Shown: positions 1-51,354 of the stretch, one piece after another | How positions within the stretch are numbered: the first letter of the stretch is position 1 | Layout: the number at the start of each line of letters is the position of its first letter | Virus record (IMG/VR): IMGVR_UViG_3300048114_000266 | Coordinates: 1 to 51,354 of that record | Length of the DNA: 51,354 nt | DNA from: a virus | Reading direction: 5' to 3' (one strand) | Made by a program: the position numbers and the translations under genes | The notes under the pieces: generated by a model | Database searches by the model: none | The model's input: only the letters and a program-made list of their open reading frames with translations | Told to the model about the DNA's origin: nothing

Positions 1-583
1 CCGCTTTCAGTTTCCCCCATGCGATTGCACCGACGATTAGGCCGGCCCCGATTATCGGCCACCCGACGGCGGCGATTATCAGCCCGGCGGTAATCGTCCC
101 CCATTTCAGCGCGCCCAAGACGTCGCCGCCCATGATTTTCCCGAACGTGATTGCTCCCGTGATTGCCGCCGCGCCGATTACGGGCCATTTGATAGCCGAC
201 ATGATTGCGCCGGCCGATATGCCGCCGCTTACCAGCCCACCGATACCGCCCGAAAGTAGACTTCCCAAGCCGCCGGATAGGATACCGCCGGCCGCCGCGC
301 CACCGCCAAGCCCCAACAGCCCGCCGAACTTCCCGGCGATACCTCCTAATGTGCTACGTAGAATCGTAAAGCGTTCGTCGGCGTTTTCGGCTTCTTCGGC
401 CGCTTCTTCGGCTTGGTCGGCCGTTTGGCCCATTTCGTCGCCAAGTTCGCCGACTTGCGACCCCGCCGACCGTGCCGTTTGACCAAGTCCCGAATATGAT
501 TCGTCAAGTTGGCCGACTTGGGCACGGGATTCTTCGACGCCCGTAACCTTCGCTTGGTATTCGATAGTGCCGATTTGAACCAT
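1..583 (-). CDS. Tape-measure-like tail protein, N-terminal segment; the gene crosses the contig junction and continues at 51354..50419
   Basis: ATG at 583-581 with an in-frame stop just upstream (611-613). Frame stays open to position 1 and is in phase with ORF 50419..51345 when the 127-bp terminal overlap is collapsed. Translation begins MVQIGTIEYQAKVTGVEESRAQVGQLDE, then Gly-rich hydrophobic repeats. Sits directly downstream of the G/GT chaperone pair. Confidence 0.55.
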   Translation of the reverse strand, partial: MVQIGTIEYQAKVTGVEESRAQVGQLDESYSGLGQTARSAGSQVGELGDEMGQTADQAEEAAEEAENADERFTILRSTLGGIAGKFGGLLGLGGGAAAGGILSGGLGSLLSGGIGGLVSGGISAGAIMSAIKWPVIGAAAITGAITFGKIMGGDVLGALKWGTITAGLIIAAVGWPIIGAGLIVGAIAWGKLKA

Positions 584-628
584 TTGGGCGTATAGCGTTC
601 CCCGACCGCCTTAGCCCTTCGGCGTGCG

Positions 629-1138
629 TTACCCGTTGCGTGACTTCGCCTTCCGTTCTTGGCGCTTCCGACGCCGTTCGATTTTTTCTTCGCGTAGTTC
701 TTCGCGTTCGGCGTGAATCGACAAGCGACGGTCGACTTCGCCTTCGGTCATGCCGTCGGTCGACGACTTCGTGACGATTGCCGTCGGCGCGGGCGCTTCG
801 AAGACGCTGTCGGGAGCGTGGCGGTAGACGGTCGCCGCGACCACGGCACCCACAAGGGCGACGAATGTCCCGGCGTATTCTAAGCCGGCTAACGCCGTGG
901 CTACGCCGACGAAGGTGAACGGTGCCCAAACGCACGCGGCGACGCGACGACGCCCCACGCGGCTACACGCACGCCGCGCTACGGCCGCCAAGTCGTGACG
1001 ACGTTCGACGTGAACGCCGCGCCGGACGTCGCCGCGTATGTCCCGGCGCGTCAGCCCCGCGTTTTTCGTAAGAATGTATTCCGCGACTTCGCCTTGTATC
1101 TGCATTCCGCGAACGGTGCGCGCGGGGTCGCCGCGCAC
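629..1138 (-). CDS. T-like extension ORF, probably expressed as a G-T fusion by -1 frameshift from the upstream chaperone-like gene; own start (GTG 1138 or ATG 1105) uncertain
   Basis: ORF track 629..1138 lies in the -1 frame relative to 1147..1575 and is open across that gene's stop. Located between the putative major tail protein and the tape-measure gene. Has a hydrophobic segment and a basic C-terminus. Confidence 0.4.
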   Translation of the reverse strand: MRGDPARTVRGMQIQGEVAEYILTKNAGLTRRDIRGDVRRGVHVERRHDLAAVARRACSRVGRRRVAACVWAPFTFVGVATALAGLEYAGTFVALVGAVVAATVYRHAPDSVFEAPAPTAIVTKSSTDGMTEGEVDRRLSIHAEREELREEKIERRRKRQERKAKSRNG

Positions 1139-1146
1139 CGCCCGCT

Positions 1147-1575
1147 TTATTTTCCCCGGTCTTCGCCGCTCCCCGCGCCGAACGGGTCCGGCACTTCTTC
1201 GGTAAGGGCTTCGAAGTCCGTCGACATGGACGATAAGAAGGTCGCAAGACCGGGCACGCCGTCTTCGTGCGCCCCGAACCAGTCGACGACCATGTATTCA
1301 AGCATGTCCGTGTAGTAGTCCGAAGAAAGCGATTGCTGGGGCGACCCGTCGTCGCCTTCGCTGATTGTTAGGTTATTTTCTAACACTTCGTTCTTCTTCC
1401 GAAGCGGGACGTCGGCCTTCAATTCGAACCAGTACGCCCGCGCTTCGTCGTCTTCGTCGGGGTCGCCGGTCGTGACCCACACGGTGCGCGTCGCGGACTT
1501 GTCGACGGTCGCGTCTTCGAACGACCCAATTTCGTACCCTTCCGGCGGTTCAGGTTCCGGGGCGTCGTTTGCCAT
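1147..1575 (-). CDS. Tail assembly chaperone-like acidic protein (G-like)
   Basis: ORF track, ATG start, 142 aa, strongly acidic; sits between putative major tail protein and tape measure; ends in the slippery site. Confidence 0.55.
   Translation of the reverse strand: MANDAPEPEPPEGYEIGSFEDATVDKSATRTVWVTTGDPDEDDEARAYWFELKADVPLRKKNEVLENNLTISEGDDGSPQQSLSSDYYTDMLEYMVVDWFGAHEDGVPGLATFLSSMSTDFEALTEEVPDPFGAGSGEDRGK
1150..1156 (-). other. Candidate -1 programmed ribosomal frameshift slippery heptamer G_GGA_AAA
   Basis: Minus-strand sequence CGG GGA AAA TAA at 1158-1147 places a canonical X_XXY_YYZ heptamer on the last two sense codons of ORF 1147..1575; the -1 frame continues GGG AAA ATA AAG CGG GCG GTG... 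into ORF 629..1138. Confidence 0.5.
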
Positions 1576-1617
1576 GTCCGACGGGACGGGTAGCCGGTGA
1601 AAAAGCGTGTCGGTGCG

Positions 1618-2628
1618 TTAGGCCGGCGCAAGGTACGACGTCGACACTTGGGTATCCGTGACCAAGATTTGCGCCGTGTTCGGCGTAATCGTCACTTCGA
1701 CTTCGTTCGCACCTTCTTCGGGAATGCTATGGGGCGCTTCCGACAGCCCGATACTCCCCGCTTCGTAGCGGAACACTTCGCCCGACGGCTTGGTAAACTG
1801 AATCGACGCCGACCCCGCGTCGTTCGCGTTCAGTAGTTCGGTATATAGCGAATCGTTCGTCACGGTAATCGTCGCTGTAAGTTCGTGTTCGGCGTTCGCA
1901 TACAGCACTTCGAACGGGTCGCGGCCGGACGCTTCCGCGATATAGTGTCGCGGGTCGGCGTTGGTCGTAAGTTCGTGTTCGAAGTTCGTGACGCGGGCGT
2001 AGGAGTTTCCGAAAAGCGAAAGGTTGCTATTGACGTCGTCGAAAATCCACGGGTTCCGGTCGTCAGCGTCGACGCCCGTGGTCGGCGAACTTCCGGGCGT
2101 GACGCCCATAGCAAGCATGTCTAAGTCCGTGGTAAGCCGCCCTTCGTTATCGACCGAAATGGTCACGCCCGGCGGGACGCCGCCCGTGAACGTCCGCACG
2201 AAGTCGTCGGCCCCGCCACGGCCGAAGTATGCCGCTTCGATAGTGACCGACGGCGGCTTCTTGTCGTTCAGTACGTCGATAGTGTGTAGCGTCGTACCCG
2301 TTTCGCTGACTTCCGACCCCGTCGCGTCTAAGTTCGTGTCGGCGGTGACGGTGTCGTTCCCGAAGGCAAGCGCCACGGGGAAGCCGTCGACCGGGATAAC
2401 GGGGAGCGTGCCACCGTCGTAAGTCCGTTGCCCCGGATACTTGTCGGACAATTCGCGGGACGCTTCGCCGCTAATCGACCGTTCTTCAAGCCAATCAATC
2501 GACGGGTCGGGAAGTTCAGTTTCGCCGCTAATCTTTCCGAACGTGCGCGTGACTGACGCCGCCGTACCTTGTTCGGATTCGACCCCGACCAAGATTTGAC
2601 TGTCGTGCCGAACATACGGGTCGGACAT
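1618..2628 (-). CDS. Putative major tail protein
   Basis: ORF track, 336 aa, acidic Thr/Ser-rich; assignment is by position upstream of the G/GT pair only. Confidence 0.5.
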   Translation of the reverse strand: MSDPYVRHDSQILVGVESEQGTAASVTRTFGKISGETELPDPSIDWLEERSISGEASRELSDKYPGQRTYDGGTLPVIPVDGFPVALAFGNDTVTADTNLDATGSEVSETGTTLHTIDVLNDKKPPSVTIEAAYFGRGGADDFVRTFTGGVPPGVTISVDNEGRLTTDLDMLAMGVTPGSSPTTGVDADDRNPWIFDDVNSNLSLFGNSYARVTNFEHELTTNADPRHYIAEASGRDPFEVLYANAEHELTATITVTNDSLYTELLNANDAGSASIQFTKPSGEVFRYEAGSIGLSEAPHSIPEEGANEVEVTITPNTAQILVTDTQVSTSYLAPA

Positions 2629-2743
2629 TCTTATCCCCGAATATCCGCCGTCGCGCCTTAACGTTTAGTTACGGGTCGGGCCGGTGTATATGCGACAAGT
2701 TTATATGCCTACCCGTCCAAGTGGGTAGTAGGTGCGAACCCCT

Positions 2744-3310
2744 ATGACCGAAACCCAATTCGACGACACGACCCGAACCGACCTTACGAACGCCGACGTC
2801 GCGACCGACGACACGGTGCGCGTCGTTTGCATGAACCCGGAAACCGGCGAAGAATTCGACGTCACGGGCGACGTCGCCACGACCTACGCCGACCACAAGT
2901 TCGCCGTCGAAGGCGACGACGGCGTCGTCGTTATCCTGAACGACGACACGAAGGAGGTTCGCGAAGGGTCGTTCGCTGACGGCTTCGACACCGTCGAAGG
3001 CTTCCGCCCGGTCTTCGTGGAATTCGCGACCGAAGGCGACCGCGAAAACGTCGACGCTGACGCCGACGACACGCTTGTCTACGATAACGTAGTTCACGGC
3101 GCGAACGAATCCACGGGCAAGGAATTCACGAAGACGAAGACGGTCGAACACACGGGCGAAGTCTACGCCGAAGACGGCGGCGTGACGGCGTTCCGCTCCC
3201 CGGACTTCGACGGCGTCTTCTTCGTCGACGACGGCGGTACGGTCGAATACGACCCCGCTGACGAAGCGCGCGACCGCTACGAAGTCGGGACGTCCGGCCG
3301 AATCGAATAG
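2744..3310 (+). CDS. Hypothetical acidic protein on the opposite strand, embedded in the structural operon
   Basis: ATG at 2744 (ORF track alternative start 2732) preceded by the conserved promoter-leader cassette in plus orientation; begins MTETQFDD. Confidence 0.55.
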   Translation: MTETQFDDTTRTDLTNADVATDDTVRVVCMNPETGEEFDVTGDVATTYADHKFAVEGDDGVVVILNDDTKEVREGSFADGFDTVEGFRPVFVEFATEGDRENVDADADDTLVYDNVVHGANESTGKEFTKTKTVEHTGEVYAEDGGVTAFRSPDFDGVFFVDDGGTVEYDPADEARDRYEVGTSGRIE

Positions 3311-3339
3311 GCCGTCGGATTCGTATAGCGGCTTTTGGT

Positions 3340-3789
3340 TTACGTTTCGACTGAACGCGACCGCGCTTCGAAGCCGATGGTGACTTCGTAGACGTAGGCC
3401 CCGAAGGTACTATCGTCTAACGGCGTGACGTCGGCGAAGACCATGCGGTCGAAGTCGCCCGGCGTGTCCGGTCGTGACCTGTTGGCTTCGACAATCCGCC
3501 GAAATTCGCTGAATAGTTCGTCGCGACGGTCTTCGTCGGACGCCTTAATTTCCGCGAATATCGTCGCGTCAAGGTCTTGGGACGATTGGAATAGGTCGGC
3601 GTATTCGATACCGAACGGGGAGGTTTCGGACACTTCGACGTAGTCGTATATGCTTAGGTCGCGCCCCTTCCCCAAGTCGTCGGACTTGTCGATTGTCGGT
3701 TCGTCGTTCGACGTGTTCGCCGCGACCCATTCGGCTTGCAGTAGGTCGCGGAATTCCTGAACGATTTTTGTAAGATTTGGTTGCGTCAT
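3340..3789 (-). CDS. Hypothetical head-tail region protein
   Basis: ORF track, ATG at 3789, 149 aa, acidic. Confidence 0.55.
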   Translation of the reverse strand: MTQPNLTKIVQEFRDLLQAEWVAANTSNDEPTIDKSDDLGKGRDLSIYDYVEVSETSPFGIEYADLFQSSQDLDATIFAEIKASDEDRRDELFSEFRRIVEANRSRPDTPGDFDRMVFADVTPLDDSTFGAYVYEVTIGFEARSRSVET

Positions 3790-3792
3790 GGT

Positions 3793-4347
3793 TTACCCAC
3801 GCCCTTCTAATTCGAATACTTCTTGCCCGTTTTGCCGGACGATAACGAAGCCCGATTGCAGTAGCGTACCCCGGTCGGTCGCTTCGTCGGCGACAATATC
3901 TTGGGATTGTTCGAACGCGAATTCGACCGTGTCTTCGATTGCCTTCCGCGCGGCGTCGGGGTCGTTCGACCCTTCGTAGTTTTCAAGAAATTGCTCCCCG
4001 GCTTGTTTGGCCGCTTCGAACCCGCGATTCAAGAAGAAGACGCCGTCGGTCCCCGATTCGGCAATCGCCCCGACGACAATCCACGCGACATTACGCTGGG
4101 CTTCTTCGATAGTGTCGGCGTTTTCCTCCCCGGCCGCCCGAAGCCCAGCGTCAAGGTCGGCCCATTTCCGTTGTACCCACCCTAATAGCGGTTCGAACGG
4201 CGGCGACGTCCCCGTGTAGGACGTGGGGAATTCGACATATACCGCGTAGTCCGCGCCGTAGCCGACCGTCGCGTCGACGTCAAGATTTTCGAATACTTCG
4301 TCGATTTGCGACGAATCGACTTCGACGGTGACATTCGCGCCGACCAT
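3793..4347 (-). CDS. Hypothetical head-tail region protein
   Basis: ORF track 3793..4398 starts on GTG; first ATG is at 4347, 2 nt after the upstream gene's stop. Confidence 0.5.
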   Translation of the reverse strand: MVGANVTVEVDSSQIDEVFENLDVDATVGYGADYAVYVEFPTSYTGTSPPFEPLLGWVQRKWADLDAGLRAAGEENADTIEEAQRNVAWIVVGAIAESGTDGVFFLNRGFEAAKQAGEQFLENYEGSNDPDAARKAIEDTVEFAFEQSQDIVADEATDRGTLLQSGFVIVRQNGQEVFELEGRG

Positions 4348-4349
4348 GC

Positions 4350-5168
4350 TTAGGTGCGCTTGTATTCCCGAATTGTGTCTTTCGCTGAACTTTCCCACGA
4401 CGACGCGGCGTCGGATAGCGACGGCGTGTTCTCCCCACCGCTGGGGACCATTTCACCGAATTGGTCACTCCCGACGATTTGGGCGGCCGCAAGGAGCGCG
4501 GTAGCGTCGCTTATATCGCCCGGCACGTAGTCGCTGACGCCGTCCCCGTCGCTGTCGTATTCAGTCACGTCGTGCGGGTAGCCGTAGCGATAGGACACGC
4601 GCACTTCGGCCATGCCGTCTTCTAACGTCGGGCCGTGGGTTTGCGTCCCGACCGGCGTCAGTAGTTGAATGTCGGGCCGGAGTATCCCCTTCCGATTCGA
4701 TACGACATAATGCCCGTCGGCCCGCCCTTCGTCTTCGGTAATGTCGTTTACCGACCGGGGATTCAGCACTTCGACCATGTCGCCTTCCGTCGACGTAATA
4801 GGTTTGATATGGGTATGGGGAAGGTCGACAAATCCGCGTTGGTCGACTTGGAAATTTTGGCGATTGTTCCGACCGCCGCGAATCCGACGTCGGCGGTGGC
4901 GCGTGTGCTTTTGCTTGTGCGACAGTTTGATTTTTAATTCGGCGTCGACGACCTTCCGGGTCCGCCAAGCGCGCTTCGTTTCGCTGTCGACCTTTTCGGA
5001 CTTGTTCGCGATTATCTTGTCGACTTGGTCTTGCGTCAGCGCCCCCTTCGACGCGTCGCTTACCGTTTCCGGTAGGTCTTGGTACTTCTTGTTACGAATG
5101 TGGGCGAAGACGTCTTCGGGAGCGCAATACACGACGTCTTCGTCGACTAATCGGGTGTCGACGGGCAT
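4350..5168 (-). CDS. Hypothetical head-tail region protein
   Basis: ORF track, ATG at 5168, 272 aa. Confidence 0.5.
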   Translation of the reverse strand: MPVDTRLVDEDVVYCAPEDVFAHIRNKKYQDLPETVSDASKGALTQDQVDKIIANKSEKVDSETKRAWRTRKVVDAELKIKLSHKQKHTRHRRRRIRGGRNNRQNFQVDQRGFVDLPHTHIKPITSTEGDMVEVLNPRSVNDITEDEGRADGHYVVSNRKGILRPDIQLLTPVGTQTHGPTLEDGMAEVRVSYRYGYPHDVTEYDSDGDGVSDYVPGDISDATALLAAAQIVGSDQFGEMVPSGGENTPSLSDAASSWESSAKDTIREYKRT

Positions 5169-5244
5169 ATCTACACGTTAGACGGTCGCGCGGCTATGTA
5201 AACCTTCGCGGCGAAGAAGAAGGCGGTCGGCGTATGGGCGACGT

Positions 5245-5523
5245 CTACTTGCCGCCTTGTTCGTGAATCAGTACGTTCACGGTCGCGTCGCCGGTCCCCG
5301 TGATTGTCGCTTGCGTCGACCCGACTGAAGACGGGTGCGCGGCGTCGGCCGTCTTCGATTGGGCGACGATTACGGGTTCGGCCGGAAGGTCGCCACCGAC
5401 GCCGGGAAGTTCGTCGGCGTAGGTAAGCGTGGCCGACCCCGACGAAAGGGTGACTTGTCCGGCCCACACGCGACCGCTCCCGTTCGGGTCGGCCTTGCCG
5501 CCTTTGACTTGTTCGAATGGCAT
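5245..5523 (-). CDS. Small protein downstream of the capsid gene (possible head decoration protein)
   Basis: ORF track, ATG at 5523, 92 aa, Gly/Thr/Ser-rich. Confidence 0.45.
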   Translation of the reverse strand: MPFEQVKGGKADPNGSGRVWAGQVTLSSGSATLTYADELPGVGGDLPAEPVIVAQSKTADAAHPSSVGSTQATITGTGDATVNVLIHEQGGK

Positions 5524-5530
5524 GGGTGGA

Positions 5531-6736
5531 TTACGCTAAGTTGTAGCGGCCGACGATACGACTGTCGGGGGCGCTTGCCGCAAGCGTCCCGTAGGCGTCG
5601 ACAGCGACGTCTTCTTGCGGCGTGGTGCGCGCAAGCGGGTGAAGCGTCGTGTCTTGAAGCATGGCCATGACGATAGTCGACATGTCCATGCCGACCAACA
5701 GACGCGACCCTTCGACGTCCGGGCACCCGTGCGATTCAAGCACCGGAACCCCGTCGATATTCAGCGCGCGGAACCCGAAGTTCAGTTCGTCGCCGGGCGA
5801 CGTGTAGCGCACGAAGTCGTCGACGGATTCTTTCAGGTCTTCGAAGGTCTTGTGGTCGGTGACGAAGACCAAGTCGTCGTAGTCGGCACCTTCGCGGCGA
5901 AGTTTCCGAATGTCCGTGCGGACGTCGCTTTCCGTGACGGTCGACCCCGACGCGTCGGTAAGCATGTTCGCTTCGTCGGCAAGGTCGAACAGTCCGTCGA
6001 AACTTGCGGCGTCGTTCCCGCTGACTCCCGCGACCGACCCGGTGCCCTGAATGATTTGGGCTTCTTCGTAGTGGCGAACGGAACGCACTAACGCTTCTTC
6101 CGTCAGCGAACGGGACGAACGAAGCGTCGACGTCGCCAATTGCAGGAAGTCGGTGACGGCCGTCTGACGGCCGTAGGGCACGACGCTGTATTCGTGCGTC
6201 GCGTAACTGTCGTCATTTTCGGGCCACGTTTCGTCGTTGCCCGAATTGCTACCGGGTTCGTGGAACCGGCCGACGTCGCCGTGTTCGGTAAGTTCGTCGG
6301 TCTTGTAGGTCGATTCTTGAATCGCGACGCGCGCCACCATGTCCGCAAGCGGCGTTTGCTTGCGGTCGGTGATTCGGACGTCGGGCGAAATGAAAATCGG
6401 GAGGCTAAACTGCGACGTGTCGGCCGCCTTCGACACGACTTCTTCGGCCGCCTTCCGAACCGACGCCCCGTCGCGAACCATGCGATTGAATTCGGTAAAG
6501 GCGTCGTCCCACCCGCCGTCGTACATTTTCGACACAAGGTCGACCACTTGGCCGCCCGTGTGGAAACCCATGTAGTCCTTGTAAAGGACTTCGTCGCCGG
6601 GAAGACCCGTTTCCTTCGAAACGGTATCCATCAGGTTCCCGAACGCGGCTTCGTGGGCTTCGACTTGTTCTTTCTTGCTAATCGTCCCGTTCCGTGCCGT
6701 CGAAGACTTGACGGTAGTATCGTAGTCGTTACGCAT
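5531..6736 (-). CDS. Major capsid protein (HK97-like by position and size)
   Basis: ORF track, 401 aa, ATG at 6736, immediately downstream of the scaffold/protease-like gene and portal. No fold search run. Confidence 0.6.
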   Translation of the reverse strand: MRNDYDTTVKSSTARNGTISKKEQVEAHEAAFGNLMDTVSKETGLPGDEVLYKDYMGFHTGGQVVDLVSKMYDGGWDDAFTEFNRMVRDGASVRKAAEEVVSKAADTSQFSLPIFISPDVRITDRKQTPLADMVARVAIQESTYKTDELTEHGDVGRFHEPGSNSGNDETWPENDDSYATHEYSVVPYGRQTAVTDFLQLATSTLRSSRSLTEEALVRSVRHYEEAQIIQGTGSVAGVSGNDAASFDGLFDLADEANMLTDASGSTVTESDVRTDIRKLRREGADYDDLVFVTDHKTFEDLKESVDDFVRYTSPGDELNFGFRALNIDGVPVLESHGCPDVEGSRLLVGMDMSTIVMAMLQDTTLHPLARTTPQEDVAVDAYGTLAASAPDSRIVGRYNLA

Positions 6737-6744
6737 TTTTCTGG

Positions 6745-8505
6745 TTAGTTGTCACCGCCGACCATGCGGGTGTTTGCGGACGCCGAATGTGCCGCTCCCG
6801 ACGCTTCGCTGTCGGCATTTTCGTCGTCGGTGACGCCGTCGTAGTCGACGCTAATGTCGTCGCCGTCACCGGACTTTTCGACTTGTTCGCGAAGGGCCTT
6901 TCGCGCGACTTCGGCGTCGTCGTGGCCCGTAATGTCCTTGACGATACGGTCGCCAAGTTGGTCCGGTTCCATCTTGTCCGCGTCGGGGTGTTCTTCGACG
7001 TCCGACCGAAGGTCGTCGACGTCGGACTTTAGGGCGCGCGCCCAATCCGGGGCGGCGTCCCAATCGACGCTGTCGGTGTCCGTCGACTTCGACACGTCGT
7101 CGCCGTCGCCACCGTCGGCGTCAGCGTCGGACTTGTCGACGTCGTCGGCGTCGCTGTCAGTATCGTCGTCGGACATGCTAATCCCGCCGTCGTCGCTACC
7201 GTCTTCGTCGTCTTCGCCCGACCCGTCTTCTTGGGTTTCGTCGCCGGTCCCTTCGCCCCCAGCGTCGCCGCCAAGGAATACGGAAAGGCCGGTGACTTGG
7301 CCTTCTTCGATACCTCCCGATTCGATAAGGGAGCGCACGAAGTCTTCGACAGTAGCGTCGCGCGACACCGACCCGTCGTCGACCATGCTACTGAATTCGG
7401 TAAGCATGGCCGACGCGGTGTCGGCGTTCATTTCCTGTTTGGTAGTCGTTTCCGTTCCGTCAGTCCCCGAATCACCGGGGTCGTCTTCGTCACTCATGCT
7501 AATGGTGTCGTAGTCGCACGAATCGGGTGTTTGGGCGGCAAGGTCGGCGACGTCGACGTCGACGACTTGCGCGGTCGCTTCTAACACTTCGACGTCGGGG
7601 CATTCGACCGAATCAGCGACGAAGTCGCGAATGTCTGATTCGTCGCGACCCGCTACTTCGGCAATTTCCCCGACCATGTCGGCGGCTTCGTCTTCCGATT
7701 CGGCAAGTTCCCGAATCTTGTCTTCGACGAATTCGCCGACGCCCTTCGACACCGATTCGTCCGCGTCGTCGGTTTCGCTCTTACTCATTTGCCCGTGCGA
7801 TTTGCCAAGAAGACTATCGACGTCGACGGGCTTCGCCCCGCCGTAAATCGACAGTCCGTTTAGGTCGCCCGACACGACGCGGTCCCACGTTTCGTCGTTA
7901 AACCGAATGCCCAAGACCCACGTACCTTCGGGGTATTCGCGGCTTTCCGTGCCGTCGGGCATTTCGAACGTCGTGTCTTGTTTTAGCGTCCAAGATTCGA
8001 CCGGCGTCCCCTTGCCGTCACGAAGGTCGTGGTCGCTGTCGACCTTGCGGTATTCGGAAAGGTATCGGTGGGCCGCGTCTTCGATAGCGGGCTTCGGAAT
8101 GACGTCGCCCTGTTTGTCGGCTTCTTTCGGGATTAGCACCGGGGCAAAGGCGATTTGCTTGACGTCGTCACCGCTGTCGTCGCGGTCTTTCTGAACGTAA
8201 AGCGTTGCCTCCGATTGCCAACGGTGCGACGACCCCGAAGGGTCGTCGGCGTCTTTCGCGATTACCCATTCGCTATCTTGTGCGGGCGTGTCTACCGGCG
8301 ACACGAATTCGACTTCTAAGCCGGTAAGGACTTCTTGGGCTTGCGGGTCGCTAAGGGCTTCTTTGCCTTCTTCTTCTAACCAGTTACAGAATTCTTCCGG
8401 GTCGTCTATGCCGGGTTCGTCCGACATAGCGGCTACGCACCCGTCAAAGGTGTCGAAGTCGTAGCCGGGGAAGGGTTTTCCGACTGGTTTTTGATTGTCG
8501 CCCAT
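6745..8505 (-). CDS. Scaffold or prohead-protease-like acidic protein
   Basis: ORF track, 586 aa, ATG at 8505; long low-complexity Asp/Ser/Gly tracts; lies between portal and capsid genes. Confidence 0.5.
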   Translation of the reverse strand: MGDNQKPVGKPFPGYDFDTFDGCVAAMSDEPGIDDPEEFCNWLEEEGKEALSDPQAQEVLTGLEVEFVSPVDTPAQDSEWVIAKDADDPSGSSHRWQSEATLYVQKDRDDSGDDVKQIAFAPVLIPKEADKQGDVIPKPAIEDAAHRYLSEYRKVDSDHDLRDGKGTPVESWTLKQDTTFEMPDGTESREYPEGTWVLGIRFNDETWDRVVSGDLNGLSIYGGAKPVDVDSLLGKSHGQMSKSETDDADESVSKGVGEFVEDKIRELAESEDEAADMVGEIAEVAGRDESDIRDFVADSVECPDVEVLEATAQVVDVDVADLAAQTPDSCDYDTISMSDEDDPGDSGTDGTETTTKQEMNADTASAMLTEFSSMVDDGSVSRDATVEDFVRSLIESGGIEEGQVTGLSVFLGGDAGGEGTGDETQEDGSGEDDEDGSDDGGISMSDDDTDSDADDVDKSDADADGGDGDDVSKSTDTDSVDWDAAPDWARALKSDVDDLRSDVEEHPDADKMEPDQLGDRIVKDITGHDDAEVARKALREQVEKSGDGDDISVDYDGVTDDENADSEASGAAHSASANTRMVGGDN

Positions 8506-8544
8506 ACTGTAAGCCGACCCTACGACGACTTAAAGACCGACCTA

Positions 8545-8558
8545 CCTAATATATAACC
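8545..8558 (-). promoter_or_regulatory. AT-rich TATA-like element of the capsid operon promoter
   Basis: Plus-strand taatatataa at 8547-8556 in the 275-bp portal/scaffold intergenic region, about 40-50 nt upstream of ATG 8505. Confidence 0.4.
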
Positions 8559-8780
8559 CGTCAAATCGGCGGCGTCGTGACTATACAGCGTTACTATACA
8601 GACGTCGAAAAGCCGCCGCGCCCCGTGACGAACGCGGCGGACACGACGACGACGCGGTGTCGGGCGTGAAAGGTTTGGTGCGAACCCTATGACTTGCCCG
8701 CGACCGACCGGACGGGTCGCCCCGTCACTTCGACGTAGCGTCGGCCCCATTAAAAGCATGTCGGGCGGAACGTCGACGCC

Positions 8781-11528
8781 TTACGTCAAGTGATTAACGT
8801 GGGTGTCGTAGCGGTCTATCCAATCGTATAGCGTGTTTGGCGACACCTTGCCCCGTTCTTCGACGTCGTATTCGTCGGCTTCGACTAACCGCCGATTGAA
8901 TTCCCGAAGCGCGCCCCGCTTCGAACCCGATTCTTCTAAGCATTCACGTAGGAGGTTCGGAACGTGATTGCCCAAGACGTCTTCTAATTCCTGCATACGC
9001 CGCGTGGGGTTCGTCGCCTTCGCGACGCGCTTGACGACGTCCGCATACGTTTCGTCGTGGGCCTTCGACGCTTCGACGGGTTCGACGTTCGCGTCGCCGG
9101 CTTCGAATTGGTCCGCGAAGTCGTCGGCCGACGGCACGTCGACGTCCGGCGCGTCGTCGCCGGTCCCCGGAACCCGCACGAACGTATGCCGTTCGTTCGG
9201 GTGAATCGTATGCTTGCGGAACGATAGGTTATCGAAGTATTCGTCGTGAACGTTCCGTTCAGCGTCGATTAGTTCGGGGAGCGTGACCGGCGTCCCGCCG
9301 TGGTCCGGGTTCGTCATGTCTTTCAGGTCTTCGCACGCGTCGGTCGTGCGACTGTCGTCGGGACCGACCCATTTGAACTTCGCGTCGTCAAGCCCACGGT
9401 CGCGATAGCCTTCTTCGCGCGCTTCGTTCAGTACCTTAGCCGATTCGGTGCGCGCTATCGTTTCCAAGTCGTCGGGGTCCGCACGGGGGAGCGCGTCGCT
9501 AAGATTGTCGACGATTGAATCTAACGACCACCCTTGCGGGTTCGTCAGCGCGTCGCTAAGCGTGTCTTGAATCGTAGTAGCCACACGTCCCGGCACCGAC
9601 GCGAAGTCGCTGAACACGGCCCCACGGTCGACGACGTCTTCTAACGCGGACATGACGAAGTCGGGGACGTCTTCGTCTTCGGCCCACGCCCGCTTTTCTA
9701 TGTCGTCAAGCGACTTCGGGGCTATCTGTCGGTCGAACGCCCGCAACAGCGTCGTGTCTAACTTCGCGACTTCGTCTTTCGTCAGTCGGTCGCGGTCGCC
9801 GTCCCCGTCACTCCCGTTTCCCGAATCACCCTTCGTCGTGGGGCCTTGTTCGACGGCGTCGAAGTCTATGTCGTCGAAGTTAACGCCGTCGTATTTGTCG
9901 ATAAGGTCTTGCACCGTTCCGGGGCCGACGCCGAAGACTTCCGCATGTGGGTCGTGGGTTTCCGGCGGGTTCGGCGGGTAAACGACGTCGCCGCCGTCAG
10001 TATTCCGCGCCCGTTTCACGTCGAAGACGACGCCGCCTTCGTCGGCAAGGTCGTCTAAGAAGCGTTCGAAGTCGCCCGATTCGTGGTCTACCGCTTCCCC
10101 GCCGACGTGATAGGTAAGCGGGACGCCACCCTTCGAACGGTCGACGCGAATGTCGGCTTCGTCGGGGTCGTCGACCGACCCGAATAGGCCACCGCCGCCA
10201 CCGCCACCGCCGACGTCGCCTTCTTCGATTGGTCCGTCTTCGACCACTAACTTGCCGTCGCGGAAGGTGACGTCGCGGCCGGCGTTGGCCATTTCCTTCC
10301 CGGCGGTCGCTTGCGCTTCGATAACGTCGGCGCGCGTCTGACGTTCGTCGGCGGTTTGCTCCCGTTCGAATTCGAAGGCAAGGTCGTCGCTAATTTCGGG
10401 CCACACGTATGCCCGGTTAAGGGCTTCTTCTAATTGGCGAAGGGTGACGCGGAAACCGCGCTGTTTGTATGCTCCTTGCTGGGATTCGTCGGTGGCGCGA
10501 TTGACGTTTTCGAAGTCGAAACCCGCATACGACGGGTTAACCTTGAAGACCGACCCCAAGACCGTGACCCAATACTTCGAACGGTCAAGAATTTGTAGTT
10601 CCTGATAATTGTGATTTATCGCTTCGAAGTTTACGGGCGTCTTCGAATAGCCGACGCGGTGGCGTTCCCCTTCGTCCAAGCGCATGGATTCGACGAAGGT
10701 TTCCCAATCTTCGTCGTTCGGTAGTCCGCCGTAATCGTCTAAGGCTTCCGGGGAAAGGACACCGGGCGGGCCGCCTTGCATTAGGTCTAACCGCTCCTTT
10801 TCTGCAAGTTCTTCTAACAATTCGACTTCGTTTTGGGCCTTTTCTAAGGGGCCTTGCCCATAAAATCGGTCGGGGCGCGACGACCATTCGACCCACACAA
10901 TATCGTTAACGTCGAATTCGTCGGTCTTCTTCCCCTTGCTTTGCGACACTTGCACGAAGCCTTCGGTAATCCCGTGCCGGTCGACTTGCTTGAATAGCGA
11001 CGCGCTGTCGACCGGGACAAGTTCGGCGACTTCGTCACTATCTTCGTAGTAGTGCTTGACAAGCGTCGCGTCGCCCAATTCCAACAGTACCCGCGTCGTC
11101 GCTTCAAGCATGTCGCGGAACGACGCTTGCGCGGGCGGCAATTGCCGCATGTGCCTTTCGACCTTCGCTAAGGCTTCGTCGGAAATGTCGGCGTCTTCGT
11201 CGCGGGGTTTAATCGACCAATTCGCGGCGGCGACGTCTTGCGATAGCGTGTCGATATAGGCTTGCACGACGGCGTTCGCGGATATGTCGCGCAAGAAGAC
11301 GGGGTCGTAGGGCTTCGTCTTGGCGTTACCCTGAACGGCGTCGCGAACGTCGTCGTTTACGTTCACGCGCCGGTTAATATCACCTCCCTTTTCCGCTGTT
11401 TCCGGGGAATTGTACCGCTTGCGGCGTCGTGACCGGACCCGCTGACGGCGTTCGCGACCGCTACGGGCGTCGCCGCCGTCCGCGAAGGGTGACGTAATCC
11501 CCTTGACAAATTTACTAAGGCGCGACAT
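8781..11528 (-). CDS. Portal protein fused to a MuF/SPP1-gp7-like head morphogenesis domain
   Basis: ORF track, 915 aa, ATG at 11528. C-terminal half carries IARTESAKV, WVGPDDSRTTDACEDL and HPNERHTF; a Gly8 tract (around 10186-10215) separates the halves. Confidence 0.6.
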   Translation of the reverse strand: MSRLSKFVKGITSPFADGGDARSGRERRQRVRSRRRKRYNSPETAEKGGDINRRVNVNDDVRDAVQGNAKTKPYDPVFLRDISANAVVQAYIDTLSQDVAAANWSIKPRDEDADISDEALAKVERHMRQLPPAQASFRDMLEATTRVLLELGDATLVKHYYEDSDEVAELVPVDSASLFKQVDRHGITEGFVQVSQSKGKKTDEFDVNDIVWVEWSSRPDRFYGQGPLEKAQNEVELLEELAEKERLDLMQGGPPGVLSPEALDDYGGLPNDEDWETFVESMRLDEGERHRVGYSKTPVNFEAINHNYQELQILDRSKYWVTVLGSVFKVNPSYAGFDFENVNRATDESQQGAYKQRGFRVTLRQLEEALNRAYVWPEISDDLAFEFEREQTADERQTRADVIEAQATAGKEMANAGRDVTFRDGKLVVEDGPIEEGDVGGGGGGGGLFGSVDDPDEADIRVDRSKGGVPLTYHVGGEAVDHESGDFERFLDDLADEGGVVFDVKRARNTDGGDVVYPPNPPETHDPHAEVFGVGPGTVQDLIDKYDGVNFDDIDFDAVEQGPTTKGDSGNGSDGDGDRDRLTKDEVAKLDTTLLRAFDRQIAPKSLDDIEKRAWAEDEDVPDFVMSALEDVVDRGAVFSDFASVPGRVATTIQDTLSDALTNPQGWSLDSIVDNLSDALPRADPDDLETIARTESAKVLNEAREEGYRDRGLDDAKFKWVGPDDSRTTDACEDLKDMTNPDHGGTPVTLPELIDAERNVHDEYFDNLSFRKHTIHPNERHTFVRVPGTGDDAPDVDVPSADDFADQFEAGDANVEPVEASKAHDETYADVVKRVAKATNPTRRMQELEDVLGNHVPNLLRECLEESGSKRGALREFNRRLVEADEYDVEERGKVSPNTLYDWIDRYDTHVNHLT

Positions 11529-11565
11529 TCGTTATTTCCCCAATCCCGACGCGAACGCTTTAAAC

Positions 11566-12597
11566 TTAGTCACGCTGTCTTTCCGCCGATTCGACGTCGC
11601 TGTCGTGGGTACAATCCCCGAATACATGATAGTAGTACGTCCCTTTCGTCACGTCGCAACGGTCGATAACAGACGATACAGGTTCGTCACCGCGCCCCTT
11701 GTGTTCGCGCCGTAGTGTCTCACACTTCGACTTCGTCACCCGGTCGACGTCGGGATTCGGGGCGTCGCCACCGTGTAGACACCGCCCGAAAACGTGCCGC
11801 CGAATCGACGATTCGTCGCGTTCCATGTCGCCGGCTAACGCCGCGACCGGAACGCCGCCGCGATAGCGGGCGCGCAAGCGGTCGCATTCGGCCTTTTCTA
11901 TCGGACCCGGCGCGTTGGGTTCGGCCGGCGCGACGTCGACGTCACCGTGCCCACACGCGCCCGTAGCGTGCCGGTGGGCCGTGCCGGTCCCGACAAGACA
12001 CGCACGGGCGACGTCGGCAATCGTCACGCTGTCGTTCCGCCGATAGGTGCGCCGTATTCGGGCACACGTTTCCGCTCCTAATTCGTCGCGGCCGTAGTCG
12101 TTCGGGAAGTCGTGGTCGCACCGACCGAAGACGTGTCGGTTCACCGCGTTAGACGAACGGTAAAATTCGTCGCGAAGGTCGTCGACAGACGCGCCTTCGC
12201 GGAACGTTTCGCGCAAGCCCCGGCATTCCGACCGCGTGATTCGGGGCGACGTCGTCGCGTCGACGGGCGTGTCGTGGGCGCACCCGCCGGTCGCATGTCG
12301 GAAGACGACCGACGGGTGTAGGTCGGGATACGTGTCGACGACGTCTTTGGTCCGGTCGGCGTCGGCCATGTCTTGACGTATAGCCGCGCATTCTTCGACC
12401 GTCAGCCCGTCGACGACCGCGTCGGGGTCGCCGTTAGATACGTACCCGCGAATCGCGTCGGGGTCGCGGTCGTCGCGGTCGACGCGGGCGTATCTGACAA
12501 TCGCTTCGGCTTGGTCGCGACTAAAGTCAGTCCGCGACGACAGCGTGTCGACCCGGTCGACGTCGCCGGGAGTTAGTTCGACGTCGTCTAAATCCAT
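11566..12597 (-). CDS. Protein built from five tandem Cys/His modules
   Basis: ORF track, 343 aa. Five repeats with the pattern C-x2-(I/L)R ... H-x3-G-x-C-x-H, for example HATGGCAHD, HVFGRCDHD, HATGACGHG, HVFGRCLHG, HVFGDCTHD. Confidence 0.55.
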   Translation of the reverse strand: MDLDDVELTPGDVDRVDTLSSRTDFSRDQAEAIVRYARVDRDDRDPDAIRGYVSNGDPDAVVDGLTVEECAAIRQDMADADRTKDVVDTYPDLHPSVVFRHATGGCAHDTPVDATTSPRITRSECRGLRETFREGASVDDLRDEFYRSSNAVNRHVFGRCDHDFPNDYGRDELGAETCARIRRTYRRNDSVTIADVARACLVGTGTAHRHATGACGHGDVDVAPAEPNAPGPIEKAECDRLRARYRGGVPVAALAGDMERDESSIRRHVFGRCLHGGDAPNPDVDRVTKSKCETLRREHKGRGDEPVSSVIDRCDVTKGTYYYHVFGDCTHDSDVESAERQRD

Positions 12598-12600
12598 TCG

Positions 12601-12900
12601 TCACGTCTGACAGTCGGCACAAATCTTGTCGTGATTCGCGTGCCGTTTGGCCGTCGGGAGTAAGCACCGCTTACACCGGATTACCGTAGGTTGCCCACCT
12701 TCGAAGACGTCGTCGCCGAATCGAAGTAACATTTCGGCGTGGTCTTGGCAGATATACGCCCGGTGGCCCGCCGTTCGGAACACGAACGTCACGGCTTCGT
12801 TCCCACACACGGCGTCGGTCGGGCCGTCAGCCCCGACGGGAGGTTCGCCGCATGTCGAATCAATCGCGTCGGTATCGACCCCGTAGTCGTCGCTTCCCAT
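12601..12900 (-). CDS. Small zinc-finger protein
   Basis: ORF track, 99 aa, several Cys pairs (CGEP, CGNE, CQDH, CKRC, CADC). Confidence 0.45.
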   Translation of the reverse strand: MGSDDYGVDTDAIDSTCGEPPVGADGPTDAVCGNEAVTFVFRTAGHRAYICQDHAEMLLRFGDDVFEGGQPTVIRCKRCLLPTAKRHANHDKICADCQT

Positions 12901-12942
12901 GCGGCGAAATGTCGGTCACAAGACGAAAAGCGTGCCGGTGGA

Positions 12943-13194
12943 TTAGTCGACGTCGAACGCGACGTCTACCGAATCGCACCCGTGGCATAGGCCGCCGTTA
13001 ACCCGTTCGTTTACGGCCAAGTAGAAGGCCGGCCGCGTCGTCGGAACCTGAATCGGGCCGTCGCATTCGCCACACGAAAGCGCGTCTTCGCTGACGGTGA
13101 CGACTTCCGGGCCGACGCTGACGTCGAATTCGCACCCGTAGGCAAGGGCTACCGCAAGCCCGCCCGAATCGAATAGGTCGTCGACGGCCGTCAT
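12943..13194 (-). CDS. Small Cys-containing protein
   Basis: Internal ATG at 13194 of ORF track 12943..13419 (the N-terminal part is Arg-rich and likely spurious); start overlaps the upstream stop; contains CGEC and CHGC. Confidence 0.4.
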   Translation of the reverse strand: MTAVDDLFDSGGLAVALAYGCEFDVSVGPEVVTVSEDALSCGECDGPIQVPTTRPAFYLAVNERVNGGLCHGCDSVDVAFDVD

Positions 13195-13751
13195 TACCGA
13201 CACGGAACGCGGTCGAAGTCGGCCCGCCCGTCCGATTCTTCGCCGCAATTCACGCACCGCGCGGTCGTGTGACCGTTCTGCAAGATTATGTAGTGTCCCT
13301 TGAACGGGAAGGCGCTGTCGACGTGAATGTCGTGGGGCTTCAAGCCGGCGTCTTCGACCGGCTTGCGCCCGTCCAAGTATTGCAGTAGCGCGGCGACGTG
13401 AACGCTGTCGACTTGCCACGTTTCCGATTGGAACGCAATACGCGCGTCGGCGACGTCGGCGTAAGCGGTGAATAGGCGGACCCTACTGTCGCCTTCGTGT
13501 TTCGACACGCCGGCCGGAACGACAATTTCCAAGCCGTCAAGCCGGCGTCTGAACCTCCATTCGTCGGCGTCGCGGTCGACCGGGTTCGATTCGACCGTGC
13601 CGTGTTCGACGGCCGCCTTCGCAAGCGCCCGATTCACCGGGCGGCGGTCGTGCGACACCCGAAAGTCGAAGTGGTCCGTCTTGTCGTAAGCCGCGAAGTC
13701 ACGCGGCGGGTCGCTGGGGTCCGGGGCGTTGGTCATGGGTGCGCTTGCCAT
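13194..13751 (-). CDS. Hypothetical protein
   Basis: ORF track, 185 aa, ATG at 13751 three nt after the upstream stop (alternative ATG 13736). Confidence 0.5.
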   Translation of the reverse strand: MASAPMTNAPDPSDPPRDFAAYDKTDHFDFRVSHDRRPVNRALAKAAVEHGTVESNPVDRDADEWRFRRRLDGLEIVVPAGVSKHEGDSRVRLFTAYADVADARIAFQSETWQVDSVHVAALLQYLDGRKPVEDAGLKPHDIHVDSAFPFKGHYIILQNGHTTARCVNCGEESDGRADFDRVPCR

Positions 13752-13754
13752 ATC

Positions 13755-14174
13755 TTAATCCCCCGACGTGTTTGCTTTATCGGTGCCGGTGTCTTCGCCC
13801 CAATCGTCACCGTACCGCATTTTCCGGGCGAACGACTTCGACGCGCCGTTCTTTGAGTTTTGTTTTTTGACTTCGTCGCGGTCGTAGCACCGACGGCACC
13901 GACCGCGATTTTCGACGCGGGAAAGTTCGCGAAGTACCCATTCAGTCCCGCCGCTATGTTCGACCTTGCACGCGGGCCGTGGGTGGGCGTCGTCGTGGGC
14001 TTCGGGCACGACGTTCCCGTCGTCGTCGTAGAAGACGACGTCGCCGTCGTCGTCAGTTTCGGGAACGTGAACGTCGCGGCTATGCTGGGACCGGACACGC
14101 ACGGCTACTTCTTCGCCGTCGTGATAGACGTCGGTAGCGATACTGTCGTCGGCGGTGGCGTGTGTGGTTGCCAT
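13755..14174 (-). CDS. Hypothetical acidic protein
   Basis: ORF track, 139 aa, ATG at 14174 preceded by a leader-cassette variant. Confidence 0.55.
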   Translation of the reverse strand: MATTHATADDSIATDVYHDGEEVAVRVRSQHSRDVHVPETDDDGDVVFYDDDGNVVPEAHDDAHPRPACKVEHSGGTEWVLRELSRVENRGRCRRCYDRDEVKKQNSKNGASKSFARKMRYGDDWGEDTGTDKANTSGD

Positions 14175-14230
14175 AGGTTCGCACCGTTAGCCCCTTCGTA
14201 ACCCCGGTATAAAATAGTGTCGCCGTTGGT
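14175..14230 (-). promoter_or_regulatory. Promoter-leader cassette (variant)
   Basis: Gene-strand order cgacact-ATTTTATA ... ggtgcgaacc-t-ATG. Confidence 0.5.
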
Positions 14231-14251
14231 TTGGTCGGTGTTAACCGAAGC

Positions 14252-14647
14252 CTACGGTCCCGAATTCGATTCGCCGACGCCCTTCGGAACTTCGAATTCG
14301 TCTTCGAATTCCGACCACGGGAGCGCGAACACGCGCCACTTGTCCGGCGGTTCGACGTCGCCACGGCCGACGTTCCGATACACCGCGAAGCCGTTCATGC
14401 TCCCCAGCACTTCGACCCGTTCCCCGGTGGATTCGCGGGACAAGACCATGCCGATTAGCGCGTCGACGTAGTCGGCGAAGTCGTGGGGTCGTTCGTGTTC
14501 GCCTTCGTCGCCGAAGTCGCCACGGAAGACGAACATTTCGCCGTCGTCTTCGTGGGCGATTGCTTGGACGTCGGCCGACGGGACCGTGATTTGCGCTTCG
14601 GCGTCGGCCGGGCGGCCGTCCGGGTCGTCTTCGAAGTCGTCAGTCAT
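14252..14647 (-). CDS. Hypothetical acidic protein
   Basis: Internal ATG at 14647 of ORF track 14252..14746, 5 nt from the upstream stop; begins MTDDFEDD. Confidence 0.5.
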   Translation of the reverse strand: MTDDFEDDPDGRPADAEAQITVPSADVQAIAHEDDGEMFVFRGDFGDEGEHERPHDFADYVDALIGMVLSRESTGERVEVLGSMNGFAVYRNVGRGDVEPPDKWRVFALPWSEFEDEFEVPKGVGESNSGP

Positions 14648-15356
14648 GGCTTTCACCCGCGTCGAAGTCGCCAAGTTCCCCGTCGTCGCTGTTTTGGGTA
14701 ACTGTCGTCGAAATTCCGGGGTCGCCACTTTCACTTTCACTTTCACCGCGCGGGGTTCCGGTGTCGGGGTCGACGTCAGCGAAGTCGATAACGACGTCGT
14801 GTTCGAAGTCGTCGGGGTCGTGGCCCGCCGCTTCTAACGCTCCCCGTGTTCGGTCTTCGCCGAAGACGTTTACCGCGACGTTCGCGACGGCTTGGGCCGC
14901 CGGCCCGTCGGTATGTCTTAGTATCCGCGTCAGCGTTTCGTCGGTGAATGAGTCTTCGCGGTGGCGTTCCGAATCGAAGTAGTATTCGACCGGCACGCGG
15001 ACAAGGCGACCGCGCGGATAGTCGTAGGACTTCGCCCCCGCCGACGTCCGAATGTCTTCGACTGTCGTCGGCAAGAAGGCGCATTCGAAGATAGTGTCGT
15101 CGGGCGACACGGGGAGAAATGGGTGGGCCTTGTAGGTGGTCAAGTCGAAGTCGTTGCTGTCGAAGTAGTCGACCGCCGTGAACGCCGCCACGCGCCACAC
15201 GTATAGCGGCCGATTCTTGACCAAGTCGATAACGACGTCGCCCCGTCGAATGTCGGACGGGAACGCGTCGACGTTTTCTTGCAGTATGCTCCTTGCGTCA
15301 CGTTCGGCGTCGTCGAATGACTTGTCGACAGCGCCTTCCGGTTCGTGGCTTGTCAT
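14640..15356 (-). CDS. Hypothetical protein
   Basis: ORF track, 238 aa. Confidence 0.55.
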   Translation of the reverse strand: MTSHEPEGAVDKSFDDAERDARSILQENVDAFPSDIRRGDVVIDLVKNRPLYVWRVAAFTAVDYFDSNDFDLTTYKAHPFLPVSPDDTIFECAFLPTTVEDIRTSAGAKSYDYPRGRLVRVPVEYYFDSERHREDSFTDETLTRILRHTDGPAAQAVANVAVNVFGEDRTRGALEAAGHDPDDFEHDVVIDFADVDPDTGTPRGESESESGDPGISTTVTQNSDDGELGDFDAGESHD

Positions 15357-15443
15357 GGTTCGGTCGGTCGCGTCGGTCGCGACGCTGTCGACTTCGCCGG
15401 GTGGGTTTGAAAGCGTGTCGGTAGTAAACCGATTGGTGGAGGG

Positions 15444-15641
15444 TTATTCTAAGTCGGCGCGCCGGACAAGACACCCGGACAAGCCGGATTGGCCTTGGCT
15501 GTTAGGGTCGCAAACCCAAGTCCCGGTCGCGCCACATTCGACGCACCGATACTTTCCGGTTCCGCCACGAACCGTTATTCGCTCATACACTTCTTCGACT
15601 TCCCCACCGCATTCGCAAACGAAGCCGTGTTCGTCGGACAT
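15444..15641 (-). CDS. Mini zinc-ribbon protein
   Basis: ORF track, 65 aa, CEC...CVEC pairs. Confidence 0.45.
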   Translation of the reverse strand: MSDEHGFVCECGGEVEEVYERITVRGGTGKYRCVECGATGTWVCDPNSQGQSGLSGCLVRRADLE

Positions 15642-15642
15642 T

Positions 15643-16020
15643 CTACCGGCCCCCGTAATTCGGGAAGCGTTTTTCCATTAGTTCGGCAAAGCGTTCGCGG
15701 GCATAGGCCCCCCAATCCCGACCGTCGTGTTCGACGACGTCGGTGTCGGAACCGATTAGGTCGAAGTCGTGGTCGTGCGAATCCGACTTTCGCCAACCAC
15801 CTTCGACGTCGCGGTCGTTCCGTGCGTCGCGGTAAGGGTATTGGTAATACCATTCTTCGCGGTAAACCCGAAGCGACCGCGTGTCGGCGTCGCGAACGAA
15901 CTTTTCGACCACGACGTCACTTTCAGTCTTCGCCAGCATTACGACGACGCCGTCGCGGGGTCGGTATTCGTATAGGCGGGCGCAGGTATTTTCTCCCGGC
16001 GTTGCGGTTTCTTGTGGCAT
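15643..16020 (-). CDS. Hypothetical protein
   Basis: ORF track, 125 aa, ATG at 16020 directly preceded by the promoter-leader cassette. Confidence 0.55.
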   Translation of the reverse strand: MPQETATPGENTCARLYEYRPRDGVVVMLAKTESDVVVEKFVRDADTRSLRVYREEWYYQYPYRDARNDRDVEGGWRKSDSHDHDFDLIGSDTDVVEHDGRDWGAYARERFAELMEKRFPNYGGR

Positions 16021-16075
16021 GGGTTCGCACCTACTACCCCCTAACTGCCATACGTACTTAAGCCTGTCGGCGTTA
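16021..16075 (-). promoter_or_regulatory. Promoter-leader cassette
   Basis: Gene-strand gccgacagg-CTTAAGTA-cgtatggcagttagggggtagtaggtgcgaaccc-ATG. Confidence 0.6.
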
Positions 16076-16293
16076 CACTACACTTCCCGAACCCACATGA
16101 CGCGACATTCGTAACCTTCCGACACTTTGGACATAATCCAATCTACTTGTGAATTGCTAAGGGCGTCGCGGCCTTTCGGTTTAATGCCGACAGGTTTATT
16201 ACCGTGGGGTGCGTATCTACACCCGGACACCGACGCGGTGGCCCGGCGACCCGTCCGACCGGCGTGGTCGTCGACGACAGCAAACCCGTGACC

Positions 16294-16725
16294 ATGACGA
16301 CCAACTACGACGACCTACGACACCGTATCGGCGTATTGCGCGGCGGCCAACTATCGGTAAAAGTCCCGGCCGACGTCATTCCCGAAGTTAACGACGCCCA
16401 TTCGTTCCGTACCATATCGGAACGGGAAGGCGAAGACGGCGTCGTGACCGTGACGCTTGAAGAAGGGTTTACGCGCTTGGAGGTTCACGGCGTGACCGCC
16501 GTCTTCGACGGCTATCGCTACTTCCCGCGTGACCCCGACACCGTCGACTACGACCTTCGGGGCGACGTCGGCGACGCGAAGGTCGGCTTCGAAAGTGACG
16601 ACGGCCACGCCCCACTAACCGAAGACGTCCAAACCATGCACCCGGTTCGGAACATGACCGTTCATAGCCTTGTGAACGGCTTCGAACGCGGGAACGTCGA
16701 ACCGCTCCCGAAGCGGAACGACTGA
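16294..16725 (+). CDS. Hypothetical protein
   Basis: First ATG (16294) of ORF track 16204..16725; upstream gccgacagg-TTTATTA at 16185-16200 resembles the shared BRE/TATA. Confidence 0.5.
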   Translation: MTTNYDDLRHRIGVLRGGQLSVKVPADVIPEVNDAHSFRTISEREGEDGVVTVTLEEGFTRLEVHGVTAVFDGYRYFPRDPDTVDYDLRGDVGDAKVGFESDDGHAPLTEDVQTMHPVRNMTVHSLVNGFERGNVEPLPKRND

Positions 16726-16768
16726 CGTCAGCGCCCCCGCTCTTTCCTCCTTGACCGCGTAGCGACGG

Positions 16769-18244
16769 CTATGCCTTGTCGACGTGCGACGACGTCGACG
16801 ACCCCGAAGACGACGACCGGCGGCTTTCCGTATAGATAGCGTACCGAAGCGCGTCGGCCGCGTGGTCGTCGACGTCGCTACCGCCGACGTCTTCTTCGGT
16901 GTAGCCAAGCAATTCCTTCCGCGTTTCTTCGCACCGTTCAGCGACCAACAGCCCCGGCCGACCGTCGGCGTCTTCCCGAAGTCGATACCGGACTTCGTCA
17001 ATCCCGGCGTCGACTGACTTGTCGGCCTTGCCCGCTTTCCACCCGCGCGACCGCATTTTCTGAATGTCGCCGGGTTCGTGTTCGGAATGGATTCGGCCGC
17101 TTGGCTTGTCTGAAAGCCAATATTCGTCGTGTCGCGGCCCGCCGATTATGTCTTCGACGTGCGTCCCCGAACGGTAAAATTCGTCTACGACGATATATTG
17201 CCCGGCGTGGGTCTTCGCTATTTCAAGCATGACGCGGGGGTCGTCCCACCCGGCGTCGTAGCCATACATGCGCCACGACCCGCCGATTGCCGTATCGTAT
17301 TCGGGGATTGTCCCGTCGGATTCGACGTCGACGACGTGACTATGCCGGCGGAAGTCCGAATACACACGGCCTTCGTCGGCTTCGAATGACCCGTGTAGTG
17401 CTTGGTTTTCCCTCCCCGTTCCGCCGTGAATCCGCCGGATTCGCGCCCGGTCGTCTTCCGTTAGGAATGGGTTATTATCGGTCGACGCGGTGATTAACTT
17501 CGTCCGAATGTTCAGCGTATTTCCGTCGGCGGGGTCGACACCTTGTTCTAAAATGTCCCATGCGTCGTTAAACCCGTTCCCGGTCGTCGTGATTAGGATA
17601 CAGCGCGGGCCGGCGGGCTTGTAGTCTAAGCGTTCGCCTATCGTCTTCCGAACGCCGTTCAGGTCGTCGTAATATGCGGCTTCGTCAAGCCACGCGAATG
17701 AGAATTTGCCACCGTCGTAGCGGTTCGGCTTGTCGGCCGACGCCAAGATAATGACCGACCCGTTTATCAGCGTGATTACGCCGTCTTGTTTGCTGAACGA
17801 CCGGACGATTGGGGAGTTTTCCGGGTCGCCGTCGCCCAAGAATGGGTCTAAATTCTCCCCCGGAAGTTCTTCGAAAAGGACGGGGTACGTCGTCTTTTTC
17901 GATTCGGCGTAGGTCTTCCCCATAGCCAAGACGCGCGCCGGGGCGAAGTCGTTCGCCAAAGCGACTTCGATACAGGTTCGCGCCCCGGTGACTGACTTCC
18001 CCGAACGGTAGCCGGCGACTATGCCGATAATGTCGAAGTCCCCGGAATAGACGGCCGTCCGCGCTTCCCGCTGGGGTTTCCAAAACGCCCACGTAATATC
18101 TATGTCAGTCCCGTCGACGTCGACGACCGCGCCTTCGCGCCGTAGAAGTTCGACGTCTTCGTCGGATAGGTCGGCCGCGCCCGGCGCGAATATCGGCGTG
18201 CCGTCGGGCGCTGTTAGCCGCGTCGGTTCGGAAGTCGTCGACAT
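16769..18244 (-). CDS. terL: Terminase large subunit
   Basis: ORF track, 491 aa; Walker A GYRSGKS, Walker B-like WLDEAAYY, C-terminal acidic nuclease-like region ending DHAADALRYA. Confidence 0.8.
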   Translation of the reverse strand: MSTTSEPTRLTAPDGTPIFAPGAADLSDEDVELLRREGAVVDVDGTDIDITWAFWKPQREARTAVYSGDFDIIGIVAGYRSGKSVTGARTCIEVALANDFAPARVLAMGKTYAESKKTTYPVLFEELPGENLDPFLGDGDPENSPIVRSFSKQDGVITLINGSVIILASADKPNRYDGGKFSFAWLDEAAYYDDLNGVRKTIGERLDYKPAGPRCILITTTGNGFNDAWDILEQGVDPADGNTLNIRTKLITASTDNNPFLTEDDRARIRRIHGGTGRENQALHGSFEADEGRVYSDFRRHSHVVDVESDGTIPEYDTAIGGSWRMYGYDAGWDDPRVMLEIAKTHAGQYIVVDEFYRSGTHVEDIIGGPRHDEYWLSDKPSGRIHSEHEPGDIQKMRSRGWKAGKADKSVDAGIDEVRYRLREDADGRPGLLVAERCEETRKELLGYTEEDVGGSDVDDHAADALRYAIYTESRRSSSSGSSTSSHVDKA

Positions 18245-18507
18245 ACTGTCGAATCACGCACGTTCAAGGTTAGTCGTTTCGGACGTTCGACCACGCACGA
18301 CCGACCACGGCCCCGACGACGAACGTAGCGCCCGCATAAGCGGCTTCGGTTCGGGCTTGTGCTACGTGTCCCGTTCGGTCGGCCGGCCCGAACACGCCGA
18401 CCACGGCCGCCCGTGCGACGTCGCTGTCGGCGGACGCCCCGAACGCGAAGCCGGCGAAGAAGCCGACGACTGACGAATGCCATTCGGGGACCGACGGCGG
18501 GAAGAAC

Positions 18508-18771
18508 TTACCCACCCTTGCCACCGCCGACGACGGCGTCTTTGGCCGCGCTGAATGCTCCCCGACCGAACGCCCACACGACGGCGGTCGTAATCGCAAG
18601 CGCGTCGGTCGTGGCTAACCATAGGGGCACCTTCTTCCCTTGCCACACGTAGGCGAACGTCGTCACTATCGCGAACGCGACAAGCGCGCCGGCTATCCAA
18701 TCGTTCGTATAGGGGTGGCGCGTCGACGACGAATTCGTTTCCCCGTCCGATTCGTCAGCGTCGTCGTTCAT
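18508..18771 (-). CDS. Small membrane protein
   Basis: Internal ATG at 18771 of ORF track 18508..19272 (upstream part is Arg-rich, likely spurious); two hydrophobic helices. Confidence 0.4.
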   Translation of the reverse strand: MNDDADESDGETNSSSTRHPYTNDWIAGALVAFAIVTTFAYVWQGKKVPLWLATTDALAITTAVVWAFGRGAFSAAKDAVVGGGKGG

Positions 18772-18803
18772 ACCGAACGGGAAGCGGCCGCGAAGGAAAT
18801 AGG

Positions 18804-19607
18804 TTAGTCGTCGATACGGCCGTCGTGGGTCACGTCGACGTCGCGGTCGTCGACCCCGACCGCCTTCGACACGACGCTTTCGATACTGTCGTGAACGCTG
18901 TCGGCGTCGTCGTCGGCGACGCCGTAGACGTCGACCGTGTAGGCGTGGCCGGCCGGGAAGTCGATACGGGCACACTTCCCGACTTCTTCTTCGCGCGACC
19001 CCTTCGTGACGACACCGCGTTCGAACACGGCGCGGACTTCGACCGTGCGGTCGCGGCGGGCGTGGTATCCCTGAACGCGGTCGCCTTCCCAATCGACGCT
19101 GACGTCGTCTATGCGCATGGTTTTGAGGTTCCCCGACCGCTTCGAACGGTAGTGAACCGTGACCGAAACGCCGTCTTGAACCGCTCCCGTGACCGGCGCG
19201 GATTCGGGGAAGTCGACGCGGTAAACGGCGTCGACGTCGCCCACGCAACGGTACGAATCGCCGCGCGACCATAGGCGGCCGTCGTCGGTGTAGGCGTAGG
19301 CGTCACCGTCGTCGTGGAACGTGTAGGCGCTGACGCTGTCGAAGTCGACGTCGGACGGGAAGCGGTCGGCGTCGAACGAAGACGCCCGCGTGGGCTGAAT
19401 CGCACGCACGACCTTCGTGTTCCCGTGCGACGTCGTATATTCGAATTCGATAGCCGTCTTTCCCGCGTCGTCGCGCCGGGAACCGTCGACGAACGACAGC
19501 CCCGTAAACCGGGAATACTGCAAGTCGTCGGCGTCGACTTCGGTTCGGCGTTCGCGGTATTCGGCGGCAATCTTGTCGTCGGTCGGCTTGGTTGCGTTTT
19601 CAGGCAT
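18804..19607 (-). CDS. Hypothetical protein
   Basis: ORF track 18804..19628; ATG at 19607 sits directly on the promoter-leader cassette; begins MPENATKPTDD. Confidence 0.55.
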   Translation of the reverse strand: MPENATKPTDDKIAAEYRERRTEVDADDLQYSRFTGLSFVDGSRRDDAGKTAIEFEYTTSHGNTKVVRAIQPTRASSFDADRFPSDVDFDSVSAYTFHDDGDAYAYTDDGRLWSRGDSYRCVGDVDAVYRVDFPESAPVTGAVQDGVSVTVHYRSKRSGNLKTMRIDDVSVDWEGDRVQGYHARRDRTVEVRAVFERGVVTKGSREEEVGKCARIDFPAGHAYTVDVYGVADDDADSVHDSIESVVSKAVGVDDRDVDVTHDGRIDD

Positions 19608-19664
19608 GGGTTCGCACCTACTACCCACTAACGGGGCTACGGTAATAAGTGTGTCGCTGTTGGC
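19608..19664 (-). promoter_or_regulatory. Promoter-leader cassette
   Basis: Gene-strand cagcgacacaCTTATTAccgtagccccgttagtgggtagtaggtgcgaaccc-ATG. Confidence 0.6.
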
Positions 19665-19907
19665 CTACCCGTCTTCAAGTTCGCGTATCTTCCGATAACA
19701 CGCGCCGACGACGTCGCTTCGCGGTTCGCGGTCTTCTTCGTCGGCCAATTCGACTTCGGCGTCGTAGTAGGCTTGTGCCCGGTCGGGGTCGGCAATCCCA
19801 CGAATCAGCGCGGCGATAGTCATGTCATTCTTTTCAGATAGCATTTTCTTCGGTTCGCTATCGTAGCCCGGCCCGTCGGCGGCCGCGCGCTGATTCGCTG
19901 ACGGCAT
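19665..19907 (-). CDS. Small hypothetical protein
   Basis: ORF track, 80 aa; start overlaps the upstream stop by 1 nt. Confidence 0.45.
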   Translation of the reverse strand: MPSANQRAAADGPGYDSEPKKMLSEKNDMTIAALIRGIADPDRAQAYYDAEVELADEEDREPRSDVVGACYRKIRELEDG

Positions 19908-20131
19908 TAGTTTCGGGCCGTCAGTTTGACGCGGTCGGCACTATCGTCGGGGACAGCGCCGTCGGGCACGACGTAGACTTCGCCCGTCTTTTCCAAGTAG
20001 TCGAACGCTTCTTCGACGTCAGCGTCGTCGTAGTCGGCCGCGACTTGGGCCTTGACGTCGTCGACCGGCCGCCCCTTTGGGCCGCCGCCGGCAATCGCGT
20101 CTTTCAGCGCGGCAAGGGCGTCGCGGTTCAT
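19907..20131 (-). CDS. Small hypothetical acidic protein
   Basis: ORF track, 74 aa; ATGA overlap with the upstream gene. Confidence 0.45.
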   Translation of the reverse strand: MNRDALAALKDAIAGGGPKGRPVDDVKAQVAADYDDADVEEAFDYLEKTGEVYVVPDGAVPDDSADRVKLTARN

Positions 20132-21978
20132 TCGTCACCTCCTACGCCCTTGTCCCAATCGACGGGCGTCCCGCAACGTGGGCACCGTGGCCCGGCGTGC
20201 CCGCCGCATTCGTCACACGCGGCTTCGTCATGTTCGTCGCACGAACACGACGGGACGAAGAAGTCTTCGGGTAGCGACTTCCGTTCGCACCCGTGGCACA
20301 CGTAGGCCGTGACCGGCTTCGCGGCCGGCGTCGACGCGCCGACGTCTACCCGGACGTTCCAAATCCCGAAGCCCGTGTCGACTTCGTGCCATTCGCCGGC
20401 CTTGCCGTCACGTTGGGCGGCTAACGTCCCGTCGCCTTTGTCTTGTACCGCGATATGCACGTCGGCCGCTCCTTGCCGTCGCCGACTGTATGGGACGAAT
20501 TGGTCGAAGACGTCATTCCGTGGGAAGTTCAAGTCGCTTTCCGTGCCGAATTCCTTGCGGAAGTCTTCGATTTGTTCGGTCGTCGCCGGTTCGAAGCCCC
20601 ACGGTTCCCGCGCTTTCGCCCGGTCGATAATCGCGTCTAATTGGTCGCTTGTCCGGTCGTCGTCGGGGCCTTCCCACGCGATTCGGTAGGGTTCCGGCGT
20701 GTGTTGGGACATGATAGCCTGAACTATACGAAGGGCGTGTCGCGGGCCTTCGATTGGGTCGTGCGCCCATTCTTCCCCGTCGACGTCAGTCGCCGCATAT
20801 GTCCCTTCGGTCGATTCTTCGAAGTGACCTATACAGTCAGCGCAAAACGGTAGGTCAAGCGTGAACCCGCTTGGCAATTGATAGCGGCGAACCGTGTCGG
20901 TGTCGTTCGTACATTCGAACGTGACACACTTCGACCGAACCGGGACGTCGTTATTTTCGGCGATTGCGTCGGCGATTTGTTCGGCGACTTCGCGGGGGTC
21001 GCTGTCGGTCAAGAAGACGTCTATATTGCCTTCGACCCATTCTTCTATCGGGCCGACAGGCGGCCGGTCGGGACTTTCCAAATTGTCGACGGTGTCGTCT
21101 AAGGCGACACGAATGTCAGACGCGACCCGTTCGGCGACGTCTTCGGGCGTGTGTTCGTCGGTGATACCTTCCGACGCAAGGTCGTCGTACCGGGCGGCAA
21201 GGTCTTCGAACGCTTCGACCATGTCGACCGGGGCCGACGGGCCAATTTCTTGGTCGCGCCAACCGTCGGGGAAGTCCGACAGTCGGACGCCCAAGTCTTG
21301 AAGGCGGTCGTCAGCCCCGTCGCGGTCGGGGTCGGGAAGCGCGTGGTCGTAGTCGTCGACGACGTCGCGGAAGATACGAAGCGCGGACACCGACCGAAGT
21401 TCGTCGTGTAGCCGCGTGTCGACGTCGCCCAAGAAGGCGGCGACCGTGTCTTCGGACACGCCGACGACGTCGTCGGGGACGTCACGCACCGGGACTTCGA
21501 CGGGTTCGACGCGCGTTTCGACCGGACGAAGGTGAATCGTTAGTTCGTCAGTCGCTTGGGCGATTGTCGACCGCACGGCTTCGTCGGCACTAAGGCCGGG
21601 TTCGACGTCGACGTCGCCGTATTTCGCCCCGCCGTATGCCTTCGTCACGCGGACGTCGCCTTTTTCGATAAGCCGATTCACGAACGTCGGCCCCGTCGAC
21701 GGTTCGCCCATGCCGCCGTTCGCGAACGTTACGCGAACGTAATAGCGGGGTTCGTGGTCTTTCTCCCCCGGCGCGTGCGACCCCATTAGGTTCACCGACG
21801 CGATTCGGTCGTCGTCGGCGGCGGCCGCTTTGATAGCCGCGTGTAGTGCCGCATTCGTGGCGTGGTCGTCGCGCACACGCCGCCGGAAGTAGTCGTCGGC
21901 CGATACGGGGCGGAACGTGTCGCGGCCGTCAGCGCGTCGCGTGGCGGGCGCGTCGGCGACGTCGTCTTCGTCGGTCAT
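20128..21978 (-). CDS. Large hypothetical protein with C-terminal Cys-rich zinc-binding region
   Basis: ORF track, 616 aa; C-terminus CHGCERK ... CSCDEHDEAACDECGGHAGPRCPRCG. Confidence 0.6.
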   Translation of the reverse strand: MTDEDDVADAPATRRADGRDTFRPVSADDYFRRRVRDDHATNAALHAAIKAAAADDDRIASVNLMGSHAPGEKDHEPRYYVRVTFANGGMGEPSTGPTFVNRLIEKGDVRVTKAYGGAKYGDVDVEPGLSADEAVRSTIAQATDELTIHLRPVETRVEPVEVPVRDVPDDVVGVSEDTVAAFLGDVDTRLHDELRSVSALRIFRDVVDDYDHALPDPDRDGADDRLQDLGVRLSDFPDGWRDQEIGPSAPVDMVEAFEDLAARYDDLASEGITDEHTPEDVAERVASDIRVALDDTVDNLESPDRPPVGPIEEWVEGNIDVFLTDSDPREVAEQIADAIAENNDVPVRSKCVTFECTNDTDTVRRYQLPSGFTLDLPFCADCIGHFEESTEGTYAATDVDGEEWAHDPIEGPRHALRIVQAIMSQHTPEPYRIAWEGPDDDRTSDQLDAIIDRAKAREPWGFEPATTEQIEDFRKEFGTESDLNFPRNDVFDQFVPYSRRRQGAADVHIAVQDKGDGTLAAQRDGKAGEWHEVDTGFGIWNVRVDVGASTPAAKPVTAYVCHGCERKSLPEDFFVPSCSCDEHDEAACDECGGHAGPRCPRCGTPVDWDKGVGGDE

Positions 21979-22358
21979 TCGTCGACCCCCGATTCGGTGG
22001 CGCGGTTCGGGTCCGTTTCGTCGGGCGTGTAGTAGAACACGCGGACTTCGCTGGGGCCGTCGAACGTCAGTCGCCGGACAAGCGCCCCGTCGGGAACGTG
22101 GGGAAGTTCATCGACGACGCGGTCGGCGACGTCCCCAGCAATTTCGGGGTCGATTGCCCCGACCGCTTCTTCGGCGTCGTCGGGCGCGACTGAATCGCGG
22201 AAGACGTTCGCGAACATGTCTTCGACCACGCGTTCGATTTGGTCGTCGGGGAGGTTCACGCCGATTCGGGCGTTCGGCCCCGCGTCACGGTACTTCGATG
22301 GATTGCGGAACGCGCCGATAGCCGCGCGGACACGTTCGCGTAGGGTTCGCGTCACCAT
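21975..22358 (-). CDS. Hypothetical protein
   Basis: ORF track, 127 aa; upstream caccgacacgc-TTATTCTA about 30 nt before the ATG. Confidence 0.5.
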   Translation of the reverse strand: MVTRTLRERVRAAIGAFRNPSKYRDAGPNARIGVNLPDDQIERVVEDMFANVFRDSVAPDDAEEAVGAIDPEIAGDVADRVVDELPHVPDGALVRRLTFDGPSEVRVFYYTPDETDPNRATESGVDE

Positions 22359-22415
22359 ACGGTACGCGACTACCGACGGGCGTAGAATAAGCGTGTCGGT
22401 GTTACACCGCGCGGG

Positions 22416-22706
22416 CTAAGCGTCGGCGTAGGGAGCCTTTAGACGTTCGTCCGTCGCTTCGATTCGGACTTGGCGGTCGCCCCGTGTGGCGTACACGGGG
22501 AATTCGTGGGTCGACAGTTCATTAAAGACGTGGTCGGTGTCTTCAGCGTTCCAACTATCGCCAAGTTCGATTACGACGTCGCCCGCAATCCCGATAATGT
22601 CGTAATCGGGCTTTCCGTGAACGTTCGCGTCGAACCACGCTTCGACTTGCCGTTTCCAATAGTCGACATTTTCGACGGTCGTGTGTTCGAATGTGTTTTC
22701 GGTCAT
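22416..22706 (-). CDS. Hypothetical protein
   Basis: ATG at 22706 within ORF track 22416..22718; begins MTENTFEHTT; preceded by the cassette. Confidence 0.55.
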   Translation of the reverse strand: MTENTFEHTTVENVDYWKRQVEAWFDANVHGKPDYDIIGIAGDVVIELGDSWNAEDTDHVFNELSTHEFPVYATRGDRQVRIEATDERLKAPYADA

Positions 22707-22765
22707 AAGGGTTCGCACCTACTACCCACTAACGGCCATACGTACTTAAACCTGTCGCCGGTACA
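22707..22765 (-). promoter_or_regulatory. Promoter-leader cassette
   Basis: Gene-strand ggcgacagg-TTTAAGTA-cgtatggccgttagtgggtagtaggtgcgaaccctt-ATG. Confidence 0.6.
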
Positions 22766-23002
22766 CTACCCGTCGGCTTCGTCGGCGGCTTCGACAAGGG
22801 TGCGCGCTTCGGCAATCTTGTCGTCGACGCGCCCTTTGTGACTTCGAACGGTCCCGACAGCGACGCCAAGCGCGTTCGCGACGTGGGTTTCGGTCGCCCC
22901 AATTTCATACATGGCCACGAAGACGAACGCTTGCCGTTGCGATAGCGTCGTGTTTGATTCTATTACGTCGACGCGGTCGGTCAAGTCGTCGACGTCAGTC
23001 AT
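22766..23002 (-). CDS. Small HTH regulator (sigma-70 region-4-like helix-turn-helix)
   Basis: Internal ATG at 23002 of ORF track 22766..23272, overlapping the upstream stop as ATGA; contains LSQRQAFVFVAMYEIGATETHVANALGVAVGTVRSHKGR. Confidence 0.5.
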   Translation of the reverse strand: MTDVDDLTDRVDVIESNTTLSQRQAFVFVAMYEIGATETHVANALGVAVGTVRSHKGRVDDKIAEARTLVEAADEADG

Positions 23003-23535
23003 TCGTCTTCGTCGCTGTCGTCGTCTTCGCCCCCGCCCCACGTTGCGCCGTCGAAGCCGGACGTGTCTTCGTCGGGTAGGTCGGTCCCGTCGGCCCGACG
23101 CTGAAGTATCTCCCGAACGCGGCCGGTGACTTCCGTAACGTCGACGTCGTCGGGAACGCCGTCGCGGGCGAATTCGTCGACCCATTCGTCGACCGTCGTG
23201 TCGTCTTCGTCGTCTAACGCCGGGCATTCGAAGCCGCGACACATGCCCGGCCGGTCGTCGTAGACGCCACACTTCCCGTCGTCAGTCAAGTGTTCGCATT
23301 CGAACGAAATATTCCGGCCGCCGTCCGGGGCTTCGGTCACGAACCACCGCATATCAGGGACCGACCCGTCGGCCAACAGTAGTTGGTCAAAGCCGTCGTG
23401 ATTCAGGAAAAACGAATCGTAGCGTTGGCCTTCGCTAAGTCCGGCGAAGGATATTTGGCCTAACCTAAAACTACAACAGCGCCCACCGCAATCGGCGCAC
23501 GGGTTCACCGCGTCTTCGGTCGACATACCCGCCAC
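22999..23535 (-). CDS. Cys-cluster protein (YkgJ/CxxCxxCC-like putative metal-binding)
   Basis: ORF track, 178 aa; N-terminal CADCGGRCCSF, further Cys in ECEHLTDDGKCGVYDDRPGMCRGFEC, acidic tail. Confidence 0.55.
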   Translation of the reverse strand: MAGMSTEDAVNPCADCGGRCCSFRLGQISFAGLSEGQRYDSFFLNHDGFDQLLLADGSVPDMRWFVTEAPDGGRNISFECEHLTDDGKCGVYDDRPGMCRGFECPALDDEDDTTVDEWVDEFARDGVPDDVDVTEVTGRVREILQRRADGTDLPDEDTSGFDGATWGGGEDDDSDEDE

Positions 23536-23569
23536 GACGCGCGACGTCGGGTTTAGCGTGTCGGTGGGA

Positions 23570-23974
23570 TTAGTCGGCCGTCGCGGGCACCTTCGCGTCT
23601 ACGAACCACACACGCGGCCGTAGCGACACGCTATCGTAGACGACCGCTTGGGCGTCGACGGTGTCACCATATCGTCGGTCGACGCACCCGCGTAGGTAGC
23701 CCAAGACGTCGTCGGTCGCGTCGCCGTCAGCGTCGACCATGACTTCGAAGCCGAATTCGCTGTCGCCGTCGAACGCGCCTTCGACGTGCCATTCGACCGG
23801 GTCTAACACGACGCTGTCGACGCGGACGTGTTCGCGAATGTCGCCGGCTATCAGGTCGCCGTATTGGGTTCGAAGCGACGACACGACCACCCGACGCACG
23901 GCGTCGAACGTTTGGGGGTCGGGAGGGACTTCGAAGATAAAATCGGCGTGGTCGTCAATTTCCTTCGTCACCAT
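23570..23974 (-). CDS. Hypothetical protein
   Basis: Internal ATG at 23974 of ORF track 23570..24145 (upstream part Arg-rich); begins MVTKEIDDHADF. Confidence 0.5.
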   Translation of the reverse strand: MVTKEIDDHADFIFEVPPDPQTFDAVRRVVVSSLRTQYGDLIAGDIREHVRVDSVVLDPVEWHVEGAFDGDSEFGFEVMVDADGDATDDVLGYLRGCVDRRYGDTVDAQAVVYDSVSLRPRVWFVDAKVPATAD

Positions 23975-24039
23975 TATTCGGGCATTTGCCCGGTGGTAAC
24001 TTATGGTTCGGTGTCGCCGTGTCGACGCCGGCCGCGACG

Positions 24040-25233
24040 TCAGTCGAAGATTTGGTGCGTGTTCACGGCCAAGACCTTGCCGTCGTCGCGGTCGGGAAGG
24101 TCGACCCACGCGGGGGCGTAGTCTTCGGCGGTCGAACGGTCGCACACGCCGACGGCCTTTTCTTCGAAGTGAACGCCGTCGCCGGGGACGTCACCGAAGA
24201 CGACGTCGCCGTCGGCTTTCTCCCCGTCGGCCGCCCGGACGTCGATATTCGTGAAGTCGGTCGTGATTGCGACAGCGACGCACACGGGCACGTCGTCGGC
24301 GGCTTCCCACGCGGCGGCGATTGCGTAGGGGTCGAAGGACACGTCGGTCGGCTTGAACACGCCCGTCGGGTGGCGGCGGGCGAAGTCGACTTCGTCGCTG
24401 TCGTCGTCAGCGTCTTCGAACTTGGCAAGCATGTCGCGACCGACGCGGTCGACCGTGTCCGAATCGTCAGCGAAGTCGAACATGTGGCCGTGAATTTCGA
24501 CCGATTCGACGGTGCCGGTGTCGGGGTCGACGACGAAAGCACCGTGGCGACCGTTCGCGACCGTGCGAAGGTCGGCCCGCTCCCGAAGGACGTCAAGCGC
24601 GTCGCGAACGTCGTCGACGACGTCGTAATGTTCGGCGACGATACGGTCGGGTTCGAACCATTCCGCAAGGCCGGTCGCGAAGTCGAAGTCGGCCCCGTCG
24701 TCGCGCGTCGACACGAACCGGATAACGTGACGGTCGTCGTCGTTCATGGGTTCGTTCACCGCAAGGGCGAACGGGTCCGTGACGTCGGCGGCGGCGTCGT
24801 CAAGGTTGCGGCGGGCGCGTTCGTGGGCCGGCTTGTCAGCGTCGCCGTCGTCGGCGTCGGCGACTTCGACGACCGTGTCTTCCGGGTCGCCCTTGCGCGT
24901 GTGTTGGGTGACGTAGTCGCGACGCTTGTTCGACTTCGCCGCGCCGACCGTGATTGCGTCGGGGGATTTGTCGGACGCCGCGACGAAGAAGTATAGCGTT
25001 TGGTCGGTGTCGTCGTCGCTGACGTAGTGGCCACGAAGGGCGACTTCGGCCGAAGCGTTCCCTTGGCCGTGCCCGTTCACGTAATCGGTCGACACGACGT
25101 CGCCTTCGACGACGCGGTCGGTCTTGGTCGTGTATCCGCCCGTCAGCGACACGCGAAGGGTGTCGCCTTCTTCGACGCTGTCGGCAAGTTCCGCGAACGT
25201 TACGAAGTCGTCGGCTTCGGTGGTTTCGGTCAT
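24040..25233 (-). CDS. Hypothetical acidic protein
   Basis: ATG at 25233 within ORF track 24040..25245; begins MTETTEADDF; preceded by the cassette. Confidence 0.6.
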   Translation of the reverse strand: MTETTEADDFVTFAELADSVEEGDTLRVSLTGGYTTKTDRVVEGDVVSTDYVNGHGQGNASAEVALRGHYVSDDDTDQTLYFFVAASDKSPDAITVGAAKSNKRRDYVTQHTRKGDPEDTVVEVADADDGDADKPAHERARRNLDDAAADVTDPFALAVNEPMNDDDRHVIRFVSTRDDGADFDFATGLAEWFEPDRIVAEHYDVVDDVRDALDVLRERADLRTVANGRHGAFVVDPDTGTVESVEIHGHMFDFADDSDTVDRVGRDMLAKFEDADDDSDEVDFARRHPTGVFKPTDVSFDPYAIAAAWEAADDVPVCVAVAITTDFTNIDVRAADGEKADGDVVFGDVPGDGVHFEEKAVGVCDRSTAEDYAPAWVDLPDRDDGKVLAVNTHQIFD

Positions 25234-25296
25234 GGTGGTTCGCACCTACTACCCACTAACGGCCATACGTACTTAAACCTGTCGCCGGTACACTAC
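25234..25296 (-). promoter_or_regulatory. Promoter-leader cassette
   Basis: Plus-strand sequence 25234-25296 is near-identical to 22707-22768. Confidence 0.6.
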
Positions 25297-25408
25297 CCAC
25301 GCCCCAATTCCGGCCCGATTTGTGCGCGAACGTGCCCACCCGAATCGAAAACGCTGGGGCGACGTTCCGCGCTTGTTCACGACTATGCACCAATCGCGGC
25401 GTAGGAGG

Positions 25409-25567
25409 TTAGGGGCGCGCGCCACACGACCGACAGACGTCGACGGGTACGACGCAAGACGGCGCGGCGTGGGGTTCGAAACTGACGTCGTCGACGCTGA
25501 CGACGTCGCCGTTCCGTAGTTCGAACGCCGTCACGACGTCACCGCCACATTCGGGGCACGGCGTCAT
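25409..25567 (-). CDS. Mini zinc-ribbon protein
   Basis: Internal ATG at 25567 of ORF track 25409..25873; MTPCPECGG ... CRSCG. Confidence 0.4.
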   Translation of the reverse strand: MTPCPECGGDVVTAFELRNGDVVSVDDVSFEPHAAPSCVVPVDVCRSCGARP

Positions 25568-25866
25568 GCGAAGCCGGCGAAGGTGACGACCGTGCCGACG
25601 AAGACGACGAACGCGACCACGCCCGCGATTGCTCCCCCGCCGACGGCAATTGCGGCGGACATGACGACGGCGGGAAGGTCTAATTCCTGAATGAAACAGT
25701 AGCGTAGATACGCGGGTATGCCTTCGCGGTGGGTCGCGTCGGGCTTCAGACGGTGGCGATAGTCGACCACATGCACGAAGACGAACGTCGCGACGAATAG
25801 GAGCGTGCCGAACGCCGCGCCTATCTTCGCCGCCCCGACGACGGTCGCGGGGAGCGCGCCCGTCAT
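25564..25866 (-). CDS. Small membrane protein
   Basis: Internal ATG at 25866 of ORF track 25564..26136; hydrophobic helices; ATGA overlap with the next gene. Confidence 0.45.
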   Translation of the reverse strand: MTGALPATVVGAAKIGAAFGTLLFVATFVFVHVVDYRHRLKPDATHREGIPAYLRYCFIQELDLPAVVMSAAIAVGGGAIAGVVAFVVFVGTVVTFAGFA

Positions 25867-26105
25867 TCGCCACCCCACGACACCGCGACGACGTCGACGT
25901 CTGAATACAGGTCGCCGTCTTCGCCTTGCAGTTTTAGAATTTTGTTCGGTATCGCTTCCCATGACGGATAATAGCCGACCGACCCGTCGTCGAAGGTGAC
26001 TTCGTAGCCCCACACGACCGGCCATTCGAAGTCGTGAACGACGTCGCCCGGCCACGCGTCGTCGGGTGCATGGTGGCCGTGCGCCGTCGGGAGCGCGCCC
26101 GTCAT
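25863..26105 (-). CDS. Small hypothetical protein
   Basis: ORF track, 80 aa; shares its first codons (MTGALP) and about 25 nt of upstream sequence with the 25866 gene. Confidence 0.45.
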   Translation of the reverse strand: MTGALPTAHGHHAPDDAWPGDVVHDFEWPVVWGYEVTFDDGSVGYYPSWEAIPNKILKLQGEDGDLYSDVDVVAVSWGGE

Positions 26106-26254
26106 TCGTCGCCACCGTCTTCGGCCATTTCTTCAAGTATTTCGAACCATTCCGCCCACCTTTTGACTTCCCAACATACCGGACAATACGGCTTCGGGTC
26201 GTATGTCCGTCGGATTATCGCCCCGGCGTGCCCGCATTCGACTTCGACCGTCAT
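26102..26254 (-). CDS. Mini zinc-ribbon protein
   Basis: Internal ATG at 26254 of ORF track 26102..26299; MTVEVECGH ... CPVC; ends DGGDE. Confidence 0.4.
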   Translation of the reverse strand: MTVEVECGHAGAIIRRTYDPKPYCPVCWEVKRWAEWFEILEEMAEDGGDE

Positions 26255-26376
26255 TCGTCTTCGCCCCCGTCGTGGTCGGGGTCTTCGACCCACCCGCAAC
26301 TACCGCAATAGATATACGACGGGTCGTTCGACGCGCGTATCGCATTCACCGCGCCACATTCGGGGCACGACGTCAT
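26251..26376 (-). CDS. Mini zinc-ribbon protein (41 aa; below the ORF-track size cut-off)
   Basis: Hand translation MTSCPECGAVNAIRASNDPSYIYCGSCGWVEDPDHDGGEDE; start and stop both overlap neighbours as ATGA. Confidence 0.4.
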   Translation of the reverse strand: MTSCPECGAVNAIRASNDPSYIYCGSCGWVEDPDHDGGEDE

Positions 26377-27224
26377 TTGTCTTCGCCCCCGTCGTCGTCG
26401 CTGTCGCCGTCAGCGTCCGCGCTGTCGGCGTCGTCGACGTCGTCGGGAAGGTCGACACCGACCGACGTTATATCGACGTTCACGGTCGCGCCTTCGCCTT
26501 CGACGCTGACGTCGTGGTCGCCTTTGACGTTCACGTCTTGGCCTTCGCTAATCCGCTTGTATGTCTGAATCAGGTTCGCGACGCGGGCTTCTTTCCGTTC
26601 GACGGCTTCGTCGCCGAAGTCGACCCACGACTTGCCGGGGACCGGGTCAAGGTCGCCCCGGTAGTTGCACGGTTCCAAGACCTTCGGCTTGACCCGAATT
26701 TCGCCGTCGCACGTCCCGCCGGGTGGCGTTTTCTGTCGGTACTTCTTGCCACACTTCGGGCACTTGTAGATACTGACTTGTTCGACGCCGGGCGTCTTGT
26801 CGACGGCGCGCGCCAAGCGCATGTATTCGAAGCCTATCATGCTTTCCAGCATTTCGGCCATTTCTTCGACGCCGATACGCTCCCCGTCGGCCGTTTCGAC
26901 AAGGGCTTCGAATTCTTCGACGTCGTCGTCGTTCATGCGCTTACTGTAAAGGAGGTGTCGGGCGTTCCCGTTTTTCCACCCTTCCGGCGCACCGCCGGCC
27001 CCGCCGTGTTTCGAACATATCCCTGTATCGCGGTCGGTTCCCCACCCGGCGCGTAGCGTGCAATATGGAATATCTTCGCGCTTCCGACCGTTATTCGCTG
27101 TCGCGTCGGTCTTCGGATAGCCACAAATCGGATACCCGTTTTCGGGGTGAACCGGCACGCCGTCGTCGTTCGTCGGTACGTCGTCGTGAACGCCTTGCCA
27201 TACGCGGTCGGTGTCGCTTGCCAT
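26373..27224 (-). CDS. Hypothetical Cys-containing protein
   Basis: ORF track, 283 aa; CGYP ... CTLRAGWGTDRDTGICSKHGG and KCPKCGKK motifs; acidic tail. Confidence 0.55.
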   Translation of the reverse strand: MASDTDRVWQGVHDDVPTNDDGVPVHPENGYPICGYPKTDATANNGRKREDIPYCTLRAGWGTDRDTGICSKHGGAGGAPEGWKNGNARHLLYSKRMNDDDVEEFEALVETADGERIGVEEMAEMLESMIGFEYMRLARAVDKTPGVEQVSIYKCPKCGKKYRQKTPPGGTCDGEIRVKPKVLEPCNYRGDLDPVPGKSWVDFGDEAVERKEARVANLIQTYKRISEGQDVNVKGDHDVSVEGEGATVNVDITSVGVDLPDDVDDADSADADGDSDDDGGEDK

Positions 27225-27309
27225 AGGTATGTTACCCGATTGACTGAACGATACGGGTCGTTATTGGATTGCTTAGGCGTCGGGAGTGAAAAGGTGTCGG
27301 TGCCCGCGA

Positions 27310-27684
27310 TTAGGCGTCGACGTCGGGGTCGATAGCGTCAGCGACAGCGTCGCGCACCTTGTCGACAGTCGCTTCGTTCCACGACGCGGGGAAGACGACG
27401 GTCGCGTCGGCGACGTCATGCACGGGGAGCGATTCGGCGGCGTCGCGGTCGCCGGCCGATTGGCGCGGGCCGACGCCGATAGCCGACCGGAAGCCGTCGA
27501 CGTCCGCGACGTTTCGAAGTTCGTGTCGGGCGTAGTGTAGCGCGTCGGGTTCGACTGACAGCCCGACAGCGACGAAGGCGGCGTCGGTCTTGTCGACCGC
27601 GTCTTGTAGTTCGCGACCGAAGGCTTCCCATACGGTCGGGTCGTCGGCGTTACGTAGGTCGTCGGCGAAGTCGTGGGCGTTCAT
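27310..27684 (-). CDS. Hypothetical acidic protein
   Basis: ATG at 27684 within ORF track 27310..27696; preceded by the cassette. Confidence 0.55.
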   Translation of the reverse strand: MNAHDFADDLRNADDPTVWEAFGRELQDAVDKTDAAFVAVGLSVEPDALHYARHELRNVADVDGFRSAIGVGPRQSAGDRDAAESLPVHDVADATVVFPASWNEATVDKVRDAVADAIDPDVDA

Positions 27685-27743
27685 GGTGGGTCGCACCTAC
27701 TACCCACTAACGGGGCCACGGTAATAAAGGTGTCGGCGTTACA
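27685..27743 (-). promoter_or_regulatory. Promoter-leader cassette
   Basis: Gene-strand acgccgacacc-TTTATTA-ccgtggccccgttagtgggtagtaggtgcgacccacc-ATG. Confidence 0.6.
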
Positions 27744-28013
27744 CTACACGTCGGCGTCGGGTACGCGGAAGCGTTCGGTTCCGTCGTCGGTTTCGAATTC
27801 CACGACGCCGGCGGGAATGTCGAATTCCCCGGTAGCGTGTGCGGAATACGGTAGTTCCGTCTGATTCGATTCGGCGGGCACGGTGAACCCGAACCCACGG
27901 GTGCGATAGTCGACGGTGACGTCTTCGAAGCGTTCGGGTAAGACGACCTTCCCGCGTTCGCCACGTTCGACCGTCGGTAATTCGTCGCTGTCGTCGGCGG
28001 TAGCGTCGGACAT
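27744..28013 (-). CDS. Hypothetical protein
   Basis: Internal ATG at 28013 of ORF track 27744..28040. Confidence 0.5.
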   Translation of the reverse strand: MSDATADDSDELPTVERGERGKVVLPERFEDVTVDYRTRGFGFTVPAESNQTELPYSAHATGEFDIPAGVVEFETDDGTERFRVPDADV

Positions 28014-28212
28014 GTGCGGACACACGGAAGCCCGCGACAAGAAGTTTGTCGGTCGTTACACCACGCCCGAATCAGGTCGTGGCGTGTGGTCGACTTGCGT
28101 ATCGCCGCATAGCCGACATTTCAGGAATTGCTCCCCGTGTTTCGTGTAGCGACCCTTACGCCGGGCGGATTCGATTAGGCGCTTGTCGGTCTTGTCGTGG
28201 TGGCACATGGGG

Positions 28213-28431
28213 CTACTGAACGCTTGGCGAATGGTCGTCGTCGTCGGTCGTCACGCGGTCGACGGCGTCTTCGAAGCGTTCGGCGGCGACGTCGTTCACG
28301 TCGTCGACGCTGTCGTCGGGTGCGCCCACGACGTCGACTTCGACTTCCGTGCCGTCGAAGTCCGACGACGACGTCTTCGCGCTGACGCTGACGCGCGCTT
28401 GTCCTTCCGGGGTTTCGCTGTCGTGACTCAT
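28213..28431 (-). CDS. Small hypothetical acidic protein
   Basis: Internal ATG at 28431 of Arg-rich ORF track 28213..28779; ATGA overlap with the upstream stop. Confidence 0.4.
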   Translation of the reverse strand: MSHDSETPEGQARVSVSAKTSSSDFDGTEVEVDVVGAPDDSVDDVNDVAAERFEDAVDRVTTDDDDHSPSVQ

Positions 28432-28814
28432 TCGTCGGCCCCGTGATTGTTCGACGGCACCCGTAGGGTGAACTTCGACGGCGCGTATATCTCCCCGTGT
28501 TCGTGTAGGTCGCGAATGACGTCGAAGGCCGTGCCTAACGTGAATACGTCGGCGGTGTCTTCGATTACGTGGGCGACGGGTGCGCCGTCTTCGGCCTTGT
28601 CTTCGTTCGCGCGAATCGCTTCGACGACGTGTTCGGCGACGCTGGGGTTCGCTTCCGCCGGGCGAATCGACCGCGTGCCGTCTTCGCGTTCGACGACGAC
28701 GCGGTCGGCCCCGCCAAGTAGTGCCCCAGCGACGGCGTGGGTAGCGTCGTAGGCGGCGGCGTCGCTTCCGACGTGCCACGGTTCGCCGTCGACTTCGACT
28801 TCGTATCCCGTCAT
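28428..28814 (-). CDS. Hypothetical protein
   Basis: Internal ATG at 28814 of ORF track 28428..29078; begins MTGYEVEVDGEPWHV. Confidence 0.5.
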   Translation of the reverse strand: MTGYEVEVDGEPWHVGSDAAAYDATHAVAGALLGGADRVVVEREDGTRSIRPAEANPSVAEHVVEAIRANEDKAEDGAPVAHVIEDTADVFTLGTAFDVIRDLHEHGEIYAPSKFTLRVPSNNHGADE

Positions 28815-29521
28815 TCGCCTTCGCCCCCGTCGTCGACCGGCATGTATCCGTGTTCCATGTTCGGCGTCTTCGGTGGCACGCGTGACACCTTCGATAGTTC
28901 GCCGTCGCGTGGTCGAAGGACGTCGATATACCCGTCGGCGTCGTCGTCGCGAAGGTCGTAGACGATAGCGTCGTCGGGGTCGCCGGTATCCCCAGCGTAG
29001 TAGTCGACGCGGTCGCCGACGTCGACGTCGGGTTCGTTCGGCGGTTCGACGCCTTCGATAGCGTCGTCGTCGACCCATACGACGTCGCGGTCGTTCAGGA
29101 ATTCGCCGATACTGTCGTCGGTCGATTCGCCCTTCGTCTTGTGGTCGCCGTCGATATACCGACGAAGTAGGTAATTGTCCGCGTCGCTTCGGACGTATAG
29201 CCCGGTGAACGACGACGGGCCGTGTAGGGATTCGCGGACGGATAGGGCGACCAAGTCGTGCGGGTCGCTTGGGCCGGTCGTGCCGTAGAATTGCGTGGGG
29301 AAGTGAACGTGATAGTTCCCGCCGACGCCCTTAATGTAGCCGGTAATGTGGTCGGGTTCCCAATCCTCCTTGTCGACGCTGTCGTCGCCAAGGAACGATA
29401 GCGGGACGTCGGGGACGTGCGCCTTCGCGACGCACGACACGGTCGTTTCGCCGACGTCGTAGGCGTCGCGACCCTTGTCGGTGGCGACCCACGCCGCTTC
29501 GGTGTCGTCTTCGTCAGTCAT
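28811..29521 (-). CDS. Hypothetical protein
   Basis: Internal ATG at 29521 of ORF track 28811..29641; N-terminal DTEAAWVATDKGRDAYD resembles a segment of the 37841..39358 protein. Confidence 0.55.
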   Translation of the reverse strand: MTDEDDTEAAWVATDKGRDAYDVGETTVSCVAKAHVPDVPLSFLGDDSVDKEDWEPDHITGYIKGVGGNYHVHFPTQFYGTTGPSDPHDLVALSVRESLHGPSSFTGLYVRSDADNYLLRRYIDGDHKTKGESTDDSIGEFLNDRDVVWVDDDAIEGVEPPNEPDVDVGDRVDYYAGDTGDPDDAIVYDLRDDDADGYIDVLRPRDGELSKVSRVPPKTPNMEHGYMPVDDGGEGE

Positions 29522-29730
29522 GCGTCTTCGCCCCCGATTAGTTCGACGTCGGCGTCGATTGCGTCGAACAAGACGTCGATGGCTTCGTGCGCCGTGTCGC
29601 CGGCCGCGCGGACGTCGTGGCCTTCGGCTTCGGCACGCCACGCTGTCGTTTCGTCGTCGCCGTCCCGCACGGGGACTTCTTCGACAGTTAGTTCGAACTT
29701 CGGTAGATTGCCGTGTTTTGGGTCGGTCAT
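29518..29730 (-). CDS. Small hypothetical protein
   Basis: ORF track, 70 aa, ATG start. Confidence 0.5.
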   Translation of the reverse strand: MTDPKHGNLPKFELTVEEVPVRDGDDETTAWRAEAEGHDVRAAGDTAHEAIDVLFDAIDADVELIGGEDA

Positions 29731-29732
29731 GG

Positions 29733-30398
29733 TTAGGCGTCGTCTTCGTCTGTTGGTTGGTCGTCGGCCGGTTCGACGTCGACTTGCGTAATGTCGACGG
29801 CGGGGATTGTCCCGACGACGTCGAAGCCGTGGTCGGCCATAGTGTCGACGACGTCGTCTTCGTCTATGTCGCCGCTATCGACCAAGAAGCGGCCGCGCCC
29901 ACGTTCGGCGTTGTATTGGGCGGACTTGACCCGGCCGTCGTCGACAGCGTTCACCGCGCGGCGAAGCGTGTCTTCGTCGACGCCGCCGTCGGTCATGTAG
30001 GTGTCTCCCGGTTCGTCAGTCGGGAAGTCCGTGTCGCTGTCGTCGATTGCGTCATGGTTCGATAACGCTTCGCGAAGTAGGTCGCGGTCGCCGCTCCCGT
30101 CTTCGACGGCTAACGGCGTCGCCGTGCGTGGCGTGTCCGCAATCAGATACACGCCGTTGGGGAACGGGCCGGGCGTGTCGTCGACCGCGTCGACCTTGTT
30201 CCAATCGACGGAAATGGGGCACCCGTCGGTTAGGTCGGGGTGTTTGCCTTCGGCGTGGGCTTGCATAGCCCGAACCGCCGCGTCGCGGGCGTGGCGTGCG
30301 ACGTTCCGCGCTTCGTCTTTGTCGGGGCCGACGACTTCGATAGTCACCGATACGTCCGAACCTTCGGTCGAAATGCCGCCGAATGTCTTCTTCGTCAT
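29733..30398 (-). CDS. Hypothetical acidic protein
   Basis: ORF track, 221 aa. Confidence 0.55.
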   Translation of the reverse strand: MTKKTFGGISTEGSDVSVTIEVVGPDKDEARNVARHARDAAVRAMQAHAEGKHPDLTDGCPISVDWNKVDAVDDTPGPFPNGVYLIADTPRTATPLAVEDGSGDRDLLREALSNHDAIDDSDTDFPTDEPGDTYMTDGGVDEDTLRRAVNAVDDGRVKSAQYNAERGRGRFLVDSGDIDEDDVVDTMADHGFDVVGTIPAVDITQVDVEPADDQPTDEDDA

Positions 30399-30733
30399 GT
30401 GTCTTCAGTAGCGTCGAATTCGTTCGTTTCGTCACGGGTGACGTCCAAGTCGCTGACGTCGCCGAACCGTTCGACCATGACCACGGCGGATTTGCGGACG
30501 TGCCGAACTTCGTCGTAGATTCGAATGGCTTCGGCGTCGCCCGCGTCTTGGTCGCCCAAGCCGTGCCGTGGCGGGGACACCGACGCGCGGTAGCCCGCAA
30601 GGTCGTCTTTGTCGTCAGTCGTCACGACGACGTCGACATGGGCGAATGCGCGCCCTTCGTCAGTAACGTCGGGGTGGTCGAAGAATAGCCGGAACGCCCG
30701 GCCCGTATCGAAGATTTGGTCGAACGTGTTCAT
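30395..30733 (-). CDS. Hypothetical protein
   Basis: ORF track, 112 aa; ATGA overlap with the upstream gene. Confidence 0.5.
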   Translation of the reverse strand: MNTFDQIFDTGRAFRLFFDHPDVTDEGRAFAHVDVVVTTDDKDDLAGYRASVSPPRHGLGDQDAGDAEAIRIYDEVRHVRKSAVVMVERFGDVSDLDVTRDETNEFDATEDT

Positions 30734-31101
30734 GGGTGGGGGTCGTAGGCGTCTTGTGCGAATTCAGTCACGTCGTCGGGGTGAACGTCGATACCGACGA
30801 ACGTCGTCAGATACGACGCAAGGGCTTCGGTCGCCTTGTCGGTCGCGACGTAGGTATTCGTCCGCTTGTCGCGTTCGCCCTTGTAGATAAATCCATTCCG
30901 AACCAAGTCGTCAAGGTTCGGGTAAAGGCGGCCGTGATTGACTTCTTCGCCACGGATTACCTCTAAGTCGCGCTTAATCGCTAAGCCGTGCGGTCGGTCG
31001 TCGGGGGACGCACCGGGAGAGCCACCAAGCCGCATGATTGCGATAGCGGCCTGTTGTTGAAAGGCGGTAAGGTGCGCCCAATCGCTCACTTTCGGGTTCA
31101 T
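30730..31101 (-). CDS. Winged-helix transcription regulator (PadR/MarR-like)
   Basis: ORF track, 123 aa; GRLYPNLDDLVRNGFIYKGERDKRTNTYVATDKATEAL reads as recognition helix plus wing; a palindromic site lies just upstream. Confidence 0.55.
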   Translation of the reverse strand: MNPKVSDWAHLTAFQQQAAIAIMRLGGSPGASPDDRPHGLAIKRDLEVIRGEEVNHGRLYPNLDDLVRNGFIYKGERDKRTNTYVATDKATEALASYLTTFVGIDVHPDDVTEFAQDAYDPHP

Positions 31102-31124
31102 ACTGCATTACACCCTTCGGCGTA

Positions 31125-31148
31125 ACACCGACAAAAGCGTGTCGGTGT
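31125..31148. promoter_or_regulatory. Perfect 9-bp inverted repeat with 6-bp spacer (candidate operator)
   Basis: ACACCGACA-aaagcg-TGTCGGTGT, 24-47 nt upstream of the winged-helix gene start (31101). Confidence 0.55.
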
Positions 31149-31310
31149 CGTTATAGGTGACGCCTAACTTCGACGTATCCCGATTGCGTGACCCGTCGAA
31201 GTACCGTGACCGTCGCATTCGGGGCGCTGTCGGGGCGCGTGTGGCGTTCGTTCGTCGGTAGGTCGTCTTGGTCGCGATAGACCGTCGGCGGGAACACGGT
31301 CATGCTACGG

Positions 31311-31469
31311 CTACGTGACGGCGCGCACGCTGTCGTCGTTCCGAACCAAGTCGCGAACACAAGGAGCGCACACGTCGACGGGTCGCGGGTCGCGGTCGTC
31401 GTCGACGTAATAGATTCTATGCGGGGCCGTTTCGACGCTGTCGCGGTCGCATTCGTCGCACGTTCCCAT
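31311..31469 (-). CDS. Mini zinc-ribbon protein
   Basis: Internal ATG at 31469 of Arg-rich ORF track 31311..31946; MGTCDECDRD ... CAPC. Confidence 0.35.
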   Translation of the reverse strand: MGTCDECDRDSVETAPHRIYYVDDDRDPRPVDVCAPCVRDLVRNDDSVRAVT

Positions 31470-31510
31470 ACGACGACGTCGGTGGGCGCTGTTGTAGTCG
31501 TTCGGGGTCG

Positions 31511-31930
31511 CTAATCGACGTCCCACCACACGTCTAAGACCGTCGCGACGTCGTCGTCTTCGGGCGCGTCGTCGGGCCAATCTTCTTCGGTGACGACGTA
31601 GCCTTCGATTATGTCGTCTAACGGGTCGCCCGCGTCGAAGCGGTCTTGCCAAATCCGTTCGGTGTCGTCGCCCGATAGCCGGGGCGCGACGAACCGAAGT
31701 TCTTGACAGTCGACGGCGTCGACGACGGCCGTCAGTAGGTCGGACATGCGCGTGTCGCCTTCGGCTTCGACGTAGGCGATTCGAACGCGGCCGTCGCCCG
31801 GTTCGATAATCGCTTCGGCGTCCCCCAGCGTCGCGCGGTAGGCGTCGCCGTCGCGGTCCCGAATCGGGAGAAATTGGTACTTGCCGACCCACGGGTCGAT
31901 ACGGTCGAATTGTAAGGTTTCGTCTGTCAT
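31511..31930 (-). CDS. Hypothetical acidic protein
   Basis: Internal ATG at 31930 of ORF track 31511..32137; begins MTDETLQFDR. Confidence 0.5.
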   Translation of the reverse strand: MTDETLQFDRIDPWVGKYQFLPIRDRDGDAYRATLGDAEAIIEPGDGRVRIAYVEAEGDTRMSDLLTAVVDAVDCQELRFVAPRLSGDDTERIWQDRFDAGDPLDDIIEGYVVTEEDWPDDAPEDDDVATVLDVWWDVD

Positions 31931-31953
31931 AAACTGAATGTCGCAATACGAAC

Positions 31954-32196
31954 TTAGCGACGGCGTCGGCGGCGGCCGCCGGTCAAGTCGTCGGTCTTGT
32001 CGGGCTGATTCGCCGGTTCGGTGTCGGCCGGGCCGACGTCGTCTTCGGCGATTACGTCGCCCGTGACCGGGCACGAATACGTAATCGTCGCGTCGTCTTC
32101 GTCGTGTTCTTCGACCGGGCATTCGTCGCTTCCGCACGTCCCGCTGATTGATTGGATAACGCCGCGCGCATTCCGTTCGACTGTATGGCTTGGCAT
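31954..32196 (-). CDS. Small Cys-containing protein
   Basis: ORF track, 80 aa. Confidence 0.45.
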   Translation of the reverse strand: MPSHTVERNARGVIQSISGTCGSDECPVEEHDEDDATITYSCPVTGDVIAEDDVGPADTEPANQPDKTDDLTGGRRRRRR

Positions 32197-32198
32197 GG

Positions 32199-33821
32199 CT
32201 ATCTGTTGGTTTCGAACCGTGACGCCGGCCGTTGCGACCCGGTGACGTGGTCGATGACCTTCGTCGACACGGTCGGCATTTTGCCGTCGCGTTCGTACCG
32301 CTCCCGTGACGCCACGACGTCGACCTTGTCGGTCGGCGCGGGGCCGACGTCGACCGCTACGACGTGCGTCCCGCCGTGGCTACGGTAGTGGTCGACCCCG
32401 ACGACTTCGCCTTCGAAGACCGTGCCGTTATCGTCGGCCCATACGGTCGCGCTGTCGCCGACTTCGGCCGCGTAGACGTTCGCCGCTATGCCTTCCGAAT
32501 CCATCGTCGTGGCGTCGAAGACCGTCTTCGCGCCGTCGGCGGTCGGGTGGGCCATGCGCGGATTGTTCGGCGCGCGTAGCGTCAGCGTGTCGGTCGCGTC
32601 GGGTTCCGTCGTGATTGGTTCGTACCGGGAGCAATCCGGCGCGTGGTCGTATGGGGCCGGCGCGTACCGGCCGCAAAACGCACACTTGTCGACGTCGCCG
32701 CCGGCCGCGTCGGGGCCGCCGTCGAAGCGGTCGTCGCGATAGTCGACGCCGCCGTCGGTCGCTGTCGGGCGGTCGATACGGTCGTGTGCGAAGACGTCGT
32801 CGGGGTCGACGGTCGTGCCGTCGATATGGTAGCGCGCCCATTCGGAAGACCGTGCGCCGTCGTCGTCTTCGTGGTCGTCGAACCACCCTTGCGTAACAAG
32901 AATGACGTGTTCGTCGGTGTCTTCGAAGTAGTGAATGAATACTTCGGCGGGGACGGTGTAATAGGGCTGAACCGCCGCGTTCCCTCCCGAATAGGCGCGG
33001 AAGTCGATACGGAACGGTTCGCCCGGTTCGGGCGATTCGCCGCCGTCGGTCGCGGCTTCGGGGCTATCAGTTTCACTTTCACCGCGCGGGGTGTCGTGGT
33101 CTTCGTCGCTGTCGACGAACGCTTCGAAGACGTCGGCCGCGCTGTCGCGAAGGTCGTCGCGCACCATGTGGTCGCGGTCGTCTTCGTCGGCGTGGTAGAC
33201 GTCGGCGCGAAGGACACGGCCAAGCCGGGACATTTGACCCTTCGGCCCGCGCGTCGATATGACCGGCGACCCGTGGGCGGGCACGCCGAAGCGGTGAATG
33301 CCGACGGGTTCGCCGTCCGACGTTTCGTCGCCCGTGTCGAACGTGACTTCGAATAACTCCCCGTTCGCGTAGTTGTATTTGACCGACGTGACGGTGCCCC
33401 GAATCGTCTTCCGATTGCCCTTCGCGCGGGTCGACATGTGTTCGACTTCGATAGTGTCGCCGCGTGCGACGTCGCCGACGTCGAACGCAAGTTCGCCGTT
33501 ATCCGCGAAGTCGCCTTCGACGTCCGGTTCGACGTCGCGAACGACGCGCATGTCGACGCCCGTCGTGAACCGGCCGCCCGAATCCGTCGACTTGACGAAG
33601 CCGCCGTCGGTAATCAGGAACGAATACGACCGGGCGTTCGCGCGGTCTAACGACGCTTCGACGACGGTGCCGTCGTAGTCGCCGTAATCGACGCCGACCT
33701 TGTCGACCGTTAGATTCGACTTCGGGAGGAAAGACGCGCCGGACACGCTGACTTCGTCGCCGACTTCGATTTGTTCGACAGACGTCACGGCTTCGGTCGT
33801 GGTTTCGGTGGGTTCGGTCAT
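32199..33821 (-). CDS. Large hypothetical protein
   Basis: ORF track, 540 aa; begins MTEPTETTTE on the cassette. Confidence 0.6.
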   Translation of the reverse strand: MTEPTETTTEAVTSVEQIEVGDEVSVSGASFLPKSNLTVDKVGVDYGDYDGTVVEASLDRANARSYSFLITDGGFVKSTDSGGRFTTGVDMRVVRDVEPDVEGDFADNGELAFDVGDVARGDTIEVEHMSTRAKGNRKTIRGTVTSVKYNYANGELFEVTFDTGDETSDGEPVGIHRFGVPAHGSPVISTRGPKGQMSRLGRVLRADVYHADEDDRDHMVRDDLRDSAADVFEAFVDSDEDHDTPRGESETDSPEAATDGGESPEPGEPFRIDFRAYSGGNAAVQPYYTVPAEVFIHYFEDTDEHVILVTQGWFDDHEDDDGARSSEWARYHIDGTTVDPDDVFAHDRIDRPTATDGGVDYRDDRFDGGPDAAGGDVDKCAFCGRYAPAPYDHAPDCSRYEPITTEPDATDTLTLRAPNNPRMAHPTADGAKTVFDATTMDSEGIAANVYAAEVGDSATVWADDNGTVFEGEVVGVDHYRSHGGTHVVAVDVGPAPTDKVDVVASRERYERDGKMPTVSTKVIDHVTGSQRPASRFETNR

Positions 33822-33879
33822 AGGGGTTCGACCTACTACCCACTTGCACCCGGTGGTACATAAAGGTGTCGCCGTTGGT
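33822..33879 (-). promoter_or_regulatory. Promoter-leader cassette (variant)
   Basis: Gene-strand cggcgacacc-TTTATGTA-ccaccgggtgcaagtgggtagtaggtcgaacccct-ATG. Confidence 0.55.
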
Positions 33880-34356
33880 CTAAACGGGGTAAGCGGGTAG
33901 CGTCGGAAGCCGTGGGTGCGTGTAGTAGTCGCCCATGACGCCGTGTTTGTATAGCGTGGGCGACGTCGCGCCCCAATCGGACAAGAATGATTGGTCGGTT
34001 TCCCAATCGTAGCCGTCCGCCGACTTCGCTATTACGTCGACGTCTTGCAGGGACACCGTGAATTCGGTCGTGCCGTGGGGCTGGGGCGTTAGCCTGATTT
34101 GCTCCTTGTCGGTGTATTCGTGGGGAACGCGGGACATGCGCCGGACGTTTTCGGTGCCGCCGACCGTCGGGACGCTGTCGACCAAGTCGTCGATTACGCG
34201 GTCGGGCGTGTCGAAGAAGTCGCGTTCGTGGCGCACCCGAATGTAGTGGTTCCCGTCGGGGAGGTACGGGAGCGTGGCGGCGACTATCAGCGCGTCGCGT
34301 TCGCGAAGTCCCAAGTCACGCAAGTCGTCGACCGTCGTAGGCTTGTGCTTACTCAT
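33880..34356 (-). CDS. Hypothetical protein
   Basis: Internal ATG at 34356 of ORF track 33880..34470; begins MSKHKPTT. Confidence 0.5.
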   Translation of the reverse strand: MSKHKPTTVDDLRDLGLRERDALIVAATLPYLPDGNHYIRVRHERDFFDTPDRVIDDLVDSVPTVGGTENVRRMSRVPHEYTDKEQIRLTPQPHGTTEFTVSLQDVDVIAKSADGYDWETDQSFLSDWGATSPTLYKHGVMGDYYTHPRLPTLPAYPV

Positions 34357-34574
34357 TTGTACGGGCCGAATTCTTCGTCGCCGTGTTCGTCTTCGAAGAC
34401 GCCGATAGCGTATAGGGCCAAAGCCCCGACCCCAGCGACCGATAGCCCGCCGACCGCTACGCCGGCCCACATGCCGGCCACGCGCATGGCTAAGCCCGAC
34501 GCCCCAGCGACGAATGCCACGACACCCGCGACAGCGATAGCGGCCACGGGGACGGCTATGTGCTTGGTATTCAT
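34353..34574 (-). CDS. Small membrane protein
   Basis: ORF track, 73 aa, two hydrophobic helices. Confidence 0.45.
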   Translation of the reverse strand: MNTKHIAVPVAAIAVAGVVAFVAGASGLAMRVAGMWAGVAVGGLSVAGVGALALYAIGVFEDEHGDEEFGPYK

Positions 34575-35377
34575 GTGTTCGTGTCTAACAAGGGCGCTTG
34601 CATGAATTTAGTGTTCACCCGGCCGTCGTCGCGTTCGGTAAAGACGTGGTACGGGTTCCCGTGGCCGGTGACGAACCGCACGTAGTCTTCGCTGATTGCG
34701 TCGACAATATTCGGCATGTATTTGTTCGACATGCGGGCTTCGGTGAACGATTCGGGCGGGTCTTGAAGCCATTCGAAGCCGTCGTCGTCGTGTAGTTTCA
34801 CGCGGGCGCTGTCGTTATCGCCCTTGCCTTCAAGGACGAACGTACCGACGTCGTCGTCAGACGCGACGAAGTTCCCTTGCCCGCTCCCCGCGCCGGATAG
34901 TTCCGCGACGTCGGTCCCACGGTCCCACCGTTCGACGGGAATGGTCACGAAGACGTTATACCCGTGTTCGTCTTTGACCGGCGGGACGTCGACCGGCGAC
35001 CCCTTGACGCTGTCGGGGTCGACACCCGACATTTCGTATTCGACGCCGTCGGCCTTGAAGTCTAAACTGTAATTATCCCAATTGTAATCTAACTGAACGA
35101 CGTCGGCGTTTTTCGCGATACCAAGCAATTCGTCTAACTTGCCGGTGTCGACGCCAATCGCGAAGGTGTCTTCGACTTCGTAGTGTTCGAAGTCGGTCGC
35201 GTCGACGGCTTGCCGCGACAGCGCCACGTTCGCCGCGTCTTTCTTGCGAACGCGAAGGCGGTCGGGTTCGAATTCGAACACGGCTTCTAAGTCGGGCGAC
35301 ACGGCGTCGACGCCTTCGGTAATCGTTTCCCAAATGCTTGCGTCGGCAATCGTTTCGACAGTAGGTTCGTTTGTCAT
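34571..35377 (-). CDS. pcna: PCNA-like sliding clamp
   Basis: ORF track, 268 aa. The segment RLRVRKKDAANVALSRQAVDATDFEHYEVE...FAIGVDTGKLDELLGIAKNADVVQL follows the pattern I recall for haloarchaeal PCNA N-terminal domains; alignment done by eye only. Confidence 0.55.
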   Translation of the reverse strand: MTNEPTVETIADASIWETITEGVDAVSPDLEAVFEFEPDRLRVRKKDAANVALSRQAVDATDFEHYEVEDTFAIGVDTGKLDELLGIAKNADVVQLDYNWDNYSLDFKADGVEYEMSGVDPDSVKGSPVDVPPVKDEHGYNVFVTIPVERWDRGTDVAELSGAGSGQGNFVASDDDVGTFVLEGKGDNDSARVKLHDDDGFEWLQDPPESFTEARMSNKYMPNIVDAISEDYVRFVTGHGNPYHVFTERDDGRVNTKFMQAPLLDTNT

Positions 35378-35438
35378 AGGTTTTCGGTCGGTCGTCGGGT
35401 ACGGGGGACGAAGCCCCGCCGACCGCGTCGGTCGGATA

Positions 35439-35521
35439 TGCGACGGGCCGGATTCGAACCGGCGAACCCCTACGGGACACGGTCTTAAGCCGTGCGCGTT
35501 TGGCCACTTTGCTACCGTCGC
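35439..35521 (-). tRNA. tRNA-Leu, anticodon UAA
   Basis: Hand fold of GCGACGGTAGCAAAGTGGCCAAACGCGCACGGCTTAAGACCGTGTCCCGTAGGGGTTCGCCGGTTCGAATCCGGCCCGTCGCA: 7-bp acceptor stem, anticodon stem CACGG/CCGTG with loop CTTAAGA, long variable arm, T-arm GCCGG-TTCGAAT-CCGGC. The D-stem is weak. Confidence 0.7.
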
Positions 35522-35599
35522 GCGGGCCGGGTATTAGTTCGTCAGCGCCCCCGGCTTCTTGCCGACGGTTCACGGCTTTTCGGTGCCGTCGACGGCGCA

Positions 35600-35716
35600 T
35601 AGTCGCGGGTGGATTCGAACCACCGTCGTAGGCTTACTTTCGGGCACGCCCCCTTCGACCTTCGTTCAGCGTGCCCGTCCAAAGGCCCACATGATTGGCC
35701 ACTACACCACGCGACT
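35600..35716 (-). tRNA. tRNA-Gln, anticodon UUG, with a 44-nt intron
   Basis: Exon 1 AGTCGCGTGGTGTAGTGGCCAATCATGTGGGCCTTTGG and exon 2 AGCCTACGACGGTGGTTCGAATCCACCCGCGACTA give a perfect acceptor stem, anticodon stem TGGGC/GCCTA and T-arm GGTGG-TTCGAAT-CCACC. The insert sits at the canonical 37/38 position. Confidence 0.7.
35635..35678 (-). other. tRNA intron
   Basis: Contains a 9-bp inverted repeat CGGGCACGC ... GCGTGCCCG, compatible with a splicing helix. Confidence 0.6.
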
Positions 35717-35765
35717 GCAAGCGTTGGTTTCGAATCTATCCGGTTAAGGCATGTCGGTCGCCGGC

Positions 35766-36224
35766 CTACCCACTATCAGACACGGGGGCGACCCCGTCGT
35801 CGTCTAAGTCCGTGGCCGTGCGTCTGACGAATTCCCGAACCGCTTCGACGTCCGGGCGGCCCGGCGTGTCTTGTAACGTCGCGACCGTCGCTTGGTCGAC
35901 CGCCGCGTCGAATTCGGGAGCGTTCGCCGCTTCTTCGAAGGCGACACGGTGGTCGTCGACCTTTTCGATAGCGACGTCGGCCCATTCGGGTAGGTCTTCG
36001 TCGTCGATTGCGTCAAGCGTGGCCGCGTAGACGCGGGGTTCGGGCACGTTCACTTCGGCCGCAAGCGTCGGCACGTCGACTTCGGGGACGCTGACGTCGA
36101 ATTTTACCTTCGTCCGAAGTTCGTTCGTCCCCAATTCGGACGCCTTTGGCTTCGTCTTGCGGATTTTCAGGTCGCCCGTTTTCCAATCGACGACTACCCA
36201 CCCGGTAATCTCCTTGTCAGTCAT
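35766..36224 (-). CDS. Hypothetical protein
   Basis: ORF track, 152 aa; ATGA overlap with the upstream gene. Confidence 0.5.
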   Translation of the reverse strand: MTDKEITGWVVVDWKTGDLKIRKTKPKASELGTNELRTKVKFDVSVPEVDVPTLAAEVNVPEPRVYAATLDAIDDEDLPEWADVAIEKVDDHRVAFEEAANAPEFDAAVDQATVATLQDTPGRPDVEAVREFVRRTATDLDDDGVAPVSDSG

Positions 36225-37642
36225 TCGTACCGACCCCGAAGTTCAAGGCCGCCGGTATAGTCGGGAATGTGGGCATACGCGTCGTCGACTAACGCCGTAA
36301 TCAGGTCGTCTTTGTCGGGCTGTTGGCCGACGTCGACCTTCGGGCGTTCGGCCGCTATGACTTTCAGCGCGTTATACGGCAAGAAGCCGTCGTCGTCGGC
36401 CGCGTCGAAGGCTTCGCGACGGTCTTGCACGGGAATGTCTCCGCGCCCGAATTCGATTCGAAGGTCGGGACCGTCGTCGTTCAGTACGTCAGCGTGGTGG
36501 GGGCCGTCGTCTTCGTCGTCGGCGTATTCGTGGTTTGCGTCGGGGCCGACACGCGGGTCGTGTTCTTCCCAATTGTCGACGCCAATCCACATGTCGCACG
36601 GCTTGCAGTAGCGTTGCGCCCCAGCGTCAGATAGTTGGCCGTGGTTAACGCGGGCACCATTCGAAGTTTCGCCGGGTGGCCCGCCGCTATCCGTGTCGGT
36701 ATCCGCTCCCCGTTCGGCCAAGTCGTCGGCGACGTCGGCGTCGGTCGCGTCTTCTTCTTGCATGTCGATTTGTTCGGCCGCGCTTTCCGATTCGGGGTCG
36801 GGTTCGTCGTCGGGAAGCGCGTCGTCGACGTCACCGCCGTCGATATAGTCGACGCCGTCGTCGGGTTCGTGGTCGGCTAAGGCCGTCTGATTCGGGTCGT
36901 GACGTGGGTCGTCTTCGCTGATTGGGTCGCCGGGTTCGACTATGTCGACGTCGTCGCGAACGGTGTCGTAGTCTTCGGCCCACCCCGGCACGTCCGGGTC
37001 TTCTTCGGTCGCTTCGGTGCCCGTCGTGAACACGTTCCGCGTCACGTAGGCGTAGCCGATAATCGCGGGGCGACTGTCGCCCGCGCCGTTCGGGTGAATG
37101 ACCCACACGCGGGTACGAAGCGGTTCGATAACGGGCGGCGGATTGCTGTCGGAAACGGGGATTTTGAGGTTCAGCCCACGGTCCCGACATTCTTCGATAT
37201 AGTCTTCGGGCGTTTCCCAATTGGTCGCGCCGACCGACATTAGGACGTCGTGGGACCGGGCCGACGTTATGTCGGCGTAGTGGTCGCCGTCGAAGCCGTA
37301 CCGCGACAGACGGTCGAAGTGGTCGGGAATGTCTTCGCCGGGCGTGGTCGTGTTCCCGTCGGCGTGATAGTGGGCCGCGAACGAATTGCCGGGGAATGCT
37401 TTCCACCCCGGAATAATCGCCCCGCGCCCCGTGTGTTCGCGGTATTCGACGGGTTCGTCTAATTCCACGAAGCGCGGTATCTCCCCACCTTCGGCCGACA
37501 GCGCGGCGACGTCGCTACGAATGTAGCATGATTGTGGCTTTAGGTGGCCGCAACCACGTTCCCGGTTATCTATGCTTTCGCGTTCGTCGCCGTCGGTCGC
37601 CTTGCCTAAGACTTCGTCGACGGCGTCGGTTAGTGTCGTCAT
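36221..37642 (-). CDS. Large acidic protein with a C-terminal motif shared with the TFB-like protein
   Basis: ATG at 37642 within ORF track 36221..37651; C-terminus PYNALKVIAAERPKVDVGQQPDKDDLITALVDDAY. Confidence 0.55.
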   Translation of the reverse strand: MTTLTDAVDEVLGKATDGDERESIDNRERGCGHLKPQSCYIRSDVAALSAEGGEIPRFVELDEPVEYREHTGRGAIIPGWKAFPGNSFAAHYHADGNTTTPGEDIPDHFDRLSRYGFDGDHYADITSARSHDVLMSVGATNWETPEDYIEECRDRGLNLKIPVSDSNPPPVIEPLRTRVWVIHPNGAGDSRPAIIGYAYVTRNVFTTGTEATEEDPDVPGWAEDYDTVRDDVDIVEPGDPISEDDPRHDPNQTALADHEPDDGVDYIDGGDVDDALPDDEPDPESESAAEQIDMQEEDATDADVADDLAERGADTDTDSGGPPGETSNGARVNHGQLSDAGAQRYCKPCDMWIGVDNWEEHDPRVGPDANHEYADDEDDGPHHADVLNDDGPDLRIEFGRGDIPVQDRREAFDAADDDGFLPYNALKVIAAERPKVDVGQQPDKDDLITALVDDAYAHIPDYTGGLELRGRYE

Positions 37643-37700
37643 GGTTCGCACCTTGCGACCTATCGTTTCGTCGTAGGGGGTAAAAGCGTGTCGGTAATAT
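37643..37700 (-). promoter_or_regulatory. Promoter-leader cassette (variant)
   Basis: ggtgcgaacc box directly abuts ATG 37642; accgacacgc-TTTTAcc and TATATTA lie further upstream. Confidence 0.45.
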
Positions 37701-37840
37701 ACTGTTTGGTTTGATTGTCCTACGCTTCGACAGTCGGGGAGCGTGACGAAGCGCGTGTGCGCCCCGTGACGGGGTTCGGTGGTCGGTGGGTAGTGTAGGG
37801 CGTAGAAGAAGGCGGGCGTGCGTGCGGCGTGCGTGGCCGC

Positions 37841-39358
37841 CTATTCGTCGTCGTAGTCGACGCCGGGGAGGTTCGTTAGGTTCCACCCGTTCGACGACAT
37901 GCCCGTCCCGGCCGAATGCGTGTCGTCGCACGACGGGCACGAAAGACCCAGCGACCGACTGACTTCCGTGCGGCGGCCGGCCGAATAGTGGGACGTGCGT
38001 AGCATGGGAACCTTGTCAGCGCCACACGTCGGGCACGTCGACAGCGCGTCGAAGACGTCGCGACCCTTGTCCGTGGCGACCCACGCCGCGTCGGGGTCGT
38101 CGACGTCGGTATCGCGGTCGTCGGCGCGGGCAATCAGCCCCGTGTCTTCGGCGTCGCGTAGCACCGTGCGGAAGTAGCGGAACTTGTGGGCGAACCCCTT
38201 CGGGCGGCGTAGTCCCGTGCCGGGCTTTCCCGTGTCGCCGCGCCCCGTCGAAACGCGACCTTGTTCGCCGGTCTTGACCGGGCCGACGTCTTCGGGGTCG
38301 ACTTCGTCGTCGCTGTCGAACATGCCGCCGTCGGTCGCGGCGTCGACGCCCGCCACGTAGTTGCCCCAGTAAATCACGTCGCGAAGAAGCGACGTGATAT
38401 GATTCGCGTCGAAGGACTTGTGTTCAGACATGCGCGCTTCGACGTCGTCGGGAAGGTCGGCGTCGTCGACCGACCACACGGTCGCGCCTTCGCACGACGG
38501 GCACACGTCGCCGAAGTGTTCGTGCGTCTTCTTGGCCGGCGTTTCCCATTCGTCGCCGCAACGGGAGCATTCGAACGTGTCGACGTAGGCTTCGGCGGTC
38601 TTGTTCATGTCGTCGTCGTATTCCGGGCTGACGTGGGCCTTGTCGTTCACCGCGCCGACGTATTTCTCAAGCGCAAGCGTGCGAACGACGTTCGCGAACG
38701 TCGTCAAGTCGTCGTCTTCGTAGTCGTCGACCTTCGCTTCCCATTCGTCGACGTCTTCGAAGTCAGTCGACACGCCGTCGTCGGGAATAGTGGCGCGGTA
38801 GAAGGTCGGCGCGTCGGCGTCGGTCGGGTCGACGTCGTCGCGGTCGGTCATGCGGCGGCCGACGACGACTTCGAAGGGGCAATCGTCTTCCGGGCACGTA
38901 TGCCGCGCCGTGTGGTCGTCGTCATATTCGGCTTCGTGGCCGCCGTGAACGGGGCACGTCACGCGGCCGGCGAACGATAGCGATTCGACGGGCGCGTCGC
39001 GGTCGTAGGATTCGACCACCTTGTGAACGATTTGGCCATCTTCGACCGTCGTGTGCGTGTTCCGTTCGTGGCGGACCATGAACGTCGTGTCGCTGTCGCT
39101 GACGTGACGAAGGTAGTGGTCACGGTCGCCGTGTTCGTCGTCAAGCACCGCGTCGACGGTGACTTCGCCGCCGTCAGCGACGGCGTTCCGGGCGCGGAAT
39201 TCAGCGATTGCGGCTTCGGCGTTGGCCCGAAGCGTGTCGACGGCCGGGGCGTCGTCGGGGAGGTTCGCCGCGACGGGGGCGACTTCGTTAATGTAGGCCG
39301 CAAGGCGGGCGGTCGAAAACCGTTCGACGTCGACGTCGGCTTCGGTGGTTTCGGTCAT
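37841..39358 (-). CDS. Large hypothetical protein with several Cys pairs
   Basis: ATG at 39358 within ORF track 37841..39370; begins MTETTEADVDV; motifs CPVHGG, CSRCGDE, CPSCEG, CPTCGAD. Confidence 0.6.
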   Translation of the reverse strand: MTETTEADVDVERFSTARLAAYINEVAPVAANLPDDAPAVDTLRANAEAAIAEFRARNAVADGGEVTVDAVLDDEHGDRDHYLRHVSDSDTTFMVRHERNTHTTVEDGQIVHKVVESYDRDAPVESLSFAGRVTCPVHGGHEAEYDDDHTARHTCPEDDCPFEVVVGRRMTDRDDVDPTDADAPTFYRATIPDDGVSTDFEDVDEWEAKVDDYEDDDLTTFANVVRTLALEKYVGAVNDKAHVSPEYDDDMNKTAEAYVDTFECSRCGDEWETPAKKTHEHFGDVCPSCEGATVWSVDDADLPDDVEARMSEHKSFDANHITSLLRDVIYWGNYVAGVDAATDGGMFDSDDEVDPEDVGPVKTGEQGRVSTGRGDTGKPGTGLRRPKGFAHKFRYFRTVLRDAEDTGLIARADDRDTDVDDPDAAWVATDKGRDVFDALSTCPTCGADKVPMLRTSHYSAGRRTEVSRSLGLSCPSCDDTHSAGTGMSSNGWNLTNLPGVDYDDE

Positions 39359-39420
39359 AGTGGTTCGCACCTACTACCCACTAACAGGGCTACGGTAATA
39401 AAGGTGTCGGCGTTGCACCA
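39359..39420 (-). promoter_or_regulatory. Promoter-leader cassette
   Basis: Gene-strand cgccgacacc-TTTATTA-ccgtagccctgttagtgggtagtaggtgcgaaccact-ATG. Confidence 0.6.
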
Positions 39421-39441
39421 CGGGTTAGGTATTGCCTGATT

Positions 39442-39458
39442 GGTATATTAGCGACATA
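39442..39458 (+). promoter_or_regulatory. BRE/TATA-like promoter of the TFB-like gene
   Basis: cgacatac-TTTTATG about 35 nt upstream of ATG 39489. Confidence 0.45.
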
Positions 39459-39488
39459 CTTTTATGCCGGTCGGCGGTACGTGTCGGT

Positions 39489-40538
39489 ATGGAAACGGAA
39501 CCAGATACCGACGCGACCGACCGGATTCGTTCGATTGCCGAACGGGTCGGGTTCGACGACAGTATCGGCGACTTGGCTACCCAAGTGTTCACGAACGCCG
39601 TCGAAGAAGGCGTCGTCACCGCCGTCGTCGACCGCGACGAAAGCGGTCGCTTCGAAGGTGAAACGCGGAACTACCCGGCGGCCGCATACCCGGCGGCCGT
39701 GTATGCCGCCGCGCGGATTCGTGACATTCCGACCAAGCCGTCCGAAGTCGCTGACGCGGCCGACGTCGACGCTGACGTCGACGCTGTCGGTGACTATTAC
39801 AAGGACATGCTTGGGGCGCTACCCTACACCGTCGAACCGGAAGACCCGGTCGATTGGGTGCGCCGGCTTTGCGACGACTTGGACGTGTCCCCCGGCTTCG
39901 AAACCGACGCCGTCGACTTGTGCGGCGACGCTGTCGGTGCGAACCTGCATAACGGCAAGGCCGTGTCCGGGTTCGCCGCCGCCGTCGTCTACGCGACGTC
40001 GGAATATCGCGACGCTGACGTCGGGCAAGACCGTATCGCCGAAGTCGCCGACGTGTCGCCCGTGACGATTCGGAACCAGTACCGCGACGTCTTGGAATTG
40101 TGGGAACGGGCGGCCGAACCGGGCGACCCCGACGTGATTCGGGCCGCCGTTAACGACGTGTGTGACCGTATCGACGGGCTTCCCTCCCGCGTGCGGGCCG
40201 ACGTCGCCGACCTTGCCGCCGACGCTATCGACGCCGACGCCGACTTCGTCAGTAACACCGACCCCGACGGCGTGGCGGCCGGTATCGTCTACGTGGCGGC
40301 GAAAGACGCCCGCGTCGACGTCAGTCAAACCGAAGTCGCTGACGTCGCGGGCGTGTCGAAGTCGACCGTCGTGAACCGGGTAAACGACGTCCGCGATTGG
40401 CGGCGTCGGAAGGACTTCGAAGCGAAGGAATACAATACGCTAAAGCAAATCGCGGCCGACCACGGCGTCGACGTCGGGCAACAGCCCGAACGCCCCTATC
40501 TTATCGACCGCTTAGTCGAAGCGGGTGTCGACGCATGA
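39489..40538 (+). CDS. TFB/TFIIB-core-like transcription factor with no N-terminal zinc ribbon
   Basis: First ATG of ORF track 39432..40538. SGFAAAVVYATSEYRDADVGQDRIAEVADVSPVTIRNQYRDVLEL closely follows the pattern I recall for the second cyclin repeat and HTH of archaeal TFB; two further similar modules are present. The N-terminus has no Cys pairs. Confidence 0.6.
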   Translation: METEPDTDATDRIRSIAERVGFDDSIGDLATQVFTNAVEEGVVTAVVDRDESGRFEGETRNYPAAAYPAAVYAAARIRDIPTKPSEVADAADVDADVDAVGDYYKDMLGALPYTVEPEDPVDWVRRLCDDLDVSPGFETDAVDLCGDAVGANLHNGKAVSGFAAAVVYATSEYRDADVGQDRIAEVADVSPVTIRNQYRDVLELWERAAEPGDPDVIRAAVNDVCDRIDGLPSRVRADVADLAADAIDADADFVSNTDPDGVAAGIVYVAAKDARVDVSQTEVADVAGVSKSTVVNRVNDVRDWRRRKDFEAKEYNTLKQIAADHGVDVGQQPERPYLIDRLVEAGVDA

Positions 40539-40945
40539 ACGGCAAGAAGCGCGTCGAAGTCGAATTTATCGACCCCGACGAAGGCGGGTTTAGCATGACG
40601 TCGGGGGCGTCGCCGTCGGCGGCCGAATATGACACGGTGTCCGTCGAATTCGAATTGCACGAACTTGAACGGGTCCGCGACCGTGTCTTCGACGTAATAG
40701 CCGCCGCCCATTCGGATAACAAGCGTGTCGCTGGGGTCGTCGTCGGCGTTCGCGAATACCTTCGGCTATACGCGCTTATCAGTCACGAAATGGGCGACAC
40801 GTCAGCCCCAGCGACGAAGGCGCACGTCGAAGACCTAATCGGGCGTCCCGTGACGGTCGTCGGCGGGTCGACCGTCAGCGTCGAATACGAAGACGACGAC
40901 GGGCGTCTTGCCGAACACGTCTTCGAAATGGGTGGTCGCGAATGA
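40535..40945 (+). CDS. Hypothetical protein
   Basis: Internal ATG at 40535 of ORF track 40397..40945; ATGA overlap with the TFB-like gene stop. Confidence 0.5.
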   Translation: MNGKKRVEVEFIDPDEGGFSMTSGASPSAAEYDTVSVEFELHELERVRDRVFDVIAAAHSDNKRVAGVVVGVREYLRLYALISHEMGDTSAPATKAHVEDLIGRPVTVVGGSTVSVEYEDDDGRLAEHVFEMGGRE

Positions 40946-41217
40946 CCGACATGCCGCCCATGCCGACGGCTACCGAAGCGGTGACTATCGAAGTCGACGA
41001 CCCGACCGACCCCGAAGCGTATGCGCGTGCCGCGTACCGGGCGCAAGCGTCGGCCATGATTACCGAAATGATGTATGGCCATTCCGCGATAACTGTCGAC
41101 GACGACGGTATTCACGTCGCTGTCGGCGTCGAAAGCCTTCCGGGGACCGACACCGACACCTACGGGAAAGCACCGATTGAAGCCATTCGGGAGCAAAGGG
41201 GTGAATCGAATGACTGA
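40942..41217 (+). CDS. Small hypothetical protein
   Basis: ORF track, 91 aa; ATGA overlap. Confidence 0.45.
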   Translation: MTDMPPMPTATEAVTIEVDDPTDPEAYARAAYRAQASAMITEMMYGHSAITVDDDGIHVAVGVESLPGTDTDTYGKAPIEAIREQRGESND

Positions 41218-41878
41218 CGAAGACGATATTCCGACGGTCGACGTCGACGACCTTCCCGAAGGCGCGTTAGACAATATCGACGTCGCGACAGTCGGGGACA
41301 CCGACCGCTTCCCGCCCGACATGTCCGTCGAAGACTTCAGCGACCCGAATGAATCGCTTGTTCGGTCGTTCGACGACGATATTGCCAAGGCGGTTCAGTC
41401 CGCCGTGTGGCATACGATTGTCGACGGCGCGGGGCACGAAGCCTTCGTCGACGACCTAACGGCCGAATCCATGCGCGACGCTATCGAACGGCTTCAGTCG
41501 AACGGCTTCGCGACCGAACGACTGTCGGCGACCGACGTTTGGGGAGAAAGTGACGGCCGGCCGTCGGGCGCGGCGTTTTTCATGGGTGACGACGTCGCTG
41601 ACGACTTCGAAGACGTCGTCGACGAATGGGTGCGAATCGACGACGGTGACGACGCCGACGACTTTGACCGTGTGAAGTTCGACGGCTACCTTGCCGAACG
41701 GGTCGAAGACGGACTTCCGTCGCACCTTGTCGTCTTGGTCGACGTCGACGCAATCGCCCGCGTGCCGCCCCACGCCCGTCACGTTCCGGTCGGATTGGAT
41801 ACGACCCCCAGCGTATCCTCCCCGATTGTCGTCGCCCAAGAAGACGGTATCGCCGTGATTAACGTCGCCCAACAGTAG
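41210..41878 (+). CDS. Hypothetical acidic protein
   Basis: Internal ATG at 41210 of ORF track 41177..41878; begins MTDEDDIP. Confidence 0.5.
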   Translation: MTDEDDIPTVDVDDLPEGALDNIDVATVGDTDRFPPDMSVEDFSDPNESLVRSFDDDIAKAVQSAVWHTIVDGAGHEAFVDDLTAESMRDAIERLQSNGFATERLSATDVWGESDGRPSGAAFFMGDDVADDFEDVVDEWVRIDDGDDADDFDRVKFDGYLAERVEDGLPSHLVVLVDVDAIARVPPHARHVPVGLDTTPSVSSPIVVAQEDGIAVINVAQQ

Positions 41879-41892
41879 CGTAAGCGAACCCT

Positions 41893-42309
41893 ATGACAGC
41901 ACTACAAGACTTTGCGGAATGGTTCAAGGCGCGGGAAACGAAAATCGAAGCGTGGTATAGCGACGGCGTCGGCCGCTTCGCGTTCCGCGTGACCGTCGAC
42001 GGCCAAGCGTTCGTATGTGCGGCCCGGTCGTCGCCACCGAAGGACGGGAAGACGTCGATAATGGCCCGTGTCGCGGGGAAGGCGCAAACGTCAGACGCGC
42101 TTATCGCCCTTCGATTGCCGGGCGGGATTCGTGTCTTCGACCCGGTGACGGTCTTGGATACCGGGGAGCGTGACACGCCCGCCCAATCCGACCGTCGCGA
42201 ACGCGACGAATCATGGGTCGCGGTCGACCTATCCGTCGCTTGCACGTTCAGCGAATGGTACGACGGTGACGCGAAGCCGCTTCGGTTCGCCGACGTCACC
42301 GAAGCCTAA
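41893..42309 (+). CDS. Hypothetical protein
   Basis: ORF track, 138 aa; a short gcgaaccct leader precedes the ATG. Confidence 0.5.
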   Translation: MTALQDFAEWFKARETKIEAWYSDGVGRFAFRVTVDGQAFVCAARSSPPKDGKTSIMARVAGKAQTSDALIALRLPGGIRVFDPVTVLDTGERDTPAQSDRRERDESWVAVDLSVACTFSEWYDGDAKPLRFADVTEA

Positions 42310-42338
42310 GATTCGCGAACGCCGGGAAAGATTCAGTC

Positions 42339-42351
42339 CTTTTTGTTTTTT
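42339..42351 (+). terminator. Oligo-T tract, candidate archaeal transcription terminator
   Basis: ccTTTTTgTTTTTTc about 30 nt downstream of the stop of 41893..42309. Confidence 0.45.
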
Positions 42352-42431
42352 CACGCTGACGACGTAGGAGTATGACGGGGTCGTAGCCACCGGCTAACGA
42401 CCCCGTTAGTGTAGGTCTAAGCGTTTGTGTT

Positions 42432-42485
42432 GTTACTACTACACTACACTACACTACTACTAACTAACACTATACTACTACACGA
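42432..42485. repeat. AT-rich low-complexity ACTAC pentanucleotide tract
   Basis: ttactactacactacactacactactactaactaacactatactactacac, immediately upstream of the promoter of the 42535 gene. Confidence 0.7.
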
Positions 42486-42493
42486 CCACTTAA

Positions 42494-42506
42494 CCGACAC
42501 TTATTT
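42494..42506 (+). promoter_or_regulatory. BRE/TATA-like promoter of the regulator gene
   Basis: ccgacac-TTATTT about 30 nt upstream of ATG 42535. Confidence 0.5.
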
Positions 42507-42534
42507 GCAGTTAGTGGTCTTTTGGTGGTCTTGC

Positions 42535-43191
42535 ATGTCGAAAGACGGTTTGGTGCGACTTCCCCGAATCAGCGAATCGCTCCGTGACGAATTCCGCGAC
42601 GACGTCGAAGACCGCTTCGGAACGGTACGCGGTCACTACCGTTCGGAAGTCGAAAAAGCCCTTCGTGAATACCTGAACGGGTCGCACGGCGGGGATACTG
42701 ACGACCGCCTTCGCCGGTTAGAAAACGCGGTCGAACGTATCGACGAACGAACCGCCGCCCTACACGCTGACGAATCGGGAAAAAACAAAAAGGATTCAGA
42801 CGTTTCCCCCACGACCCAAAATCGGATTGAATCAATCCGTGACCGTGTCGAACGCGAATCGGGAACCGGCCCCGTTCACGAAGCGGTCGTGCGGCAAGCA
42901 ATCGAAGACGTCGCCGGCCATAGTGACCCGACCATTCGGCGGTACATGCAAATGCTTACCGATAGGGAAATACTGTATCCCCACCCGAACCGCGACACGA
43001 AGTTCGTTTACGGGGAAGAAGAATATGCGTGCATGATTCAAAGCATGGCCGAATCGGGAGCAATCACCGAAAGCGAATATTGGGACGTCGTCACCGGCAT
43101 GGGCGGCGAAAACGACTTCCGCAATATCTTGGAACGCGCCGGCTACGACGACGGCGGTGACGACAAGCCCGCCGGTCGAACCTTTCAGTAG
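42535..43191 (+). CDS. Putative DNA-binding regulator (N-terminal RHH-like, C-terminal winged-helix-like)
   Basis: Internal ATG at 42535 of ORF track 42427..43191. N-terminus LVRLPRISESLRDEFRDDVEDRFG fits a strand-helix-helix pattern; C-terminus HEAVVRQAIEDVAGHSDPTIRRYMQMLTDREILYP fits a winged helix. Confidence 0.5.
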   Translation: MSKDGLVRLPRISESLRDEFRDDVEDRFGTVRGHYRSEVEKALREYLNGSHGGDTDDRLRRLENAVERIDERTAALHADESGKNKKDSDVSPTTQNRIESIRDRVERESGTGPVHEAVVRQAIEDVAGHSDPTIRRYMQMLTDREILYPHPNRDTKFVYGEEEYACMIQSMAESGAITESEYWDVVTGMGGENDFRNILERAGYDDGGDDKPAGRTFQ

Positions 43192-43228
43192 CGACACGCA
43201 CTTGCCGACCGTTCCCGTTAGTTAGGCC

Positions 43229-43729
43229 ATGTCTTCCGCGAAGGGCGATAGGTGGGAACGGCATTACGTGAACGCGCTTAGTGCCGACGACCCCGACGAC
43301 GATAGCGACGACGTCGAACGGGTCGGTATCGACGACTTCGCGTTAGTCGAACCGTTCACGGCGTTACGCCTTCCCGCTTCCGGCGCGGGGCGTTCCGCCG
43401 ACCTTCCCGACATTCATGCGTGGCTTTGCCCCGACGCCCATACAGTCCGACAGTACGCCGCCGAATCGAAGGCGGGGGCCGACCGGGTGTATTTGGATAA
43501 CGACGAAGTAGACGCGCTTGTGCGCTACGCTGACGACACGGGGGCGACGCCGGTCGTGTTCGTTCATATCGACCACGAACACGCACATGACGACTTAGGC
43601 GGCGATTACGTCGTCGCTATTGACGAACTACATTCGACAGCGTCGGGCTACACGTTCACGAAGACCCGCGACGCCCCGACAGCCCGGACGTTCGCCGAAT
43701 GGGTCGACGACCCCCAATCGGTCGCTTAG
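43229..43729 (+). CDS. hjc: Holliday junction resolvase (Hjc-like)
   Basis: ORF track, 166 aa. GDRWERHYVNAL ... LRLPASGAGRS ... PDIHAW ... AAESKAG ... VYLDNDEVDALVRYADDTGATPVVFVHI follows the pattern I recall for archaeal Hjc (G.xFER ... SGS ... PD ... E.K ... Y ... P..AV). Confidence 0.55.
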   Translation: MSSAKGDRWERHYVNALSADDPDDDSDDVERVGIDDFALVEPFTALRLPASGAGRSADLPDIHAWLCPDAHTVRQYAAESKAGADRVYLDNDEVDALVRYADDTGATPVVFVHIDHEHAHDDLGGDYVVAIDELHSTASGYTFTKTRDAPTARTFAEWVDDPQSVA

Positions 43730-44160
43730 TCGCCACGGTCGCGGTCGCTTCGTCCCTCCCGATACAGGTTCGGCCGGTCAAGGTCGACCCCAAGTTCTTC
43801 GGCGATTGCCGCTTGGTTAGAAATAGACACTTCTTGGCGGCGTTCCATTTTCCGAACGTCGCCGTGTATGTCTTCGACTTCGTCGCGAAGGTCGGCGTGC
43901 ATTTCTTCGAATTCTTCGCGTAGTTCCGTGTTCGCTTCGTCAAGGCGGTCGAACCGACTTTCTGAATCGGCAAGGTGGCCGTCCGACGTCGGGTCGTCTT
44001 CGTCGCCGAAGACGCGCCGATACACCGGGACCGCGAAGGTAAAGTGCCGTCTGACTAACCACGCCACGACGACCACAAGGCCGCCTAAGACGAACGTCAC
44101 CGCCCAAAGCCCCAGCGACGACGGCGCAATCGGGCCGACTTGCAGTAGTGTCGACGTCAT
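43726..44160 (-). CDS. Membrane-anchored coiled-coil protein, last gene of the tail operon
   Basis: ORF track, 144 aa; N-terminal hydrophobic helix, then charged helical region. Confidence 0.5.
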   Translation of the reverse strand: MTSTLLQVGPIAPSSLGLWAVTFVLGGLVVVVAWLVRRHFTFAVPVYRRVFGDEDDPTSDGHLADSESRFDRLDEANTELREEFEEMHADLRDEVEDIHGDVRKMERRQEVSISNQAAIAEELGVDLDRPNLYREGRSDRDRGD

Positions 44161-44164
44161 AGTA

Positions 44165-46261
44165 TCACCTCCCCGTCCGGCCTTCGACAGTAGTTTCGAC
44201 CATATGCCCCGACGAATCCGTATTGTCGACGATTACGCCGACCGATTGTTCGCCACCCGTCGAATTCGTGTAGGAGGCAAGCGGCGACCCGGTTTCGTCG
44301 TCGAAGACGGTAGACCCGTCGCCCGACAGTATCGTCGATTGGGTCGTGTAGCCGCCCGAATTGTCGAACGTGACAAGTTCGACGTTCACGCCCGTCGGCA
44401 TGGCTTGGGCTAACCCGGTCGTCAGCGTCGCTTTGTCTATTTCCATAGTTTCGCCGTCGGCTAAACTATCGACCACGACGACGGCTTGCGTCGTGTTCCC
44501 GACGTTCCGCGACAGCGACCCCGACACGCGGTCGTGTGGTCGGCTAAGTTCCGGTCTTTGAATGGTTCCCGCCGCGTCGACTAAGGTAGACCCCGTGATA
44601 GTATCTAACCGTTCGTGCAAGACGGCACGCCGGTAGTTTACGCCACCCGACCCGTCGGCTTCCCCACGAAGGCTTAGGATAGTGCCGCCGCCGACTGAAT
44701 ACGATTGGCCATATTCCCGCCCGGCGTCCGCACTTCCGTCGACCGGGGCCGAAATGGTCGTGTTCCCCCACGAACGATTTGCCGGGAATGCGACCGCCGC
44801 GCCCCCTTTTGGAATGAACGACCCGAACGTTTCGAAGTCGGAAGTAGAATCTATATTTCCGTATAGTGTAAGCAGTCCGTCGACCCGAAAGTCGGTAGTG
44901 ACGCGACTGCCGCCACCCGTGTTCGGGTGGTCGCCCGTTACGTAAATCCCCGACTGTGGCGAAAATCCGACCGGAACCGCGACGTCTTTCGAAGACAGTC
45001 CACCCGACCCGTCAGCGTACCCCAAAATCGAAAGGAATGGTTGGCCGGCCACGCCGAACGAATACGACACTTCGTCGCCCGAATTTTCGATTCCTGAAAG
45101 GGGGTGGTCGAACGAACTTCCCCGGAAGGATACGTCACCGCCGACGATAAGTTCGCTGAACACGCGGACGTATTCGCGTTGCACGCCGCCCGAACCGTCG
45201 GCGTCGACGGCGGCCCACAATTGCGAAGACCCACCCGCCGAAAGGCCCACGCCGACGGCGGAACCCGCCGACGCATTCGAATCGACCGGGGCTTCGGCAA
45301 GGGAATTTCCGGGCGTTCTGTTTGCGGGGAACGATATGGCCGCCCCACCCTTCGGGATAAATGCCCCGAACGTTTTGAAATCCCCATTAATATCTATATT
45401 ATCGTAAGATGATATTGCCCCATTTACTTGAAGCGACCCCGTGAATTGGTTATCGGCGGAGGCTTCGCTATTTGACCCGGTGACATACATCCCTCCGCCC
45501 CCGTGTATTTGGCCGTATATGTCGACGCTACCAGATATTTGGTTATCCGCTTGTGCGTCGGGGTGCGACCCGGTTACAAGAAGCCCGCTGTCGTATGTCG
45601 TCGGCTTAGCGAATTGCACTTCGCCGTTTTGGATACCTCCCGACCCGTCCGATTCGGTGTAGATTTTCGCGAATTCTTCGCCGTCGACCGCGAACGTGTA
45701 TGATACTTCCGTCCCGGCGGACGTGTTCGATTCGACTTGAATGTCGAATAACGGGCCGAATTGCGTCGTTCCCGGCGTCGCTTCGAACCCCGACGACAGT
45801 AGTGCCGAAGCCGCCGGGTGCGCCCGCCAATTGTGAATATCGCCTTCGGTGACGTCGCCGGCCGCGTGGGGGACCGCTACAAGAGCCAACAGTAGCCCGT
45901 CCGACGGCGTTTCGGGAGGTTCGGGGTTCGGGGCCGGCGTACCTTCCGCGACGGCGTAGGTGCCCGCACTACTGTCGAAATACACCAAGTCGACGCGACG
46001 GTCGTCTTGGCCCGACGTCGTCGTTTGCGGCCCGGTCGACAGCGTGAACGACGTCGACGACGGGGAGTAGGTAGCACTATCATACGACAAGTTCGTCGCG
46101 GCGGCTACCTGAATCCCCATAGCGGTATTGGGGTCGGGCGTCACTTGCGCGTCGCCGTTGTTTTGGATACCATTACCGACGAACGCTTCGGTAATCGCTT
46201 CTAAATATCGGCCGAAGAAGGTTCCCCCTTGTGGGGCTTCGAACGGTTCGGCTTCGGGCAT
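44165..46261 (-). CDS. Tail fibre or receptor-binding-like protein with internal repeats
   Basis: ORF track, 698 aa; duplicated block DFKTFGAFIPKGGAAISFPANR / DFETFGSFIPKGGAAVAFPANR; Gly/Ser/Thr-rich. Confidence 0.6.
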   Translation of the reverse strand: MPEAEPFEAPQGGTFFGRYLEAITEAFVGNGIQNNGDAQVTPDPNTAMGIQVAAATNLSYDSATYSPSSTSFTLSTGPQTTTSGQDDRRVDLVYFDSSAGTYAVAEGTPAPNPEPPETPSDGLLLALVAVPHAAGDVTEGDIHNWRAHPAASALLSSGFEATPGTTQFGPLFDIQVESNTSAGTEVSYTFAVDGEEFAKIYTESDGSGGIQNGEVQFAKPTTYDSGLLVTGSHPDAQADNQISGSVDIYGQIHGGGGMYVTGSNSEASADNQFTGSLQVNGAISSYDNIDINGDFKTFGAFIPKGGAAISFPANRTPGNSLAEAPVDSNASAGSAVGVGLSAGGSSQLWAAVDADGSGGVQREYVRVFSELIVGGDVSFRGSSFDHPLSGIENSGDEVSYSFGVAGQPFLSILGYADGSGGLSSKDVAVPVGFSPQSGIYVTGDHPNTGGGSRVTTDFRVDGLLTLYGNIDSTSDFETFGSFIPKGGAAVAFPANRSWGNTTISAPVDGSADAGREYGQSYSVGGGTILSLRGEADGSGGVNYRRAVLHERLDTITGSTLVDAAGTIQRPELSRPHDRVSGSLSRNVGNTTQAVVVVDSLADGETMEIDKATLTTGLAQAMPTGVNVELVTFDNSGGYTTQSTILSGDGSTVFDDETGSPLASYTNSTGGEQSVGVIVDNTDSSGHMVETTVEGRTGR

Positions 46262-46294
46262 GTGGCGAAGTATCCGCTACCGCGTCTTAGTAGT

Positions 46295-47353
46295 TTAGGG
46301 CGTGTAGTAGTCGGGGAACGCGCCCGGCGACCCCGGTATTGCAGAAATATCTACTCCCCTATATGTGAATTCTCCCGTGGTGTCACCAAACACCGAAAGC
46401 GACCCGTCTTGGGGCAAATAGGCGAACCCGTATCGGTACGTATTCCCTGAAATATATTGGACGTATGCGAAGAAGGTTCTACCGTATGGTGTCGGCGTCG
46501 AAAACCCACCTATATTATTCAGGTCGACAGACGATATTAGTTCGCCGTTTGGCGAATATTTGTTCAATTCCCCGCGCCAATATGCCGTTACCACGCCACC
46601 AAACCCGACGCTGACGGTGTTTAGTGGAATGGGTGACTTTGACTTCGACCATTTGTGATTTAGGTCGGCGTCGAATGCGTGAACGTCGTCACTCCCGCCC
46701 ACAATTACATTCCCGTATGGCCCCACGTTCACACTATTTATGTGTTGGTCGGGAATTTTGTAATTCCCCAATAACGACCCACCATTCGAATCTATGTTTA
46801 CAATTTTGTCGCCGTTGCTATAATATATTGAATTGTCCGGGGTCGAATATCGAATATCACCTATACCCCTTGAACTATCATTACTATCAGATATTGACCA
46901 ATCCACGCCGCTACCGTCTTCGAAGACTCTCCCCACCCGGATGGGTGAATTTTGACCGCCCCACGCGATAAAGTAGACACCGCCCCCAATTCCGGCGGCA
47001 ATTGATTCAGCGTCAAGTACGGGACCGCTACCGAATTGCACGTCTTTCGACCAAATCACGGATAAATCTTCAGTTAATTTATATATGGTAGACGAAGACC
47101 TACCCGTGGCAAATACATGTCCTTGTGGGGTGGCGCGAATTTTATCGACCGGATTTTCTAATGTCGCTCCCGTATCTTGGACGCCGCCCGGTGAAAATTT
47201 GGCAATATTGTTCGGCGGGCTTGCGTTAATGCCGTCCCTATAAACCCCATAGACGGGCCAACTTGGTGGGTCCGGGTATCTTCGGATTGCGCCAAGATTG
47301 TAAAGCCGCTGTCGTTCCCGATAGTCACTAAGGTCGGATTGGGAAGCGGGCAT
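46295..47353 (-). CDS. Tail or baseplate-associated protein
   Basis: ORF track, 352 aa, ATG at 47353. Confidence 0.55.
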   Translation of the reverse strand: MPASQSDLSDYRERQRLYNLGAIRRYPDPPSWPVYGVYRDGINASPPNNIAKFSPGGVQDTGATLENPVDKIRATPQGHVFATGRSSSTIYKLTEDLSVIWSKDVQFGSGPVLDAESIAAGIGGGVYFIAWGGQNSPIRVGRVFEDGSGVDWSISDSNDSSRGIGDIRYSTPDNSIYYSNGDKIVNIDSNGGSLLGNYKIPDQHINSVNVGPYGNVIVGGSDDVHAFDADLNHKWSKSKSPIPLNTVSVGFGGVVTAYWRGELNKYSPNGELISSVDLNNIGGFSTPTPYGRTFFAYVQYISGNTYRYGFAYLPQDGSLSVFGDTTGEFTYRGVDISAIPGSPGAFPDYYTP

Positions 47354-48465
47354 TAGGCTATCTTAAAGAAGGATTCGACGTTAAACTTCGTGTCGTCGCC
47401 GAAGACGAATTCTTGCGTCGGCGACACCCACACAAGCCGCCCCGAATCGTCGATTATCCCCACTTGCCCGACGTCGAACGGCCGTTCGTTTGCTGGGGCG
47501 GCATTCGACGGGACGTCGCCCATAATAATTGCACGGTCGCGGTCGGATTCGGCGGTCGCGTCGACCGTGAACACTTGGTCGTATAACGACGTCATGGTCG
47601 CGTCTTCGTCACCCCCCGAACGCCCGAACGCCCATGTCGCGAATTCGACGGTATTTCCGGGGACTTGCACGGCGTCGGCGAACGCGGCTTCGCCGGCATT
47701 CGTGACGACTGAATTCCCGACGCCGTCGCCTTCGAACGTGACGATTACCCCGGCGCGGACTTCGGTGTCGCTGTCGACTTCGACGTCGACGGTGGCGCGG
47801 GCCATTAGGCCGCCGCCTTGTGATTCGGCCGATATTTCGAAGACGTCGTCTTCGTCGGGTAAGAATTCGGTAGACGCGAAGACGCCCCGGACGTGCGACT
47901 TGTTCAACTTGGGCTTTAGTCGCGACGTCACGCCGGTCGACGCGATTCGGTTCCCTAAACTGTCGTCTGATAGTTCGGCGTCTGTCCCGTCGTCGCCGTA
48001 GGCTATCGTCGTTATGCCATTTTCCACGCCCGATATTAGTTCAGCAATCACACGCCGCCCCGTGCGGGTCACTACCGCCGACTGTTGGGCCGTGTTCGTC
48101 ACTTCGAAGTCGCTCTTATCGTCCCCGAATGTTCCGATACCGAATGAATTGTCGGCGGACCAAATACCGAACGCGATAGTGTCGCCGTAGTCGACCGATT
48201 CTTCCCGCCCACGCGCTTCCCAAGCGCCCTTATCGTCCCCGAATGTGCCGCGCCCGAATCCTTTGTCGGGGTCGTTATGTCCGAAGACGATTTGGTCGCC
48301 GGTCGAACGGGTGTCGACCGTCGCTTCGGCCGATACTTCGATATACGAAACGCCGAATTTCAGGTCGCGGGTTCGGCCTTCGTCGACTTGGATAAACCGG
48401 CCAAATTCGTCGCGTATCTGTCGGCGATTGTCCGCGACAAGCGAATCAATATCTTTGGTCGTCAT
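47353..48465 (-). CDS. Tail protein with repeated FG(R/I)GTFGDDK motifs
   Basis: ORF track, 370 aa; GFGRGTFGDDKGAWE and SFGIGTFGDDKSDFE. Confidence 0.55.
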   Translation of the reverse strand: MTTKDIDSLVADNRRQIRDEFGRFIQVDEGRTRDLKFGVSYIEVSAEATVDTRSTGDQIVFGHNDPDKGFGRGTFGDDKGAWEARGREESVDYGDTIAFGIWSADNSFGIGTFGDDKSDFEVTNTAQQSAVVTRTGRRVIAELISGVENGITTIAYGDDGTDAELSDDSLGNRIASTGVTSRLKPKLNKSHVRGVFASTEFLPDEDDVFEISAESQGGGLMARATVDVEVDSDTEVRAGVIVTFEGDGVGNSVVTNAGEAAFADAVQVPGNTVEFATWAFGRSGGDEDATMTSLYDQVFTVDATAESDRDRAIIMGDVPSNAAPANERPFDVGQVGIIDDSGRLVWVSPTQEFVFGDDTKFNVESFFKIA

Positions 48466-48467
48466 GG

Positions 48468-49931
48468 TTAGATTGACACCGTCCCCGACAGCGATATAGT
48501 GACGTATCCGTCGCTATTCCGGCCGACAGACGTCACTTCGAACGACCCATTAATCCCGTCGGGCGGCCACACGACCGGGACGATTTGGCCGGGATTCACG
48601 TCTAAGAATTCGGGGTTCGCTAATGTAAAGGATAGTGCCCCGTCTTCCCATGCGTTTTCGTTCAGGAATCCACGCGCCCGGCGGCGTAGTTGCGTCCGCG
48701 TTCGAAGGGTCGGGTCACTAATTGGTTCTTCTTTGGGCGCTTCGGTGTTATAGAATTCAATCGAACCGGCGTCTTCGTAGGAGGCTTGTAGGTCGCCCCG
48801 GCCTTCGACGCTGACGCGATTGCGGACGTCAAAGTCGCGGTCTATGTCGACGTTCACGACATTAATCGACGGGTCTTCGTATTCGATACTGACGTCGGCC
48901 ACGGTATCGCCCGACGACAGATAGTGTAATACCGCGTCTTCGTCGACGTAAGGCGTGACACCGTCTTCAAGCGCGAAGTTTTCGACCATTTGAAGAATGG
49001 ACGAATTCACGCTTCGGGTCGTGACGTAATCGGTGCCCGGATTGTCGACGGTCACACCGACATTTCTGTCGTTAAGTCCGAACGGTACTGATTCGGCATA
49101 GTCAACAGCAAACGCCCGCGTTTCGGGGGTCTGTTCCCCGGTCGAAAATTCGAACCGAAGTGTAAGCGGGTCGCCTCCTTGCGTTACTGTCGCGTCGTCG
49201 ACCGGGAATTCGAAGCGTTCGAATTCCCCCGACCCGGTCAAATCGAATTCCCATTCGTAGGATATTCCGCCCGCGTCGACAAGCGTCACCGTCCCGTCGA
49301 AAATCCCGCCGTCGTCGTTAATTATCGCCCGGACATTCAGTTTCGAAATGCGCCGTTCGGGGGCTTCTTGTGGCGACACGTCGACGTATTCAGCATAATA
49401 TGAACCCGAAGACCCGTCGGGTATTTCGGCATAAATAGCGTTCCCGCCGGAATTGGGCAAGTCCGAATCCGTGTCTAACAGGCGGAAATTATCAACATTC
49501 GACGACCACCCGCTAAGCGACGACCCGTCGGTGATTGTTTCGGTGCCGACAGACGGGTCGCGTTCTTTCGCTATCGCTTGTTCGACCATTTCCCCGGTCG
49601 TCATTTCGATAAACGGCCGCGACACCTTCGCGTATTCCAATTGTGCCGCCTTCGATTCGACTTCGACGTCTATCGTAAGGTTTCGACTGTTGGTCGACGA
49701 CGGCTTGCCTATCACCTCCCCGAACCACTTTCTGACGAATGTGCCCGCGTCGTTCCGGTCTTCTTCGTAAATGACGACTTCGTCACCTGATTCGAATAGC
49801 GAACGATTCGACGCCGTGTTCGCGACTGTAATGACCGCCGTCCCTATTTCCCCGTTCGACGGCGTTTCGTAGTCGACCGTGACGACGTTAACGGCGGCCG
49901 TTCCGTCGACTTCTATCTTGTAGTTCGGCAT
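48468..49931 (-). CDS. Tail protein (distal tail or tail-tip candidate)
   Basis: ORF track, 487 aa. Confidence 0.55.
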   Translation of the reverse strand: MPNYKIEVDGTAAVNVVTVDYETPSNGEIGTAVITVANTASNRSLFESGDEVVIYEEDRNDAGTFVRKWFGEVIGKPSSTNSRNLTIDVEVESKAAQLEYAKVSRPFIEMTTGEMVEQAIAKERDPSVGTETITDGSSLSGWSSNVDNFRLLDTDSDLPNSGGNAIYAEIPDGSSGSYYAEYVDVSPQEAPERRISKLNVRAIINDDGGIFDGTVTLVDAGGISYEWEFDLTGSGEFERFEFPVDDATVTQGGDPLTLRFEFSTGEQTPETRAFAVDYAESVPFGLNDRNVGVTVDNPGTDYVTTRSVNSSILQMVENFALEDGVTPYVDEDAVLHYLSSGDTVADVSIEYEDPSINVVNVDIDRDFDVRNRVSVEGRGDLQASYEDAGSIEFYNTEAPKEEPISDPTLRTRTQLRRRARGFLNENAWEDGALSFTLANPEFLDVNPGQIVPVVWPPDGINGSFEVTSVGRNSDGYVTISLSGTVSI

Positions 49932-49935
49932 GGTG

Positions 49936-50415
49936 TTAGGACACGTATGCGTCTAAGAAAGTCCATTCAAGCGTGGCCGAATATGTCCGTCCCGGCGATT
50001 CGTCCATGCTTTCCGACGGGTCGAATGCTGTAATGACGCCGTCAATTTCGCGACCGTCGTAGACCAACGTGTCGAAGCCGTTATCGACGTCGAACCCCCA
50101 TTCTTTCGACGCCCGCATTAGTTCGTCGCGGAAACCATAATCGTCGTCGTCGGGGGTGGCGGGCGACGACCCGTCGTAAACTCCCGAATTTGGGTAGTCG
50201 TCGGGTGTCATTCCCTGAATGTCTATGCTGATAGTGTAGCGTTGCAAGTCAAGCACTAACTTCCCGCCAAGAATTTCCCGCGACGCCGCCGATATGACTG
50301 AATCCATGACCAAGCCGTTTTCGACCGACGTTTCGACGTTATCGGCCTTCAATCGGAATTCTTCGCTCCCGTCGTTCCGGCGAAGCCGAACCGCTAAATC
50401 GGAATTGTCGGCCAT
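49936..50415 (-). CDS. Tail protein immediately downstream of the tape-measure gene
   Basis: ORF track, 159 aa. Confidence 0.55.
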   Translation of the reverse strand: MADNSDLAVRLRRNDGSEEFRLKADNVETSVENGLVMDSVISAASREILGGKLVLDLQRYTISIDIQGMTPDDYPNSGVYDGSSPATPDDDDYGFRDELMRASKEWGFDVDNGFDTLVYDGREIDGVITAFDPSESMDESPGRTYSATLEWTFLDAYVS

Positions 50416-50418
50416 AGT

Positions 50419-51354
50419 CTAACGAACCCCCGCGCGGTCGTTAGTCTTGTCACCGACACGTTCCGCAATCTTGTCGGCAAGTTCTTCTAACGTCCGGCGG
50501 TCGACGTTCGTCGGGTCGAATTCGCCCGACAAGTCGATTGTAATGCCGTCGATTGCGACCGACGTCCCGCCGCCACCGCCGCCCGACGCGGCCGCACTAA
50601 CAAGCGGTTCGGGAATGACGGCTTCGCCCTTGTGAATTTGGGCGACGCCGTCGGATTCTACCATGCCGCCCGAAGCCATTCCCCGGACTTGTTCGCCCGC
50701 CCATTCACCAAGCCCGTGAATCGGGTTATTCGTCATTACGTTTTCTATCGTATTCGCCGCTCCGGGGTTATTTTCAGCGAATCGTGAACCCGCCCTTCGT
50801 GCCGGACCCCACCCGTCGCCACCGCCGGCTATTTCGGCAAGGATTTGGCCCGCCGTCAGCGTCGGCCATACGATTGCGCCGACTATCATACCGCCCGTGA
50901 TAGTCCCGAACCCGATTGCGGCGGCTATCAGCCCGCCCGTGACCGCGCCGAACGGTATCGACTTCAATAGTTGGCCGCCCGATATGACCTTGAACGACAT
51001 GGCCCCGACGACTAACGCCGCGCCGATTACGGGCCACCCCAGCGCGCCGACGATTATGCCGGCCCCAATCGTCGCCCACGACAGCGCGCCGACGACGTCG
51101 CCCGCTTTCAGTTTCCCCCATGCGATTGCACCGACGATTAGGCCGGCCCCGATTATCGGCCACCCGACGGCGGCGATTATCAGCCCGGCGGTAATCGTCC
51201 CCCATTTCAGCGCGCCCAAGACGTCGCCCGCTTTCAGTTTCCCCCATGCGATTGCACCGACGATTAGGCCGGCCCCGATTATCGGCCACCCGACGGCGGC
51301 GATTATCAGCCCGGCGGTAATCGTCCCCCATTTCAGCGCGCCCAAGACGTCGCC
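50419..51354 (-). CDS. Tape-measure-like tail protein, C-terminal segment (same gene as 1..583)
   Basis: ORF track 50419..51345; the TTG start there is an artefact of the window edge. Contains two identical 42-aa repeats plus one diverged copy, then a Gly-rich C-terminus. Confidence 0.55.
   Translation of the reverse strand, partial: GDVLGALKWGTITAGLIIAAVGWPIIGAGLIVGAIAWGKLKAGDVLGALKWGTITAGLIIAAVGWPIIGAGLIVGAIAWGKLKAGDVVGALSWATIGAGIIVGALGWPVIGAALVVGAMSFKVISGGQLLKSIPFGAVTGGLIAAAIGFGTITGGMIVGAIVWPTLTAGQILAEIAGGGDGWGPARRAGSRFAENNPGAANTIENVMTNNPIHGLGEWAGEQVRGMASGGMVESDGVAQIHKGEAVIPEPLVSAAASGGGGGGTSVAIDGITIDLSGEFDPTNVDRRTLEELADKIAERVGDKTNDRAGVR
51103..51354. repeat. Two perfect tandem copies of a 126-bp in-frame repeat inside the tape-measure-like gene; a further copy forms the window start (1-127)
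   Basis: The string gacgtcgcc-cgctttcag recurs at 51094, 51220 and 51346, giving a 126-bp period; encodes the 42-aa unit LGALKWGTITAGLIIAAVGWPIIGAGLIVGAIAWGKLKAGDV. Confidence 0.8.

Follow-up and report, generated by a model that had tools for sequence, protein, structure and literature searches.

The question raised by this locus is why genes scattered around one viral genome, and coding for unrelated proteins, should be preceded by the same stretch of DNA. The sequence analysed here in full (51,354 nt; hereafter, the window) represents the entire circular assembly of a complete 51-kb haloarchaeal tailed virus, its ends overlapping exactly over 127 nt; thus, the repeated cassettes lie literally across the genome. 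Its clade is made up of haloarchaeal tailed viruses that are uncultivated and, judged by tail-tube and capsid homology, siphovirus-like; the capsid protein of the window shares 50% identity with those of HHTV-2 and HCTV-2. A megablast search of GenBank phages with 12 kb of the genome gave no match. Two tRNAs are found at 35.4–35.7 kb (Rfam, gathering threshold).

Copies of the block and the genes behind them

A preliminary description of the window had reported a block of about 55 bp repeated at ten or more gene starts. The repetition is real, and the positions first given for it are right: a block made of a promoter and a short leader stands ahead of unrelated genes in ten copies, eight nearly identical to one another and two of an older type, although alignment of the copies shows that the block is longer, about 70 bp. 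The 20-mer GTGGGTAGTAGGTGCGAACC occurs seven times within three mismatches, five times exactly and twice with one mismatch (at 2721 on the plus strand and at 16022, 19609, 22710, 25237, 27688 and 39362 on the minus strand), against no occurrence in 100 dinucleotide shuffles; an eighth copy, at 33824 on the minus strand, carries a 1-nt deletion. The motifs GGTGCGAMCC (12 found, 0.44 expected) and CGACANNYTTW (18 found, 1.7 expected) are both in excess. An nhmmer profile built from the eight aligned copies recovers all of them at 60–74 bits (59.9–74.2), and everything else in the window scores at most 16 bits. The strong cassettes, the two older-type promoters and one rejected site are as follows:

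2672..2743, plus strand: the sole strong cassette on this strand (60.8 bits), ahead of a lone 188-aa gene (2744–3310) that runs opposite to the orientation of the head-tail module
16021..16089, minus strand: strong cassette (67.1 bits), GGGGGTAGTAGG variant with a 1-nt spacer, ahead of 15643–16020
19608..19676, minus strand: strong cassette (67.5 bits) with a 1-nt spacer before the ATG, heading a unit with 18804–19607 and the large terminase gene, 16769–18244
22707..22777, minus strand: strong cassette (74.2 bits), the copy singled out in the preliminary description
25234..25304, minus strand: strong cassette (71.2 bits) of the 397-aa gene 24040–25233 (MTETTEAD...)
27685..27755, minus strand: strong cassette (71.1 bits) with the box variant GGTGCGACCC, ahead of 27310–27684; the TAG of the cassette's upstream box (27746–27744) terminates the upstream ORF
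33822..33891, minus strand: strong cassette (59.9 bits) with a 1-nt deletion in the box (GGTCGAACC), ahead of the 540-aa gene 32199–33821; TAG at 33882–33880 is the stop codon of the preceding ORF
39359..39429, minus strand: strong cassette (71.7 bits) of the first leftward unit, divergent from a TFB-like gene and ahead of the 505-aa CxxC-rich gene 37841–39358
14175..14229, minus strand: older-type promoter (CGACA, TTTTATA, spacer, GGTGCGAACC, T, ATG) without GTGGGTAGTA (nhmmer E 0.019), heading a unit that runs into the portal gene
37643..37702, minus strand: older-type promoter, CGACAcgcTTTTACC ... GGTCGCAAGGTGCGAACC-ATG (nhmmer E 0.47), ahead of 36221–37642
8677..8686, plus strand: GGTGCGAACC without an upstream TATA, within the minus-strand ORF 8520–8759; not a cassette copy

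The view that ten gene starts share one block thus holds for the eight strong copies; those at 14175 and 37643 have only the BRE/TATA part and GGTGCGAACC. We nevertheless regard these two as real relatives of the cassette, because leader-type promoters of the same kind stand at the corresponding genes of related viruses: L002 (6121), L001 (9663) and L024 (8590) for the promoter at 14175, and L014 (8582) and L015 (9882) for that at 37643. The decayed plus-strand copy once suspected near 8673–8691 was rejected, as it has no TATA and lies within an ORF whose sequence the relatives keep as coding.

All ten copies are oriented with the gene and each is placed immediately 5′ of an ATG. In the strong copies the elements follow one another in the order (G)GGTAGTGTA box, one nucleotide, CGACA, two nucleotides, TTTAWKTA, 13 nt, GTGGGTAGTAGGTGCGAACC, 1–3 nt and ATG, and in four copies the block begins at the stop codon of the preceding ORF. 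As had been noticed from the start, conservation reaches the first codons in several copies: in five, the shared sequence extends into ATGACCGAA(A/C)(A/C)C. The ten downstream proteins form no common family in an all-against-all BLASTP comparison and have no matches in Pfam or PHROGs, and the 540-aa product of 32199–33821 has no relatives in IMG/VR. Paralogous gene starts are thereby ruled out, and the shared MTET... codons must therefore belong to the cassette. The GC3 of the cassette-downstream genes is raised (median 0.81 vs. 0.73; p 0.009). The strong cassettes head most of the leftward transcription units in addition to the lone rightward gene; since non-structural units as well as those with terminase and portal stand behind cassettes, no simple temporal class can be read from gene content.

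Promoter geometry and the origin of the leader

The anatomy of the cassette is best followed in the copy at 22707, all parts of which are on the minus strand:

22771–22762: upstream box GGGTAGTGTA, in which TAG (22768–22766) terminates the upstream ORF as its stop codon
22757–22753: CGACA
22750–22743: TTTAAGTA
22732–22730: TTA
22729–22720: GTGGGTAGTA, within which A22720 (or A22723) is the predicted first base of the transcript
22719–22710: GGTGCGAACC, followed by a CTT spacer
22706–22704: ATG

The preliminary description had pointed to BRE/TATA-like elements, and the geometry bears this out: BRE-like CGACA, TTTAWKTA, TTA at −12 to −10 and a pyrimidine-purine start make up a canonical haloarchaeal promoter. 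Set against the haloarchaeal consensus (BRE CGAAA, TATA TTWT and WW near −10/−11; PMC4983044), CGACA fits at four of five positions, TTTA is present and T/A steps lie within GTAGTAGG. CGACA is directly upstream of the TATA, the first T of which is 30–31 nt before the predicted start; in the predicted leaderless genes of related viruses the ATG is 29–30 nt past that T. From this spacing, transcription is predicted to start inside GTAGTAGG, at the A just before GGTGCGAACC, so that the mRNA would have a leader of 14–17 nt opening with a "start box", GGTGCGA(A/C)CC. The same geometry is found in the intergenic repeats of the halovirus HF2, in which the spacing of TATA, BRE and start site was mapped experimentally (PMC8707807); we count this in favor of the cassettes being promoters, an activity which we infer here from their sequence. 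The contention that the block is more than a promoter is borne out in extent, in that conservation exceeds what a core promoter needs.

The start box is fixed in its spacing to the TATA and variable in its spacing to the ATG: counted from the C of CGACA, it begins 38–40 nt downstream in almost every copy, be it in the window or in relatives (42–43 nt in one orthologous set), whereas the ATG is found at −2, +10, +11, +12, +13 or +14 relative to the first position of the box. The GTG of the box was considered as the real start codon and rejected; it is in frame in five of the eight strong copies, out of frame in the 19609 copy (where it soon meets a stop) and the 16022 copy, and absent from the 33824 copy. 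Leaderless GUG starts are weak in Haloferax (PMC4983044). No palindromes or inverted repeats typical of dimeric repressor sites were found in or around the cassettes.

Related viruses indicate where the leader may have come from. The exact 20-mer had no match in IMG/VR or in GTDB genomes, and a lone match in a 1.4-kb metagenome contig, devoid of TATA context, was taken as chance; hence, no host or provirus was found by 20-mer search. The same promoter architecture is nonetheless present across the clade, and the first cassette is kept beside the TFB-like gene in L011, L021, L024, L025 and others. In most of the metagenomic relatives, the ATG is at the predicted transcription start (tATGGTGCGA), the proteins begin with MVR and the mRNAs are predicted to be leaderless; independent gene calls start at this ATG. 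In 16 relatives' promoters, gTATGGTGCGA is the most conserved block, ahead of the TATA itself. A replacement of 5 nt separates the two states (caagtggg[ggtat]ggtgcgaacc in L024, caagtggg[tagta]ggtgcgaacc in the window), and it appears that in the lineage of the window the change from GGTAT to TAGTA removed the ATG and turned the box into a leader. Between L011 and the window, the spacer of the first cassette differs while GTTAGTGGGTAGTAGGTGCGAACCAC is identical, at 78% identity of the neighbouring protein, which suggests that the cassette core is under purifying selection between diverged genomes. The BRE-like word is altered genome-wide in some relatives (CGATAC in L019, CGGTACA in L029), and other genomes have been homogenised separately, with four near-identical copies in L029 and two in L028.

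The copies in the window also bear traces of exchange. Designated by the position of their 20-mer, the upstream halves group as {25237, 22710, 16022} against {39362, 27688, 19609}, the downstream halves as {39362, 25237} and {19609, 16022}. Because the halves group differently and all four combinations occur, the copies must have exchanged sequence with one another. The copy at 25234 is identical to that at 22710 from −52 to +10 relative to the start of the box, and the 3′ half of the copy at 39359 is nearly identical to that of the 25237 copy through codon 8.

Taken with a probability of about 75%, our reading is that the cassette is a complete intergenic promoter unit with a short leader, which puts the units behind it under common control. 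It draws on three observations: the anatomy of the sequence, its conservation in the clade and the mosaicism of the copies. Each copy would fill the whole interval between the stop codon of one gene and the ATG of the next, which it drives, and would be transcribed by the host RNA polymerase. CGACA, TTTAWKTA, the TTA at −12 to −10 and the initiator within GTAGTAGG would recruit TBP, TFB and RNA polymerase, downstream of an upstream box, GGGTAGTGTA, whose TAG is often the stop codon of the preceding gene. Initiation at the A just before GGTGCGAACC would yield an unstructured leader of 14–17 nt opening with GGTGCGA(A/C)CC. With the relatives' ATG removed by the 5-nt replacement, translation would have moved to an ATG 1–3 nt past the box, and a single cassette variant would afterwards have reached eight promoter positions through recombination or gene conversion. 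The likely role is one common control over the cassette-headed units, and the additional conserved parts (the upstream box and the region from −16 to +12) are most likely read by a virus-encoded regulator, whose existence and identity we infer.

Alternative readings and candidate regulators

The preliminary description had offered three further possibilities for so conserved a leader: a shared RNA element, a recombination module for swapping gene starts, and a regulator-binding site. A structured or otherwise specific regulatory RNA (riboswitch-like, a small-RNA target or a processing signal) would fit an element that is predicted to be transcribed and whose nucleotides are conserved independently of the reading frame. 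The predicted leader, however, is just 14–17 nt long; folding of eight 62-nt 5′ ends gave structures no better than shuffles (z −1.24 to +0.61) and no common fold; Rfam had no match at the cassettes, its only hits being the two tRNAs; and the only possible hairpin, of 3 bp in GGUGCGAACC, is broken without compensation in the relatives' variants GGTGCGAAGC, GGTGCGACCC and GGTGCGACAC. We therefore reject a structured leader RNA and consider a regulatory RNA of any of these kinds very improbable. The leader could instead be chiefly a translation signal. The sequence AGGTG would be complementary to the 3′ end of haloarchaeal 16S rRNA (GGAUCACCUCCU). In each of the eight strong copies it precedes the ATG by 7–9 nt, and pairing of a 5′ AGGUG with CACCU would give uniform, strong initiation, in keeping with the raised GC3 of the cassette-proximal genes, which fits high expression, and with an unstructured leader. 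Yet most relatives carry the box after the ATG, as codons 2–4, where no Shine-Dalgarno role is possible; the box keeps its distance to the TATA and not to the ATG; with the predicted start, AGGUG would be the very first part of the mRNA; and in Haloferax 72% of mRNAs have no leader, and few have one of 6 nt or longer (PMC4983044). A mainly translational role is thus doubtful, if less remote than an RNA element.

A portable recombination module, serving mainly to exchange genes or gene starts with the promoter role secondary, is called to mind by the mosaic copies, which require exchange within an invariant 26-nt core, by identity into the first eight codons of two unrelated genes, by the differing homogenised versions in different genomes, and by short-read contigs of relatives that end at the cassette. 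As evolutionary history, recombination among the copies is supported by the mosaics, but the swapping of gene starts as a function found no support. All copies have exact promoter geometry and gene orientation, directly before an ATG; the core appears to be under purifying selection while the adjoining spacer changes; terminal inverted repeats, as in MITE- or IS-like elements, were absent from in and around three cassettes; searches of about forty window proteins against Pfam and PHROGs returned only an Hjc-type resolvase, and no recombinase for such a module; and repeated sequences are expected to recombine whatever their function. We hold it to be improbable, somewhat more so than a translation signal.

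A regulator-binding site within the cassette is, in turn, plausible from the extra conservation. The following promoters and genes bear on who might bind it:

39489..40538, plus strand: TFB/TFIIB-core homologue of 349 aa
39452..39488, plus strand: plain promoter (GCGACAtacTTTTATGC) of the TFB-like gene
1612, 8763, 15420, 27299 and 31144, minus strand, and 16188 and 42495, plus strand: similar box-less promoters (CGACAcgcTTTT...)
22358..22398, minus strand: promoter without the 20-mer (CGACAcgcTTATTCTA ... ATGGTGacGCGAACC) that starts gene 21975–22358 and is similar to the leaderless promoters of relatives, with 2 nt inserted
30730..31101, minus strand: PadR-family winged-helix regulator of 123 aa, kept in relatives

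The TFB-like gene has its ATG 29 nt past the first T of the TATA, and a leaderless transcript is predicted for it on that account. Its product matches PF00382 (E 2.4e-24), aligns to residues 54–191 of 1AIS_B and is modeled (pLDDT 83.8) with a fold similar to 1AIS_B and 1D3U_B (TM 0.73–0.74); it has two cyclin repeats, a conserved BRE-reading helix and an extra C-terminal region of about 145 aa. About 100 N-terminal residues are missing from the alignment, and there are only three scattered Cys. The zinc ribbon (PF08271), present in nearly all cellular TFB matches, is absent from the window protein and from 25 viral-type homologues (homologue set P0001–P0026). The protein is thus a TFB-core homologue without zinc ribbon, B-reader and B-linker, not a full TFB, and it cannot serve as a simple alternative initiation factor because the domains that recruit RNA polymerase are missing.

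We regard this protein as a candidate factor acting on the cassettes, and the PadR-family protein as a second candidate. It is conceivable, at the level of a tentative proposal, that the TFB-core homologue, alone or with a partner protein, gates the cassettes as one promoter class, the viral protein either sitting on TBP-DNA at CGACA/TATA or reading the invariant A(T)GGTGCGA box, so that the units would be switched on or off together; this would be the archaeal equivalent of the sigma factors encoded by phages or of promoter sets of the T7 type. The TFB-like gene is divergent from the first cassette and adjacent to it, both in the window and in those relatives that were fetched through this gene and whose contig spans the region; a homologue without the zinc ribbon is present in all fetched clade loci that cover the divergent region and in none of the fetched controls. 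A TATA and GGTGCGA at the right spacing occur 1–6 times per clade locus and nine times in the window, and not at all in about 113 kb of controls without the TFB-like gene (HHTV-2 and BJ1-like loci). The conserved BRE-reading helix, the fold and the genome-wide changes of the BRE-like word in L019 and L029 would also agree with such gating. Shared ancestry, however, confounds the co-occurrence; without zinc ribbon, B-reader and B-linker the protein alone should block initiation rather than support it; no clear co-variation of the recognition helix with BRE variants was seen among the few genomes available; the start box, about 30 bp from the TATA, is out of reach of a TBP-bound TFB core; and CGACA is a single mismatch from the host consensus CGAAA, so that the host TFB may well suffice. 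In its widest form, which we likewise put forward as speculative, the clade may run a promoter class of its own, with A(T)GGTGCGA at the first transcribed bases and a genome-specific BRE word, controlled by a TFB-core paralogue that may be a promoter-selective blocker or may work with a viral zinc-ribbon partner. Among viruses, TFB homologues are on record only for some rudiviruses and Asgard viruses (PMC9501531; bioRxiv 10.1101/2021.07.29.453957); if gating by the TFB core were true, this would be the first archaeal virus pairing a viral general-transcription-factor homologue with its target promoters.

Returning to the cassette as a complete promoter unit under common control, a point against it is that the canonical BRE/TATA would suffice for the host machinery. 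The repeats of HF2 function in Haloferax in the absence of viral factors (PMC8707807). The extra conservation could thus partly reflect recent copying.

Repeated promoters in other viruses and wider meaning

Virus-specific promoter sets are familiar from bacteriophages, as in the T7 RNA polymerase promoters, conserved from −17 to +6, or the promoters read by phage sigma factors. These are akin to the cassettes in having a long repeated consensus that includes the first transcribed bases and a virus-encoded initiation component; they differ in that the window has no viral RNA polymerase, and its TFB homologue, without polymerase-recruiting domains, is a candidate link only. Cluster K mycobacteriophages have start-associated sequences, asymmetric and of about 13 bp, just before the start codons of many unrelated genes. 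These are bacterial and tied to the start codon and ribosome-binding site, whereas the spacing of the box in the window is tied to the TATA.

The closest analogues are the class I intergenic repeats (IRs) of HF2 and other haloferacalesviruses (Russ, Pfeiffer, Dyall-Smith 2021; PMC8707807) and the regulatory sequences of SIRV2 early genes. The HF2 class I IRs are highly similar repeats of about 58 bp, intergenic only, in a tailed halovirus; they consist of a conserved upstream motif, BRE and TATA, and a conserved motif that holds the transcription start; several copies stand in front of early and middle units; sequence and position are kept among related viruses; and their authors propose binding by virus-encoded factors (PMC8707807). 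In the window, too, the strong copies are highly similar, intergenic and gene-oriented, with BRE/TATA spacing and conservation in relatives. The HF2 alpha/beta/gamma motifs (TCTTTAAGTC; CGTCTNNTAGAG) have no similarity to the cassette, by eye and against the motif fragments quoted in PMC8707807; the two have no more in common than the generic TTTAAGT of one TATA subtype. The cassette thus appears to be the same kind of element in a different sequence family. There are further differences: HF2 is of another virus lineage; the block of the window reaches the start codon, which in relatives is inside the block; the part that is invariant across the clade follows the predicted start; the clade of the window also has a TFB-like gene; and promoter activity and start sites were measured for HF2 and are predicted for the window. 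In SIRV2 and other archaeal viruses, unrelated genes share conserved sequence around a near-identical BRE/TATA, with virus-specific flanks, and their presumed repressor is a winged-helix protein, Aca8 (Bhoobalan-Chitty et al., 2024; PMC11065993). A winged-helix gene, of PadR type, is present in the window as well. The SIRV2-type sequences, however, are found in crenarchaeal viruses and precede small single genes, candidates for anti-defence (PMC11065993), whereas the cassettes head long genes and multi-gene units, including that of the terminase, and nothing indicates an anti-defence function.

We conclude that the cassette set is probably a further example of the already known repeated promoters of haloviruses, set apart by its co-occurrence with a virus-encoded truncated copy of TFB. 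Repeated promoter cassettes are how some haloviruses organise transcription; only the HF2 group has been studied so far, and the window genome with its relatives would be a second, unrelated example. It offers unusually clean features: an invariant box at the predicted transcript start that is kept either as coding sequence (MVR...) or as leader, a probable switch from leaderless to leadered mRNAs by a 5-nt change, and clear traces of copy-to-copy recombination. In practical terms, the cassette can guide annotation by flagging where operons start; it also causes short-read assemblies of these viruses to break. The truncated TFB of the clade now has a defined set of candidate target promoters, in archaea with reporter genetics.

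The virus genome and its promoter classes

The ends of the window (1-127 and 51228-51354) overlap exactly over 127 nt, indicating a complete circular assembly; its GC content is about 61%. A prohead protease and a portal protein are encoded in addition to the proteins listed below, and the homologies to halovirus proteins, together with the very acidic character of the proteins, identify a tailed virus of haloarchaea that is, as judged by tail-tube and capsid homology, siphovirus-like. No close DNA relative of the window was found among GenBank phages. The circular junction falls inside tandem 126-nt repeats (42 aa, hydrophobic; 50850-51342 and 1-241), and the gene carrying them, which spans both ends, may be the tape-measure region.

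1618-2628 (-), tail-tube protein
5531-6736 (-), major capsid protein, 50% identity to the HHTV-2 and HCTV-2 counterparts
16769-18244 (-), large terminase, 41-44% identity to Humcor1, BJ1, HSTV-1 and other haloviruses
22999-23535 (-), protein with a CxxCxxCC Zn/Fe-chelating domain
34571-35377 (-), PCNA homologue
35439-35521 (-), tRNA-Leu(UAA), one of two tRNA genes
35600-35716 (-), second tRNA gene, 117 nt, found by Rfam only; may contain an intron
37841-39358, first cassette gene, 505 aa, with three CxxC...CxxC Zn-ribbon-like motifs
43229-43729 (+), Hjc-type Holliday-junction resolvase

The sequence CGACANNYTTW occurs 18 times in the window against 1.7 expected, and a CGACA-type promoter (35756) lies by the two tRNA genes. 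Promoters without the start box, the GGTGCGA(A/C)CC-type element of the cassette, read CGACAcgcTTTT... and are found at:

39452 (+), TFB-like gene, predicted leaderless
31144 (-), PadR-family regulator gene
8763 (-), capsid protease and capsid protein unit
1612 (-), tail unit
15420 (-), 27299 (-), 16188 (+) and 42495 (+), further box-less promoters

The promoter at 22398 (-), ATGGTGacGCGAACC, resembles the leaderless type of the relatives with a 2-nt insertion. With box-bearing and box-less promoters, the genome resembles that of HF2 in having two or more classes of promoter.

Extent and history of the cassette

Eight strong copies of the cassette align over about 70 bp, continuing beyond the TATA box, in the order (G)GGTAGTGTA, CGACA, N2, TTTAWKTA, a 13-nt spacer, GTGGGTAGTAGGTGCGAACC, 1-3 nt and ATG. 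The 20-mer GTGGGTAGTAGGTGCGAACC occurs seven times in the window at up to 3 mismatches and not at all in shuffles, the eighth copy lacks 1 nt, and a profile built from the eight copies recovered all of them at 60-74 bits, with no other match above 16 bits. The preliminary description had counted ten shared gene-start blocks; the remaining two (14175 and 37643) retain CGACA/TATA and GGTGCGAACC only, and a supposed decayed plus-strand copy at 8677 had to be discarded, as it lies in a minus-strand ORF, is devoid of a TATA box and is kept in relatives as coding sequence. The only exact 20-mer match in the metagenome collection (L020, a 1.4-kb contig of lower GC, 724-743) has neither CGACA nor TATA at the distance seen in the cassette and is probably due to chance.

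The ten downstream proteins are mutually unrelated and none has a Pfam match, so that the conservation into the first codons noticed earlier, which is seen in five copies (ATGACCGAAACC...), is part of the repeat and does not reflect paralogy. The upstream box, the conserved stretch 5' of CGACA, contains a TAG that in four copies terminates the ORF before it; the repeat thus spans the entire intergenic space. The first genes after the strong cassettes have a median GC3 of 0.81, versus 0.73 in other genes (Mann-Whitney p 0.009), with values of 0.79-0.83 in six of the eight (e.g., 24040-25233, 37841-39358, 32199-33821 and 2744-3310); their products are more acidic (D+E 21-26% versus 18%) and have no Pfam or PHROGs match. 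The raised GC3 and acidity suggest high expression or a distinct origin. The sole plus-strand cassette drives a lone gene (2744-3310, +), located between the tail-tube gene and 3340-3789 and running against the head-tail module, a moron-like layout.

The copies are mosaic. The upstream half is of type AGGTTTAAGTACGTATGGC in copies 25237, 22710 and 16022 and of type ACCTTTATTACCGTRGCCC in 39362, 27688 and 19609, whereas the downstream half reads ACCAC[CT]ATGACCGAAACCACCGAAGCCGACG in 39362 and 25237 and C-ATGCC in 19609 and 16022; each of the four possible pairings is present, which requires exchange within the invariant core. Copies 25237 and 22710 are identical over -52 to +10. The idea of a recombination module is therefore apt only for the history of the copies.

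The start box in related viruses

Haloarchaeal promoters comprise a BRE (CGAAA), a TATA element (TTWT) and a WW element near -10 (PMC4983044), and the spacing of TATA, BRE and start has been measured in the HF2 intergenic repeats (PMC8707807). In the cassette, with the first T of the TATA as position 1, TTA occupies positions 19-21 and GTAGTAGG positions 26-33. By analogy with these spacings, transcription is predicted to start at the A just before GGTGCGAACC (A22720, alternatively A22723, in the copy at 22707-22777), giving a predicted leader of 14-17 nt. For the shared RNA element considered earlier, a structured form is rejected: the leader together with 45 nt of the adjoining coding sequence folds no better than shuffled sequences, with no common structure, and no Rfam match was found at the leaders. 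Nor did three of the cassettes, checked with their surroundings, show inverted repeats.

Loci of relatives were gathered through the terminase and the TFB-like protein, and, as judged from these loci, the cassette architecture is clade-wide. Their common pattern is ...TAGTGTAACaCCGACAc-N2-TTTATTA-N21-(g)tATGGTGCGA(A/C)NC, and in the 16 promoters of this pattern the best-conserved block is gTATGGTGCGA, above the TATA. For most of them the source pipelines place the start codon at the ATG of the box (L012 9621; L014 1576, 4640; L015 6371; L017 9878; L018 1523; L019 9899). This ATG lies 29-30 nt past the first T of the TATA, and the mRNAs are thus predicted to be leaderless and the proteins to start with MVR; the following codons are always GTG (GTT once) and CGA, pointing to constraint at the nucleotide level. 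Leader-type promoters, with the ATG 10-14 nt after the box, are a minority that includes the counterparts of copies 37643 and 14175. Measured from the C of CGACA, the box begins 38-40 nt further on in nearly all cases and 42-43 nt further on in a single orthologous set, whereas the interval between box and ATG ranges from -2 to +14; this ties the element to transcription initiation or the mRNA 5' end rather than to the start codon. Since the box comes after the ATG in most relatives, AGGUG is unlikely to act purely in translation.

The relatives have cassettes that are homogenised within each genome and specific to it: in L029, CCGGTACA replaces CCGACAC in four near-identical copies (10229, 14224, 16554 and 17904, +), L028 has two near-identical copies of about 70 nt (9886 and 813, -), and L019 has CGATAC throughout (892, 1955, 5231 and 9899, -). 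Despite this, and despite the differing BRE words of L029 and L019, the ATGGTGCGA core is the same in all three. Several short-read (Logan) contigs from close relatives stop in or at the cassette by the TFB-like gene (L011 1-62, L021 1-60, L022 1-40), an expected assembly break because this multi-copy repeat is longer than the assembler word length.

The relative L024 has caagtgggGGTATggtgcgaacc where the window has caagtgggTAGTAggtgcgaacc, of equal length with five bases replaced; the replacement removed the ATG and created two TAGs. L011 and L021 share this derived form; there the neighbouring protein has 77-78% identity. Between L011 and the window the TATA-proximal spacer differs, yet GTTAGTGGGTAGTAGGTGCGAACCAC is identical, which argues for purifying selection on -16 to +12.

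A TFB-like protein and the function of the cassette

The gene at 39489-40538 (+), transcribed divergently from the first cassette, encodes a TFB/TFIIB-core homologue: its product matches PF00382 (E 2.4e-24), aligns to Pyrococcus TFBc, BRE-reading helix included, and gives a model (pLDDT 83.8) with TM 0.73-0.74 to 1AIS_B and 1D3U_B. We found 25 homologues (P0002-P0026), all metagenomic, on contigs reaching about 50 kb, and none in GenBank phages. The Zn ribbon, B-reader and B-linker of cellular TFBs are absent from the window protein and the 25 homologues. All of them extend further at the C-terminus, by about 145 aa that include another helix-turn-helix-like repeat. In the literature consulted, the only viral TFB homologues described are those of some rudiviruses and Asgard viruses, with no function assigned (PMC9501531; bioRxiv 10.1101/2021.07.29.453957). 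Correctly spaced pairs of TATA and GGTGCGA number 1-6 per locus in the clade and nine in the window, and there are none in HHTV-2 and BJ1-like control sequences totalling about 113 kb; this co-occurrence with the TFB-like gene is suggestive of a link but confounded by shared ancestry. A PadR-family winged-helix regulator gene (30730-31101, -), behind the box-less promoter at 31144, is found at the same place in L012, L014, L015 and L024. Like the TFB-like protein, its product is a candidate regulator of the cassettes.

The C-terminal ~40 residues of the TFB-like protein (YNxLKxIAA..VDVGQQPxxxxLIxxLV; 40404-40523, +), kept in all viral homologues, recur near the C-terminus of a 473-aa cassette-driven protein (36284-36421, -; BLASTP E 4e-5). 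The two proteins are otherwise unrelated, and this motif could serve both of them as an interaction module.

The evidence best supports a promoter cassette that is specific to the virus and is read by the host polymerase; its promoter function is well supported, both by geometry and by the parallel with HF2. The cassette would bring a single rightward gene and the majority of the leftward units under common control; the extra conserved parts would probably serve a viral regulator, and selection and recombination together would uphold the uniformity of the copies. Elements of the same kind are known from HF2 (class I intergenic repeats) and as early regulatory sequences of the SIRV2 type, but their sequences are unrelated and they come from unrelated virus clades. 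New here are a box invariant across the clade at the predicted first transcribed bases, a documented switch from predicted leaderless to predicted leadered mRNAs, and the association of the cassette with a truncated viral TFB, a possible link that would be more novel than the rest.

Follow-up and report, generated by a model that had tools for sequence, protein, structure and literature searches.

A chain of ATGA-linked minigenes in a haloarchaeal virus: gene-by-gene turnover, and GG(D/E)E tails as probable shadows of a translation restart signal

The DNA analyzed here (the window, 51,354 nt) belongs to a tailed virus infecting a haloarchaeon. On its minus strand, from 26376 down to 25409, a chain of five minigenes follows the 283-codon gene g283. 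A reading of the sequence alone had described five genes of 41–100 aa linked by ATGA overlaps at 25.4–26.4 kb; the coordinates agree, and the 4-nt overlap is present at 5/5 chain junctions, g283/A41 included. The chain and the features around it are as follows.

27685..27751, minus strand: repeated cassette, putative promoter plus 5'-leader (..CGACACCTTTATTACC..GTTAGTGGGTAGTAGGTGCGACCC, then 3 nt and ATG)
27310..27684, minus strand: g124, first gene after the promoter cassette
26373-27224, minus strand: g283, gene preceding the minigene chain
26372..26390, minus strand: junction g283/A41, GGGGGCGAAGACAAATGAC (G-run, spacer, ATGA; predicted anti-SD duplex -10.6 kcal/mol)
26251-26376, minus strand: A41, 41 codons
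26250..26268, minus strand: junction A41/B50, GGGGGCGAAGACGAATGAC; left breakpoint of the B50 cassette in comparison with either relative, L014 or L031
26102-26254, minus strand: B50, 50 codons
26101..26116, minus strand: junction B50/C80, GGTGGCGACGAATGAC; right breakpoint of the B50 cassette
25863-26105, minus strand: C80, 80 codons
25862..25876, minus strand: junction C80/D100, GGGGTGGCGAATGAC; L014 has GGGGTGACGCATGAC (WGGE to WGDA, G-run and ATGA retained)
25850..25874, minus strand: start cassette of D100, encoding MTGALP (repeat D15; probable source, the C80 start at 26089-26113)
25564-25866, minus strand: D100, 100 codons
25543..25567, minus strand: first 25 nt of E52 (repeat D14), matching at 24/25 those of A41 (26352-26376)
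25409-25567, minus strand: E52, 52 codons, last gene of the chain
25348..25351, minus strand: T4 run about 55 nt past the E52 stop, candidate archaeal terminator
about 25237-25300: next promoter cassette, for F397, beyond the T4 run

ATGA overlaps join 18 of the 65 co-directional neighbour pairs in the window, and consecutive ones come in runs of 2, 1, 5, 3, 2, 2, 1, and 2; the minigene chain is the longest case of a layout normal for this genome. Upstream of g124, the core of the repeated cassette (TAGTAGGTGCGAACC) has seven matches in the window at 0–1 mismatch and nine at ≤3 mismatches, against 0.9 expected, and an alignment of eight copies spans about 70 nt. The copy at 27685..27751 is a putative promoter and likely starts the transcription unit that closes with the minigene chain. 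The cassette, g124, g283, A41, B50, C80, D100, and E52 would then form one polycistronic unit, with the minigenes in its distal part. The first gene, g124, is nearly invariant in L014 (121/124 identical, pN/pS 0.14), and g283 encodes a conserved Cys/His-rich protein with 75 homologues.

In a phage collection only TerL found matches, at 41–44% to Humcor1, HSTV-1, BJ1, and HRTV-28; in DNA and protein searches of that collection the region, the 616-aa protein, A41, and E52 had no relatives. The five minigenes and their neighbours went unassigned in Pfam and PHROG, with zinc-ribbon matches below threshold only, and Rfam detected no RNA family within the region. For g283 there was no assignment in Pfam, PHROG, or PDB (a PDB profile search with the g283 family yielded nothing usable), and a genome collection scanned with it for a provirus or host gave no match. 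D100 had no match in a metagenome collection and three to four relatives among 5.8 billion proteins. A joined query of all five minigene products also returned no match, an uninformative result; searched alone in that database, D100 recovered its own sequence and three relatives.

An alternative is that these small genes are chance untranslated frames in GC-rich DNA. Codon-model scores are indeed low for A41, B50, and E52 (0.035–0.083 per codon), the same three have no Pfam match above cut-off, and pN/pS gives no signal for A41, which is identical to its L014 counterpart at 37/41 residues and differs at only five places. Nevertheless, the annotated frame scores best of the six for 5/5 minigenes, and pN/pS values against L014 of 0.21 for C80, 0.29 for D100, and 0.42 for E52, together with 0.25 for B50 against its copy in L031, demonstrate purifying selection on these four genes. 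The presumed zinc-binding Cys ligands of A41 and E52 are kept in relatives, C80 has distant homologues, and the stop–start register is preserved across relatives, so that we give chance frames scarcely any credence. The JGI annotation also calls A41 as a gene.

The products are diverse. A41 is a CPxCG-type zinc ribbon (ligands C4, C7, C24, and C27; CPECG..CGSCG) with the tail DGGEDE and with matches slightly under cut-off to Pfam Zn_ribbon_3 and DUF7577; its JGI name, "ribosomal protein S27AE", is an artefact akin to the RNA-signal "motifs" discussed below. B50 is a degenerate zinc ribbon (C7, H9, C24, and C27), with only CPVCW and a C-x-H half-knuckle (C7-x-H9) as its Cys pattern; its C-terminal half is rich in Trp and Glu and ends in the tail DGGDE. 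C80 is an acidic, soluble 80-aa protein with the tail SWGGE and the family pattern WP..EWPV..GY..DGS.GYYPSW..IPN.IL. It has five small-protein relatives (74–90 aa, 32–55% identity), four at E-values of 2e-20 to 4e-10 and a fifth (P0082) at 2e-6, and on these alignments it is a member of its own small phage protein family of about 75–90 aa; an AlphaFold (AF2) model of the family reached a pLDDT of 55, which made it unusable. D100, a membrane protein, is hydrophobic at about 9–36 and 61–100 and has a conserved loop (YR.RL..DATHREG[IV]PAYLRY) and a hydrophobic tail, FAGFA, that contains no G-run. E52 is again a CPxCG-type zinc ribbon (C4, C7, C45, and C48; CPECG..CRSCG). It adjoins D100 in L015 and L016 as well, where it is 58–60% identical, and D100 and E52 are the conserved core pair of the locus. 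Our best guess is that the minigene products are small accessory factors that bind nucleic acids or proteins and serve in host takeover or anti-defence.

The sequence-only reading had counted three CPxCG ribbons in the chain and further ones scattered at 12601, 15444, 31311, and 31954. The published definition of the CPxCG-related class combines a first CPxCG motif with a second Cys/His pattern, [CH]x2-3[CH], 7–40 residues away (PMC2253796). A41 (CPECG and CGSCG, 15 residues apart) and E52 (CPECG and CRSCG, 36 residues apart) fit it and are canonical, and B50 falls outside. Among the scattered proteins, the 65-aa protein at 15444 conforms, those at 31311 and 12601 have two CxxC knuckles that miss the strict definition, and the one at 31954 is doubtful; B50 and these last three fail on the second knuckle. 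An enrichment of zinc fingers was rejected, since 3/20 small window proteins pass the strict definition, which is not above the 8% archaeal baseline (PMC2253796; p=0.21). A41, E52, and the protein at 15444 fit the class described in 2008 (PMC2253796) in motif, size range, and knuckle spacing, and, as in that class, members show no relation outside the knuckles. Unlike the class as described there, these ribbons are virus-encoded; zinc binding and a regulatory or nucleic-acid-binding role are putative for them.

The same reading took the array for a duplicating family of small zinc-ribbon proteins that had inherited their shared starts and GG(D/E)E tails. Several similarities speak for it: A41 adjoins B50 and matches it at 13/28 residues with the same knuckle spacing (E=9e-4 as a single pairwise comparison; hhalign E=0.0012), A41 and E52 share MT.CPECG and 24/25 nt, and shuffle z-scores are 4.6–5.7. 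However, all-versus-all BLASTP of the 72 window proteins produced zero zinc-ribbon pairs at E<0.05, the scattered ribbons included, which have no significant mutual similarity. Profile–profile comparison with hhalign gave a weak match of A41 to B50 (probability 19%, 27 columns), an alignment of A41 to E52 confined to the first 9 residues, and no match of B50 to E52. C80 and D100 are unrelated to the ribbons and to one another, and unrelated genes, such as those for the 616-aa, 236-aa, and 70-aa proteins, bear the same tails or start cassettes. F397 and g505 have 25/25 start nucleotides in common and no similarity beyond. The claim of a single family therefore mostly fails, and we regard it as improbable; what survives is that A41 and B50 may be tandem paralogues, B50 perhaps derived from A41, and that small genes, zinc ribbons in many cases, turn over at the locus. 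As judged from these comparisons, the five minigenes represent at least four lineages.

The shared start sequences themselves are real. Across the 2556 start pairs in the window the mean is 10.5 matches (sd 2.5), whereas the adjacent C80 and D100 agree at 23 of 25 nt from -8 to +17, both beginning MTGALP, as had been noticed, and A41 and E52 match at 24/25 in their first 25 nt. The D100 cassette was probably copied from C80, because xLPT is native to the C80 family and D100 starts with MTPTLG or MTPMFG in L015 and L016. A reading of C80 as a frameshifted copy of D100 was rejected, as DNA similarity stops at the 25-nt start. The starts of A41 and E52 share TGC in the window and TGT in L014; concerted evolution of the two would hang on this single site, which is too weak to claim. 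The common MT start is ATGAC read as protein.

The junctions share more than the overlap. The motif GGGGGCGAAGNCNNATGAC occurs four times exactly in the window against 0 expected, and is present too in L014, L015, and L016. A G-run precedes ATGA at four of the five chain junctions, with predicted duplexes of -7.1 to -10.6 kcal/mol, and is absent at D100/E52. The acidic GG(D/E)E tails that had been reported to recur in the chain and elsewhere do so in the window, as GGEDK, GGEDE, DGGDE, and WGGE in the chain region, and GVGGDE, DDGGEGE, LIGGEDA, and EMGGRE elsewhere. Both features follow gene spacing within the window: G-runs at -18..-6 are found in 18/36 gene pairs ≤10 nt apart versus 3/29 farther apart (p=0.001), and GG-type tails in 13/36 close versus 2/29 distant pairs (p=0.007). 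Across 35 ATGA ends from the window and relatives, G occupies 46–80% of positions -12..-8, Gly stands at residue -4 in 15/35 compared with 13/120 uncoupled ends, and Glu is last in 16/35. Predicted pairing with the 16S 3' end, for which we assumed a canonical CCUCC-containing sequence that may differ from the host's own, is stronger at ATGA ends (Mann–Whitney p=8e-5).

We interpret the chain as one in which the minigenes are translated in series by termination–reinitiation, a ribosome ending at UGA restarting at the overlapping AUG (AUGA). At four of the five junctions, a Shine–Dalgarno-like G-run (GGGGG or GGUGG, then GA) 3–9 nt upstream would aid the restart; for A41 this run lies in the C-terminal tail of g283, DDDGGEDK. 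Such a signal sits within the last codons of the preceding gene, and, because the ATGA overlap fixes the frame, it would be read as protein: GGN-GGN as Gly-Gly, GAN as Asp or Glu. The overlap also demands an A-ending final codon; with GAG all but absent from the virus, this is mostly GAA (Glu), which makes up 50% of A-ending sense codons. The perfect consensus, GGAGGTGACGAATGA at 20128, encodes GGDE. By this fixed-frame reading, GG(D/E)E would be the shadow that the restart signal casts on the protein, and neither a functional peptide nor the signature of a family.

Alternatively, the C-terminal GG(D/E)E could have a function as a peptide, either as an interaction or processing motif or as a SAMP-like diglycine exposed by trimming. 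The tail recurs on numerous proteins, and in the g283 family, where 41/72 members have GG among the last 6 residues, an exact GGDE end is the commonest ending (21/72) and persists in L001, whose g283 orthologue ends ..DDGGDE followed by ATGA, yet has no credible ORF there and the next gene 85 nt off. Codon choice points the other way. GGC accounts for 54% of Gly codons, but in the eight GG tails at window ATGA junctions the first Gly codon is GGG, GGT, or GGA and never GGC (0/8, P=0.002), whereas the second is the preferred GGC in 6/8, from which we infer that selection acts on the RNA and not on the peptide. Tails with a single Gly (ESGVDE, HGADE, RGRYE, and AGVDA) still contain GGGG or GGGT, and close relatives alter the peptide while retaining G-run and ATGA each time (window to L014: GGEDK to NGDEDE, GGEDE to GGEGE, WGGE to WGDA).

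The tails also track coupling. E52 ends CGARP-TAA in the window, with no G-run and nothing downstream, and ends C-GWSA in L014 (GGGTGG..GTGA), where it is followed by a coupled HNH gene. Among g283 orthologues, a G-run tail is accompanied by a gene start within 2 nt in 12–13 of 14 loci, against 0/4 loci that have no tail (p=0.0016–0.005, for loci that are not phylogenetically independent); in L028 the tail is followed by a TAG stop with a GTG start at +2. Tail carriers differ in size and fold, from a 41-aa zinc ribbon to a 616-aa protein, and one to three residues come after the GG. A SAMP-type ubiquitin-like modifier, a beta-grasp protein ending exactly in GG, was rejected, as these proteins do not have that form. 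Overall, a functional peptide seems highly unlikely as the general explanation, though GGDE could have a peptide role in g283 alone.

The coupling proposed here has a published precedent. In haloarchaea, ATGA pairs are coupled by termination–reinitiation, and SD motifs are used there mainly for reinitiation and not for first genes (PMC6728339). Co-directional 4-nt ATGA overlaps coupled in this way occur in Haloferax volcanii and in further prokaryotes (Huber et al. 2019, PMC6728339; PMC10666635), and the viral chain has such overlaps too; in both cases the upstream gene carries an SD motif within its 3' end, and some junctions lack one. The G-run is not required for an ATGA junction, since 6/18 of those in the window, D100/E52 among them, have none, and published reporter data agree. 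The viral chain has the overlap of such coupled pairs at five consecutive ATGA junctions, kept in L014. Unlike the Haloferax pairs (PMC6728339), it strings together five consecutive junctions and genes of 41–100 codons, with coupling deduced from the sequence, and its SD sits in one preferred frame that leaves a Gly-Gly-acidic tail. We place the probability of the combined reading, termination–reinitiation coupling with tails as signal shadows and minigenes as independent cassettes, at about 70%. The coupling would be ordinary termination–reinitiation; the modestly novel part is the ORF-precise turnover of cassettes at the junctions.

Related viruses show that turnover: the stop–start register is kept in L014, with single minigenes swapped at junctions. 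The B50 slot is occupied in L014 by an unrelated 34-aa gene, and a copy of B50 (88% aa and 92% nt identity) lies in L031 behind a divergent g283. In both comparisons the two breakpoints of the B50 cassette fall at or within a few nt of ATGAC, and the junction flanks are near-identical over about 20–24 nt despite differing upstream genes. On this evidence B50 behaves as a mobile cassette. Start-region duplications (MTGALP and MTPTL) flank insertions beside D100 in two lineages. In relatives, insertion, replacement, and relocation affect minigenes other than D100 and E52, the breakpoints lying at the ATGAC junction, and this ORF-wise turnover marks the slot after g283 as a hot spot for accessory minigenes.

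Two accounts of these exchanges can be considered. Gene-border breakpoints are common in phage mosaics and usually put down to random recombination plus selection, and the swaps could well be of that kind, illegitimate events filtered for intact frames and coupling, with junctions alike through separate selection for translation. The likeness of the junctions is largely explained by the SD motif, acidic codons, and ATGA, and only a handful of events were observed, which favour this account, to which we assign somewhat less than even odds. Harder to reconcile with it are the placement of both B50 breakpoints in two independent comparisons, the extent of flank identity behind unlike genes, and the start duplications bordering insertions near D100 in two lineages.

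A more novel reading, which we hold less likely than not, is that the SD-bearing AUGA junction (GGGGGCGA, 4–7 nt, AUGAC) doubles as a portable recombination adaptor. Many unrelated minigenes across this haloarchaeal virus clade end and begin with a near-identical 20-nt junction, and under such an adaptor recombination or gene conversion between junctions could insert, delete, swap, or relocate single ORFs in frame. A captured ORF would immediately be part of a translationally coupled chain, and the duplicated starts (MTGALP, MTPTL, and MT.CPECG) would be scars of such events. That junction similarity itself drives the exchanges is our inference.

Mosaic exchange and morons in lambdoid phages and mycobacteriophages offer one parallel: there, as here, individual accessory genes come and go while their neighbours are conserved, and the breakpoints lie at gene borders. 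Morons of tailed phages usually carry their own promoter and terminator; the minigenes have neither and plug into an existing coupled chain. A second parallel is the PeSL of T4-type phages (Arbiol et al. 2010, PMC2839356; Comeau et al. 2014, PMC4122927), in which short, conserved regulatory motifs border small non-essential ORFs of a variable region, much as at this locus. Insertions, deletions, and replacements among relatives are bounded by that motif (PMC2839356; PMC4122927), as are the replacement and transfer of B50 by the junction. The PeSL motif is an early promoter plus terminator stem-loop (PMC2839356), whereas the element here is a partly coding G-run plus ATGA of ~20 nt and so is not a PeSL; a separate promoter cassette is present, yet does not flank the minigenes. 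Recombination between PeSL motifs yields excised mini-circles (PMC2839356); the host of the locus described here is archaeal. If the adaptor reading is true, translation signals would here be the basis of a gene-cassette system, comparable to the T4 PeSLs or to integron cassettes.

More broadly, a terminal "motif" that recurs among small viral proteins can be the shadow of an RNA signal and is then unfit to define a protein family; this window illustrates how an embedded Shine–Dalgarno site, a fixed ATGA frame, and avoidance of GAG may together dictate a peptide tail. In the slot behind g283, viruses with only about 50% identity in the neighbouring genes trade minigenes one ORF at a time, and these are often zinc ribbons. 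Should the junction mediate this exchange, it would offer archaeal viruses a simple route to gain accessory genes and express them at once.

The five minigenes, named here by product length, lie on the minus strand behind g283, a 283-codon gene that heads the chain:

26373-27224 (-), g283, 283 codons, directly upstream of the five minigenes
26251-26376 (-), A41, 41 aa
26102-26254 (-), B50, 50 aa
25863-26105 (-), C80, 80 aa
25564-25866 (-), D100, 100 aa
25409-25567 (-), E52, 52 aa

All five junctions, g283/A41 included, are ATGA overlaps of stop and start codons, as the sequence-only reading had described for the minigenes. Of the window's 65 co-directional neighbour pairs, 18 are joined by such overlaps, in consecutive runs of 2, 1, 5, 3, 2, 2, 1, and 2, so the chain is not a separate kind of object but the extreme of the genome's usual architecture. 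The g283 product is a conserved Cys/His-rich protein of this virus clade with 75 homologues, and in many relatives a gene for either a small zinc ribbon or a small membrane protein comes directly behind it; one source names it a C2H2 zinc-finger protein.

A cassette of ∼70 nt, a putative promoter and leader, lies upstream of g124 (27310-27684) and of seven or more further genes. It follows the pattern ..GTAGTGTAACGGCGACACCTTTAT..GTTAGTGGGTAGTAGGTGCGAACC, then 3-4 nt and ATG, and stands ahead of the leading gene in eight or more units; several copies extend into coding sequence (MTET...). Its core has nine matches at ≤3 mismatches in the window, versus 0.9 expected. Copies lie at:

16022-16036, 19609-19623, 22710-22724, 25237-25251, 27688-27702, and 39362-39376 (-), cassette core motif
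2726-2740 (+), cassette core motif
before 32199-33821, degenerate cassette copy

The cassette is absent directly upstream of g283, and E52 is followed by a T4 run and then the next cassette, suggesting that the transcription unit likely comprises g124, g283, A41, B50, C80, D100, and E52.

A codon model trained on long genes scored the annotated frame highest of six for all five minigenes, and the JGI pipeline gene calls include A41, B50, C80, and E52. The JGI source annotation of A41 as "ribosomal protein S27AE" almost certainly reflects a false match to its zinc ribbon. In the closest relative, virus contig L014 (Logan ERR15142512), g283 is 90% identical and A41, C80, D100, and E52 occur in identical order and register, with pN/pS of 0.21 for C80, 0.29 for D100, and 0.42 for E52; A41 has five differences only, too few for an informative ratio. 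B50 has a copy on contig L031 (92% nucleotide identity), with 12 differences distributed 1, 3, and 8 by codon position (pN/pS 0.25). Distant relatives of C80 (74-90 aa, 32-55% identity) include some from non-halophilic sources.

The proposal of a duplicating zinc-ribbon family with three CPxCG-type members in the chain largely fails. A41 and E52 fit the published definition of CPxCG-related zinc fingers (PMC2253796) and B50 does not; 3/20 small proteins in the window fit it, a share not above the 8% reported among archaeal small proteins (PMC2253796). All-versus-all BLASTP of the 72 window proteins gave no zinc-ribbon pair at E<0.05. Compared pairwise, A41 and B50 share 13/28 identical residues and knuckle spacing (E=9e-4; hhalign profile comparison E=0.0012, probability 19%) and are possibly tandem paralogues. 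The A41/E52 alignment is confined to MT.CPECG, B50 and E52 gave no profile-profile alignment, and C80 and D100 showed no relation to the zinc ribbons or to each other. Judged by these comparisons, the five minigenes do not form one family. A concatenated five-protein query missed exact self-hits later recovered by single-family search, and its negatives are untrustworthy.

The shared start cassettes are real and lie far beyond chance similarity: around ATG, C80 and D100 agree at 23/25 nt, and from ATG onward A41 and E52 agree at 24/25 nt, versus a mean of 10.5 matches (sd 2.5) across all start pairs in the window. The first 25/25 nt (MTETTEAD) are identical in F397, a gene at 24040-25233 (-), and a 505-aa gene at 37841-39358 (-), which have an upstream cassette in common; beyond this 5' end, BLASTP found no similarity between them (E=0.34). 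Such sharing of 5' ends recurs throughout the genome.

The GG(D/E)E tails are likewise genuine. At four chain junctions, a G-run (a Shine-Dalgarno-like G stretch) and then GA codons precede the overlapped start, and the window has four copies of the junction motif GGGGGCGAAGNCNNATGAC, versus zero in shuffles:

g283/A41 (-), GGG GGC GAA GAC AAA TGA
A41/B50 (-), GGG GGC GAA GAC GAA TGA
B50/C80 (-), GGT GGC GAC GAA TGA
C80/D100 (-), GGT GGC GAA TGA, preceded by TGG, hence GGGGTGG

With its frame set by ATGA, the Shine-Dalgarno consensus GGAGGUGA would be translated as Gly-Gly-Asp/Glu, the perfect case being a 616-aa protein that ends GGA GGT GAC GAA TGA (GGDE). In the window, G-runs precede 18/36 starts lying ≤10 nt from the upstream stop versus 3/29 others (p=0.001), and GG-type tails occur at 13/36 close pairs versus 2/29 others (p=0.007). 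Across 35 ATGA ends from the window and relatives, positions -12 to -8 are G-rich, even at third codon positions, which otherwise favour C; Gly occupies residue -4 in 15/35 versus 13/120 uncoupled ends, and predicted 16S 3'-end pairing is stronger (p=8e-5, with the canonical CCUCC-containing end assumed for the host). The overlap also requires the last upstream codon to end in A; GAA makes up 50% of A-ending codons, and 16/35 ATGA tails end in Glu.

GGC accounts for 54% of Gly codons; among the eight ATGA junctions with GG tails it is the first Gly codon in 0/8 (P=0.002) and the second in 6/8, as predicted by GGNGG pairing with CCUCC and not by peptide selection. One-Gly tails (GVDE, GADE, GRYE, GVDA) still carry GGGG or GGGT. 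Between the window and its close relative L014, GGEDK becomes NGDEDE and the C80 tail changes from WGGE to WGDA (GGGGTGGCGAATGA to GGGGTGACGCATGA), with the RNA signal kept in both cases. E52 in the window has nothing coupled behind and ends CGARP-TAA without a G-run; in L014 its last three codons are rewritten, ending C-GWSA with GGGTGG and a GTGA overlap, and an HNH endonuclease gene (7747-8112), not in the window, is coupled directly behind. Where g283 orthologues have a G-run tail, the next gene starts within 2 nt at 12-13/14 loci, versus 0/4 without one (p=0.0016-0.005; the 18 loci are not phylogenetically independent). For the g283 protein alone, a role of the tail peptide itself is conceivable, since GGDE is the commonest g283-family ending (21/72) and the L001 orthologue retains ..DDGGDE and ATGA with no credible ORF starting there.

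The RNA-signal reading agrees with findings in haloarchaea, where ATGA pairs are coupled by termination-reinitiation and Shine-Dalgarno motifs chiefly serve reinitiation, with varying dependence on the motif (PMC6728339). The G-run is lacking at 6/18 ATGA junctions in the window; D100/E52 is among them because the D100 tail is a membrane segment. The Gly-Gly frame would be favoured because the virus is almost without GAG, which disfavours the frame ..G GAG GTG, and the third frame would bring an early TGA stop. GAG/CTC stands at 0.11 of expectation in the window, almost always as GGAG, and Glu is consequently encoded 97% by GAA and 3% by GAG, despite 61% GC. AGCT, CTAG, GATC, and CGAG/CTCG are absent (93-203 of each expected), as are CAATG, CACTG, and numerous palindromic 6-mers, among them CCGCGG, CCCGGG, ACCGGT, CCATGG, and CACGTG, which looks like wholesale restriction-site avoidance.

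The window corresponds to one complete contig of 51,354 nt in JGI and Logan. The encoded proteins are highly acidic, and the window carries tailed-virus genes:

1618-2628 (-), tail tube
6745-8505 (-), head protease
8781-11528 (-), portal
16769-18244 (-), large terminase (TerL), 41-44% identical to haloarchaeal viruses Humcor1, HSTV-1, BJ1, and HRTV-28

Two small Cys-rich proteins, at 12601-12900 (-) and 12943-13194 (-), adjoin the portal/head genes, show 36-58% identity in relatives L001-L005, and probably belong to a morphogenesis module rather than to the accessory minigenes. Of two tRNA matches, at 35439-35521 (-) and 35600-35716 (-), the first is a tRNA-Leu(UAA) on which ARAGORN and Rfam agree; the 117-nt second, which Rfam alone detects, may carry an intron.

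L014 keeps the A41, C80, D100, E52 order; in other related contigs the genes behind the g283 orthologue differ:

L016, D100' (53% identical), E52' (60%)
L015, 106-aa zinc protein, 86-aa sigma-70-region-4-like protein, uncalled 47-aa ORF, D100', E52', all ATGA-linked
L014, A41', unrelated 34-aa gene, C80', D100', E52', HNH
L031, B50', then a 99-aa zinc protein (directly behind g283 in L017)
L020, L021, L029, other zinc-ribbon minigenes
L018, L019, L001, L028, 49-52 aa membrane protein

D100 and E52 are a conserved core pair, and the slot behind g283 is a hot spot for minigene turnover. Identity between the window and L014 ends just past the ATGACG of gene 2 and returns just past the ATGAC of C80, and the 92% identity with L031 is limited to B50 and its two junctions, flanked by g283 types only ∼50% identical. 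The L021 zinc ribbon occupies other positions in L018, L003, L017, and L004, the 86-aa gene of L015 has its match at window 22766-23002, and the L029 39-aa gene is found again in L020.

MTGALP is common to C80 and D100. The C80 family starts x-LPT, and D100 without a neighbouring C80 starts MTPTLG or MTPMFG, which argues that MTGALP is native to C80 and that the first six codons of D100 were overwritten from the adjacent junction. L015 offers the mirror case, with MTPTL on both the 47-aa ORF and D100'. This uncalled ORF (L015 6395-6538; MTPTLSMPTL..RAGGDA) spans an apparent gap before D100', and two copies of the start-like string ATG(A)CGCCGACGCTA lie inside it, with a third at the D100' start. 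The turnover patterns fit recombination or conversion between look-alike junctions, which we liken to the PeSL cassettes described in T4-type phages (PMC2839356, PMC4122927); random illegitimate recombination, with selection acting on the products, would fit them too.

The minigene region had no match in the phage collection, searches for minigene functions in Pfam, PHROGs, PDB, and that collection gave nothing above threshold, and the C80 structure model was too poor for a fold search. Our best guess is that the products act as small accessory regulators or in host interaction, D100 and E52 as a membrane-associated pair. The family reading gives way for the most part to ordinary termination-reinitiation coupling, with an RNA signal that would show up in the ends of the proteins; what is modestly new is ORF-precise minigene turnover at coupling junctions.

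Follow-up and report, generated by a model that had tools for sequence, protein, structure and literature searches.

A conserved dyad around the TATA-like element of a RosR-like operon in a haloarchaeal tailed virus is probably an operator for a dimeric repressor

RosR of Halobacterium salinarum (VNG0258H; PDB 6EZ1, 6QFD, 6QUA, 6QH0) is a cellular regulator with a PadR-type winged helix-turn-helix (wHTH) fold. It works as a dimer that prefers an AT-rich centre and acts beside TFB sites, and its motif, from SELEX and crystals, is TGT-N10-ACA with an AT-rich centre. The residues that contact DNA are G33, L34, N49, H50, R52, Y54, N56, K68, K73, R74 and N76 (PMC7145548). RosR binds and represses its own gene (PMC4287449), and its specificity has been called degenerate (bioRxiv 10.1101/2024.11.20.624553). 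Autoregulation is usual among PadR proteins, whose canonical operator is defined as ATGT-N8-10-ACAT (PMC3506622), as well as among the regulators of archaeal viruses (PMC5569661). In bacterial PadR/LmrR systems, a small PadR subfamily-2-like protein lies beside an inverted repeat in its own promoter. Interrupted palindromes are also described in haloarchaeal viruses, for the phiH1 repressor and for PInt/Orf4 of the Betapleolipovirus SNJ2. The SNJ2 palindrome abuts the TATA of an operon whose first gene encodes the RosR-like Orf3, and repression acts through this palindrome. Its reader is another wHTH protein, Orf4, and the operon encodes an integrase. In phiH (L315, MK002701 38582-39263), the early lytic transcripts T1-T3 have a PadR-like ORF as their first gene, and a CxxC protein and PCNA come next, an arrangement much like that of the virus studied here; phiH-like viruses carry a conserved palindrome, GGACCTC-GTGA-GAGGTCC, in the leader. 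Two further systems resemble the promoters described below. The SIRV early-gene consensus is a conserved element directly 5' of TATA and common to many viral promoters, and the inverted repeats that overlap the BRE in SMV2 have been proposed as repressor sites.

The DNA analysed here, 51,354 nucleotides in all (the window), is a complete metagenomic contig and the genome of a haloarchaeal tailed virus. It has ~61% G+C, encodes acidic proteins, and carries genes for a portal, terminase, protease, tail tube and PCNA along with two tRNAs. With the terminases of Halorubrum virus Humcor1, HSTV-1, BJ1 and HRTV-28, its own shares only 41-44% identity. GenBank virus and phage records gave no match by megablast with window positions 29000-33000, nor did GenBank phage records by tblastn with the 616-aa protein of the window. 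Minus-strand genes fill 1 to 39.4 kb and 43.7 to 51 kb; those in the block between, at 39.5-43.7 kb, are on the plus strand. The features at the regulator locus are as follows.

28213..30733, minus strand: six tightly packed or overlapping ORFs downstream of the regulator, of unassigned function (from the gene map and gaps)
30730..31101, minus strand: RosR/PadR-like winged-helix regulator gene, 123 aa, with its ATG at 31101 (Pfam PF03551)
31105..31108, minus strand: putative transcription start with a very short leader, predicted from the box+TATA-to-ATG spacing
31125..31148, minus strand: 24-bp dyad, core promoter of the RosR/PadR-like operon, gene strand ACACCGACA-CGCTTT-TGTCGGTGT
31125..31133, minus strand: downstream arm of the dyad, TGTCGGTGT, an inverted copy of the box region, at about -26 to -18, between TATA and the putative start
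31132..31138, minus strand: TATA-like element GCTTTTG at the dyad centre, T-run at 31133-31136
31139..31148, minus strand: upstream arm of the dyad, with the box CCGACAC at 31139-31145 in BRE position, at about -41 to -32 from the putative start
31151..31303, minus strand: conserved 50-aa ORF upstream of the dyad, TAA stop at 31151-31153

The first-pass annotation had described a perfect palindrome, ACACCGACA-n6-TGTCGGTGT, at 31125-31148, 24-47 nt upstream of a winged-helix gene and overlapping its promoter. This is exact, and the gene belongs to the PadR family. On the plus strand the site reads ACACCGACA (31125-31133), AAAGCG (31134-31139) and TGTCGGTGT (31140-31148). It lies in a 49-bp intergenic gap, one edge of which is the TAA stop of the 50-aa ORF. 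Read on the gene strand, the order is TAA, gACACCGACAC, GCTTTTG, TCGGTGT, 23 nt and then the ATG. Because this order is box, T-run and inverted box, the spacer of the dyad is a T-rich TATA-like element. The box+TATA 13-mer ends 31 nt from the ATG here and 29-31 nt in orthologues, compared with 25 nt in the shortest-spaced promoters of the window. No bacterial sigma-70 promoter is present. The site is the core promoter of the RosR-like operon, with a conserved dyad around the TATA-like run. The six ORFs at 28213..30733 are probably co-transcribed from it; their synteny is kept in relatives, and none has a Pfam assignment. A second small inverted repeat, TTACGCC-GAAG-GGTGTAA, lies between the dyad and the ATG (31107-31124, minus strand), and its GAAGGGTGTAATGCAG is kept only in the closest relatives, L001-L004.

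A perfect palindrome of this size is not by itself remarkable in this genome. The window is rich in GTCGAC and 9/6/9 perfect palindromes are not unusual in it; inverted repeats with arms of at least 9 bp and a spacer of 3-10 nt occur at 9 loci, against 10.6 expected under a second-order Markov model. The case for a function must therefore rest on position and conservation. As to position, the dyad alone among such repeats of the window falls inside a promoter gap, and the 24-mer is unique in the window even with up to 3 mismatches allowed. A nine-of-nine mirror of the box region at the mirrored position would be expected ~1e-4 times given ~23 promoters, an estimate that assumes uniform base odds.

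As to conservation, we gathered relatives through a protein database and contig look-ups, a single-protein search of viral contigs having found no close PadR relatives. Orthologues of the regulator form a distinct metagenomic clade, P0001-P0021 (E 1e-72 to 1e-29), in syntenic contigs with viral gene context, apart from cellular homologues (E ~1e-17); synteny did not support orthology with cellular rosR. The pattern A-CCGACAC-GCTTTT-G(T/C)CGG-T is kept in nine distinct orthologous promoters, 29-31 nt from the ATG, across lineages with 50-94% protein identity. CTTTTG is invariant among the orthologous promoters, and the right arm takes the form TG(T/C)CGGT in the nine. Pairwise identity among seven divergent lineages is 0.76 in the left arm, 0.87 in the spacer and 0.83 in the right arm, and 0.45 in both flanks. 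Judged from these alignments, the dyad is under selection. The dependable symmetry is 7 bp, ACCGACA-n6-TGTCGGT, and the two outer positions are variable. In one relative (L131) the dyad is perfect over 11 bp and its outer bases differ, CAATACCGACA-n6-TGTCGGTATTG; in another (L005) it spans 8 bp and has a G/C swap, GACCGACA-n6-TGTCGGTC.

The inverted arm is almost confined to the promoter of the regulator gene. Of 108 box promoters taken from 17 related loci, 11 have an inverted G[TC]CGG at offset +6 (~1.1 expected per offset), and nine of these 11 are promoters of PadR orthologues. An exact-pattern scan of viral contigs for the 9-n6-9 palindrome gave 0 matches. The shorter, degenerate pattern CGACAYNCTTTTGYCGG, scanned against viral and genome collections, gave chance matches only, all of them in bacteria and viruses that are unrelated and have no protein in common with the window. 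Some ~120 loci of the wider PadR family were screened; they contain no CGACA-type dyads and have different palindromes of their own.

Covariation between the arms is not significant, being equalled in 116 of 500 shuffles; the arms are thus held by sequence conservation rather than by pairing. This bears on the proposal that the palindrome works as a hairpin, in RNA or in DNA, and serves for instance in processing, stability or termination when transcripts read through from the genes upstream. The RNA fold is stable (-24.3 kcal/mol, z = -3.1) and a second small hairpin follows it. However, the stem lacks a U-tract behind it, no terminator-like match or Rfam family was found at the site, and the variants in L129 and L134 versus L133 give A.C mismatches on one strand or the other, so that neither strand keeps pairing. 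The base identity of both arms is conserved beyond what mere pairing would need. We rejected the RNA readings for want of an Rfam family, a terminator-like site and significant covariation, and regard a hairpin function as extremely unlikely.

The regulator scores 40.5 bits against the Pfam PadR profile PF03551 (cutoff 27, E=2.8e-10). When the profile of its clade is compared with solved structures, RosR of Hbt. salinarum is the sole match (6EZ1, E=4e-25). Its AF2 model (pLDDT 90) has helices at 13-24, 39-50 and 56-68, a wing at 72-86 and C-terminal helices at 88-102 and 108-118; the eight best Foldseek matches are all RosR chains, with 41-45% identity. As modelled, the protein fits the small PadR subfamily-2-like form, with 123 aa against ~110 aa, a wHTH and a short C-terminal helical part that is predicted to dimerise. 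It is 42-45% identical to RosR, and all 11 RosR contact residues are identical in it (G39, L40, N55, H56, R58, Y60, N62, K74, K79, R80 and N82). The viral regulators differ from RosR by an extra loop, GGSPGASPDDRP, and by another C-terminal tail.

The cellular RosR-type genes (N-terminus MSE...) have promoters of their own kind. Many loci (L007, L011-L013, L022, L025, L033, L040, L061, L065, L068, L071, L073, L076, L080, L084 and others) share the conserved promoter TTGAGAAgtGTTAAATAG-n4-GATGACATT-n9-ATGTCAGAG. In some, a palindrome, AACCTT-GAGA-AAGGTT or TTAACA-AG-TGTTAA, overlaps the TATA region, and in many a full-length tfb gene lies ~2-2.5 kb downstream.

A dyad that overlaps the core promoter of a regulator and is conserved with its gene has the layout of an autoregulated repressor; the first-pass annotation had described the overlap with the promoter as an autoregulation layout. 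With contact residues equal to those of RosR, autoregulation is plausible, but the dyad matches RosR sites in just the 13-bp spacing of guanines. No TGT-N10-ACA lies near the regulator gene (the sole intergenic copy in the window is at 42428), and no ATGT-N8-10-ACAT, the operator of bacterial PadR proteins, occurs between 31102 and 31310; the bacterial systems differ further in having -35/-10 promoters in place of an archaeal BRE/TATA promoter. The dyad does hold four RosR-type triplets, ACAccgACA-cgcttt-TGTcggTGT, but in everted order, ACA-N6-TGT, opposite in polarity to the RosR motif. In the RosR register it reads CGA-N10-TCG instead of TGT and ACA: with a RosR-like dimer modelled onto its centre, the recognition helices would face CGA (positions 5-7) and TCG (18-20). 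This register gives each arm a guanine, 31143 (minus strand) and 31130 (plus strand), the two lying symmetrically around a T-rich centre at a distance of 13 bp. The same guanine spacing and T-rich centre are found in the RosR S1 site, GCGAGGTGTAAATTGTCTGACATGTTCT, where the guanine is the position contacted by His50, and the corresponding G6 and C19 of the dyad are invariant in all nine promoters. By sequence, then, the dyad can meet the RosR geometry and its single base-specific contact, though not the flanking thymines that SELEX requires. The first-pass interpretation is supported in this part, the overlap of the palindrome with the core promoter of the regulator itself.

Two relatives keep the regulator without a good dyad, which argues against autoregulation: in L088 it is missing and in L306 it is degenerate. 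In the L306 orthologue (~2100-2486, minus strand), HN replaces NH at the position of RosR His50, and in its promoter the inner triplet of each arm, which bears the guanine, is gone (ATA, TCC). This single case would fit the His-guanine reading of the dyad. The lack of significant arm covariation also counts against autoregulation.

The mismatch in polarity would also fit a different repressor, viral or host, that reads the dyad and times the RosR-like operon while the RosR-like protein acts elsewhere. SNJ2 sets the precedent, in that PInt drives orf3 and the palindrome abutting its TATA mediates repression by Orf4; SNJ2 Orf3 is 49% identical to the window regulator over the wHTH. An operon headed by a RosR-like gene can thus be repressed by another protein, which weighs against autoregulation here. 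The two palindromes differ, however, in that the SNJ2 one lies wholly upstream of TATA and the viral dyad straddles it, and no Orf4-like protein was found in the window. Co-inheritance of the dyad with the regulator gene in nine lineages speaks for a reader next door, although it is compatible with both models. Other HTH genes are present in the window, and other DNA-binding candidates, the TFB-like protein described below and a 78-aa LuxR-type HTH, weaken the case for the RosR-like protein. The latter is encoded by an uncalled ORF (22766-23002, minus strand) that shares 4 nt with the end of the gene before it; it resembles LuxR/GerE or sigma-70 region-4 HTH domains (Pfam GerE 23.4 bits, cutoff 23.5) and is another candidate regulator. 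On balance we consider a different repressor unlikely, the least so of the alternatives.

The upstream arm of the dyad has a wider distribution. As a motif scan of the kind called for in the first-pass annotation confirms, its half-site CCGACAC is common upstream of TATA boxes: the window has 37 copies against 19.6 expected, a count reached in 0 of 100 shuffles, and 13 copies are intergenic (intergenic DNA is 12% of the window), most of them directly 5' of a T-run. The composite of box and T-rich run, [CG]CG[AG][CT]A-NN-T-rich, has 24 matches against 4.9 expected. Of these, 21 are intergenic and lie 25-63 nt 5' of start codons, and a G/C-C-T-T-T-T/A run follows the box in ~21 intergenic promoters. 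Two spacings to the start codon are usual, 25-31 nt (leaderless or near-leaderless) and 36-39 nt. In an information profile of 23 window promoters, conservation is limited to CGACA and TTT(A/T), and the bases 5' of the box are variable. What the dyad arm shares with other promoters is therefore CGACA plus the T-run; the outer ACAC of the arm is outside the general box. All promoters other than that of the dyad have single half-sites only, as in this example.

27724..27736, minus strand: single-box cassette promoter, CCGACACCTTTAT followed by a conserved leader, without an inverted arm

The cassette is nearly identical at several unrelated genes and consists of box, TATA and a ~40-nt conserved leader that ends in ...GTTAGTGGGTAGTAGGTGCGAACC just before the ATG (the 36-39 nt class). 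Its boxes start at 2692, 14211, 16058, 19645, 22746, 25273, 27724, 33860, 37682 and 39398, and GGTG in the leader could be a Shine-Dalgarno sequence. In a second, leaderless class the box+TATA 13-mer ends 25 nt before the ATG. A box promoter, CCGACATGCCTTAAC (~35745-35757), also precedes a second tRNA gene at 35600-35716 (minus strand), which has an intron of ~45 nt, scores 46 bits with Rfam, was missed by ARAGORN, and adjoins tRNA-Leu(TAA) at 35439-35521. Upstream of the box promoter of the gene at 42535-43191, a 225-bp gap holds short tandem repeats (ACTAC/ACTACACT units) at 42390-42480 (plus strand).

The box has the place and form of a BRE. The haloarchaeal BRE consensus is CGAAA (PMC10123103), and the box core CGACA equals it in 4 of 5 positions and sits in the same place, abutting the TATA-like run at a fixed distance. 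It is an element of 5-7 bp directly 5' of TATA on the transcribed side. The core, CGACA (CGGCA in a sister clade), nevertheless differs from the CGAAA or purine-rich elements of described archaeal BRE-TFB systems. The exact combination CGAAA+TATA is absent from the 13 related viral loci examined save for one copy in L313, and the box motif, frequent in every related contig, is essentially absent from ~100 other haloarchaeal loci, from viruses, proviruses and hosts, whose G+C is similar. The box motif is thus specific to the virus lineage.

It had been suggested that this BRE-like box is, or doubles as, the binding site of the winged-helix regulator, which would then control much of the genome. 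The core CGACA does resemble the reported RosR half-site TGACA, and Halobacterium RosR binds ~190 loci and co-localises with TFBs. Six box promoters (2685, 16065, 22394, 22753, 25280 and 27731) also have TGT-N7-ACA, for example TGTAACGCCGACA, overlapping the box; its polarity is that of RosR, PadR and MosR sites and its spacer is shorter. TGT-N7-ACA occurs at 12 sites in the window against 5.2 expected, a count inflated because several copies are paralogous, the six promoter cases being in part copies of the cassette. Single half-sites at the other promoters argue against genome-wide control, and so do three relatives, L304, L312 and L313, that have no PadR homologue within 10 kb of the TFB-like gene and nevertheless keep their box promoters. 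In relatives with the first form of the TFB-like helix described below, the PadR gene lies 7-9.5 kb from the TFB-like gene. Persistence of the box without a syntenic PadR gene indicates that the box is independent of that gene, and a global role for the RosR-like protein is very unlikely.

A rival candidate reader of the box, on sequence grounds, is a TFB-like protein encoded by the virus itself, a feature that sets this lineage apart from described archaeal BRE-TFB systems.

39451..39463, plus strand: GCGACATACTTTT, box+TATA promoter, 25 nt from the ATG of the TFB-like gene
39489..40538, plus strand: virus-encoded TFB-like protein, two cyclin repeats (Pfam PF00382)

Residues 13-203 of this protein align with positions 131-304 of the 312-position TFB profile, and its AF2 model matches P. 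woesei TFBc (1AIS/1D3U) with a Foldseek TM of 0.72-0.73. It adds a third cyclin/HTH-like repeat and a conserved tail. The ~130 N-terminal residues of host TFBs (zinc ribbon, B-reader and B-linker) are missing in all aligned viral homologues: 26 viral TFB-like clusters, all of 325-370 aa, include none with the zinc-ribbon domain PF08271. All come from metagenomic contigs, ~46-51 kb where complete (relatives including L088/L310 and L303-L313). Host TFBs are much more distant, and GenBank virus records contain no homologue. A split TFB, with a separate zinc-ribbon gene beside the TFB-like gene, was considered and is unsupported in the window. A partial copy of the dyad arm, TGTCGGTAT, at the start codon of the TFB-like gene (39481) is not kept in L305 or L306 and was taken as chance.

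The variant of the box tracks the BRE-contacting helix of this protein. Where the helix reads ..T(I/V)RNQYR.. (the window, L305, L306, L307, L088 and L311), boxes are CGACA in 47 cases and CGGCA in 5; where it reads ..TIIRR(Y/H)YR.. (L304, L312 and L313), they are CGACA in 6 and CGGCA in 13 (Fisher p=2.4e-6). The correlation comes from a single clade split and is thus a hint rather than proof. The shared box behaves as a TFB-type recognition element, to judge from its sequence and setting, that would be read by the host TFB or the viral paralogue, and it is better explained as a lineage-specific BRE than as the site of the RosR-like regulator. The identification of the box with the regulator's binding site is accordingly not borne out. 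In L304, of the CGGCA clade, a palindrome, GTTCCCG-TT-CGGGAAC, directly follows the TATA of one promoter (~12300-12353, minus strand), and the TFB-like gene has one half of it at its own promoter (9961-9990, plus strand). This suggests another, putative operator system.

If the box is a BRE, the dyad could be a symmetric BRE-TATA-BRE promoter, at which a TFB-type factor, host or viral, docks on either side of TBP; the promoter would be ambiguous in orientation, and either weakened or firing antisense RNA into the upstream genes. The archaeal BRE sets promoter polarity. The box behaves as a BRE, and in phiH the antisense transcript Tant begins 1 nt before the PadR-like ORF. However, just 6 bp separate the mirrored arms, so that the reverse TATA register is shifted and reads AAAGCGTG, and no conserved ORF or other feature lies downstream on the plus strand. 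In L131 the symmetry also goes on for 2 bp past the arm of nine bases; these positions are well away from the CGACA core, and a BRE has no need of them. We find this explanation distinctly unlikely.

Taken together, our results indicate that the dyad is probably an operator for a dimeric repressor, counting both possible readers. What carries this reading is the anatomy of the site, its conservation, its association with one gene and the family of the protein, all of which are directly supported. Autoregulation through the adjacent RosR-like protein is the single most likely version, and from the sequences we favour it only tentatively. The upstream arm would be the BRE-like box of the lineage and the spacer the TATA-like T-run, and the downstream arm would be an inverted copy of the box between TATA and the putative start, kept almost only at the regulator gene. 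The whole would serve a dimeric winged-helix repressor as its operator, and the most probable such repressor is the RosR-like protein, whose gene follows immediately. With its centre over the TATA element, a single dimer would occupy TATA, the BRE position and the stretch from -26 to -18. Once bound, it would exclude TBP and TFB and so exert negative autoregulation on the operon. At the other ~20 promoters, the box would primarily be a TFB-type recognition element and not a target of the RosR-like regulator. A broader picture is that the lineage may run its own promoter recognition, with a BRE of CGACA/CGGCA read by the zinc-ribbon-less, three-repeat TFB paralogue and the specificity of the RosR-like protein matched to the box; through the doubled box at its own operon, the regulator could compete directly with a TFB-type factor, and at single boxes in other places it would do so weakly. 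This, too, we hold to be distinctly improbable.

Should the RosR-like protein prove to use the dyad as its operator, the case would provide a compact and testable archaeal repressor sitting exactly where TBP and TFB assemble, in a virus group without a cultured member. A RosR-type protein would then also be shown to use a site that departs from TGT-N10-ACA, a point that matters for the question of how loosely these proteins read DNA. The dyad itself is an ordinary element that joins a known class; more unusual are the promoter system around it and the viral TFB in its truncated form. Archaeal viruses are generally thought to depend on the TBP and TFB of the host (PMC5569661). The larger prize is the ~20 promoters with a non-canonical BRE-like box, whose variant tracks a viral TFB paralogue without the polymerase-recruiting domain.

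Follow-up and report, generated by a model that had tools for sequence, protein, structure and literature searches.

The purpose of viral tRNA genes is debated, and codon bridging, rescue from shut-off and counter-defence have all been put forward. An intron-bearing tRNA in a haloarchaeal virus is already known from HGTV-1 (PMC13532342), which has 34-36 tRNAs, one of them with an intron, and for which codon bridging has been proposed for Glu, Gly and Gln (PMC13532342, PMC8651126). On the cellular side, the tRNA-Gln(UUG) of Haloferax volcanii (HVO_0864_T) carries a 31-nt intron, and knock-down of EndA reduces this tRNA (PMC7714728). Avoidance of short DNA words has been described for Hardycor1, which is without AGCT, CTAG and TGCA and avoids CAGC, CATC and CCAG (PMC7911831), and a strategy of 'purge instead of methylate' has been attributed to haloviruses (PMC8651126).

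The window studied here (the whole analysed stretch of 51,354 nucleotides) is a complete haloarchaeal tailed-virus genome of ~51.2 kb, the contig closing on itself. It has in common with HGTV-1 viral tRNAs for codons over-used relative to a GC-rich host, but it carries two tRNAs only, and its codon gap comes from a purge of DNA words and not from a lower GC. With Hardycor1 it shares the absence of AGCT and CTAG and the avoidance of CATC and CCAG; unlike the oligonucleotide avoidance described there, however, the purge in the window covers the whole trinucleotide pair GAG/CTC and nearly eliminates GAG and CTC, which are among the commonest codons of the host (3% of Glu and 3% of Leu, respectively, are left in the virus). 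A literature search found no earlier description of such a whole-trinucleotide-pair GAG/CTC avoidance. Pfam and PHROG scans of the ~50 ORFs of the complete genome detected neither a methyltransferase nor an integrase, and the lack of a methyltransferase of its own agrees with the 'purge instead of methylate' strategy (PMC8651126).

The tRNA-Gln of the window shares with the cellular haloarchaeal genes the anticodon, the 37/38 intron site, the GGA 5′ bulge, the 4-bp CUUU/RRRG central helix and A38 in the 3′ bulge, at an exon identity of 88-92%, and it differs from them in being virus-encoded and in showing compensatory substitutions in three stems. Among uncultured viruses, IMGVR_UViG_3300021446_000199 and IMGVR_UViG_3300028304_000060 carry an intronless Gln(UUG)/Leu(UAA) pair in the gene order and neighbourhood of the window, with a similar promoter-like element upstream, and IMGVR_UViG_3300007029_000002 carries a Gln/Leu/Glu tRNA trio in which the Gln gene is intronless. 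The GAG/CTC purge is common to the window and these three contigs. Their tRNA-Gln copies are 70-81% identical to the spliced copy of the window and lie farther from the host sequences.

The tRNA pair and the intron of tRNA-Gln

The preliminary description had placed a viral tRNA-Leu(UAA) and a viral tRNA-Gln(UUG) at 35439-35716, with no strand given; both genes were found at these limits, on the minus strand. Read in the direction of that strand, the locus comprises the following features:

35766..36224, minus strand: upstream gene of 152 aa, phrog_21750 (PHROG E 3.4e-42), function unassigned
35744..35755, minus strand: promoter-like element GACATGCCTTAA, with a TATA-like TTAA ending 27 nt upstream of the mature tRNA-Gln 5′ end
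35600..35716, minus strand: tRNA-Gln(UUG) gene, intron-containing precursor of 117 nt (Rfam, fold, covariation, host identity)
35679..35716, minus strand: tRNA-Gln 5′ exon, ending ...CUUUGG (anticodon UUG, then G37), from sequence reading and the split versus host genes
35635..35678, minus strand: 44-nt tRNA-Gln intron, A + CGGGCACGCU ... GGCGUGCCCG + AAAG + UA, on the hBHBh′ plan
35600..35634, minus strand: tRNA-Gln 3′ exon, beginning at A38, from the same reading and split
35522..35599, minus strand: spacer of 78 nt between the tRNAs, with no promoter-like element of its own
35439..35521, minus strand: tRNA-Leu(UAA) gene, class II (ARAGORN, Rfam, covariation)
35416..35435, minus strand: hairpin CCGACCgacgcGGTCGGCGG directly 3′ of tRNA-Leu, conserved after tRNA-Leu in the relatives L001 and L007
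34571..35377, minus strand: downstream gene for a PCNA-like sliding clamp (Pfam PCNA_N, E 9.9e-5)

Against RF00005 (gathering score 29), tRNA-Leu(UAA) scored 53.9 bits (E 6.8e-9) and tRNA-Gln(UUG) 46.3 bits (E 8.6e-7), with model positions 1-71 matched in each case. ARAGORN in default mode did not call tRNA-Gln(UUG), which it misses because of the intron. Relaxing the threshold to E <= 1 brought up no further tRNA-like RNA in the window, and an ORF at 35073..35600 (minus strand) that overlaps tRNA-Leu was dismissed as spurious, given its out-of-frame overlap with the PCNA gene. The 117-nt precursor of tRNA-Gln folded better than 200 out of 200 shuffles (z = -4.6). Its ends read AGUC...GACU-A, with an A1-U72 pair and A73 as discriminator; the A1-U72 pair is invariant in all five viral tRNA-Gln copies, and the acceptor ends of the sampled host genes read AGT...ACTA. 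tRNA-Leu has a long variable arm, in which a 12-nt insertion cccguagggguu folds into a stem-loop whose stem has 3 bp in the consensus fold, together with a 7-nt loop CUUAAGA and an A73 discriminator as its last base. CCA is encoded in neither gene. Double (compensatory) changes were present in 16 of the 23 pairs of tRNA-Leu across six viral homologues and in 12 of 22 pairs of tRNA-Gln across five homologous viral copies, suggesting that the helices of both are under selection on structure. Both are ordinary tRNAs and look functional.

Elements of the GACATGCCTTAA type stand at equal distance in L001, L003 and L007, and the motif GACAYGCNTTWA occurs nine times in the window against 2.9 expected, with several copies (1600-1611, 31132-31143, 37681-37692) lying 25-30 nt upstream of gene starts; the element at 35744..35755 would act as a promoter. 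Since the spacer holds no promoter-like element, tRNA-Gln and tRNA-Leu are probably co-transcribed in one transcript. The hairpin CCGACCgacgcGGTCGGCGG, of which the window has one exact copy, may serve as a processing or termination signal. The PCNA-like neighbour places the tRNAs in the replication module.

The 44-nt intron (35678..35635) lies at the canonical site between nucleotides 37 and 38, after CUUUGG and before A38, as had been proposed, and its removal leaves the anticodon loop CUUUGGA. A bulge-helix-bulge motif of the hBHBh′ type is present: the outer anticodon stem pairs in 5/5 bp, the central helix in 4/4 bp (CUUU/AAAG), and two 3-nt bulges, GG·A and UA·A, stand on opposite strands with 4 bp between them. 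The internal helix, previously given as 9 bp, does contain nine Watson-Crick pairs, but one U-G pair has to be added to give 10 bp. For the isolated arm, this structure has a free energy of -24.9 kcal/mol versus -26.7 for the MFE, that is, within 1.8 kcal/mol. Reading of the sequence revealed one CUGA and neither UGAUGA nor box C (RUGAUGA); a box C/D guide-containing intron of the tRNA-Trp type was ruled out by the missing box C and by the length of 44 nt, which is too short.

Canonical-site introns of 22-51 nt are found in the tRNA-Gln(UUG) of more than 120 genomes, ~100 of them haloarchaeal; their length in hosts has its mode at 29-31 nt, and they diverge widely among genera. Of 101 host tRNA-Gln(UUG) genes, 99 have GGA as the 5′ bulge and 95 the same helix plan. 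The viral intron exceeds this length mode with its 44 nt, and most host introns with its 10-bp inner helix. It shows no significant similarity to any of the ~100 sampled host introns: the best alignment scored 9.0, under the shuffled null the maximum was 7.0 +/- 1.6 and went up to 12, and because the alignment does not rise above the shuffled null, no donor of the intron can be named. The plan of the intron is of host origin, which suggests that the intron was inherited from the cellular haloarchaeal tRNA-Gln(UUG), where it is ancestral, and is not a viral invention. As for the exons, the spliced tRNA-Gln shares 92% identity with the best-matching cellular haloarchaeal tRNA-Gln(UUG), the figure for the median host gene being 88%, while identity between host exons has a median of 93% and a minimum of 79%; the viral exons lie near or within the cellular diversity.

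Neither EndA nor RtcB was detected in Pfam and PHROG scans of the ~50 viral ORFs, and the virus must therefore rely on host splicing, in agreement with the need for the host endonuclease put forward in the preliminary description. By analogy with the H. volcanii data (PMC7714728), and given the motif, the intron would be cleaved by EndA and the exons ligated by RtcB.

Codon usage and the purge of short DNA words

Viral codons were counted in 45 ORFs (13,233 codons) and compared with 154,000 codons pooled from 101 haloarchaeal loci of many genera, which served as a proxy for the actual host. In the genes first translated by hand (capsid protein and tape-measure N-terminus) every Gln had been read as CAA; over the 45 ORFs this is too strict, but CAA is the preferred codon, with 80% of Gln versus 16% in the pooled host loci, and GAA reaches 97% of Glu versus 31%, so that the usage is indeed opposite to that of haloarchaeal cells. 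Within Leu, TTA makes up 14% in the virus versus 2% in the pooled loci and TTG 15% versus 5% (together 29% versus 7%), whereas CTC falls to 3% versus 58% and CTG to 14% versus 26%, the latter two amounting to 84% of host Leu. When the 61 codons were ranked by viral over-use relative to this pooled haloarchaeal proxy, TTA came first (4.7x) and CAA third (3.6x). The cognate codons of both viral tRNAs are over-used, yet not all strongly over-used codons are covered: the most extreme shift is that of GAA (+40 codons per 1000), for which the window has no tRNA-Glu(UUC), and CTA and CTT are over-used as much as TTA; the ARAGORN and Rfam scans found no viral tRNA for CTA, CTT, ATT or ATA.

At the DNA level, GAG/CTC was observed 143 times versus ~1600 (zero-order) or 1258 (dinucleotide-based) expected, corresponding to ~9% of expectation, and relatives reach 1-4%. 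The words CGAG/CTCG, AGCT, CTAG and GATC are each entirely absent versus 179-493 expected, the highest expectation (493) being that of CGAG/CTCG, and CGAG is over-represented 2.4-fold in the pooled haloarchaeal hosts. CATC and CCAG are strongly avoided, and CAG/CTG is also depleted, by context. The depletion of GAG/CTC and CAG/CTG extends to all frames and to both strands, including the non-coding one. Outside the reading frame, GAG/CTC occurs 3 to 15 times less often than in synonymous shuffles, with CTC in frame 2 observed 17 times versus 251 +/- 9. The shifts in Glu, Gln and Leu codons are a by-product of this purge: GAA, CAA and the Leu codons are biased because GAG/CTC and, by context, CAG/CTG were purged from the DNA.

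Most of the residual GAG/CTC (123 of 143) lies within GGAG/CTCC; an assignment of these residues to Shine-Dalgarno-like sites was rejected, as a single one of the 143 fits. The possibility that the window is a provirus was likewise rejected, since the GAG/CTC depletion is even over all 2-kb bins and the contig is self-closing, and the virus is apparently lytic.

Viral relatives, origin of the tRNAs and competing explanations

In a comparative sample of ~7 viral contigs, which are partly of shared ancestry and were compared without regard to phylogeny, motif avoidance is linked to tRNA content. L001/L129 avoid GAG and not CAG, and have no tRNA-Gln; L003, L007 and L006 avoid both words and have a tRNA-Gln; L128, with 5 GAG versus 336 expected and 7 CAG versus 335, has all three of Gln(UUG), Leu(UAA) and Glu(UUC). 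Three other IMG/VR contigs (L005, L139, L140) have a tRNA-Gln(UUG) without any CAG avoidance, and the association therefore holds in one direction only, from avoidance to tRNA. The tRNA-Gln/tRNA-Leu pair follows a homologue of a 476-aa protein in L002/L007 and L003, and L001 has tRNA-Leu only at the locus syntenic with the pair of the window; in the syntenic relatives the neighbouring protein is only 55-68% identical. The lineage is distant from cultured viruses, TerL being only 41-44% identical to that of any cultured halovirus, and INPHARED phages gave no DNA match to the locus or to 24.5 kb of the window. For the PCNA-like protein no IMG/VR relatives were found, and a metagenome search with the alignment of the 476-aa protein gave, among the matches listed, one 2.3-kb contig, without tRNAs. 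The 120 genome loci examined contained no host tRNA-Leu(UAA).

The explanation that we favour, and consider reasonably probable, is that a codon gap driven by word avoidance was met by a small virus-encoded tRNA operon with a host-derived Gln gene. The locus would then consist of a promoter followed by tRNA-Gln(UUG) with its host-type intron and by tRNA-Leu(UAA), set in the replication module. The virus would have purged GAG/CTC, by context CAG/CTG, and also GATC, CTAG and AGCT from both strands, most likely as an escape from sequence-specific host nucleases, because it encodes no detectable methyltransferase. Such a purge would remove the host-favoured codons GAG, CAG, CTC and CTG and push translation onto GAA, CAA, CTT, CTA, TTA and TTG, which are rare in the host; the two viral tRNAs, if expressed and charged, would benefit translation by adding decoding for CAA and TTA, and possibly for TTG by wobble. 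The tRNA-Gln would derive, by capture or by gene conversion, from a cellular haloarchaeal tRNA-Gln(UUG), intron included. With a host-type intron carried along, host cutting and ligation would be needed before the tRNA-Gln could be used; the host alpha2 splicing endonuclease would cut at both bulges and the host RNA ligase would join the exons.

The codon gap of this lineage has an identifiable non-translational cause, the purge of short DNA words, and which tRNAs are carried seems to depend on the words removed. This suggests a testable chain from defence evasion through a forced codon shift to tRNA acquisition, in which host tRNA genes would be taken up with their introns, to be lost later. 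The near-absence of GAG/CTC points to hypersaline communities exerting a pressure that targets DNA through a very short recognition word. More tentatively, and with about as much to doubt as to accept, we propose that an uncultured haloarchaeal tailed-virus lineage cleared GAG/CTC, and often CAG/CTG, to evade a short-word nuclease or DNA sensor, or possibly to be spared by a nuclease of its own when this shreds GAG-rich host DNA, and that the cost was met by recruiting host tRNAs (Gln-UUG, Leu-UAA and in some cases Glu-UUC); the tRNA-Gln of the window may then be a fresh recruit or a gene-converted copy before intron loss.

Alternatively, the viral tRNAs could replace host tRNAs that are cleaved by anticodon nucleases or lost in shut-off, independently of codon demand. 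A counter-defence role has been discussed for phage tRNAs and, beyond codon bridging, for HGTV-1 (PMC13532342), and at loop positions 32 and 38 the divergent tRNA copies of viral relatives depart from the host tRNAs; the tRNA-Gln of the window, however, has the exact host loop CUUUGGA at 92% host identity and would be no less sensitive than the host tRNA to a loop-specific nuclease. This role predicts neither anticodons that match the first- and third-ranked codons nor a tRNA set that tracks the purged motifs, and we regard it as unlikely. The host-like sequence and retained intron of tRNA-Gln would rather suit recently captured passenger fragments, or a tRNA-type attP, that play no part in viral translation, in line with the common integration of haloarchaeal proviruses in tRNA genes (PMC8651126) and with the presence in L005 and L139, which have a host-like composition, of tRNA-Gln(UUG) genes identical to host genes. 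Such an origin is nevertheless very improbable for the window, where no integrase was detected in the complete genome, both tRNAs are full length, and a conserved viral promoter-like element stands upstream of the operon, and where the pair is syntenic in relatives with 55-68% identity in the neighbouring protein and shows many compensatory changes.

If the virus generally preferred A-ending or AT-rich codons, through mutational bias or translational selection, with tRNAs to match, this would account for the dominance of GAA and CAA and for the excess of A over T on the coding strand (AT skew). Such a preference is contradicted by a viral GC3 of 72%, by the low shares of GCA, GGA, CCA, ACA, GTA and TCA (each 6-8% of its family), of A-ending codons other than GAA and CAA more widely (6-10%) and of AAA (29% of Lys), by the out-of-frame and non-coding-strand depletion of both word pairs, and by Humcor1, BJ1, HSTV-1 and HRTV-28, the cultured viruses closest in their terminases, none of which (0/4) avoids GAG. 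The explicit statements of the preliminary description stand, but the virus has no general preference for A-ending codons, and to this alternative, implicit in that description, we give next to no credence. The intron, finally, might have been kept for a benefit to the virus, through EndA-dependent timing, a block to recombination or integration, or a stable circular RNA, and its perfect BHB, its 10-bp inner helix and its 44 nt, which exceed usual host introns, would speak for this. It is a decidedly unlikely reading, as the intron is absent from all syntenic and other viral copies (L003, L007, L006, L128, L140), box C is missing, and no other intron-bearing copy of this form occurs in 2.9 million IMG/VR contigs, where an exact 19-mer spanning the exon-intron junction likewise had no match. 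The one copy that bears the intron is also the most host-like of all, which fits a young capture whose intron is not yet lost.

The tRNA pair and the intron of tRNA-Gln

In order to verify the two tRNA genes proposed in the preliminary description, the window was scanned with ARAGORN and the Rfam tRNA model, which placed both genes exactly where they had been located and added the strand, which had not been given and is minus.

35439-35521, minus strand: tRNA-Leu(UAA), 53.9 bits with the Rfam model (gathering score 29), the sole tRNA reported by ARAGORN in the window
35600-35716, minus strand: tRNA-Gln, 46.3 bits with the Rfam model (gathering score 29)
35678-35635, minus strand: 44-nt intron of tRNA-Gln, A-CGGGCACGCU-[17-nt loop]-GGCGUGCCCG-AAAG-UA

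The tRNA-Gln match spans the Rfam model completely, with 47 nt instead of 3 within the anticodon loop. Its minus-strand sequence is AGUCGCG UG GUGU AGUGGCCAA UCAU G UGGGC CUUUGG [44 nt] A GCCUA CGAC GGUGG UUCGAAU CCACC CGCGACU A, and the spliced loop CUUUGGA therefore gives the anticodon UUG (Gln). A permissive Rfam scan (E <= 1) found no additional tRNA-like RNA in the window. The helices of the viral tRNAs are maintained among the viral homologues compared by way of many double substitutions.

By its predicted pairing, the intron has the layout of a strict hBHBh' motif, which the alpha2 splicing endonuclease of Haloferax needs (PMC7714728). C32-U35 pair with the intron AAAG in a central helix of 4 bp; the first 3-nt bulge comprises G36, G37 and the first intron nucleotide (A), the second the final two intron nucleotides (UA) and A38; the flanking helices are the anticodon stem (5 bp) and an intron helix of 10 bp (9 Watson-Crick and one U-G). 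The length of 44 nt and the 37/38 site previously described stand; the inner helix, described as 9 bp, is extended by the U-G pair. The hBHBh' structure of the isolated arm has an energy of -24.9 kcal/mol vs. -26.7 for the MFE structure, in which both flanking helices are kept in the same register, and the whole precursor folds better than 200/200 shuffles (z = -4.6).

The first tRNA of the window, and likewise that of L001, L003 and L007, contigs from IMG/VR compared with the window, is preceded by a promoter-like element, GACAYGCNTTWA, whose end is 26-27 nt away. The element occurs 9 times in the window vs. 2.9 expected, including the following copies.

1600-1611, minus strand
8751-8762, minus strand
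15408-15419, minus strand
31132-31143, minus strand
35744-35755, minus strand
37681-37692, minus strand
39453-39464, plus strand

Several copies are found 25-30 nt upstream of gene starts, a spacing that suggests leaderless transcripts, and others lie farther upstream or within ORFs. Directly 3' of tRNA-Leu, a conserved hairpin CCGACC...GGTCGGCGG is present in three viruses (window 35416-35435, minus strand; L001 ~7575-7593; L007 ~2334-2355) and might serve in 3' processing, in termination or in protein binding.

Codon usage and depletion of DNA words

Codon usage was counted in 45 viral ORFs (13,233 codons) and compared with a host proxy of 101 pooled haloarchaeal genome loci (154,000 codons), gathered originally for a different use. 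The contrast with GC-rich hosts that had been noticed in a few genes is real: CAA makes up 80% of viral Gln and GAA 97% of viral Glu, vs. 16 and 31% in the proxy. Viral Leu is encoded by CTT (36%), CTA (18%), TTG (15%), TTA (14%), CTG (14%) and CTC (3%), vs. 58% CTC, 26% CTG, 5% TTG and 2% TTA in the proxy. When the 61 codons were ranked by virus/proxy ratio, TTA came 1st (4.7x), CTA 2nd, CAA 3rd (3.6x) and GAA 7th, so that the two viral anticodons are cognates of two of the top three over-used codons. The proposed preference for A-ending codons as such does not hold, given that viral GC3 is 72%, that GCA, GGA, CCA, ACA, GTA and TCA each account for 6-8% of their own family, and that AAA is only 29% of viral Lys.

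Table. Depleted DNA words in the window, from the k-mer table (GCAG/CTGC: counted separately)
GAG/CTC: observed 143, expected 1258 (dinucleotide-based)
CGAG/CTCG: observed 0, expected 493
AGCT, CTAG, GATC: observed 0 each, expected 179 each
GATG/CATC: observed 13, expected ~360
GCAG/CTGC: observed 25, expected 493
CCAG/CTGG: observed 40, expected ~497

In the window, GAG/CTC stands at ~9% of expectation, with 123 of the 143 survivors inside GGAG/CTCC, and GATG/CATC, GCAG/CTGC and CCAG/CTGG stand at 4-8%. TCGA, CGAA/TTCG and CGAC/GTCG occur 4- to 6-fold more often than expected.

These words were also counted out of frame against a synonymous-codon shuffle in which proteins and codon usage were held fixed. 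Observed counts were 17 vs. 251 +/- 9 for CTC in frame 2, 21 vs. 82 +/- 6 for GAG in frame 1, 14 vs. 101 for CTG in frame 2 and 37 vs. 109 for CAG in frame 1. Because of this out-of-frame deficit, the target of selection is the DNA words and not translation. Loss of GAG, CAG, CTC and CTG entails loss of the host-preferred Glu and Gln codons and of the two main Leu codons of the host, and it is their removal that produces the apparent 'A-ending' pattern.

CGAG is over-represented 2.4-fold in the pooled haloarchaeal loci. No GAG depletion was seen in the four cultured haloviruses whose terminases most resemble that of the window, and two of them, HSTV-1 and HRTV-28, have annotated methyltransferases. 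Archaeal tailed viruses have been described as purging motifs instead of methylating their own DNA (PMC8651126), and so has Hardycor1, which avoids AGCT, CTAG, TGCA, CAGC, CATC and CCAG (PMC7911831); the window shares with Hardycor1 the absence of AGCT and CTAG and the low CATC and CCAG. In the literature searched, we found no account of an entire trinucleotide pair being purged.

Viral relatives and origin of the intron

The 476-aa protein encoded upstream of the tRNAs (36221-37651, minus strand) matched three IMG/VR contigs at 55-68% identity and had no match in Pfam or PHROG; many Cys and His residues are invariant among its relatives. At the syntenic position, L002/L007 and L003 carry tRNA-Gln(UUG) and tRNA-Leu(UAA), both without intron, and L001 carries tRNA-Leu alone. 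GAG/CTC is purged in all three syntenic relatives (4/521, 8/291 and 22/496, observed/expected). CAG/CTG is purged in the syntenic contigs with tRNA-Gln; in L001, which lacks it, CAG/CTG is not purged (320/547) and CAA is 38%.

Pattern scans of IMG/VR yielded further contigs. L006 is depleted in GAG (6/343) and CAG (19/368) and has a tRNA-Gln; L128 (IMGVR_UViG_3300007029_000002) is depleted in GAG/CTC (5/336) and CAG/CTG (7/335) and carries a tight cluster, Gln(UUG)-Leu(UAA)-Glu(UUC), at 2994-3240, a trio that is exactly what a model leading from purge to tRNA set predicts. CTAG and GATC are at expected levels in L128 despite the near absence of GAG/CTC and CAG/CTG. Counter-examples in the reverse direction are three contigs of host-like composition that carry intronless tRNA-Gln(UUG).

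L005, 12223-12295: 100% identity to the spliced exons of a Halolamina gene (L025), those of a Halobaculum gene (L022) being the same
L139, 6302-6375: 99% identity to host exons
L140, 8998-9231: two tandem, diverged copies

These contigs raise the question of the route from an intron-bearing host gene to intronless copies. The tRNA-Gln(UUG) gene of H. volcanii, which depends on EndA, has a 31-nt intron (PMC7714728), and a host scan with one genome per species gave at least 120 intron-bearing tRNA-Gln(UUG) loci, ~100 of them from many genera of Halobacteria. Among the matches listed, host introns measure 22 to 51 nt (mode 29-31 nt), the GGA 5' bulge is present in 99/101 genes and the window's helix plan in 95/101; the spliced tRNA-Gln of the window shares 92% identity with the best host gene and 88% with the median one, and the syntenic viral copies are 70-78% identical to the median. 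Against those viral copies the window's tRNA shows only 70-81% identity. The intron sequence had no significant match to the sampled host introns, and a pattern scan found no intron-bearing tRNA-Gln of this form in IMG/VR. On the simplest reading of these comparisons, the window's copy stems from a recent capture of a host gene, or from gene conversion by one, intron included, and older viral copies have lost the intron. Positions 32/38 have changed from C/A to U/G in several intronless viral copies, a drift expected after intron loss because the BHB constraint is gone.

The intron is thus inherited, not novel. tRNA genes are frequent in haloarchaeal tailed viruses. HGTV-1, similarly to the window, encodes tRNAs one of which has an intron, and codon bridging has been proposed there for Glu and Gln (PMC13532342); the window genes are therefore a known kind of viral tRNA. 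Less ordinary are the origin of the codon gap and the tRNA set, which, in a small comparative sample and against a pooled host proxy, seems to track that gap. We infer expression, splicing, charging and benefit of the two viral tRNAs.

The viral genome

Pfam and PHROG scans identified the following proteins in the window.

1618-2628: tail tube protein
6745-8505: prohead protease
8781-11528, minus strand: portal-MuF fusion
16769-18244: terminase large subunit
30730-31101: PadR regulator
34571-35377: PCNA
39432-40538, plus strand: TFB/TFIIB homologue (Pfam TFIIB repeat, E 2.4e-24)
43229-43729: Hjc resolvase
44165-46261: baseplate protein

The same scans of the window proteins detected no splicing endonuclease, RtcB ligase, DNA methyltransferase or integrase. 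The terminase is 41-44% identical to those of the haloviruses Humcor1, HSTV-1, BJ1 and HRTV-28, and no DNA-level match was found among cultured viruses. The first 127 nt of the window equal the final 127 nt (1-127 vs. 51228-51354), and this sequence belongs to a 126-nt tandem repeat (51067-51354, 2.3 copies) located in the ORF 50419-51345 (minus strand). We read this identity as an assembly overlap of a closed contig of ~51.2 kb (about 51,227 bp), and the window is therefore probably a complete viral genome.

Portal and MuF-like head-morphogenesis domains lie in a single 915-aa protein, a fusion also annotated in HSTV-1 and HRTV-28. The TFB/TFIIB gene, which encodes a viral homologue of the archaeal transcription factor, is located at the switch of gene orientation and runs against the direction of most genes. 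In the tail-fibre region, the ORF 46295-47353 (minus strand) has an overall GC of ~50% and a GC3 of only 0.51 vs. ~0.72 genome-wide, and may represent a host-recognition module acquired by recent exchange.

Follow-up and report, generated by a model that had tools for sequence, protein, structure and literature searches.

The window analysed here is a complete-looking metagenomic contig (JGI) of 51,354 bp. Its G+C content of ~61%, its very acidic predicted proteins, its capsid/tail-like and replication-type genes, and its distant protein matches, which were found solely to the haloarchaeal tailed viruses HHTV-1 and HRTV-25, together indicate a tailed virus or provirus of haloarchaea. A megablast comparison of the region with the phage collection returned no match, and a PADLOC search gave nothing meaningful. 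Two genes of its early/replication-type module, one encoding a large protein (36221..37651, minus strand) and the other, divergently transcribed, a TFB-like protein (39489..40538, plus strand), share a short tail in their C-terminal parts. The same module contains, all on the minus strand, a PCNA homologue (34571..35377), a tRNA-Leu (35439..35521), an ORF of 152 aa (35766..36224) and a Cys-rich ORF of 509 aa (37841..39370).

Organization of the two proteins

The large protein comprises 476 aa when read from a GTG start and 473 aa when it begins at the ATG at 37642, the start used in the database entry P0001. Its conserved N-domain (36893..37585, minus strand; P0001 residues ~20–250) was modelled at pLDDT >90, and HHTV-1 gp52 and an HRTV-25 protein were recovered as family members by tblastn. 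A Pfam scan of the large protein found no family, the N-domain had no Pfam, PHROG or PADLOC match, and this confidently modelled fold found neither a sequence nor a fold counterpart among PDB structures. A predicted disordered acidic linker (36518..36865, minus strand; pLDDT <50, residues ~267–372), which includes a small CxxC hairpin and differs in length and sequence between homologues, connects the N-domain with a folded C-terminal domain (36272..36505, minus strand; P0001 residues 380–460, AlphaFold pLDDT 82–97). In the AlphaFold model, a beta-hairpin, a helix (QDRREAFDAADDD) and a helix-extended-helix (HeH)-type motif follow one another in this domain, with the motif and the preceding helix forming a three-helix unit. 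An EFGRGDIP..R..SF stretch of the protein is kept in close homologues.

In the large protein, the HeH-type motif, PYNALKVIAAERPKVDVGQQPDKDDLITALVDDAY, occupies residues 425–459 of the 476-aa ORF (36275..36379, minus strand). An earlier reading of the sequence alone had quoted a peptide from each of the two proteins, and both are present; the large-protein motif (PYNALKV...VDDAY), however, is offset by ~50 nt from the interval 36224..36330 that had been given for it. The motif had also been described as the end of both proteins, which is correct for the TFB-like protein, whereas in the large protein translation and homologue alignment place 17 further residues, AHIPDYTGGLELRGRYE (36224..36274, minus strand), between the motif and the stop codon (36221..36223, minus strand). 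This extension opens with a conserved short motif, [FY][VI]P[AD][YF], which was found in the large-protein lineage only. Among 80 homologues of the large protein that were retrieved, the tail is present in ~50; the tail-less ones either stop after the N-domain or carry other C-terminal modules, such as a Cys-rich PF27025 domain, DUF4326, or the 'SVVGPY.VEV' domain of HHTV-1 and HRTV-25.

The TFB-like protein has 349 aa from the ATG at 39489, a start also used in the entry P0122, while the mechanical ORF begins at a TTG at 39432. Pfam detected TFIIB repeats in three stretches (PF00382, 85.6 bits, E=2.4e-24), and together with the alignment to cellular TFB this identifies the two cyclin-fold repeats of the TFB/TFIIB family. 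Cyclin repeat 1 forms the very start of the protein, residues 116–204 align with repeat 2 of cellular TFB (42% identity to the haloarchaeal protein in this repeat), and residues 205–305 are an additional copy, that is, a third cyclin-like repeat; weak helix-turn-helix matches lie beside the TFIIB repeats in Pfam. The protein lacks the Zn ribbon and the B-reader: no PF08271 match was obtained, and the first 60 residues contain no Cys. The Zn ribbon is likewise missing in 25 viral homologues, and PF08271 is present in 5/5 cellular TFBs. As the Zn ribbon and B-reader are the parts that recruit RNA polymerase, recruitment in the canonical manner is not expected, and the protein is probably not a canonical initiation factor; it may instead serve as a decoy or repressor, or as an origin factor. 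Its HeH-type motif, EYNTLKQIAADHGVDVGQQPERPYLIDRLVEAGVDA (40428..40535, plus strand), stands at the extreme C-terminus, where it immediately follows the last cyclin-like repeat with its helix-turn-helix. The tail was found on 24 of the 25 viral TFB-like proteins and on none of the five cellular haloarchaeal TFBs retrieved.

Homology and ancestry of the two tails

When the two whole proteins were compared by BLASTP with composition adjustment, the tails formed the sole significant HSP (22/46 identities, E=2e-5). A Smith-Waterman shuffle test on the whole proteins gave a P of only ~0.004–0.013, with shuffled sequences scoring up to 109 against the observed 80; this modest value is explained by the strong D/E/A/V bias of both proteins. 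Taken by itself, the tail pair is thus only moderately convincing, and the shuffle result could be read as a sign of an artefact, produced by chance or by the composition of two very acidic, Ala/Val/Asp-rich halophile proteins. We therefore rely on profile tests that are not circular. A profile of large-protein tails, built from homologues of other contigs only and with both window sequences left out, identified the TFB tail at E=7.2e-12 (41 bits) when run against the window cut into 1164 six-frame pieces, and the reverse search, with seven TFB tails of other contigs as the profile, identified the large-protein tail at E=3.4e-11. The next-best of the 1164 pieces reached only E=0.15, which indicates that the window holds exactly two copies and no third. 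Moreover, the same invariant positions are kept across 120 unique tails (Y5 in 91%, N6 in 84%, L8 in 90%, K/R9 in 99%, A12 in 92%, D18 in 78%, G20 in 88%, P23 in 99%, K/R25 in 66% and L28 in 92%). The composition-adjusted BLASTP value, the independent profiles at E~1e-11 with nothing else found in the window, and these positions refute the artefact, which retains practically no probability. The profile tests are decisive: the tail homology is genuine, and the proposed similarity, for which failure in a statistical alignment test had been named as fatal, survives that test. The two-way profile matches likewise bear out that the tail is common to otherwise unrelated proteins.

A core of GTCGACGTCGG(C/G)CAACAGCCCGA is identical at 22/23 nt between both genes, and the GQQP within the encoded VDVGQQP is rare in homologues, as might be expected if a duplication or gene conversion in this genome had recently produced the tails. 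Over the whole motif, however, only 60/102 nt are identical and just 10 of the 18 identical residues use the same codon, so that the shared VDVGQQP core provides no evidence of such an event. Each tail also clusters with its own orthologues in seven genomes, and each type has its own signature, ...PER.YLIDRLV.AGV-end in TFB-type tails and ...PS..DLI.A..DDA.AFVPAY... in N-domain-type tails. Tails of the same genome are no closer to each other than tails of different genomes (46.9% vs 44.9% identity; permutation p~0.19–0.23, 7 genomes). A recent duplication or conversion is hence scarcely credible, and, judged by their sequences, the two tails are separate, old orthologous lineages.

Fold, superfamily placement and distribution of the tail

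AlphaFold models of the large-protein tail were built on homologue alignments. The full-length model shows a helix (423–431), an extended segment (432–443) and a second helix (444–454; P0001 numbering) at pLDDT 91–97, and a model of the 64-aa tail gave helices at 11–23, 29–37 and 50–61 with a mean pLDDT of 95 and a pTM of 0.80. In the large-protein tail, helix 1 is predicted to be YNALKVIAA, the 12-residue extended loop ERPKVDVGQQPD, and helix 2 KDDLITALVDD. The prediction thus has the two helices, the extended loop of ~10–12 residues and the unit length of ~35 residues that define the HeH fold, in agreement with the helix-extended-helix shape assumed in the sequence-only reading.

Sequence searches with the window tails found no match at threshold in Pfam, NCBIfam or PHROG, and none in Pfam at E<=10 for either tail; searches of PDB sequences with profiles from two sets of tails yielded noise only. 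When 36 tails were searched against Pfam, sub-threshold matches to Ish1 (9, best E=1.3e-4), SAP (7), Rho_N (7), HeH (1) and SAP_new25 (1) were obtained, along with many weaker ones scattered over other families. The thresholds of Rho_N (PF07498, 24.9 bits; best related tail E=2e-3), SAP (PF02037, 23.9 bits), HeH (PF12949, 28.9 bits) and Ish1 (PF10281, 26.6 bits) were not reached by the tails. The Rho_N threshold is passed by ORF13 of Halorubrum virus HRTV-DL1 (28.9 bits) and by gp53 of Staphylococcus phage BE01 (48.8 bits), and HRTV-DL1 ORF13 aligns end to end and in register with the tail profile at 16–18 bits. In a profile–profile comparison with hhalign, in which the template was a two-sequence alignment of Pfam-verified Rho_N domains and not the full Pfam profile, the halophile tails matched Rho_N at 93.8% (E=1.7e-7, 34 columns in register), which supports homology to the HeH superfamily with that template. 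A search for Rho-N/SAP/HeH-type domains, as had been suggested, therefore succeeds at the profile–profile and sub-threshold level and fails at every Pfam threshold. Literature searches turned up no specific account of HeH or Rho_N domains in viruses of archaea. In Pfam, SAP, Rho_N, HeH and LEM belong to a single helix-extension-helix clan, with the placement of Ish1 uncertain. The conserved K/R9, N6, P23 and K/R25 of the tails presumably correspond to the conserved basic positions in the SAP/Rho_N consensus. From its sequence relationships, we place the tail in the HeH superfamily (SAP, Rho_N, LEM-like/HeH, Ish1) as a divergent branch that is adapted to halophiles and lies outside the existing Pfam families, and its identity as a mobile HeH-type domain is held with high confidence.

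Since Rho_N is the closest verified Pfam family, and similar tails occur on phage proteins labelled as Rho termination factor, one might suppose that the tail acts like the N-terminus of bacterial Rho, in RNA binding or termination. In Rho, the helical subdomain is merely appended to an OB-fold RNA-binding domain and an ATPase ring, and archaea are not known to have Rho. Pfam finds neither an OB-fold nor an ATPase domain in either window protein, which makes a Rho-like function unlikely, and the phage proteins owe their label to a name carried over from the domain model; we consider this reading very improbable.

When 1.84 billion representative proteins were searched exhaustively with a tail profile, 44 matches were obtained, three of which are low-complexity artefacts, and the tail carriers among the matches include TFB-like proteins and distant homologues of the large protein (N-domain proteins). 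The range of carriers is wide. In a PCNA, the motif is inserted at residues 102–134; DUF5305 membrane proteins carry the tail, which their topology would place in the cytoplasm; very large viral proteins contain an internal copy; many stand-alone tail proteins of 54–140 aa exist; one protein has two tandem copies; and small proteins encoded beside capsid genes carry the tail too. Lysine-rich versions were found in non-halophiles, including bacterial and phage-like proteins. The pattern of the TFB-type tail gave 267 matches in 185,579 reference genomes, none of which was confirmed, and was found at only six IMG/VR loci, indicating that the family in its strict form is small and stems mainly from viruses or metagenomes. 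With the tail alignment as query, a word-indexed search for homologues returned only two matches, the query being too short for the index. Overall, the tail is a mobile module, mostly found as C-terminal fusions to many unrelated proteins, in haloarchaeal tailed viruses as well as in some other genomes of halophiles and non-halophiles.

Proposed role and comparison with known systems

The sequence-only reading had further suggested that the large protein might be tied by its tail to the transcription machinery, and this idea is not supported by the distribution of the tail. The module is also carried by PCNA, DUF5305, unrelated viral and small proteins, and its joint presence on the two proteins is partial. 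Both proteins are tailed in seven related genomes (the window, L001, L002, L003, L005, L006 and L011), and the tail is missing from both in L007. In L027, it is found on the N-domain protein and not on the TFB-like protein, and in L021–L025 the N-domain protein is tailed with no TFB-like gene within 7 kb. Given these patterns, the co-occurrence is only partial and is confounded by common descent. In most loci checked, the two genes are near neighbours of opposite orientation within the same early/replication module; in L011 both have the same orientation. No within-genome covariation or concerted evolution of the two tails was seen (7 genomes, p~0.2). The shared tail is thus a real but fairly ordinary mobile module, for which a specific link to transcription is not supported.

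The same data bear on the possibility that the tail is a protein–protein docking module, which would bring several viral proteins to a common hub of host or virus, for instance RNA polymerase, a chromatin protein or the scaffold of a replication factory. The LEM variant of the HeH fold binds the protein BAF and not DNA (PMC3337167), and such a LEM–BAF style of docking would agree with the net acidic tails, with the genomes in which both genes are tailed or, as in L007, both tail-less, and with the proximity of the two genes in one module. However, the co-occurrence shares its confounding by descent, the N-domain protein is tailed without a tailed partner in L027 and without a nearby TFB-like gene in L021–L025, and the covariation that would to some extent be expected with one fast-evolving partner is absent. 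Furthermore, the presence of the tail on non-halophile bacterial, phage-like and membrane proteins argues for a generic ligand. We therefore regard docking as unlikely, yet as a serious rival. Less likely still is a virus-encoded addressing system, in which the tails, as an HeH variant, gather early proteins on one platform. If this were true, the TFB-like factor, the N-domain protein and sometimes PCNA would be directed to a viral replication/transcription factory or to a host chromatin protein, in an archaeal-virus analogue of LEM–BAF, and the TFB-like protein would be a decoy or an origin-binding factor, not an initiation factor.

The reading that we prefer is a generic tether to double-stranded DNA. 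HeH folds are known for DNA binding and chromatin anchoring: SAP binds DNA, and the HeH domains of yeast Lem2/Man1 tether chromatin to a membrane protein (PMC3337167). In this reading, two genes, one for a TFB-like factor without a Zn ribbon and one for a conserved N-domain protein, acquired the tail independently and long ago. The tail is a small autonomous domain of ~35–40 residues, usually packed against a preceding helix, and in the proposed mechanism it would act as a low-specificity anchor on double-stranded DNA, with the K/R of helix 1 (YNxLK) and, in helix 2, the P-[ST]-[KR] N-cap as its contacts. Such an anchor would raise the local concentration of its host protein on DNA, in the manner of SAP and yeast HeH domains, and would link the two proteins neither to each other nor to RNA polymerase. 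In the TFB-like protein, the tail could extend the DNA contacts beside the last cyclin-like repeat and helix-turn-helix.

The DNA tether is favoured because most partners of known function (TFB, PCNA) act on DNA, because the module ends flexible acidic linkers, and because the acidification typical of halophile proteins has spared the basic helix-1 residue and, in helix 2, the P-[ST]-[KR] cap; the net acidic character of the tails counts against it. The tail on membrane proteins and on small capsid-adjacent proteins indicates that a role purely in replication or transcription would be insufficient. We give the role as a generic tether about an even chance, and the whole reading, of a mobile HeH-type domain together with DNA tethering, slightly better than that.

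The module is of a well-known kind, which makes the finding useful yet unsurprising for specialists. It reveals an unannotated, halophile-specific SAP/Rho_N/HeH branch that was missed by the searched Pfam, NCBIfam and PHROG libraries, and would improve the annotation of haloarchaeal virus genomes, in which most genes are 'hypothetical'. At least two uncharacterised viral proteins are thereby marked as probably DNA-associated, and an unusual viral TFB derivative, with no Zn ribbon, an extra cyclin repeat and an HeH tail, is brought to attention.

Compared with known systems, the tails are closest to the Rho_N domains of HRTV-DL1 ORF13 and BE01 gp53, with which they share length, register, a usually C-terminal position, and the succession of a helix 1 of the form ..L[KR]..A, an extended loop and a helix 2 of the form K[DE]ELI.AL. 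They differ in the Y-N that opens helix 1 and in the loop, where [DG]-V-D-V-G-x-x-P replaces the G-[yf]-s-x-m of Rho_N, as well as in their hosts, which are TFB-like, PCNA and N-domain proteins for the tails and small capsid-gene-adjacent proteins for Rho_N. In bacterial Rho, by contrast, an OB-fold and a RecA-type ATPase follow the N-terminal helices, and Pfam shows neither in the window proteins. The TFB-like protein shares the TFIIB cyclin repeats of archaeal TFB/TFIIB (PF00382 + PF08271), yet differs from cellular TFBs, which have the Zn ribbon and no tail, in lacking the Zn ribbon/B-reader and in having a third cyclin-like repeat and an HeH tail. With SAP (PF02037) and the yeast HeH/LEM-like domains (PF12949), no significant sequence match was found, and these are eukaryotic families, whereas the tails are haloarchaeal-viral and net acidic and their DNA binding is putative. 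In common with them, the tails have the two-helix HeH fold of ~35 residues, as predicted, basic residues that are conserved both in helix 1 and where helix 2 starts, and the habit of a promiscuous module on DNA-associated proteins. The anchoring of DNA to membrane proteins by HeH domains (PMC3337167) also recalls the tail on the DUF5305 membrane proteins.

Architecture of the TFB-like protein and its upstream region

The TFB-like protein consists, before its helix-extended loop-helix (HeH) tail, of cyclin repeats (39489..40427, plus strand), the first of which forms the N-terminus itself, the Zn ribbon and B-reader both being absent. An extra, third cyclin-like repeat that resembles repeat 2 was found at residues 205-305. 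The architecture without a Zn ribbon is common to all 25 of the 25 viral homologues, whereas cellular TFBs retain the ribbon. Canonical recruitment of RNA polymerase by the TFB-like protein is probably not possible; decoy, repressor and Orc6-like DNA factor are possible roles for it.

Upstream, a divergent intergenic region of 118 bp (39371..39488) separates the gene from the 509-aa ORF. Because AT-rich TATA-like elements occur on both of its strands, with TTTTAT about 25 nt upstream of the ATG at 39489 and TTTATT on the opposite strand, its sequence suggests leaderless divergent early promoters.

A short motif following the large-protein tail

Helix 2 of the HeH tail of the large protein is directly followed by a short motif with the conserved pattern [FY][VI]P[AD][YF] (36245..36262, minus strand), which also appears in the homologues P0003-P0037 and is limited to the large-protein lineage. 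It reads AHIPDY in the window's protein and AFVPAY in most homologues, and could serve as a short linear docking motif.

HeH and Rho_N modules in other proteins

The same HeH motif is inserted within the N-terminal domain (residues 102-134) of P0095, a metagenomic PCNA homologue with Pfam PCNA_N and PCNA_C domains; no comparable insertion is present in the PCNA that the window encodes (34571..35377). Between this PCNA gene and the 152-aa ORF lies a tRNA-Leu gene (anticodon UAA; 35439..35521, minus strand).

Halorubrum virus HRTV-DL1 (ORF13, L029:2309-2629) and Staphylococcus phage BE01 (gp53, L028:442-732) each encode, directly downstream of the gene for the major capsid protein, a small protein of roughly 100 aa whose C-terminal domain belongs to the related Rho_N family, a gene position conserved between one archaeal and one bacterial tailed virus.

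In P0087 and P0102, two-pass membrane proteins of haloarchaeal type belonging to family DUF5305, the HeH tail is located at the predicted cytoplasmic C-terminus, an arrangement reminiscent of the eukaryotic HeH/LEM proteins of the inner nuclear membrane, which tether DNA to a membrane.
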